A DNA stretch of 20,946 bases from Candidatus Omnitrophota bacterium (GTDB lineage: Bacteria > Omnitrophota > Gorgyraeia > Tantalellales > Tantalellaceae), in NCBI GenBank assembly GCA_043823375.1, contig JBDRAX010000031.1, positions 1 through 20,946 on the forward strand, given 5' to 3'. Numbering within the stretch: the stretch's first letter is position 1; the number at the start of each line of letters is the position of its first letter. This document shows positions 1-20,946 of the stretch, piece after piece. Under the pieces are notes generated by a model that saw only the letters and a list, made by a program, of their open reading frames with translations, was not told where the DNA came from and ran no database searches. The position numbers and the translations under genes are program-made.

Positions 1-185
1 ATCCGGGCCGTAGAGTCATACGCGAGGCGGAGTTCCCCTTCCAAAAAAGCCTTCCAGTCAGTGTTTTCCCCTGAATAGAGCACTCCTTCTTTCCCCACAA
101 GCTCAAGCGCCCCGCAAAAAGAAACCGCTGAAAAAAATACAAGAAAGGAAAGTACTATCAGAGTTTTTACGCTGATACGGGTCAT
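1..185 (-). CDS. Partial CDS: N-terminal 61 aa of a predicted secreted/membrane-anchored protein of unknown function; the gene continues beyond the window start
   Basis: A reverse-strand ATG at 185..183 opens a frame with no stop down to position 1. The translation MTRISVKTLIVLSFLVFFSAVSFCGALELVGKEGVLYSGENTDWKAFLEGELRLAYDSTAR... has a basic N-terminus followed by a hydrophobic stretch, which looks like a signal peptide. It is absent from the ORF track because no stop codon falls inside the window. Confidence 0.3.
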   Translation of the reverse strand, partial: MTRISVKTLIVLSFLVFFSAVSFCGALELVGKEGVLYSGENTDWKAFLEGELRLAYDSTAR

Positions 186-386
186 CCGGCATTCCCATAT
201 TGTTGCATTTTAGTATAAGTTACAGTAAAAAAAACCGCTTAACCAGCATTATGTATGAAGTATACCGGTTAAAAGTATAAAAGCAAATGGTACGACAGCA
301 CTCTTTTCTGAATATTCCCGGAAAATTCTTTTTTACCTCTGTGAAGAAACAAAGCCGACTTTACCATAGCGGCGTATCCTTGTTCT

Positions 387-1118
387 TTATTTAACAAAAT
401 ATTTAATTTCCACTACACTTTTTATTTCTTTGATGATACTCCCTGTATCATTAACCCCGTAATCGGATACGTCCGTAGAGTTAACCGGCGTTATCTGAAA
501 AACACCCACTCTCACGTCCGCTATCCTGCCCAGGCGGAACTTACCTTCTTTAGCGATCTTCATAGCCCGTTCCCTCGCGTTATCCGTAGCCCTTCCTATC
601 ATTTCCACTTTAAGGCCCTCTATCCCGGTATATATATAACGCGGCTCTTTTATGTTTATCCTGATCCCTTCGTCCAGGACATCTATTATTTCCGACGAGA
701 TCCTTGAGATCTTAAAAACATCGCCGCTTTCGATCCTGATCTCCTGTTTTATTACATATTTAACGAATTCGTCAGTGTTATACCCGTTCTCATTTATCTT
801 ATATACTTCCTGAATGGACGCGGGCCGCGTTTTAAGTTCGTTCTTATTTACCCCGAACTTCCGCGTTATATACGCGCTTAATTTACGGCTGTCCTCAGCG
901 AGCCCGGAATAACAGGTTTTGAGGTCCGCGTTTTCCGAAATTATTACAGCTTCAAATATCCCCAGGTCCGACTTTATCGTCTCTCTGGCATATCCCTTAA
1001 CATTTACATACCCTTTGTTTTTTATATTCAGAGCGGTATCTGAGACTATATTCGCCGTGATAACTAGCGAACCCGCCATGATCAAAGCCACAAAGAGCGG
1101 AACTATCGTTTTTTTCAT
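387..1118 (-). CDS. SIMPL/DUF541-family periplasmic protein (BP26/Omp28-like) with N-terminal signal peptide
   Basis: 243-aa ORF. N-terminus MKKTIVPLFVALIMAGSLVITA is a signal peptide. The length, the K/E-rich alternating beta/alpha pattern and the C-terminal ...GSIIKEIKSVVEIKYFV resemble SIMPL-domain proteins. The assignment is by recall of the family, not by search. Confidence 0.5.
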   Translation of the reverse strand: MKKTIVPLFVALIMAGSLVITANIVSDTALNIKNKGYVNVKGYARETIKSDLGIFEAVIISENADLKTCYSGLAEDSRKLSAYITRKFGVNKNELKTRPASIQEVYKINENGYNTDEFVKYVIKQEIRIESGDVFKISRISSEIIDVLDEGIRINIKEPRYIYTGIEGLKVEMIGRATDNARERAMKIAKEGKFRLGRIADVRVGVFQITPVNSTDVSDYGVNDTGSIIKEIKSVVEIKYFVK

Positions 1119-1322
1119 CTTTTTCTCCTGTTCTTACTTTTCACCTGATGGGGAATTTCACTTTTTTATCCGGATAGTCTGCCATATTGATCTCCGGTAT
1201 GCCGGTTAAGCGAAAGAGCGCGCTTTATAGCTTATTTTAAAAAGCGGCATATCCCGATTTTTACAGTATACCATAAACTGCCGCATAGACGAATTAAAAC
1301 AGGGTCATCGCGTGGAATGATC

Positions 1323-1365
1323 CCGGCGGGCTTCGCGTCTTTTTTAAAGATACAAAGCCCGCCGG
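1323..1365 (-). terminator. Inverted repeat CCGGCGGGCTT / AAGCCCGCCGG (11-bp stem, 21-nt loop) about 30 bp downstream of the typA stop; possible terminator or RNA structure
   Basis: Perfect 11-bp GC-rich inverted repeat read directly at 1323-1333 and 1355-1365. No U-tract follows on the minus-strand transcript, so this is not a canonical intrinsic terminator. Confidence 0.3.
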
Positions 1366-1396
1366 TAAAACTGCCGGAGAATTATATAAAGCGCGG

Positions 1397-3238
1397 TTAT
1401 ACAACCAGCGCCCTGAGGTTTTTCTTCGCTATTTTACGCGCGTTTTCCACAAGGTGTATTTTTCTTATCCTGATATTTTTAGGAGTAATTTCCACAAGTT
1501 CATCGTCCCCGATAAATTCGAGCGCGAATTCAAGCGTCATTTTCCGGGGAGGGATCAACTGGATAGCGTCATCCGACCCGGAAGCGCGCATATTGGTCAG
1601 TTTTTTTTCTTTATTCGCGTTTACCACAAGGTCACTGCCTTTATTGCTGGCTCCGACTATCATCCCCTCATAGAGGGCGTCGCCTGTTTTAATAAATATT
1701 TCTCCTCTTGACTGAAGGCCGAAAAGCGCGTACGCCACAGCGTTACCTTCATTCTGCGAGATCAATACGCCGCTCTGCCTGAGCGGTATTTCTCCCTTAT
1801 ATTTCTGATATTCATAAAAATTCTGGTACATTACCCCTGTCCCTCTTGTCATTACCAGAAACTCATTGCGAAACCCTATCAGAGCGCGGGAAGCTATCAG
1901 AAATTCCATCCGGATCGTACCGATCGACGTTGTTTTCATTTCTTTCAGTTCCGCGCGCCTCTCTCCCAGCGCCTGTATAACCGCTCCCTGATAACCGTCA
2001 TCCACTTCTATCGTAACTTCTTCCACAGGCTCACACATCTCCCCGTCAATTTCTTTCAGTATTACCCGGGGGCGTGAAACTTCAAGTTCATACCCTTCTC
2101 TCCGCATCGTTTCTATCAGTATGGACAAATGCAGTTCCCCTCTTCCTGAAACCTTGAAACTCTCCCCGCCGTTAACTTCATCTACTTTGATACCCACGTT
2201 CACCCTGGCCTCATGTTTGAGCCTTTCACGTATATGCCTCGACGTTAAAAACTGCCCCCCGTCTTTTCCCGCGAGCGGGCTTGTGTTATGGGAGAAATTC
2301 ATCGAGATCGTAGGTTCATCTATCTCAACGGCCGGCAAAGCGCGCGGATTGTCGGCCGCGGAAAGAGTCTCTCCGACTTCGATCCCTTCCGTACCTGCCA
2401 CGGAGACTATATCCCCTGCCTCGGCGGTATCCGATTCAAACCGTCTAAGGCCGTTATATTTCAATATCTTTGTTATTTTCCCCTGTTCAACGGTACCGTC
2501 TTTTTTTACAAGGCATATCGCCTGCCCCTTCTTTATTCTACCGTGGTGAATCCTCCCTATGGCGATCGACCCTACGTATGAATCATAATCAAGCATGGTG
2601 ATCAGCATCTGAAACGGCAGGTCAGGGTCCGCCAGAGGCGCGGGTACATTGTTAATGATCGCGTCCAGAAGCGGCTCCATATCTCTGGCTTCAATATCCA
2701 TATCCGTTGTCGCGACCCCGTTTTTTCCAGACGCGTATATTATCTTAAAATCAAGCTGTTCATCCGACGCGTTCAGATCACAAAAAAGGTCAAATACCAT
2801 ATTGACCACTTCCGCGGGGCGCGCGTGAATACGGTCGATCTTATTTATTACCAGGATAGGCTTAAGGTCCAGCTGCAGGGATTTCTTCAATACGAATTTT
2901 GTCTGCGGCATCGGCCCTTCAAACGCGTCTACCAAAAGAAGCACCCCGTCAACCATTTTCAGGATCCGCTCGACTTCACTGCCGAAATCCGCGTGCCCCG
3001 GAGTATCAACGATATTGAACAGTATCCCTTTATATTCAAAAGAAGCGTTTTTAGAAAAAATAGTGATCCCCCTTTCTCTTTCCAGAGGATTCGAATCCAT
3101 GATCATAGATTCCCCGTCTTTGAATAAATAAGCGCCGCTCTGATTGAGAAGCGCGTCAACCAGTGTGGTCTTACCGTGGTCTACGTGCGCTATTATCGCG
3201 AGATTTCTTACATTCTTTCTTCTCTTCATGTTCTCCAT
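1397..3238 (-). CDS. typA: Translational GTPase TypA/BipA
   Basis: 613-aa ORF. G1 motif AIIAHVDHGKTTLVDALL, G3 DTPGHADF and G4 NKID are present. It has an EF-G-like domain architecture without the EF-G domain IV insertion. The length matches BipA (about 600 aa). Confidence 0.95.
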   Translation of the reverse strand: MENMKRRKNVRNLAIIAHVDHGKTTLVDALLNQSGAYLFKDGESMIMDSNPLERERGITIFSKNASFEYKGILFNIVDTPGHADFGSEVERILKMVDGVLLLVDAFEGPMPQTKFVLKKSLQLDLKPILVINKIDRIHARPAEVVNMVFDLFCDLNASDEQLDFKIIYASGKNGVATTDMDIEARDMEPLLDAIINNVPAPLADPDLPFQMLITMLDYDSYVGSIAIGRIHHGRIKKGQAICLVKKDGTVEQGKITKILKYNGLRRFESDTAEAGDIVSVAGTEGIEVGETLSAADNPRALPAVEIDEPTISMNFSHNTSPLAGKDGGQFLTSRHIRERLKHEARVNVGIKVDEVNGGESFKVSGRGELHLSILIETMRREGYELEVSRPRVILKEIDGEMCEPVEEVTIEVDDGYQGAVIQALGERRAELKEMKTTSIGTIRMEFLIASRALIGFRNEFLVMTRGTGVMYQNFYEYQKYKGEIPLRQSGVLISQNEGNAVAYALFGLQSRGEIFIKTGDALYEGMIVGASNKGSDLVVNANKEKKLTNMRASGSDDAIQLIPPRKMTLEFALEFIGDDELVEITPKNIRIRKIHLVENARKIAKKNLRALVV

Positions 3239-3636
3239 ACTCTTTGATTATCCTTTTTTTATATTTTCAGATTATATATTCTAACTTTATGTTTGAATAA
3301 TTCTCATTATACTACAAAATTGGCGGATTTGTTCTGCCTTTTTTCTTTTTTACGGAATCCGCGCGATACACACAGCCCTAATGATTTTCGTTTCAGGCCG
3401 ATTTCTTTCACCGCCCGTTTTCAGCAAAGAAATTTCCCGGAATAAATGCCGCCCAGACACGAAACGTATTACTTGAGTGGTTAGCGTACAAAGAATAGTA
3501 CTCGAGAAAACGAATTCATCAGGGGTTGCGATAGTCCTTAATTATGGAATCTGAAACGATAAGAGCCTCTCATTAAACAGAAGCTTTTGAGTTTAAGACC
3601 GCTGATTCGATAAAATATTCTTTCAGACCAAATTTT

Positions 3637-3954
3637 TTATTTTTTAGCCTCTTCCGGCTTTTTTGCTTCCTTCTCTCTATCAGACCGTAAAGTGCCTAAT
3701 ATGTATTTGTGCACTATACTTGTAATTAATGTTTGATATGGGATCCCTTCCTCCATTGCTCTGACCTGGATACCGATATAATCCTGTCCGGACATTCTTA
3801 TACTGATCCTTTTGTCTTTCTTTAAAGTGTTCTTCGCGTATTGGGCATACCGTTTGATCCTGGCTTCCTTATCACTTACTGATAGCCATTCCTCCTTTTC
3901 AAAAGACTCCAGAAGGTTCTTTTCCTCTTTTTCAAGCTTATGTTTCTTTTCCAT
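3637..3954 (-). CDS. brnA: BrnA-family antitoxin (type II TA, RHH/COG3514-like)
   Basis: 105-aa ORF located 2 bp downstream of the BrnT-like gene. The stretch KRISIRMSGQDYIGIQVRAMEEGIPYQTLITSIVHKYILG matches the conserved BrnA core (..ISIRL..DL..LK..A.E.GIPYQTLI.S.LHKY). It has a basic K/E-rich C-terminus. Confidence 0.8.
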   Translation of the reverse strand: MEKKHKLEKEEKNLLESFEKEEWLSVSDKEARIKRYAQYAKNTLKKDKRISIRMSGQDYIGIQVRAMEEGIPYQTLITSIVHKYILGTLRSDREKEAKKPEEAKK

Positions 3955-3956
3955 TT

Positions 3957-4232
3957 TTATTTCCCCTTTAAATATTCCTTTGTCATCTTCCTGCTGGGTA
4001 TTATAGTCTTGAGAAAAATACCCTGCTCATCTTCCACAAACGGCACATAGTAAACATATCCTTCCAGTTCAATTATAAAGAGCATCTCTTGATCATACTT
4101 TACAGCCGTATGTTCCCGGATATCCAAAATCTTACCATTTTCTATGCACGCAAGGATCTCATCGAAAGAAATTCCTCTTTCTTCCTTTAATTTCCTGTTT
4201 TTATCCTGATCCCATTGTATTCTTTTTTTCAT
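3957..4232 (-). CDS. brnT: BrnT-family toxin (DUF497, RelE/RNase-fold ribonuclease toxin)
   Basis: 91-aa ORF. N-terminus MKKRIQWDQDKNRKLKEERGISFDEI matches the BrnT signature (FEWDxxKNxxNxxKHGxxFxEA). The C-terminus ...IIPSRKMTKEYLKG matches the BrnT tail (IISARKATKKE..Y). The toxin-first, antitoxin-second order is characteristic of brnTA. Confidence 0.8.
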   Translation of the reverse strand: MKKRIQWDQDKNRKLKEERGISFDEILACIENGKILDIREHTAVKYDQEMLFIIELEGYVYYVPFVEDEQGIFLKTIIPSRKMTKEYLKGK

Positions 4233-4364
4233 ACACTGAGAGTATATATTATTTTTGTGCTAAATGTCAACATATTCGGCGCAAAAATTGCGGGAGTATT
4301 ACAGGGTTAATAGCATCATTTAAGATAGTGCCTGTTTCAAAAAAACAGAGGATATATTCCCATT

Positions 4365-5225
4365 TTACTGTTTTTTATGTAAAGGCAATACCCCTGCCAT
4401 TTCTCCGATCACATTTATAAGTTCCGTATCCTGCGGCACGACTATTTTCGCGTTATCTTTAAACGCGGTTTCCACGGCCTGTATTTTCCGCAGGATCTGG
4501 GCGTTCCCTATGAAATATTTTTCCGAGGCTTCGTTGACCAGCTTAATGGCTTCGGCTTCACCCTGCGCCTCAAGGACCTTGGCCTGTTTTACACCGTCCG
4601 CTTTTTTTATCTCCGCTCTCCTGGCGCCATCCGCCACTGTCTCTGTCGCTGTGGCGAAATCCACAGCCGCTATTTTTTCATTTTCCGCTTTTACGACTTT
4701 GTTCATTGTTTCCTGCACGTCTTTCGGAGGGTCTATTTCCTTCAATTCCGTCCGAACGATATCAATGCCCCAGCTGTGAGTTTCTTCGCACAGGGTTTTG
4801 TGCAGTTCCAGGTTTATCTTACCTCTTTCGCTGTTAGCGGATTTAAGCGTTAATGTCCCGATAATATTACGCAGTGTTGTCCTTGCCAGGTTCACGATCT
4901 GCCACTGGTAGTTGTTCACATTATACTGGGAATTCTTCACGTTTTCCTCATCGGACTTCACTTTAAAATACACCTGCGCGTCAACACGCGCGTTCAGGTT
5001 ATCATTAGTGATTATTTCCTGCGGTTCGGCGTCAACCATCTGTTCGGTTACGTTTACCATGTACAAAGCCTCAATGACCGGCATGATCCAGTGAAAACCG
5101 GGCGAGGCGAAACGGCTATACTTCCCGAGCCGTTCAATAAGGCCCCTGTGAGTAGGCCTGACTATGCGTATGCCGAGCAAAAACATGACCGCCGCTATCA
5201 GGAATAAACCGTAAATCACGCCCAT
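4365..5225 (-). CDS. SPFH/band-7 domain protein (stomatin/prohibitin/HflC-like), N-terminal membrane anchor
   Basis: 286-aa ORF. It has a single N-terminal transmembrane helix (MGVIYGLFLIAAVMFLLGI). The SPFH core is ...IVRPTHRGLIERLGKY...ITNDNLNARVDAQVYFKV...LRNIIGTLTL..., followed by an Ala/Glu-rich coiled-coil tail (EAQGEAEAIKL). Confidence 0.9.
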   Translation of the reverse strand: MGVIYGLFLIAAVMFLLGIRIVRPTHRGLIERLGKYSRFASPGFHWIMPVIEALYMVNVTEQMVDAEPQEIITNDNLNARVDAQVYFKVKSDEENVKNSQYNVNNYQWQIVNLARTTLRNIIGTLTLKSANSERGKINLELHKTLCEETHSWGIDIVRTELKEIDPPKDVQETMNKVVKAENEKIAAVDFATATETVADGARRAEIKKADGVKQAKVLEAQGEAEAIKLVNEASEKYFIGNAQILRKIQAVETAFKDNAKIVVPQDTELINVIGEMAGVLPLHKKQ

Positions 5226-5466
5226 TTTTTTCTCCTTCCGTTCTTTTTTGTATTGTCAAAAATTTAACCGCAGAGTTCACAGAGGTTCTTTAAAATAAAG
5301 AAATCAGGCAAAAATATACGCCCTCCCCTTTTTTCTGTTTTTCATAGTTAATCTTTCTAAGTTTAAATTCATAGCCAACTGCTTCTTCATAAATGCCCTC
5401 TAATAGCCCCCTCCGCGTTACCCATATTTATATTTCGCGATATAATAAAAAGTGTCCTGCTTCGCC

Positions 5467-5639
5467 CGTAGGGGCACATTGCATGTGCCCCAAGCCGCAT
5501 CGCGCCAATATTACACAGCTCCTTCCTTCAGATTGAATACTCCTTATTAACGCGTCACGCGGTGTCATGCGTCTTTTGATCGCTTGTTTTTTCAAGGCTT
5601 CTCCACGTGGTCAAAGGGCACATGCAATGTGCCCCTACG
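5467..5639. repeat. Pair of perfect 24-bp inverted repeats separated by 125 bp (5467-5490 CGTAGGGGCACATTGCATGTGCCC; 5616-5639 is its reverse complement), each containing its own 9-bp-stem hairpin GGGGCACAT-TGC-ATGTGCCCC; REP/BIME-like or small structured element
   Basis: Read directly from the sequence. It sits in a 616-bp gene-free interval (5226-5841) between the SPFH gene and the TMEM175-like gene. No ORF longer than about 40 aa lies between the arms. Confidence 0.6.
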
Positions 5640-5841
5640 ATGGATGTAAACATTCACGGATTTACGTCCGCGGATGTTTATTGGAACATTAAACCTCTTA
5701 CTGGATACTTATCTTGAGAACACAGAGCTTTTTTCTCTCTCCGCGGTTCCGTTCCATCCCTCTTTCTTTTAACTATTCTTTTATGTATTTTTTGGAAATA
5801 CCTTCTTTTTAAGCGCAGGTATATCTTTCTTCAACTTCTCT

Positions 5842-6474
5842 TCAATCCGCTGTCTCTATTGTTTCTTTTCTTTTCCATATAAGCAATATGAGCGGCACAA
5901 TAAAATACAGGATAGTACCGCCGCGCGGCCTGACCGCGGAAAGAGCTATCGCGCAGAGAGAAACACCAGGTATTATGAGGTTCCTCTTTTCATAAAACTT
6001 TATGGTCGCCCTGTCCATACTTTCATCCACCAGGCGGTGTTTATGTGAAGCGTATACCCAGTGAATAAAAAACACAAAACCCGCTATGAAAAGATTGACC
6101 TCAAAAAGAATAGAGGCCGCGCGCGTATGCCCGTAATCACTTACAAGTACCGTGCTAAAAGGTATAAGCGCGATAAACATCAGCCCCGCGATGTTCAGGA
6201 AAAGAAGCACAATATCAACACTCTTTATATAATGGAACTGGCGGTGGTGCTGAAACCAGAAAGCCCCGAGTATTACAAAACTCTCCACATAATGCAGGAA
6301 ATCCGGCCATAGGGCCATTAATGAACTCAGCAAATACTGTTCATCTATCGGTTTCGGCTGTTGGACCACGACTTCGAAACTCAGAACAAGGATCGTCATC
6401 GCTATCGCGAAGATCCCGTCACTGAGGGCTTCTATGCGGCTCGTCTTAAGGCCCGCCTTTGTATCACGATGCAT
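5842..6474 (-). CDS. DUF1211/TMEM175-family putative potassium channel
   Basis: 210-aa polytopic membrane protein. The N-terminal motif RIEALSDGIFAIAMTILVL corresponds to the TMEM175 pore-helix signature (RxxxFSDGxxAIxxTxL). Confidence 0.75.
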   Translation of the reverse strand: MHRDTKAGLKTSRIEALSDGIFAIAMTILVLSFEVVVQQPKPIDEQYLLSSLMALWPDFLHYVESFVILGAFWFQHHRQFHYIKSVDIVLLFLNIAGLMFIALIPFSTVLVSDYGHTRAASILFEVNLFIAGFVFFIHWVYASHKHRLVDESMDRATIKFYEKRNLIIPGVSLCAIALSAVRPRGGTILYFIVPLILLIWKRKETIETAD

Positions 6475-6604
6475 AATACTTCTCCCGGTAACTCTTTGTT
6501 AATTATGATATGAATAGATAACCTCTCCAGTACTTTATACCGGACGATCCGGACAATAGATAGTATACCTTAAGATCGCGCGTTAACAAGACAGAGTGAT
6601 AATT

Positions 6605-7393
6605 TTACGAAGGCCGTTTACCAGAGCGTTCTTCCGGCATTCTCCCCAGAAGCCGCAGTAAGCCGTCGAGAATGGTAACAGGATGCGGAGGGCATCCCGG
6701 GATATAAAGGTCTACGGGAATAATGGGATCCACCCCATTCGATACTTCGGGATGGCCGATAAAAGGACCGCCTGAAATAGCGCAGCTTCCGACTGCGATC
6801 ACTATTTTTGGATCAGCGACAGCGTCATATGTTTTGATAAGGGCCGGGCGCATATTCGCCGTAACCGGGCCCGTAATAATAAGCCCGTCCGCGTGCCTGG
6901 GAGAAGCCACGATCTGGATACCGAACCTTCCGAGGTCGAAAACCACGGTGGTCAGCACGTTTATATCCAGTTCACACCCAGTGCACCCTCCGGCGCTTAC
7001 CTGCCGGAGTTTCAAGGACCTGCCGAACACGCGTTTCATTTTTCCCTGAAGGGATTCCGCGAGTTTCAATATACTGTCCTCAACAAGAAGGTCCGAGCGT
7101 TCTCTCACGGCAAGGCGCCAGTCAGCGGTAAACCCGAGAGCCGCGTGAGGGCAGGCTTTAACGCACTCCCCGCAGAACAGGCATTTACCCAGATCCATAC
7201 GCACTTTACCTTTTTCAGTTTTTTCAAGCGCCCCGACCGGGCAAACTTCTATACATTCAGAGCACGCTTTCCTGCACCTTATGGTATCTATTTCAGGCAC
7301 ACCCCTCAACCTCGCCGGTATAGCCGGGGGCCCGTAAGGGAAATCAACCGTCCTGTTTCCCTGCCTGATCCTTTCATATAAAGTTTTGAACAT
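6605..7393 (-). CDS. Fused 2x[4Fe-4S] ferredoxin + NuoB/HycG-like small subunit of a group-4 hydrogenase/complex I-related module (HyfH-HyfI-like fusion)
   Basis: 262-aa ORF. The N-terminal half has two ferredoxin motifs, CRKACSECIEVCP and CLFCGECVKACP. The C-terminal half has the NuoB/PsbB-type cluster ligands GGCTGCELD ... VGSCAISGG ... IPGCPPHP. The gene is the last in the operon. Confidence 0.85.
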   Translation of the reverse strand: MFKTLYERIRQGNRTVDFPYGPPAIPARLRGVPEIDTIRCRKACSECIEVCPVGALEKTEKGKVRMDLGKCLFCGECVKACPHAALGFTADWRLAVRERSDLLVEDSILKLAESLQGKMKRVFGRSLKLRQVSAGGCTGCELDINVLTTVVFDLGRFGIQIVASPRHADGLIITGPVTANMRPALIKTYDAVADPKIVIAVGSCAISGGPFIGHPEVSNGVDPIIPVDLYIPGCPPHPVTILDGLLRLLGRMPEERSGKRPS

Positions 7394-7405
7394 AATGTTT
7401 ACTCC

Positions 7406-8932
7406 TTATAGATCATGGCCGCAATAAGAGAGGTTAAAGCTTTTATTGCATAACGGGAAATTTGATATTTCTTCGCCGCGTAAAACCATTTCCAGAGCGG
7501 CCCAGTTATGAAAAGAAGGGTCCACTATCTTATACGCCTTAAATTTTCCGTCCGGACCGGTTAAAACAGTATGGCAGATCTCACCCCTCCACCCTTCGAC
7601 AAGAGATACTGTGATCGCGTCCGGTTCAAGTCTGCCGGTTTTCACGCGGATATCATCCCCTGGAAGCGCGCTCATCTGTTCCTTAATAAATTCCACGGAC
7701 CTCTGCGCTTCAAGCCAGCGGACATAAGCCCTCGCGAAAACGTCACCTGTGGGGTATGTGGATACGGGGATATGCCCGAGCCTGTATATGCCGCTGGGAA
7801 AATCAAAGCGCGCGTCACGCTCTATGCCCGAGGCGCGGGCCGCTACTCCTACTATGCCGAGCGACTCCGCGGTTTCGCGGGTTAGAGAACCCGTCCTTTC
7901 AAACCTCTCCACGCAGGAAGGAGAATCCCACATGAGATTGACCGCTCCGGCCGTATCCCTGAAGATCTCATCCAGTTTTTTTAATAACTCCCCCGTAAGA
8001 ACACTGTCAACATCGAACTCAACACCTCCGGGTGAAACCATACCCCTGCCGAAACGGTTACCGCACACAAGCGCCGTCAGGTTCAGAAAATCCCCGCGGA
8101 GGCGCCCGCAGTAAGAAGCCGTGGGCAGATACGCTACGTCATTAGCCAGCGCCCCGAGATCCCCCGTATGATTGGCAAGCCTTTCAAGTTCAAGCATCAC
8201 ACCCCGCAGGACCTGCGCCCTGGCAGGTATCCCGCACCGCGAAAGAGATTCTACCGCCTGCGCGTACGCTGACGCGTGGGCTATGGAAGTATCTCCCGCG
8301 AGCGTCTCCATGTAACGCACTGTCCTTTTATCCGGCCCGCCCGACAAAGCCCGTTCAATACCGCGGTGCTGATAACCGAGAGAAATTTCAAGGTTATACA
8401 CATGTTCCCCATGGCACTGGAAGCGGAAATGCCCGGGTTCTATTACCCCCGCGTGCACAGGGCCTACTCCGACTTCGTGGATCGCGGTACCTTCCATCCT
8501 GAAAAAATCTGTTACCCCCGGGAGCCTTTCTTCACCGCTTTTCCGGCCCCACGCGTCATATCCCGCGCGGTAACAGTCATGAAACCGTAAAGGTTTCAGC
8601 CAGGGATGGCCTTCGGGGATAATGCCCCACTGTTCGGCGATCTCACGTTCGAACCGCGCGAACTGGGCGCAGTCATTCGTAAAAGAAGTATATTTATTTT
8701 CGACGTCCGACGCGGCTATAAAAATCTTTCCTTCAGTGTCTTTAGCAAGGACCGCGTAAAGACGCGCGTGAGCGTTCCCGCCCGGCACAGCGAAAAAAGA
8801 AGCCGCGCGGCCCGAATCTTTTATAATGCCGAGGACTATATCCCTGAATTCACTGAAACCGGTAACGGGCAGATCCCTTAAAAGCGCCCGTTCTCCATTA
8901 CGAAGCATCAAAAAAGGTTTCTTCTCCGTCAT
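7406..8932 (-). CDS. HycE/NuoCD-like large subunit (NuoC-NuoD fusion architecture) of an energy-converting hydrogenase-related complex; apparently lacks the NiFe-ligating cysteine motifs
   Basis: 508-aa ORF. A NuoC-like N-terminal third is followed by the NuoD/HycE core (GVGPVHAGVIEPGHFRF...LGYQHRGIERA...). At the position of the L1 motif (ER-x-C-G-x-C-xxx-H) the sequence reads RYMETLAGDTSIAH, with Ala and Thr in place of the two Cys. The C-terminus ...FPLCNKSFNLSYCGHDL has no DPCxxCxxH/R motif. It overlaps the next gene by 4 bp. Confidence 0.85.
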   Translation of the reverse strand: MTEKKPFLMLRNGERALLRDLPVTGFSEFRDIVLGIIKDSGRAASFFAVPGGNAHARLYAVLAKDTEGKIFIAASDVENKYTSFTNDCAQFARFEREIAEQWGIIPEGHPWLKPLRFHDCYRAGYDAWGRKSGEERLPGVTDFFRMEGTAIHEVGVGPVHAGVIEPGHFRFQCHGEHVYNLEISLGYQHRGIERALSGGPDKRTVRYMETLAGDTSIAHASAYAQAVESLSRCGIPARAQVLRGVMLELERLANHTGDLGALANDVAYLPTASYCGRLRGDFLNLTALVCGNRFGRGMVSPGGVEFDVDSVLTGELLKKLDEIFRDTAGAVNLMWDSPSCVERFERTGSLTRETAESLGIVGVAARASGIERDARFDFPSGIYRLGHIPVSTYPTGDVFARAYVRWLEAQRSVEFIKEQMSALPGDDIRVKTGRLEPDAITVSLVEGWRGEICHTVLTGPDGKFKAYKIVDPSFHNWAALEMVLRGEEISNFPLCNKSFNLSYCGHDL

Positions 8933-10407
8933 ATTCCCCCCAGCACGCGAGCGGCCTGTTCAAGGACCCTCTGAAGCGCTCCCGGCATGTATACTCCGAG
9001 AATAAGCGCGATCAGGCATAATATGGAACCCGGGGCAGTTAACATAAAACTCTCCCTGACTTTACCGCGGGAGAACTCTTCGGACGGATCACCCTGCGCC
9101 ATATTAAGCACTATGTTCGCCATACTTATGAAAATAACGGATAAAAGAATGATATAAGCCGCGGCAAAAAAGATATGCCCGCTGTCAAGCGCGCCTTTAA
9201 GTATTATGAATTCACTTAAAAAAATGCCGGATGGAGGTGTCCCTGTCACCGCTAAAAAACCGGCGATCCATAACACGCCCGAATACGGGATGACTTTCAC
9301 CGCTCCACGTATATCCCGTATGTTTTTTGACCTGTATACGGCAAGTATGTTCCCCGCCGTAAAGAACAGCACGGCTTTTATCAGAGAATGGTTTATGACG
9401 TGAAACATCGCGCCGAACACGGCGCCTCCGCCTATTCCAGCGCCAAGAGCCATGATCCCCATGTGTTCGACGCTTGAATACGCGAGCATCCGCTTAAAAT
9501 CCGTCTGTCCCGCGATGAATACCGCGGCGAACGCCATGGAAACTATCCCGAATACCATAAGGAGCTGCCCGCTGAACTCAGCCTGGCCCGCGGCGCACGA
9601 AACCTGATGCGCCCTGAGGATGCCGAGAAAAGCGCAGTTAAGAAGCGCCCCTGAAAGCAGGGCCGAAACGACCGAAGGCGCCTCACTGTGCGCGTCCGGA
9701 AGCCATGTGTGCATCGGGGCAAGGCCCATTTTAGTACCGTAGCCCACGATCAGAAAGATAAACGCCACTTTTAAGCGCGGGACATTAAGCCCCGCTCCCT
9801 GTTTTATCATATCCCCGAGAAGAAGGGGCGTATATCCCTCCGGGGCGTTATTCACAGAAACCGCGAGGAACAGATTTCCGATAAGGGCCAGCGCGATCCC
9901 GACTGAACAGATCAGTAAATATTTCCAGGCGGCTTCAAGGGAACGGTGGTGCCTGTGAAAATATATCAAAGGCGCGCTCACAAGAGTGGTAGTTTCCATG
10001 GCCACCCACAAAACACCCATGTGCCGGCTTACCGTGACAAGGGTCATCGCTGAAAGAAAGATCAGGAGGCATCCGGTAAATACCGCTTCAGGCGCGTCAC
10101 TGAAAATAAAACCTTCTTCAATATCCTTCCTCCCGCCGTGCCCTTCTCTTCTGAGGTACGCTGTCCCGTATATCGACGCGGCCAGAAAAAGCAGGCTTAT
10201 CACGCTTAAAAAAAGTTTCCCGAGAGGGTCGACGCAAAACCATTTTCCGGCTTTTACGCCTTCCGGCGGAAAAAACCATACAGCCGCTGAAAGGGACGCG
10301 TGGATAACGGCGGCTGAAATAAACAGCGCCCGGCGCGGCCCGTCATGCCGGATAAGAAACGCCAGGATACCCGCTATAAAAGGCACTCCTATCAGGGCGA
10401 AAATCAT
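8929..10407 (-). CDS. NuoN/HyfF-like proton-translocating antiporter-type membrane subunit (Mrp/complex I antiporter family)
   Basis: 492-aa polytopic membrane protein with the family hallmark ...GYGTKMGLAPMHTWLPDAHSEAPSVVSALLSG... It overlaps its neighbours by 4 bp on both sides, consistent with translational coupling. Confidence 0.85.
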   Translation of the reverse strand: MIFALIGVPFIAGILAFLIRHDGPRRALFISAAVIHASLSAAVWFFPPEGVKAGKWFCVDPLGKLFLSVISLLFLAASIYGTAYLRREGHGGRKDIEEGFIFSDAPEAVFTGCLLIFLSAMTLVTVSRHMGVLWVAMETTTLVSAPLIYFHRHHRSLEAAWKYLLICSVGIALALIGNLFLAVSVNNAPEGYTPLLLGDMIKQGAGLNVPRLKVAFIFLIVGYGTKMGLAPMHTWLPDAHSEAPSVVSALLSGALLNCAFLGILRAHQVSCAAGQAEFSGQLLMVFGIVSMAFAAVFIAGQTDFKRMLAYSSVEHMGIMALGAGIGGGAVFGAMFHVINHSLIKAVLFFTAGNILAVYRSKNIRDIRGAVKVIPYSGVLWIAGFLAVTGTPPSGIFLSEFIILKGALDSGHIFFAAAYIILLSVIFISMANIVLNMAQGDPSEEFSRGKVRESFMLTAPGSILCLIALILGVYMPGALQRVLEQAARVLGGI

Positions 10408-11081
10408 TTCAATACCCCCTGTGAATCCGAACGCCAGTCTCCAAGCATTGAAAGTTCATCCGTGTCTATATGGTCGAACTCCCGGTTTATATGGAAAATA
10501 GCTATACCCATGACGAATACCGCCACAAAAATATCCAGCAGTATGCCCAGTTCCACTAAAACAGGCTGTTCAAGAAGCATAATAACGCTTAAGCAGTATA
10601 TACCGTTCTCAAGGATCAGGTACCCTATTACCTGTGTCAACGCCTTCCGGCGGGTGACAATAATAAAAAGGCCCGTCAGTATGGTGGAAAAAGGAACAGC
10701 CGCGGCAAACCCTGACAGCCATTGCCGATCAGGCAATGGGAGCGCCGACGCGAACCAGAACGAAACGCCGAGCGCCACAACTCCCATTAACAGAGAAACC
10801 GGATAACCTATCAGAGGTTCTATTTCCCGGCTCACATCCGCTTCCCTCAGAGAACGTGAAAGGAGGCGCGGGAATACTATGCCTTTTATCGCGACCGTGA
10901 CAGCGGCGAAAATCATTATCCGGGGCATAAGGCCCCCCTCATGTACAGCTACGGGTAACAGCCCCACTGCTATCCCGTGAAAAGCCGCCACCCTGATACA
11001 CGTAAGAAGGCGGCTGGAAGAAAGCAGCGTAAGGTTCAGCAGCACTATCACGAACATTATGATCTCATACCATTCTTTCAT
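10404..11081 (-). CDS. HyfE-like small membrane subunit with a C-terminal NuoK-like region
   Basis: 225-aa ORF with 6-7 predicted TM helices. The C-terminal LTQVIGYLILENGIYCLSVIMLLEQP resembles the NuoK/HyfE conserved segment (..ENG..). Its position between the NuoH-like and NuoN-like genes matches hyf operon order. Confidence 0.6.
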   Translation of the reverse strand: MKEWYEIIMFVIVLLNLTLLSSSRLLTCIRVAAFHGIAVGLLPVAVHEGGLMPRIMIFAAVTVAIKGIVFPRLLSRSLREADVSREIEPLIGYPVSLLMGVVALGVSFWFASALPLPDRQWLSGFAAAVPFSTILTGLFIIVTRRKALTQVIGYLILENGIYCLSVIMLLEQPVLVELGILLDIFVAVFVMGIAIFHINREFDHIDTDELSMLGDWRSDSQGVLK

Positions 11082-11085
11082 AATA

Positions 11086-11997
11086 TCACCTTATCTGAAC
11101 GAGTAAAGCGAGCACCGAAAACGCCAGAGCGCACACAAGCATCATCGGAACGTTATTCATCCGAAGCCTCGCCATAACAGATTCGACCATACCTGTGAGG
11201 ACCGAAAGCGCGGCCATACCCGCGGTGAAACAGAACATATTAACCCAGATATTGGCGGACCACCTGTTTACCAGTATGCCCGTAAACAGCGCCCCCAGAA
11301 CCCAGAATTTAAGCGACGCCCCGTAAAGTATAAAAGCGAGGTCAGGCCCGCAATGATCAAGCGCCATCACTTCATGTATCATCGTAAGCTCAAGGTGAGT
11401 ATTGGGGTCATCTACCGGTACTCTCGAGTTTTCCGCGAGAAAAACAAGAAAAACAGCCGACGCCGAGAACGCCAGAAGAGGGCCGTTATGCGCCCACATT
11501 TCCGGACTGAACGCGGAATACACGGCTGAAAGCGATATTGTCCCCGCCTCGCGCGCGAGGGCCGCCAAAGCTATTAAAAACGCGGGTTCCGCCAGAACCG
11601 CGAACTGTATTTCCCTGCCAGCGCCCATCCCTTCGAAACTCGACCCCGTATCAAGGGCCGCCAGTACCGTAAAAAACCTGGCTATACCGAATAAATAACA
11701 CAACAATATCAGGTCTCCGTCAAAAGATATAAGCCCGCGGGACGTTCCATATGGAATGATCAATAATGCCATTATCACCGCCGAAAGCCCCGCGACAGGC
11801 CCCGCGCGGAAGATCCATGTCGTAGTGCGGCTGTAAACGGCTGATTTATTGAGCAGTTTATATATATCGTAATAAAGCTGAAGAAGCGGCTGGCCCCTGC
11901 GCCCCGCGAAAAAGGCTTTAGTACGGTTTATGATCCCCATTAAAAGCGGCGCGAAGATAAAAGCCATGAGTATATTTATCAGAATAAACTTTGTCAT
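11086..11997 (-). CDS. HycD/HyfC/NuoH-like membrane subunit (complex I subunit 1 family)
   Basis: 303-aa ORF. N-terminal LMGIINRTKAFFAGRRGQPLLQLYYDIYKLLNK matches the NuoH/HycD signature (G.INR.KA..QGR.GP.LLQPY.DL.KL..K). Confidence 0.85.
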   Translation of the reverse strand: MTKFILINILMAFIFAPLLMGIINRTKAFFAGRRGQPLLQLYYDIYKLLNKSAVYSRTTTWIFRAGPVAGLSAVIMALLIIPYGTSRGLISFDGDLILLCYLFGIARFFTVLAALDTGSSFEGMGAGREIQFAVLAEPAFLIALAALAREAGTISLSAVYSAFSPEMWAHNGPLLAFSASAVFLVFLAENSRVPVDDPNTHLELTMIHEVMALDHCGPDLAFILYGASLKFWVLGALFTGILVNRWSANIWVNMFCFTAGMAALSVLTGMVESVMARLRMNNVPMMLVCALAFSVLALLVQIR

Positions 11998-13979
11998 TTA
12001 AACTGCCCCATTTTCCAGAAAAGAAGCGCAAGAAGAGTTATAACGATATACAGAACATAATACTGTACCCTCCCGTGCTGTATCCATTTCAGTTTCGCGG
12101 AAAGGCCTCTTATAAATTTCGAAAACGGCTCATACAGCTTTACCCGGAAAATATCGGGTGTCTCAACGGATAACTCGCCCCGCCGGGGAAATAAACCGCG
12201 GGGGCGCGAAACCCTGACAACGGACCTTAAGAAAAACCTGAATTGCCCTGAAAGCGGCTGGGAGAAAGATGAGCCCGTGTATTGCATACGGGGAGAACCC
12301 GCCGCGTAACCGCAATCCCATGTAACAGCCTTCTTCACCCCGCGTTTCGCCAGGAGCCTGATACGTATAACCGCGAGAATAGCGGCAATAGCCGAAAAAG
12401 CGAACGCTGAAGCCGCTATATATTTTAAACACCCTGATGCCCCGGATAAAACGGCGCTCGAAGGACGAGGAGGCAAGCCGGTTATACCTGAAACTACTCC
12501 GCCCAGAACATATATCAACGCCGGCGCGGCCGGTACGACGGCAAAACAGCATACTGTTAGAATAATAACAGGCGCGAGCATGGAGGCCTTCGCCTCATGA
12601 GCGCCGGCTATCCGGCTTTCGCGCGGTTCCCCCAGAAAAATGATCCCGAACGCTTTTGTGAAACACGCGGCGGCAAGGCCCCCGGTAAGCGCGAGAGCCG
12701 CTATAATACCGAAAAACACAACGGCACTGCCGTTCTGAAGCAAAGCGCCGTTTAACGCCCCTGAAAAAATAAGGAATTCACTCATAAACCCGTTTAAGAC
12801 CGGCATGCCGGAAACAGCCGCGGCGCCCGCCAGGAAACAAACACCTGTCAAAGGCATTTGTTTCAATAACCCTCCCATCCTGTCCATATTCCTTGTGCCG
12901 GCGGCACGCGCCAGGGACCCGGTACTCATAAAGAGCAGGCCCTTGAACATGGAATGGTTTATCACGTGTAAAAGCGCGCCGCAGAAACCAAGTACAGCGA
13001 GTACGGGAACCTCGAGCGCCATGCCGATAATACCCGTACCGATCCCCATAGCGATAATGCCCGCGTTCTCAATACTGCTGAAAGCGAGAAGCCTTTTGAT
13101 ATCCTCCTCGGCAAGAGCGAAAAGTATCCCCAGAACAGCCGACACAAGCCCTGTGCCCACCAGGAGCCACCCCCACCACACGGCCGGTTCCCCCGTAAAA
13201 GTCAGGATACGCAGAAGCCCGTATATCCCTGTTTTTATCATTACCCCGGACATAACCGCGGATACATGGCTGGGTGCCGCGGGATGCGCTTCAGGCAGCC
13301 AAACATGCATGGGCATGAACCCCGCTTTTGTGCCGAATCCTATTACCGCGAGAATAAAAATAACGGACGGCAGGATCTTTCCCTGAACGCTGAACGCCGA
13401 AAAATCGAAAGACCCGTTACTTTTTCCGAGCAGGATAAAAAGTACGAATAAAAACGCCGCGCCTATATGCGTTGCTATAAGATATGTTAATCCCGCTGAC
13501 CTGACTTCCTGTTTCTCATTTTCAAAAGTAACCAGAAAAAAGGACGATACCGACATAATCTCCCAGGACACAAGAAAAAGCACAGCGCCCCGGGCAATAA
13601 CCGTCATAACCATGCTGGCAATAAGGAGATTGAAAAAAAACCACGAATATCCGGTCCGCTTCTTCCCGTACCAGGACGCGATATACCCGCCGCCATAAAC
13701 AGCGGCTAAAGCTGAAATAAAAAATATCGGCAAAAGGAACAACGCCGACAGGCCGTCGGCCTCTATATGAAAAGAACCATACGGGATCTTCCATGGAAGG
13801 TTTAAAGACAACACTTCATTTTTCAAAAGCACCGAAACCGCGGGGATAATGCCGACAACGCACGCGGCTATATTCCCTGCCACGGCAATATATGTGGACC
13901 TGTACGGAGCCCTGTCAATAAGTAAAGCGATCAGCCCGCTTACAACCAGCAGGATCACCGCCGCTAAAATGTAAATCAT
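11994..13979 (-). CDS. HyfB/HycC/NuoL-like large antiporter-type membrane subunit
   Basis: 661-aa polytopic membrane protein. Antiporter-family core ...GFGTKAGFMPMHVWLPEAHPAAPSHVSAVMSGVMIKTGIYGLLR... with an extended C-terminus as in HyfB/NuoL. First gene of the operon. Confidence 0.85.
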   Translation of the reverse strand: MIYILAAVILLVVSGLIALLIDRAPYRSTYIAVAGNIAACVVGIIPAVSVLLKNEVLSLNLPWKIPYGSFHIEADGLSALFLLPIFFISALAAVYGGGYIASWYGKKRTGYSWFFFNLLIASMVMTVIARGAVLFLVSWEIMSVSSFFLVTFENEKQEVRSAGLTYLIATHIGAAFLFVLFILLGKSNGSFDFSAFSVQGKILPSVIFILAVIGFGTKAGFMPMHVWLPEAHPAAPSHVSAVMSGVMIKTGIYGLLRILTFTGEPAVWWGWLLVGTGLVSAVLGILFALAEEDIKRLLAFSSIENAGIIAMGIGTGIIGMALEVPVLAVLGFCGALLHVINHSMFKGLLFMSTGSLARAAGTRNMDRMGGLLKQMPLTGVCFLAGAAAVSGMPVLNGFMSEFLIFSGALNGALLQNGSAVVFFGIIAALALTGGLAAACFTKAFGIIFLGEPRESRIAGAHEAKASMLAPVIILTVCCFAVVPAAPALIYVLGGVVSGITGLPPRPSSAVLSGASGCLKYIAASAFAFSAIAAILAVIRIRLLAKRGVKKAVTWDCGYAAGSPRMQYTGSSFSQPLSGQFRFFLRSVVRVSRPRGLFPRRGELSVETPDIFRVKLYEPFSKFIRGLSAKLKWIQHGRVQYYVLYIVITLLALLFWKMGQFK

Positions 13980-14025
13980 ATCATCTTACCTGTATTTTGT
14001 TCCGCGTATCCCGCGTCAGTTCTTT

Positions 14026-14706
14026 TCACGCCTTACGGATATTGTTTTCAACGCGTTCCATCTCCCTCAGAATTGTTTCCCGGTCACCGTGGCCCAAAAT
14101 AACCCCGCTCAGCTCCGGATCCTTCAAAGTGAACATCAGCCTGGACAAAAGGTACAAATGCGCACGCGCGGTAGGGCTGACAAGCATAAAAAGGCAATGC
14201 ACGGGCTTACCGTCAAGCGCGCCGAAATCAACGGGGCTGTCGAGAAAACACAGCGATATGACCGAATACGGGACATCCAGCACTATCGGGTTCCTTACAT
14301 GCGGAATAGCGATCCCGTCCCCTATACCCGTTGAACTCAGATTCTCCCTCGCCAGGAGCACCTTAAAAAGAAAATCCCTGTCCACATCTTCAGGAAAATG
14401 TATAATATCGACTATATTCCTTAAGACCGACTCCCTGTCAGAGCCTCCCACACGGTAATATATCCCGCCTTTCCTGAGCGCCTCCGCCAGTCCCGCCACA
14501 TCCACAGTTCCTTCACCCGGGTCACTGAACATCTCCGGAGAGATAACAACCTTATTCGCCCCGGCCCAGTCAAGAAGTTCTGTCTTATTAAACCTGTACT
14601 GATTGTGCAGTTTATATACAGGTATGACCTTTTTCTTTATCCACCTGTATATTGTCCGTTCCGACACATTAAGCAATTTCGATACATCCTGCAAAGTAAG
14701 CTGCAT
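14026..14706 (-). CDS. Transcriptional regulator: N-terminal MerR/excisionase-type HTH (HTH_17-like) fused to a PTS EIIA type-2 (EIIA-Ntr/Fru-like) domain
   Basis: 226-aa ORF. HTH segment LTLQDVSKLLNVSERTIYRWIKKKVIPVYKL. C-terminal EIIA-2 domain carries the phospho-acceptor His motif STGIGDGIAIPHVR and a conserved ...HCLFMLVSP... block. Its stop lies 46 bp upstream of the first Ehr-like operon gene on the same strand. Confidence 0.8.
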   Translation of the reverse strand: MQLTLQDVSKLLNVSERTIYRWIKKKVIPVYKLHNQYRFNKTELLDWAGANKVVISPEMFSDPGEGTVDVAGLAEALRKGGIYYRVGGSDRESVLRNIVDIIHFPEDVDRDFLFKVLLARENLSSTGIGDGIAIPHVRNPIVLDVPYSVISLCFLDSPVDFGALDGKPVHCLFMLVSPTARAHLYLLSRLMFTLKDPELSGVILGHGDRETILREMERVENNIRKA

Positions 14707-14897
14707 AGATCCTTTAACCCCTTGTATTCGTTTTAATCAAAAACAATGACAAATCATATATTTATCTGACATTATACGACATATATGCCTTTATGTCAAT
14801 ATTTGTCTTGCTCGAGATAATTAACTCTTTTTCTTACGGGTAAGAACAAGCACCGGTTCATACACGCATTGGAGTTTTGTACAATTAAAGTAAATAT

Positions 14898-14953
14898 TTG
14901 ACAATCCACCATTGATAAGTATACTTAATTAACAATAATGTTAACTAAGTATA
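14898..14953 (+). promoter_or_regulatory. Predicted abiEi promoter with overlapping inverted-repeat operator
   Basis: TTGACA at 14898-14903, a 16-bp spacer, then TATACT at 14920-14925. An alternative is TTGATA at 14912-14917 with AATAAT at 14934-14939. A 14-bp inverted repeat, TATACTTAATTAAC at 14920-14933 and GTTAACTAAGTATA at 14940-14953 (one mismatch), overlaps the -10 elements and ends 10 bp before the ATG. The AbiEi family is typically described as autoregulatory at such repeats. Confidence 0.4.
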
Positions 14954-14962
14954 TTTATCAAT

Positions 14963-15550
14963 ATGAGAAAACTTAAAAACATAACCAAATTATATTTCGG
15001 ATATAAAGATATCTCCGTGGCTCTCGGGATAACAGATAATTCCGCGAAAGTTACAGCTAACCGGTATGTGGAGAGCGGGTATCTGGTTCGCGTCAAGAGA
15101 AATGTTTATGTCCTTTCAGAAAAATGGGAATATCTGGAAAAGGAAGAAAAATTCCTGATAGCAAACATTATTCAGGTACCTTCATACATCTCTCTTATGA
15201 CAGCGCTGGATTATTATGAGATAACTACACAGATACAACGAGGGTTCATTGAAAGTATTTCCATAAAAAGGACAAAAGAATCGGAGATCAATGGGCTGAA
15301 TTTTGTGTACAGCAAAATAAATAAACGGTTATATTTCGGTTTTGAAAAGAAACAGGATTTTTTTATAGCTTCGCCGGAAAAAGCTTTTCTTGACGCCTTA
15401 TATCTTATGTCGCTCGGAAGATACAAACTTGATATTTCTTCCATTGACATGAATAAGCTGGATAAAGGCAAAATAAGCGCCCTTCTAAAAGTTTTTCCGA
15501 AAAAAACCGAAAGGATTTACTCCAAGTATGGATATTCTGAAAAAACATGA
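14963..15550 (+). CDS. abiEi: AbiEi-family antitoxin/transcriptional regulator (type IV TA, COG5340-like)
   Basis: 195-aa ORF. The N-terminal wHTH-like region ...GYLVRVKRNVYVL matches the AbiEi_4 pattern (G.L.RV.RG.Y.L). The conserved middle block is IQVPSYISLMTALDYYEITTQ. It overlaps the downstream AbiEii gene by 23 bp. Confidence 0.8.
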   Translation: MRKLKNITKLYFGYKDISVALGITDNSAKVTANRYVESGYLVRVKRNVYVLSEKWEYLEKEEKFLIANIIQVPSYISLMTALDYYEITTQIQRGFIESISIKRTKESEINGLNFVYSKINKRLYFGFEKKQDFFIASPEKAFLDALYLMSLGRYKLDISSIDMNKLDKGKISALLKVFPKKTERIYSKYGYSEKT

Positions 15551-16181
15551 ACTTTTCGAGATCGAGGTTCTTGAAAAATTGAACAGCGGTAAATTCCTCG
15601 AACCGCTTGTATTCGGCGGAGGAACCATGCTGAGGCTTTGCCATGAACTTAACAGATACTCCGTTGACCTTGATTTCTGGTTTATCCGGCGGATAGCCTT
15701 TGATGACTATTTCACTAAACTTAAGGATTTTCTCGAAAAGGAATATGAAATCACGGACGCGTGTATTAAACACTACACGCTTTTATTTGAACTGCGCTCC
15801 GGGAAATATCCCAAAAGGATGAAAATAGAAATAAGAAAACAGGAAAAGAAATTCGACTTTCAGGAAAGAATAGCGTTTTCCAGATATGACGTTAAACAGG
15901 TCATTTTAAAAGTACACACCCTTGAACAGACAATGAAAAATAAAATAGAAGCGGCCCTCCAAAGAAAGGAAATAAGGGACTGCTTTGACATAGAGTTCCT
16001 GTTAAAGCGAGGAATCGCTTTTAATGCCGAAGAAGGGGTCATTGAAAGATATAACGACTTACTGACGAGTTTCAGCGACAAAGATTTTAAAGTAACTCTC
16101 GGGTCGATACTTGACAGCGCGGAAAGAAAGTATTATATTCAAAACAAATTCAGCTATACTCTCCGGAAACTGGGCCTGTAA
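15528..16181 (+). CDS. abiEii: AbiEii/AbiGii-family nucleotidyltransferase toxin (DUF1814)
   Basis: 217-aa ORF with the nucleotidyltransferase motif LVFGGGTMLRLCHELNRYSVDLDFWF (GG[GT]xL...R.S.DLDF). The AT-rich composition, about 35% GC, is distinct from the flanks. Confidence 0.85.
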   Translation: MDILKKHELFEIEVLEKLNSGKFLEPLVFGGGTMLRLCHELNRYSVDLDFWFIRRIAFDDYFTKLKDFLEKEYEITDACIKHYTLLFELRSGKYPKRMKIEIRKQEKKFDFQERIAFSRYDVKQVILKVHTLEQTMKNKIEAALQRKEIRDCFDIEFLLKRGIAFNAEEGVIERYNDLLTSFSDKDFKVTLGSILDSAERKYYIQNKFSYTLRKLGL

Positions 16182-16299
16182 GAATTTTCTTTTTATTACG
16201 CTGTCCCGCACCGATCACATGAGCATGATCCGGTATTCCATGATAAATAATATCTCATTCTTATATTGGAAATTTTCGGTGAAAAAAAACAGAAAAAAA

Positions 16300-16632
16300 T
16301 CACTCTCTTCCGGACTGGCATTTCACGCAGTACCTGGCCGATGGCATGGCGCGGAGCCTTTCTGTGTTTATTTCTTTACCGCACGCGAGGCATTTCCCGT
16401 AAGTGCCCTCCTCTATCCTGGCAAGAGCATCTTCAATAAGGTTTATTTCTTTTTCTTCGAGAAAGCTCTCCTCCTCGATCACGTCCGCTTCCTCGCGTAA
16501 AGACAGCGCCTCAGCGGAATTACCGCTCAGGCCTTCTCTCAGTTCATTGTCCAGAATTTTCATTTCTTTACGGAGCTCCCTGTGCCGGGCTCTCATTTTA
16601 TCTTCCAGTTCTTTTATTATCTCCGGATCCAT
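16300..16632 (-). CDS. DksA/TraR-family C4-type zinc-finger protein
   Basis: 110-aa ORF. It has an acidic coiled-coil N-terminal part and a C-terminal CLACGKEINTERLRAMPSARYCVKCQ (CxxC-x17-CxxC) motif. A good Shine-Dalgarno AAGGAG lies 7 nt upstream of the ATG. Confidence 0.8.
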   Translation of the reverse strand: MDPEIIKELEDKMRARHRELRKEMKILDNELREGLSGNSAEALSLREEADVIEEESFLEEKEINLIEDALARIEEGTYGKCLACGKEINTERLRAMPSARYCVKCQSGRE

Positions 16633-16688
16633 TACTTCTCCTTCCCTGTTATTTTCCGATCCCGGCGCATGACGAAAATTTTACGGCT

Positions 16689-17006
16689 TTACTGCCGCTT
16701 GAACATCATGGCGGCGTCTTCGGAATTCATATCACTCAAGATTGTAATATTTTTAACCCTTCCCGCGGTAAAATGAAGTATCATATGATCTGTTTCGTCT
16801 ATTTTATAGAGCGCTTTTTTACGCGGCACAAAAAGAAACCCGCGCTTCATATCCTCAACCGAAGCCGGAGAGCCGTAACGTTCGTTCACCTCTTTTTCCG
16901 TCATCCCCGCCCGGATCTCCATTTTTTCATAGTCATCTCCATAAGAAACCGCGCCGCAAAAAAAGAGCATTAAAGCCGTAATAAAAACCACTGCCTTTTT
17001 TTTCAT
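16689..17006 (-). CDS. Small secreted protein of unknown function (about 105 aa) with N-terminal signal peptide
   Basis: The ORF track gives 16689..17111, but that start would overlap the upstream MscS gene. The internal start MKKKAVVFITALMLFFCGAVSYG at 17006 gives a signal-peptide-bearing product and a 16-bp gap to the MscS stop. The start choice is an inference. Confidence 0.5.
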   Translation of the reverse strand: MKKKAVVFITALMLFFCGAVSYGDDYEKMEIRAGMTEKEVNERYGSPASVEDMKRGFLFVPRKKALYKIDETDHMILHFTAGRVKNITILSDMNSEDAAMMFKRQ

Positions 17007-17022
17007 CCCGTCCACCCGCCTT

Positions 17023-18429
17023 CTATTTTTGAGGTATATTATTATCTTTTTTCTGCTCGCCCCAGTACAAGGTCCTGTGCGGGAAAGGTATCTCGATACC
17101 CAGCTCGTCAAAACGGTTTTTGATCCGCCTCCTGAACTCCCTCATTACTTCCCACTGTTTTATGGGAAGCGTCTTTACGCGGAATTTGATAACAACAGCG
17201 GAATCATCGAACGCGTCTACCCCCAGCATTTCAAGGTCCTCAAGTATCAGCCTGCCGAAATACGGATGTTTCCTCAGCTCCACGCTTATTTCCCTTATAA
17301 CACCCATTACCTGATCGACATTTTCCTTATACGCGACACCTATATCCAGAAGAGCGTGCGCGTAATCTTTAGTATAATTCACAACGGTCTTAATTTCCCC
17401 GTTAGGGATAATAATGACCCTGCCCTCAAGGTCCCTTAATCTGGTTATCCTTAAATTTATGTCTTCCACAAGCCCGCCGTACTCTCCTATTTTGACCACA
17501 TCGTTAATAAAGAACTGCCCCTCTATCAGGATAAACAGCCCGTTTATCAGATCCCGGATAAGATACTGGCCCCCAAAGCCGAACGCCAGGCCGACTATAC
17601 CGGCACCGGCAAGAAGAGGCGCCACGTCCAGGCCATGGTTCTGAAGAACCAGATAAACGACAGACACAATTATCAATACCACTCCGAGCCAGTCAAAAAG
17701 CTTTATCACGGTTTTTATGCGAAGCGTGGCTTCACTTTCCCTGAGCACTTCTTTTTTTGTCATCGCGTTTATCAGTTTTTTTACCAGGATCCTTAATATG
17801 AAAAAAACCATTAATCCCGCGAAAACAATACCGCCTGTTTTAGTGATCTTATAAAGAAGCCCTTTTTTTTCCTCTTTGAGCTTAATTGTCTCCATTGCCA
17901 TTGACAGCTTTGCCTGCGCGATCTTAAGCCTTTCTTCCGCCAGATCGGATCTCTCGCGGGCCACTTCCATTTTTTTCTCCATAAGCTCCGCGTTTTCCCT
18001 GGCGATCTTATCTTCCATCTCCTCCTGTTTTGTTTTCTGGACCGCTTTTTTTATTTCCGCCTTGTCTTTAACGGTCTTCTGGACTATTTCCGCTTCCTTT
18101 TTGACGGCTTCAGTTTCCTTTACTTCCGTCTCGAACTTTTTCCTCTCAACCTCAGCCTGTCTGGTCTGTATATCAGCTTCCAGTTTAGCTTTCTCCGCCT
18201 CTTCCTGCGCGAGGTCCGCCTCCTGTTTAGCGGCTTTGACCTCGTTTTTCACAGAATCGGCTTCACGACGCGCGGCACTGTCAGCCGTTTCGGCCGGGCG
18301 TTCGGCTTCAACAGCCTCCTCGTCCGCCGCGCGCGCGAAAGTTCCCCCCGCGCATATCCCCGCCATAAAATAAAATAATAGTCCGGCCGCCAGTACGCGG
18401 CTTAAATATTTAATCTTCATAAAGATCAT
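17023..18429 (-). CDS. MscS-family mechanosensitive channel with signal peptide and long periplasmic coiled-coil N-terminal extension (MscK-like architecture, small)
   Basis: C-terminal MscS core ...GLAFGFGGQYLIRDLINGLFILIEGQFFINDVVKIGEYGGLVEDINLRITRLRDLEGRVIIIPNGEIK... The N-terminal region (about 200 aa) is a low-complexity E/K/A-rich coiled coil. The track start is a GTG at 18438, but the ATG at 18429 sits 9 nt after the GAGGAGA Shine-Dalgarno and is preferred. Confidence 0.9.
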   Translation of the reverse strand: MIFMKIKYLSRVLAAGLLFYFMAGICAGGTFARAADEEAVEAERPAETADSAARREADSVKNEVKAAKQEADLAQEEAEKAKLEADIQTRQAEVERKKFETEVKETEAVKKEAEIVQKTVKDKAEIKKAVQKTKQEEMEDKIARENAELMEKKMEVARERSDLAEERLKIAQAKLSMAMETIKLKEEKKGLLYKITKTGGIVFAGLMVFFILRILVKKLINAMTKKEVLRESEATLRIKTVIKLFDWLGVVLIIVSVVYLVLQNHGLDVAPLLAGAGIVGLAFGFGGQYLIRDLINGLFILIEGQFFINDVVKIGEYGGLVEDINLRITRLRDLEGRVIIIPNGEIKTVVNYTKDYAHALLDIGVAYKENVDQVMGVIREISVELRKHPYFGRLILEDLEMLGVDAFDDSAVVIKFRVKTLPIKQWEVMREFRRRIKNRFDELGIEIPFPHRTLYWGEQKKDNNIPQK

Positions 18430-18563
18430 ATTTTTCACTCTCCTCGTTAAGGCTTATATTCGCGTGTTGTTGTTATTTATTATAATACCGCTTTTATCCC
18501 TCGAATACAAGAACTCGAAGACCGTTCGTCCCGGCTTGAGGGGGATCTTACACGAGAAAGAAC

Positions 18564-18631
18564 GGATAAAAGGGGACAGTCCACGCGGCGGGGCGCATAC
18601 TAAGCGCGCGGGGGACAGTCCCCTTTTATCC
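18564..18631. repeat. Long imperfect inverted repeat: GGATAAAAGGGGACAGTCC (18564-18582) pairs with GGACAGTCCCCTTTTATCC (18613-18631), giving a 19-bp stem with 1 mismatch and a GC-rich 30-nt loop. An outer CCGTTC/GAACGG pair (18522-18527 / 18560-18565) sits just upstream of it
   Basis: Read directly from the sequence. No U-tail follows on either strand, so it is not a canonical terminator. It lies in a 650-bp gene-poor interval upstream of the MscS start on one strand and of the MNT remnant on the other. Confidence 0.5.
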
Positions 18632-18699
18632 TCCGCGTCAGCGCGGAATTGTTATTCCCGCTTGCAAAATTCGTAATATAACGATAAACTAAAAAGGCT

Positions 18700-18864
18700 A
18701 TGGAAAACAAAATAATTTCGATTGACGGGATAAAAAAAGAAATGTCGCTTGATAAAGACGTTTCCTGCGTATATTTATTCGGTTCATTCGCCTCGGAAAA
18801 AGTTCATTCTTCGAGTGATGTGGATATAGCGATCCTTCTGGGAAATAAGTTCCCGGAGTATTAA
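18700..18864 (+). pseudogene. Truncated MNT-type (Pol-beta superfamily) nucleotidyltransferase / MntA-like antitoxin fragment (54 codons)
   Basis: ATG at 18700. The translation MENKIISIDGIKKEMSLDKDVSCVYLFGSFASEKVHSSSDVDIAILLGNKFPEY* contains the minimal-nucleotidyltransferase signature hGS...x(8-10)..SDhDhhh. It stops after about half the usual domain length of 95-130 aa. No HEPN/HepT partner follows. Confidence 0.45.
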
Positions 18865-18884
18865 GGGCGAATGATTATTCGCCC
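18865..18884 (+). other. Perfect hairpin GGGCGAAT-GATT-ATTCGCCC immediately after the stop codon of the truncated nucleotidyltransferase ORF
   Basis: 8-bp stem and 4-nt loop, read directly. The nearest T-run begins about 25 nt downstream, so terminator function is uncertain. It may instead mark the truncation or insertion junction. Confidence 0.3.
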
Positions 18885-19090
18885 CTACAAAGAACATCTC
18901 ATGCCTTATTTTTTACGAGATCAACATTTCTTTTTTCAAGCTATCTGCTTTATGTCAAAACCCTTATGAATATTATCTCAATATTAACCTAACACCTATG
19001 ACACGCAGATGCGCCCCTGCAGAGGCGTAATGTTTGAAGATCTTTCGCCTGCCGCGGCGCGGGTTTACCGGGCGTATGTATCGCCGTAAT

Positions 19091-20946
19091 TTACTCTTGT
19101 ATCCCGTTTTTGGGAATGTATGTTTCTTCCTCAGGTGACGAGCCTGTAAATTCTTCGCGGTTTCCGGTTATCGCGGCCTGTTTTGAAAGCACCTCATCCA
19201 TGAGGAATGTAGATACTTCACTCCCCGCTAAAGGCGCCGTTACCACGGAAGAAAATTCTCCGCCCGGGCCGTATTCGTATATCCTGAGAACCGTGGAGCG
19301 GTTTTCATCGGCGTAAGCGGTTATTACGCTGAGATCCCGGCTGTCTCCGTAATACTCATATTCAAAAGCCATTTCGTTTTTCGAGTTCGCGTTCTTAAAA
19401 GAGGCTGACCGTATTCTTCCGGACGTGTCATACTCATATACCGCCACTCTGTCATTGTAAGAAAGATCTCCCGGCGCTTCGCCTGAAACGGAATAAGAAC
19501 GTACGAACCGTACGGACGTTGAATCCGTGTAATATTCATAGACAAAGGATCTTTCCCCTTTTTCGTTCGCCTCCTTAAGCCTTGCTGCGTCAGAGCGCGG
19601 AACGCCCTTAGAGTTCCACGGCTCGTCTATATCTTCGTCGATATAGTGATAGTATTCGTTACCCGCCGAGTCAGCCGAAGGGAGAGAACGGGAACGCATC
19701 CTCCTCATGTTTTCAGGGTCTGCGGGGTTATAATACTCCACGGTACTCCCGTTCCATCCGCCGTTATATCTTATAAACCCCGAAAATACCGGGTTATCCG
19801 GATCACTTGTGTCTACCGAACTCCATTCCCACTGCCCGAACCGCTGGTACTCCTCCGACATAACGCTGTAAACATAAGCTTTTCCGTCCCTTTCTTCCAT
19901 GATCTCTCTTCCGTATCCGCGCTTTTCCCAGTTTTCATTGAGGTAATATTTACACTCCCCTGTCAGTATATCCGCTTTTTTGAGCCATGAATCGCCGTAA
20001 TACACGGATGAAAAAACGCGGCTCTCCGGGACGGGTGTTCCGTTATCGCCAATATCCTCCGAATACACAAGCCCGGACAAGACGGGTACACGCGTGGGCG
20101 CGGTAAATTCCGCGCTGTGGTAAGCTTTCTTCACCGCGCCCGTATCCGTGTATTCATAGATGTACGCCATAGCTCCCCACTCATCAGCCTCGTACAGTAT
20201 TTCGGACAAGACCCTTCCTTTCTCTTCAAGCGTGCCGGGAAAATAAAAAGCCTCGTCAAGAAAAGACCTGTATATGATCCCGGATCCGTCAGGCTCCGCG
20301 GTTTTTTCAGACTCGGGCCTGCCTGACCCTTCATACCATGTATACACCGAAGCCCGGAACCAGTTTTTCACAAGATCATATTCCCCCGCGTTCAGCATAT
20401 TCCCTTTATCATCCCAGTACAACATACCGTCGTACCCGTAATCCGCCATAATATCGGTCTTTGAATCGACAAACGTGGGGTCTATTTCCCCGCCTATTAT
20501 CAGTTTACCGGCTGAATATACAGGAGCGTAAAAATATCCGAGGCCGTCATTCGCGAGGCAGTAAGACGAGAGAACGGATCTCGCGAAATCCATGTCTTCG
20601 AGATCATGGTCATGATAAAACCTCGAGCTGTCATATAAATGAAACTGGTAAAAATCAAGATAAGAGATATCAGCCTCACTCAAGGCGTTATCAGGGATGA
20701 TCCAGTTCTCCGCCATGTCAGCCTTTGTCAGGCTTCCGACCGTTGTTTTCGCGTTTATGTCCACGCTGTGTATCTTCTCTGAAAATTCACGGACAAAATC
20801 CCTTACAAGGCTCATTGTAAGGCCCGTATACTGTCCTTTGTATTCTTCACCGCAAAGTTCCGGCTCGTTCATAATGTCCCACGCGTAAAGACTTTCGTAA
20901 TTTTCAAGCGCTTTTACCTGTTCGAAAAACCACCCGAAGTGATCCA
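19091..20946 (-). CDS. Partial CDS, N-terminus beyond window end: large protein with a clan GH-A (GH5-like) glycoside-hydrolase 'NEP' acid/base motif followed by a long C-terminal region of YD/RHS-like repeats
   Basis: The track ORF 19091..20872 continues in frame with no stop to 20946. The upstream translation is ...HFGWFFEQVKALENYESLYAWDIM-NEPELCGEE. YAWDIMNEP resembles the GH5/GH-A catalytic acid/base region, and a candidate nucleophile context LIIGGEIDP lies about 120 aa later. The C-terminal 300 aa contain at least five repeats of the type [VI]YEY[TD]xxG(R), for example VAVYEYDTSGRIRS, FVYEYYTDSTS, AFEYEYYGDSRD and LRIYEYGPGGEF. Confidence 0.5.
   Translation of the reverse strand, partial: DHFGWFFEQVKALENYESLYAWDIMNEPELCGEEYKGQYTGLTMSLVRDFVREFSEKIHSVDINAKTTVGSLTKADMAENWIIPDNALSEADISYLDFYQFHLYDSSRFYHDHDLEDMDFARSVLSSYCLANDGLGYFYAPVYSAGKLIIGGEIDPTFVDSKTDIMADYGYDGMLYWDDKGNMLNAGEYDLVKNWFRASVYTWYEGSGRPESEKTAEPDGSGIIYRSFLDEAFYFPGTLEEKGRVLSEILYEADEWGAMAYIYEYTDTGAVKKAYHSAEFTAPTRVPVLSGLVYSEDIGDNGTPVPESRVFSSVYYGDSWLKKADILTGECKYYLNENWEKRGYGREIMEERDGKAYVYSVMSEEYQRFGQWEWSSVDTSDPDNPVFSGFIRYNGGWNGSTVEYYNPADPENMRRMRSRSLPSADSAGNEYYHYIDEDIDEPWNSKGVPRSDAARLKEANEKGERSFVYEYYTDSTSVRFVRSYSVSGEAPGDLSYNDRVAVYEYDTSGRIRSASFKNANSKNEMAFEYEYYGDSRDLSVITAYADENRSTVLRIYEYGPGGEFSSVVTAPLAGSEVSTFLMDEVLSKQAAITGNREEFTGSSPEEETYIPKNGIQE

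Follow-up and report, generated by a model that had tools for sequence, protein, structure and literature searches.

The closest described relatives of the locus analyzed here are the Ehr (Ech-hydrogenase-related or energy-converting hydrogenase-related) complexes, which were named in Geobacter sulfurreducens, where GSU0739-0745 encode EhrA-1, A-2, B, C, D, L, and S (PMC7894505). As the definition is relayed in later papers (PMC4378227, PMC6349859, PMC7894505), an Ehr complex possesses a large subunit that is related to group 4 hydrogenases but lacks the NiFe-binding Cys residues (Coppi, 2005; Marreiros, 2013). Ehr complexes are extremely common and have been a recognized unknown for about 20 years. 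All Ehr subunits of G. sulfurreducens were detected by proteomics, and more so on formate (PMC7894505).

The window, a stretch of 20,946 bp on one contig of a Candidatus Omnitrophota bacterium, contains a cassette that is a member of this known and widespread class. Both defining features were found: a group 4-related large subunit without the ligand Cys (EhrL), and a cluster comprising a NuoL-like A, a NuoH-like B, a HyfE-like C, and an antiporter-like D subunit together with L and S (Table 1; subunit names as in PMC7894505). Pfam/NCBIfam annotation assigned Proton_antipo_M to EhrA (also hydrogenase-4 subunit B, 604 bits) and EhrD (also hydrogenase-4 subunit F, 388 bits), NADHdh (NuoH) to EhrB, a HyfE-like match (77 bits) to EhrC, Complex1_49kDa and, weakly, Complex1_30kDa and NiFeSe_Hases to EhrL, and Fer4 dicluster plus Oxidored_q6 to EhrS; it revealed no hyp maturation genes in the 21-kb window. 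The hyf/hyc-like gene order and the three 4-bp start/stop overlaps proposed by an earlier, sequence-only reading were borne out, the latter as ATGA at 11994-97, 10404-07, and 8929-32 between co-oriented genes. That reading had also delimited a six-gene operon at 6605-13979. The six genes stand, but the conserved unit is larger and consists of seven genes, in the order promoter/operator, HTH-EIIA, and EhrA-B-C-D-L-S, so that it reaches 14706 with the seventh gene and 14799 with the promoter. Ion-channel genes adjoin the operon in the window and are not kept at other loci.

Table 1. Features of the Ehr unit (positions within the window).
Feature	Position	Strand	Description	Basis
EhrA gene	13979-11994	minus	661 aa; HyfB/NuoL-like antiporter-like subunit	ORF call, Pfam/NCBIfam
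EhrB gene	11997-11086	minus	303 aa; NuoH/HycD-like membrane anchor	ORF call, Pfam/NCBIfam
EhrC gene	11081-10404	minus	225 aa; HyfE-like, NuoK-like C-terminal half	Pfam/NCBIfam
EhrD gene	10407-8929	minus	492 aa; HyfF/NuoM-N-like antiporter-like subunit	Pfam/NCBIfam
EhrL gene	8932-7406	minus	508 aa; NuoC-like domain + HycE/NuoD-like large subunit	phmmer, MAFFT
EhrS gene	7393-6605	minus	262 aa; NuoI/HycF-like 2x[4Fe-4S] domain + NuoB/HycG-like domain	
HTH-EIIA gene	14026-14706	minus	226 aa; HTH_17 + EIIA(Ntr)/PtsN-like domain	domain search, fold match
Sigma-70-type promoter	14771-14799	minus	TTGACA-17 nt-TATAAT, upstream of HTH-EIIA gene	
Putative operator	14747-14781	minus	three TGTC sites around -10 element	

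Residue equivalences in EhrL were derived from phmmer searches against the PDB and from a MAFFT alignment with E. coli HycE, HyfG, and NuoCD. The L1 motif (RxCGxCxxxH) is absent, with A212 and T215 in place of HycE C241 and C244, and so is the L2 motif (DPCxxCxx[HR]), where S502 and G505 replace C531 and C534; the protein ends in NLSYCGHDL and has no C-terminal extension. With all four ligand Cys gone, the complex is predicted from its residues to be unable to hold a NiFe centre. The quinone-site residues of complex I are likewise missing: G213 (Gly in 94% of the family) occupies the position of the quinone Tyr (NuoCD Y273, Thermus thermophilus Nqo4 Y87), and I164 that of the His in the beta1-beta2 loop (NuoCD H224, Nqo4 H38), while NuoCD D325 is retained as D265. 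Also in the beta1-beta2 loop, E165 corresponds to the proton-delivery Glu of hydrogenases (MbhL E21, HycE E193) and is present in 91% of the family, whose alignment further revealed several retained second-sphere hydrogenase residues. Residues specific to Ehr are D214 and D471-P472; conservation amounts to 92% for D214, 98% for S502, and 100% for G505 (the last among 85 Ehr-type representatives). The nearest solved structure is HycE (PDB 7Z0S; E = 2.8e-40, TM 0.83). The AlphaFold model of EhrL is unreliable at the very pocket, where pLDDT falls below 50 (residues 155-166 and 494-508).

EhrS contains exactly 12 Cys, every one at a cluster ligand position and each kept in at least 65 of 72 homologs. 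Eight of them (C40, C44, C47, C51, C71, C74, C77, and C81) form two ferredoxin-type cluster motifs, and C137, C140, C204, and C234 align with the Cys of HycG/HyfI as a CxxC...C...C proximal-cluster motif equal in length to that of HycG. This motif reads GGCTGCE, as in HycG, versus SCCY in NuoB, and thus lacks the tandem-Cys ligation of N2. The chain of three [4Fe-4S] clusters is accordingly predicted to be intact. The pump residues of the antiporter-like subunits (TM5 Glu, TM7 Lys, TM11 His/His/Lys, TM12 Glu) are retained in EhrA (E140, K218, H338/H342/K346, E401) and EhrD (E138, K226, H336/H340/K344, E399), and the C-terminal WDCGY segment of EhrA matches HyfB and HycC in the alignment. An invariant set of charged residues runs through EhrB and EhrC, comprising E189, R192, D196, D197, H201, E203, H208, E209, D214, and H215 in the TM5-6 loop of EhrB and the membrane residues E158, E177, and D183 of EhrC. 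Genes for NuoA and NuoJ were found neither in the cassette nor in related loci. The sequence-only reading had anticipated much of this: Ala and Thr at L1, a C-terminus without DPCxxCxxH, four proximal Cys, two complete ferredoxin clusters, coupling to antiporter-like subunits, and the inability to bind NiFe all held up, and the alignments revealed neither CxxC pairs at L1 and L2 nor the NuoD quinone His/Tyr pair. Its statement that Ehr complexes are known from surveys with an uncharacterized role agrees with the literature as of 2026 (PMC4378227, PMC6349859, PMC7894505, PMC10284858, PMC13194489); it was silent on the HTH-EIIA gene with its promoter and operator, and on the size and conservation of the family.

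The seventh gene encodes a protein in which GDGIAIPH(136)VRNP represents the phosphorylatable His motif of EIIA(Ntr); GDGIAIPH136 is invariant in 46 sequences, and Foldseek matched the EIIA domain best to PtsN 3urr and also to PtsN 1a6j (TM 0.80). It resembles EIIA(Ntr)/PtsN in fold and active-site motif, but differs in that this C-terminal domain follows a fused HTH_17 DNA-binding domain and that the gene opens, or lies within, a respiratory-type operon. The HTH-EIIA gene adjoins EhrA in 47 of 62 loci, often by a 4-nt overlap, and is missing from the other 15; look-up from the HTH-EIIA side recovered the linkage in 4/4 cases, and every HTH-EIIA gene found is a direct neighbor of an EhrA gene, including those flanked by EhrA on both sides or paired divergently with it. 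Its promoter matches the consensus at 12/12 positions. The operator sites (TGTCG 14781-14777, TGTCA 14771-14767, and TGTCA 14751-14747, minus strand), 10 and 20 nt apart, bracket the -10 element and are a copy of a TGTC(C)-N6-7-TGTC(C) direct repeat that is conserved ahead of the HTH-EIIA genes of other phyla. This repeat had 23 matches in 19 of 39 upstream regions (0.16 expected in shuffles), a density of 3.93/kb versus a background of 0.0195/kb, or approximately 200-fold, across phyla. The HTH-EIIA protein is a probable PTS-controlled autoregulator of the Ehr operon, and it is reasonably likely to bind the TGTC(C) repeats. No description of the HTH-EIIA gene or the operator at Ehr loci was found in the searchable literature; the seven-gene unit, the HTH-EIIA linkage, and the promoter with its conserved operator are new here.

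At least 60% identity to EhrL is shared by more than 8000 matches across more than 15 phyla. Among 89 full-length representatives (one per 50% cluster), 85 carry the signature E-x2-[AS]-G-D-[ST] ... S-Y-x-G-x-D-L. Amino acid identity between phyla is 60-66%, with a mean column identity of 75% (50 sequences). The family is common among quinone-respiring and aerobic lineages, and many hosts are aerobes (PMC6688271, PMC10284858). Ehr-like complexes have also been described from Riflemargulisbacteria, a group without quinone synthesis (PMC6349859); these may belong to another subclade. Public annotations name EhrL-type proteins hydrogenase or “NADH-quinone oxidoreductase subunit C”.

Taken together, Ehr could be a PTS-controlled, ferredoxin-linked, reversible ion pump with an acceptor other than H+, most likely a quinone, a model that we regard as evenly poised between right and wrong. 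Reduced ferredoxin would dock at the NuoI-like half of EhrS, and three [4Fe-4S] clusters would carry its electrons to the proximal cluster. Ferredoxin is the probable donor; no dedicated electron-donor module is encoded near the Ehr genes in 80 loci, consistent with a soluble donor. At the EhrL/EhrS/EhrB junction, an acceptor other than H+ would then be reduced, in a pocket where the four thiolates appear to be swapped for the polar set [A/S]212, D214, [S/T]215, S502, and G505, with E165 kept. The free energy per 2e- is 12 kJ/mol for MBH versus 42 kJ/mol for MBS (PMC8165549), and two or three intact pump modules would need more than the ferredoxin-to-H+ energy, which favours such an acceptor. 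The leading candidate would be a membrane quinone at a non-canonical site, although its identity as the acceptor falls somewhat short of an even chance: the canonical ligands are gone, the proximal motif is the CxxC of hydrogenases and not the CC of complex I, and the Riflemargulisbacteria complexes count against it as well. The redox and protonation change could travel via the conserved loops of EhrL (beta1-beta2) and EhrB (TM5-6) and the C-terminus of EhrA into the EhrB/EhrC channel and on to both intact antiporter-like subunits, moving H+ or Na+; that ions are pumped is likely. Operation in both directions is expected, so that in aerobes an ion gradient could drive the formation of reduced ferredoxin. 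The HTH-EIIA protein would set expression, probably by binding the repeats over the -10 element, and would sense PTS phosphorylation of H136, i.e., the PEP/pyruvate or carbon/nitrogen state.

More tentatively, the complex I superfamily may include Ehr as a catalytic type of its own, the fourth after hydrogenases that reduce H+, MBS that reduces sulfane, and complex I that reduces quinone. On this reading, Ehr would be a reversible ion pump linked to ferredoxin and controlled by the PTS(Ntr), and E165, D214, S/T215, S502, and D471 would form a carboxylate/hydroxyl substrate pocket that took over the NiFe position. In aerobes such as Nitrospira, NC10, methanotrophs, Verrucomicrobia, and Planctomycetes, it would either spend the ion gradient to provide low-potential ferredoxin or use up such ferredoxin to build the gradient.

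With architecture and coupling unchanged, the acceptor might instead be soluble or sulfur-based, for example polysulfide, and take its electrons at the proximal cluster or close to it, in the manner of Pyrococcus furiosus MBS. MBS sets the precedent of a NiFe-less superfamily member that reduces a substrate other than protons or quinones (PMC7684303), and Ehr also lacks equivalents of H38 and Y87; however, MBS has two of the four Cys, a three-Cys cluster from a shortened motif, and no E21 equivalent (PMC7684303), whereas Ehr has none of the four Cys, a four-Cys motif of HycG length, and E165, and many of its hosts are aerobic. This alternative is unlikely, and slightly more so is the view that Ehr is a redox-gated cation/proton antiporter, in which the Fe-S chain would register how reduced ferredoxin is, with no net turnover, and the EIIA-like protein would regulate ion homeostasis. 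In E. coli, K+ systems are under the control of EIIA(Ntr) proteins, the HTH-EIIA gene consistently has EhrA as its neighbor, including in divergent pairs, and the now oxygen-rich pocket (Asp, Ser, Thr) resembles a cation or water site. A “group 4f” cluster of Methylocystis, which may not be Cys-less, was up 16-22-fold at pH 5 with H2 undetectable (bioRxiv 10.1101/2025.08.29.672306). Three clusters whose 12 ligands are conserved across phyla would be costly for a mere sensor, though, the proton-delivery Glu and the coupling loops show the conservation of enzymes with turnover, and the ion-channel neighbors are not kept at other loci.

Three further explanations carry far less weight. A hydrogenase that evolves or consumes H2 through unconventional metal ligation is very improbable: HycE is the closest solved structure, several second-sphere residues persist, and public annotations say hydrogenase, but none of the four ligand Cys remains, G505 and S502 are (nearly) fixed instead, and both a C-terminal maturation extension and hyp genes in the window are lacking. 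Still less credible is a decaying, non-functional hydrogenase relic, a view stated for G. sulfurreducens (PMC13194489). The loss of the catalytic metal site agrees with it, but it is contradicted by the conservation data, namely the identity between phyla and within columns, the retained cluster ligands, pump residues, and coupling loops, and the conserved gene order, regulator, and operator, and also by the proteomic detection of all subunits (PMC7894505). A reduced, NDH-1-like complex I with a canonical quinone site is just as improbable; the Pfam/NCBIfam matches to NuoD, NuoB, NuoH, and NuoI and the retained D265 point in this direction, but the alignments contradict it, with Gly213 for Tyr, Ile164 for His, CxxC for CC, no NuoA or NuoJ gene, and all subunits scoring nearer to Hyc/Hyf than to Nuo.

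Annotation of Ehr as hydrogenase or complex I implies that metabolic reconstructions may be wrong; PF00346, for example, served as complex I marker in Omnitrophota (PMC10066038). The family signature, the strong constraint, and a PTS-type regulator with a recognizable operator offer handles for cultured hosts (Geobacter, Geomonas, and Geothrix). A ferredoxin:quinone function (or its reverse), if true, would explain how the ferredoxin pool is linked to the membrane in many aerobes and anaerobes.

Among known systems, Geobacter Ehr shares the subunit set and order and the Cys-less large subunit (G. sulfurreducens compared by layout), and Geobacterales homologs, from Geomonas limicola, Pelobacter, and Geobacter MAGs, show 50-54% identity and the same layout, but Geobacter-type loci carry two EhrA copies versus one in the window. 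E. coli Hyf and Hyc (hydrogenase-4; hydrogenase-3/formate hydrogenlyase) are the best sequence and fold match, with HyfB/HyfE/HyfF-like membrane subunits, a fusion of NuoC and large subunit, and a CxxC proximal cluster; Ehr differs from them by the missing NiFe Cys and C-terminal extension, the absence of HycB/HyfA, HyfD, HycH/I, and FdhF partners, and the fusion of HycF and HycG into one protein, EhrS. With group 4 [NiFe]-hydrogenases it shares the proton-delivery Glu and the CxxC...C...C proximal cluster. MBS is similarly NiFe-less, ferredoxin-driven, ion-translocating, and devoid of the quinone Tyr/His, but in addition to the differences given above it has an Mrp-type Na+ module, whereas Ehr has no Mrp small subunits (PMC7684303); assignment of Ehr to the MBS/Mbx sulfane reductases was rejected, as neither the two Cys nor the three-Cys cluster nor Mrp subunits were found. 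Complex I/NDH-1, whose photosynthetic form also accepts electrons from ferredoxin (PMC8165549), shares the L-shaped module logic, homologs of NuoB/C/D/H/I/K/L/M-N, the chain of three terminal clusters, and the conserved antiporter residues, but differs from Ehr in its Tyr/His quinone ligands, tandem-Cys N2 motif, NuoA, NuoJ, and NuoEFG.

The six ehr genes form a head-to-tail array on the minus strand whose boundaries, read from the ORFs, match the coordinates proposed in the sequence-only reading exactly, and the start/stop overlaps at three junctions were confirmed as the sequence ATGA. Domain searches identified the first gene product (EhrA) as a HyfB-like antiporter-like subunit (604 bits against the hydrogenase-4 B model, slightly below the cut-off of this model), the second to fourth as a NuoH/HycD-like anchor (EhrB), a HyfE-like subunit (EhrC), and a HyfF-like antiporter-like subunit (EhrD), EhrL as a large subunit of the NuoC-NuoD/HycE type, and EhrS as a 2x[4Fe-4S] NuoI/HycF-like domain fused to a NuoB/HycG-like domain. 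The window is a contig of 20,946 bp from a Candidatus Omnitrophota MAG, and EhrL matches the NCBI entry "MAG: hydrogenase" at 100% identity. Public records name the large subunit inconsistently ("hydrogenase," "hydrogenase large subunit," "NADH-quinone oxidoreductase subunit C," "Ni,Fe-hydrogenase III large subunit"), and the HTH-EIIA regulator encoded upstream of EhrA is named "PTS sugar transporter subunit IIA." The GC3 of the ehr genes (0.54–0.58) equals that of the host genes, which rules out the recent horizontal transfer suggested by the GC profile; the low-GC dips in this profile are caused by the toxin-antitoxin genes and spacers that flank the operon, with one toxin-antitoxin pair on each side.

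Features of the window in and around the Ehr region
Feature	Position	Strand	Remarks
BrnT/BrnA-like toxin-antitoxin pair	3637-4232	-	CopG antitoxin and BrnT toxin
SPFH/HflK-like protein	4365-5225	-	near the operon
TMEM175-like K+ channel	5842-6474	-	directly downstream of EhrS
Ehr operon (EhrA-B-C-D-L-S)	6605-13979	-	
HTH-EIIA	14706-14026	-	226 aa; HTH_17 and PTS EIIA_2 domains (domain search); directly upstream of EhrA
TGTC sites	14781, 14771, 14751	-	bracket the -10 element
Promoter	14799-14771	-	perfect TTGACA-17-TATAAT; upstream of HTH-EIIA
AbiEi/AbiEii toxin-antitoxin pair	14963-16181	+	
MscS-type channel	17023-18438	-	long coiled-coil N-terminus; near the operon
593-aa ORF	19091-20872	-	no Pfam match at E <= 0.01

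Among all PDB sequences, phmmer retrieved E. coli HycE as the top match of EhrL (2.8e-40), followed by P. furiosus MbhL and T. thermophilus Nqo4. EhrL was aligned by MAFFT with HycE, HyfG, and NuoCD from the E. coli K-12 record. The four NiFe-binding cysteines of HycE (C241, C244, C531, and C534) correspond to A212, T215, S502, and G505 of EhrL, and the quinone-binding residues Y273 and H224 of NuoCD to G213 and I164, while D325 of NuoCD is kept as D265. Thus, the loss of the NiFe ligands noticed by eye holds in a proper alignment, and neither a CxxC pair at L1 or L2 nor the NuoD His/Tyr pair, the two features that had been named as contradicting the sequence-only reading, was found. The C-terminus of EhrL (...NLSYCGHDL) lacks the extension that is cleaved off HycE in Ni-dependent maturation. 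The small subunit contains exactly twelve cysteines, all of them cluster ligands, in line with the intact clusters proposed; its proximal motif, GGCTGCE, is of the CxxC form seen in hydrogenases and as long as that of HycG. Judged from these sequence features, namely the absent NiFe ligands, the absent Tyr/His pair, and the CxxC proximal motif of EhrS, EhrL qualifies neither as a NiFe hydrogenase nor as a canonical complex I Q module. A substitute Cys/His metal or disulfide site formed by C495, C504, and H506 was also considered. These residues are invariant among close relatives only and vary family-wide (C/I/N, C/S/A, and H/N/F/V, respectively), and a general new site of this kind was therefore rejected. 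The AlphaFold model of EhrL (pLDDT 84.6, pTM 0.88 overall) had HycE as its best PDB match (TM 0.83, 26% identity), and fold comparison of this model against the PDB found no solved structure closer to EhrL. Since the pLDDT of the pocket loops was <50, the model was left out of the geometric reading of the pocket.

In the membrane arm, EhrA and EhrD both retain the TM5 Glu, TM7 Lys, TM11 His/His/Lys, and TM12 Glu of NuoL/M/N, whereas E. coli HycC lacks the TM7 Lys. EhrB retains the charged network of NuoH/HycD, and its TM5-6 loop, which includes the Ehr-specific residues H201, H208, and H215, is 100% conserved. EhrC retains its membrane carboxylates, and EhrA can be aligned with HyfB and HycC over its C-terminal WDCGY segment. 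[quoted passage not shown]

HMMER was run exhaustively against 1.84 billion cluster representatives and retrieved 873 EhrL-related proteins at E <= 1e-30. The best 150 of these include 89 full-length sequences, 85 of which lack the NiFe cysteines and share a signature comprising E209, [A/S]212, G213, D214 (92%), [S/T]215, D471-P472, S502 (98%), G505 (100%), D507, and L508. All four cysteines are kept in only four representatives (P0233, P0240, P0259, and P0270), which are the nearest true hydrogenase relatives (~36–38% identity). A rough neighbor-joining tree, which is without support values and purely descriptive, placed these four inside one Cys-less subclade; this placement, if correct, would imply repeated loss of the cysteines. 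When one genome per species was scanned, at least 598 relatives were obtained; the 80 top-ranking ones include Verrucomicrobiota, Planctomycetota, Lentisphaerota, Omnitrophota, Geobacterales (with the cultured Geomonas limicola), Acidobacteriota (Geothrix paludis), Gemmatimonadota, Spirochaetota, Chlamydiota, Fibrobacterota, Actinomycetota, Alphaproteobacteria, and others. The gene order EhrA-B-C-D-L-S is conserved across loci. Two EhrA copies were present in 15 of 57 loci in a first tally, as in the published Geobacter Ehr cluster, and in one locus from Lentisphaeria (L001) EhrL and EhrS are separated by a small gene (11644-12006) that encodes a 23S_rRNA_IVP domain. A search aimed at the G. 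sulfurreducens EhrL itself yielded sequences from other Geobacterales only. Some genomes carry two paralogous Cys-less Ehr clusters in tandem (L044, about 2268-12280; L050, about 4879-20578), one of the window-like "A-G-D-T ... Y-C-G" type and one of a more distant "S-G-D-S ... Y-S-G" type (~37% identical), which suggests functionally distinct Ehr subfamilies. As EhrL matches PF00346, which served as complex I marker in a survey of Omnitrophota (PMC10066038), some of the "complex I" calls in that survey may be Ehr.

A seventh gene, HTH-EIIA, belongs to the same cassette. Of 62 evaluable loci, 47 have its equivalent next to the first EhrA gene, and the two genes often overlap by 4 nt. Variant layouts occur in Verrucomicrobiota (EhrA1 – diverged HTH-EIIA – EhrA2, with stop and start codons overlapping; L057, L059, L063, L069, L075, and L079) and Geobacter (a divergent HTH-EIIA-EhrA1 pair; L031 and L050), and in these, too, the HTH-EIIA gene is always followed directly by an EhrA gene. 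Searches started from the HTH-EIIA protein yielded homologs on par with EhrL in number and conservation, and in all four context look-ups from these homologs the gene heads a complete Ehr operon in otherwise unrelated surroundings. The EIIA domain has a PtsN/EIIA(Ntr)-like predicted fold (TM 0.80) and an invariant GDGIAIPH motif (H136). No description of the linkage between HTH-EIIA and Ehr was found in the searchable literature. The promoter arrangement recurs across phyla as a -35 TTGACA followed by TGTC(C) direct repeats with a 10–11-bp period: 19 of 39 upstream regions contained 23 repeat matches, compared to 0.16 expected from shuffles, and the repeat density was 3.93 per kb against a background of 0.0195 per kb in 2.9 Mb of locus sequence. 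We infer that these repeats are the binding site through which HTH-EIIA autoregulates the cassette in response to PTS phosphorylation. Such control would couple expression to the PEP/pyruvate or carbon/nitrogen state, which would make sense for a complex that handles ferredoxin supplied by pyruvate:ferredoxin oxidoreductase.

The operon flanks differed in every context look-up of relatives, and, HTH-EIIA aside, each gene family next to the Ehr operon recurs in at most 11 of about 84 loci. A dedicated adjoining donor module as in the FDH-Ehr idea (PMC6349859) was therefore rejected. A functional tie to the adjoining TMEM175-like, SPFH, and MscS genes was likewise dismissed because this neighborhood is unconserved in other loci.

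Ehr has been termed uncharacterized (PMC4378227, PMC6349859, PMC10284858), and one 2026 paper called it non-functional (PMC13194489). The latter view is contradicted, however, by the family-wide conservation and by the detection of all Ehr subunits in G. sulfurreducens (PMC7894505). Ferredoxin is the probable redox partner, given that the chain of three clusters is intact, that electrons would enter at a NuoI-like domain, and that no donor module is encoded with the operon. Driving two to three intact pump modules takes more than electron transfer from ferredoxin to protons can supply, which favors an acceptor of higher potential than H+. Quinone is the obvious, albeit unproven, candidate, as the hosts are mostly respiratory, and the kept proton-delivery Glu together with the new invariant Asp would fit proton-coupled reduction. 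Two serious rivals to quinone reduction are the reduction of a soluble acceptor, as in MBS, and a role as redox-gated antiporter.

In Methylocystis sumavensis, "all seven group 4f hydrogenase-related genes" were upregulated 16–22-fold at pH 5 and no H2 was detected (bioRxiv 10.1101/2025.08.29.672306); the Cys ligands are unreported there, and the published motif of this cluster was absent from the sequence sets collected here. Taken together, the results support both the observation and the interpretation of the sequence-only reading. The Ehr complex of the window is a member of a known, uncharacterized class, to which the present analysis adds a family signature, evidence for strong constraint, and a seven-gene cassette with a regulator and a putative operator.
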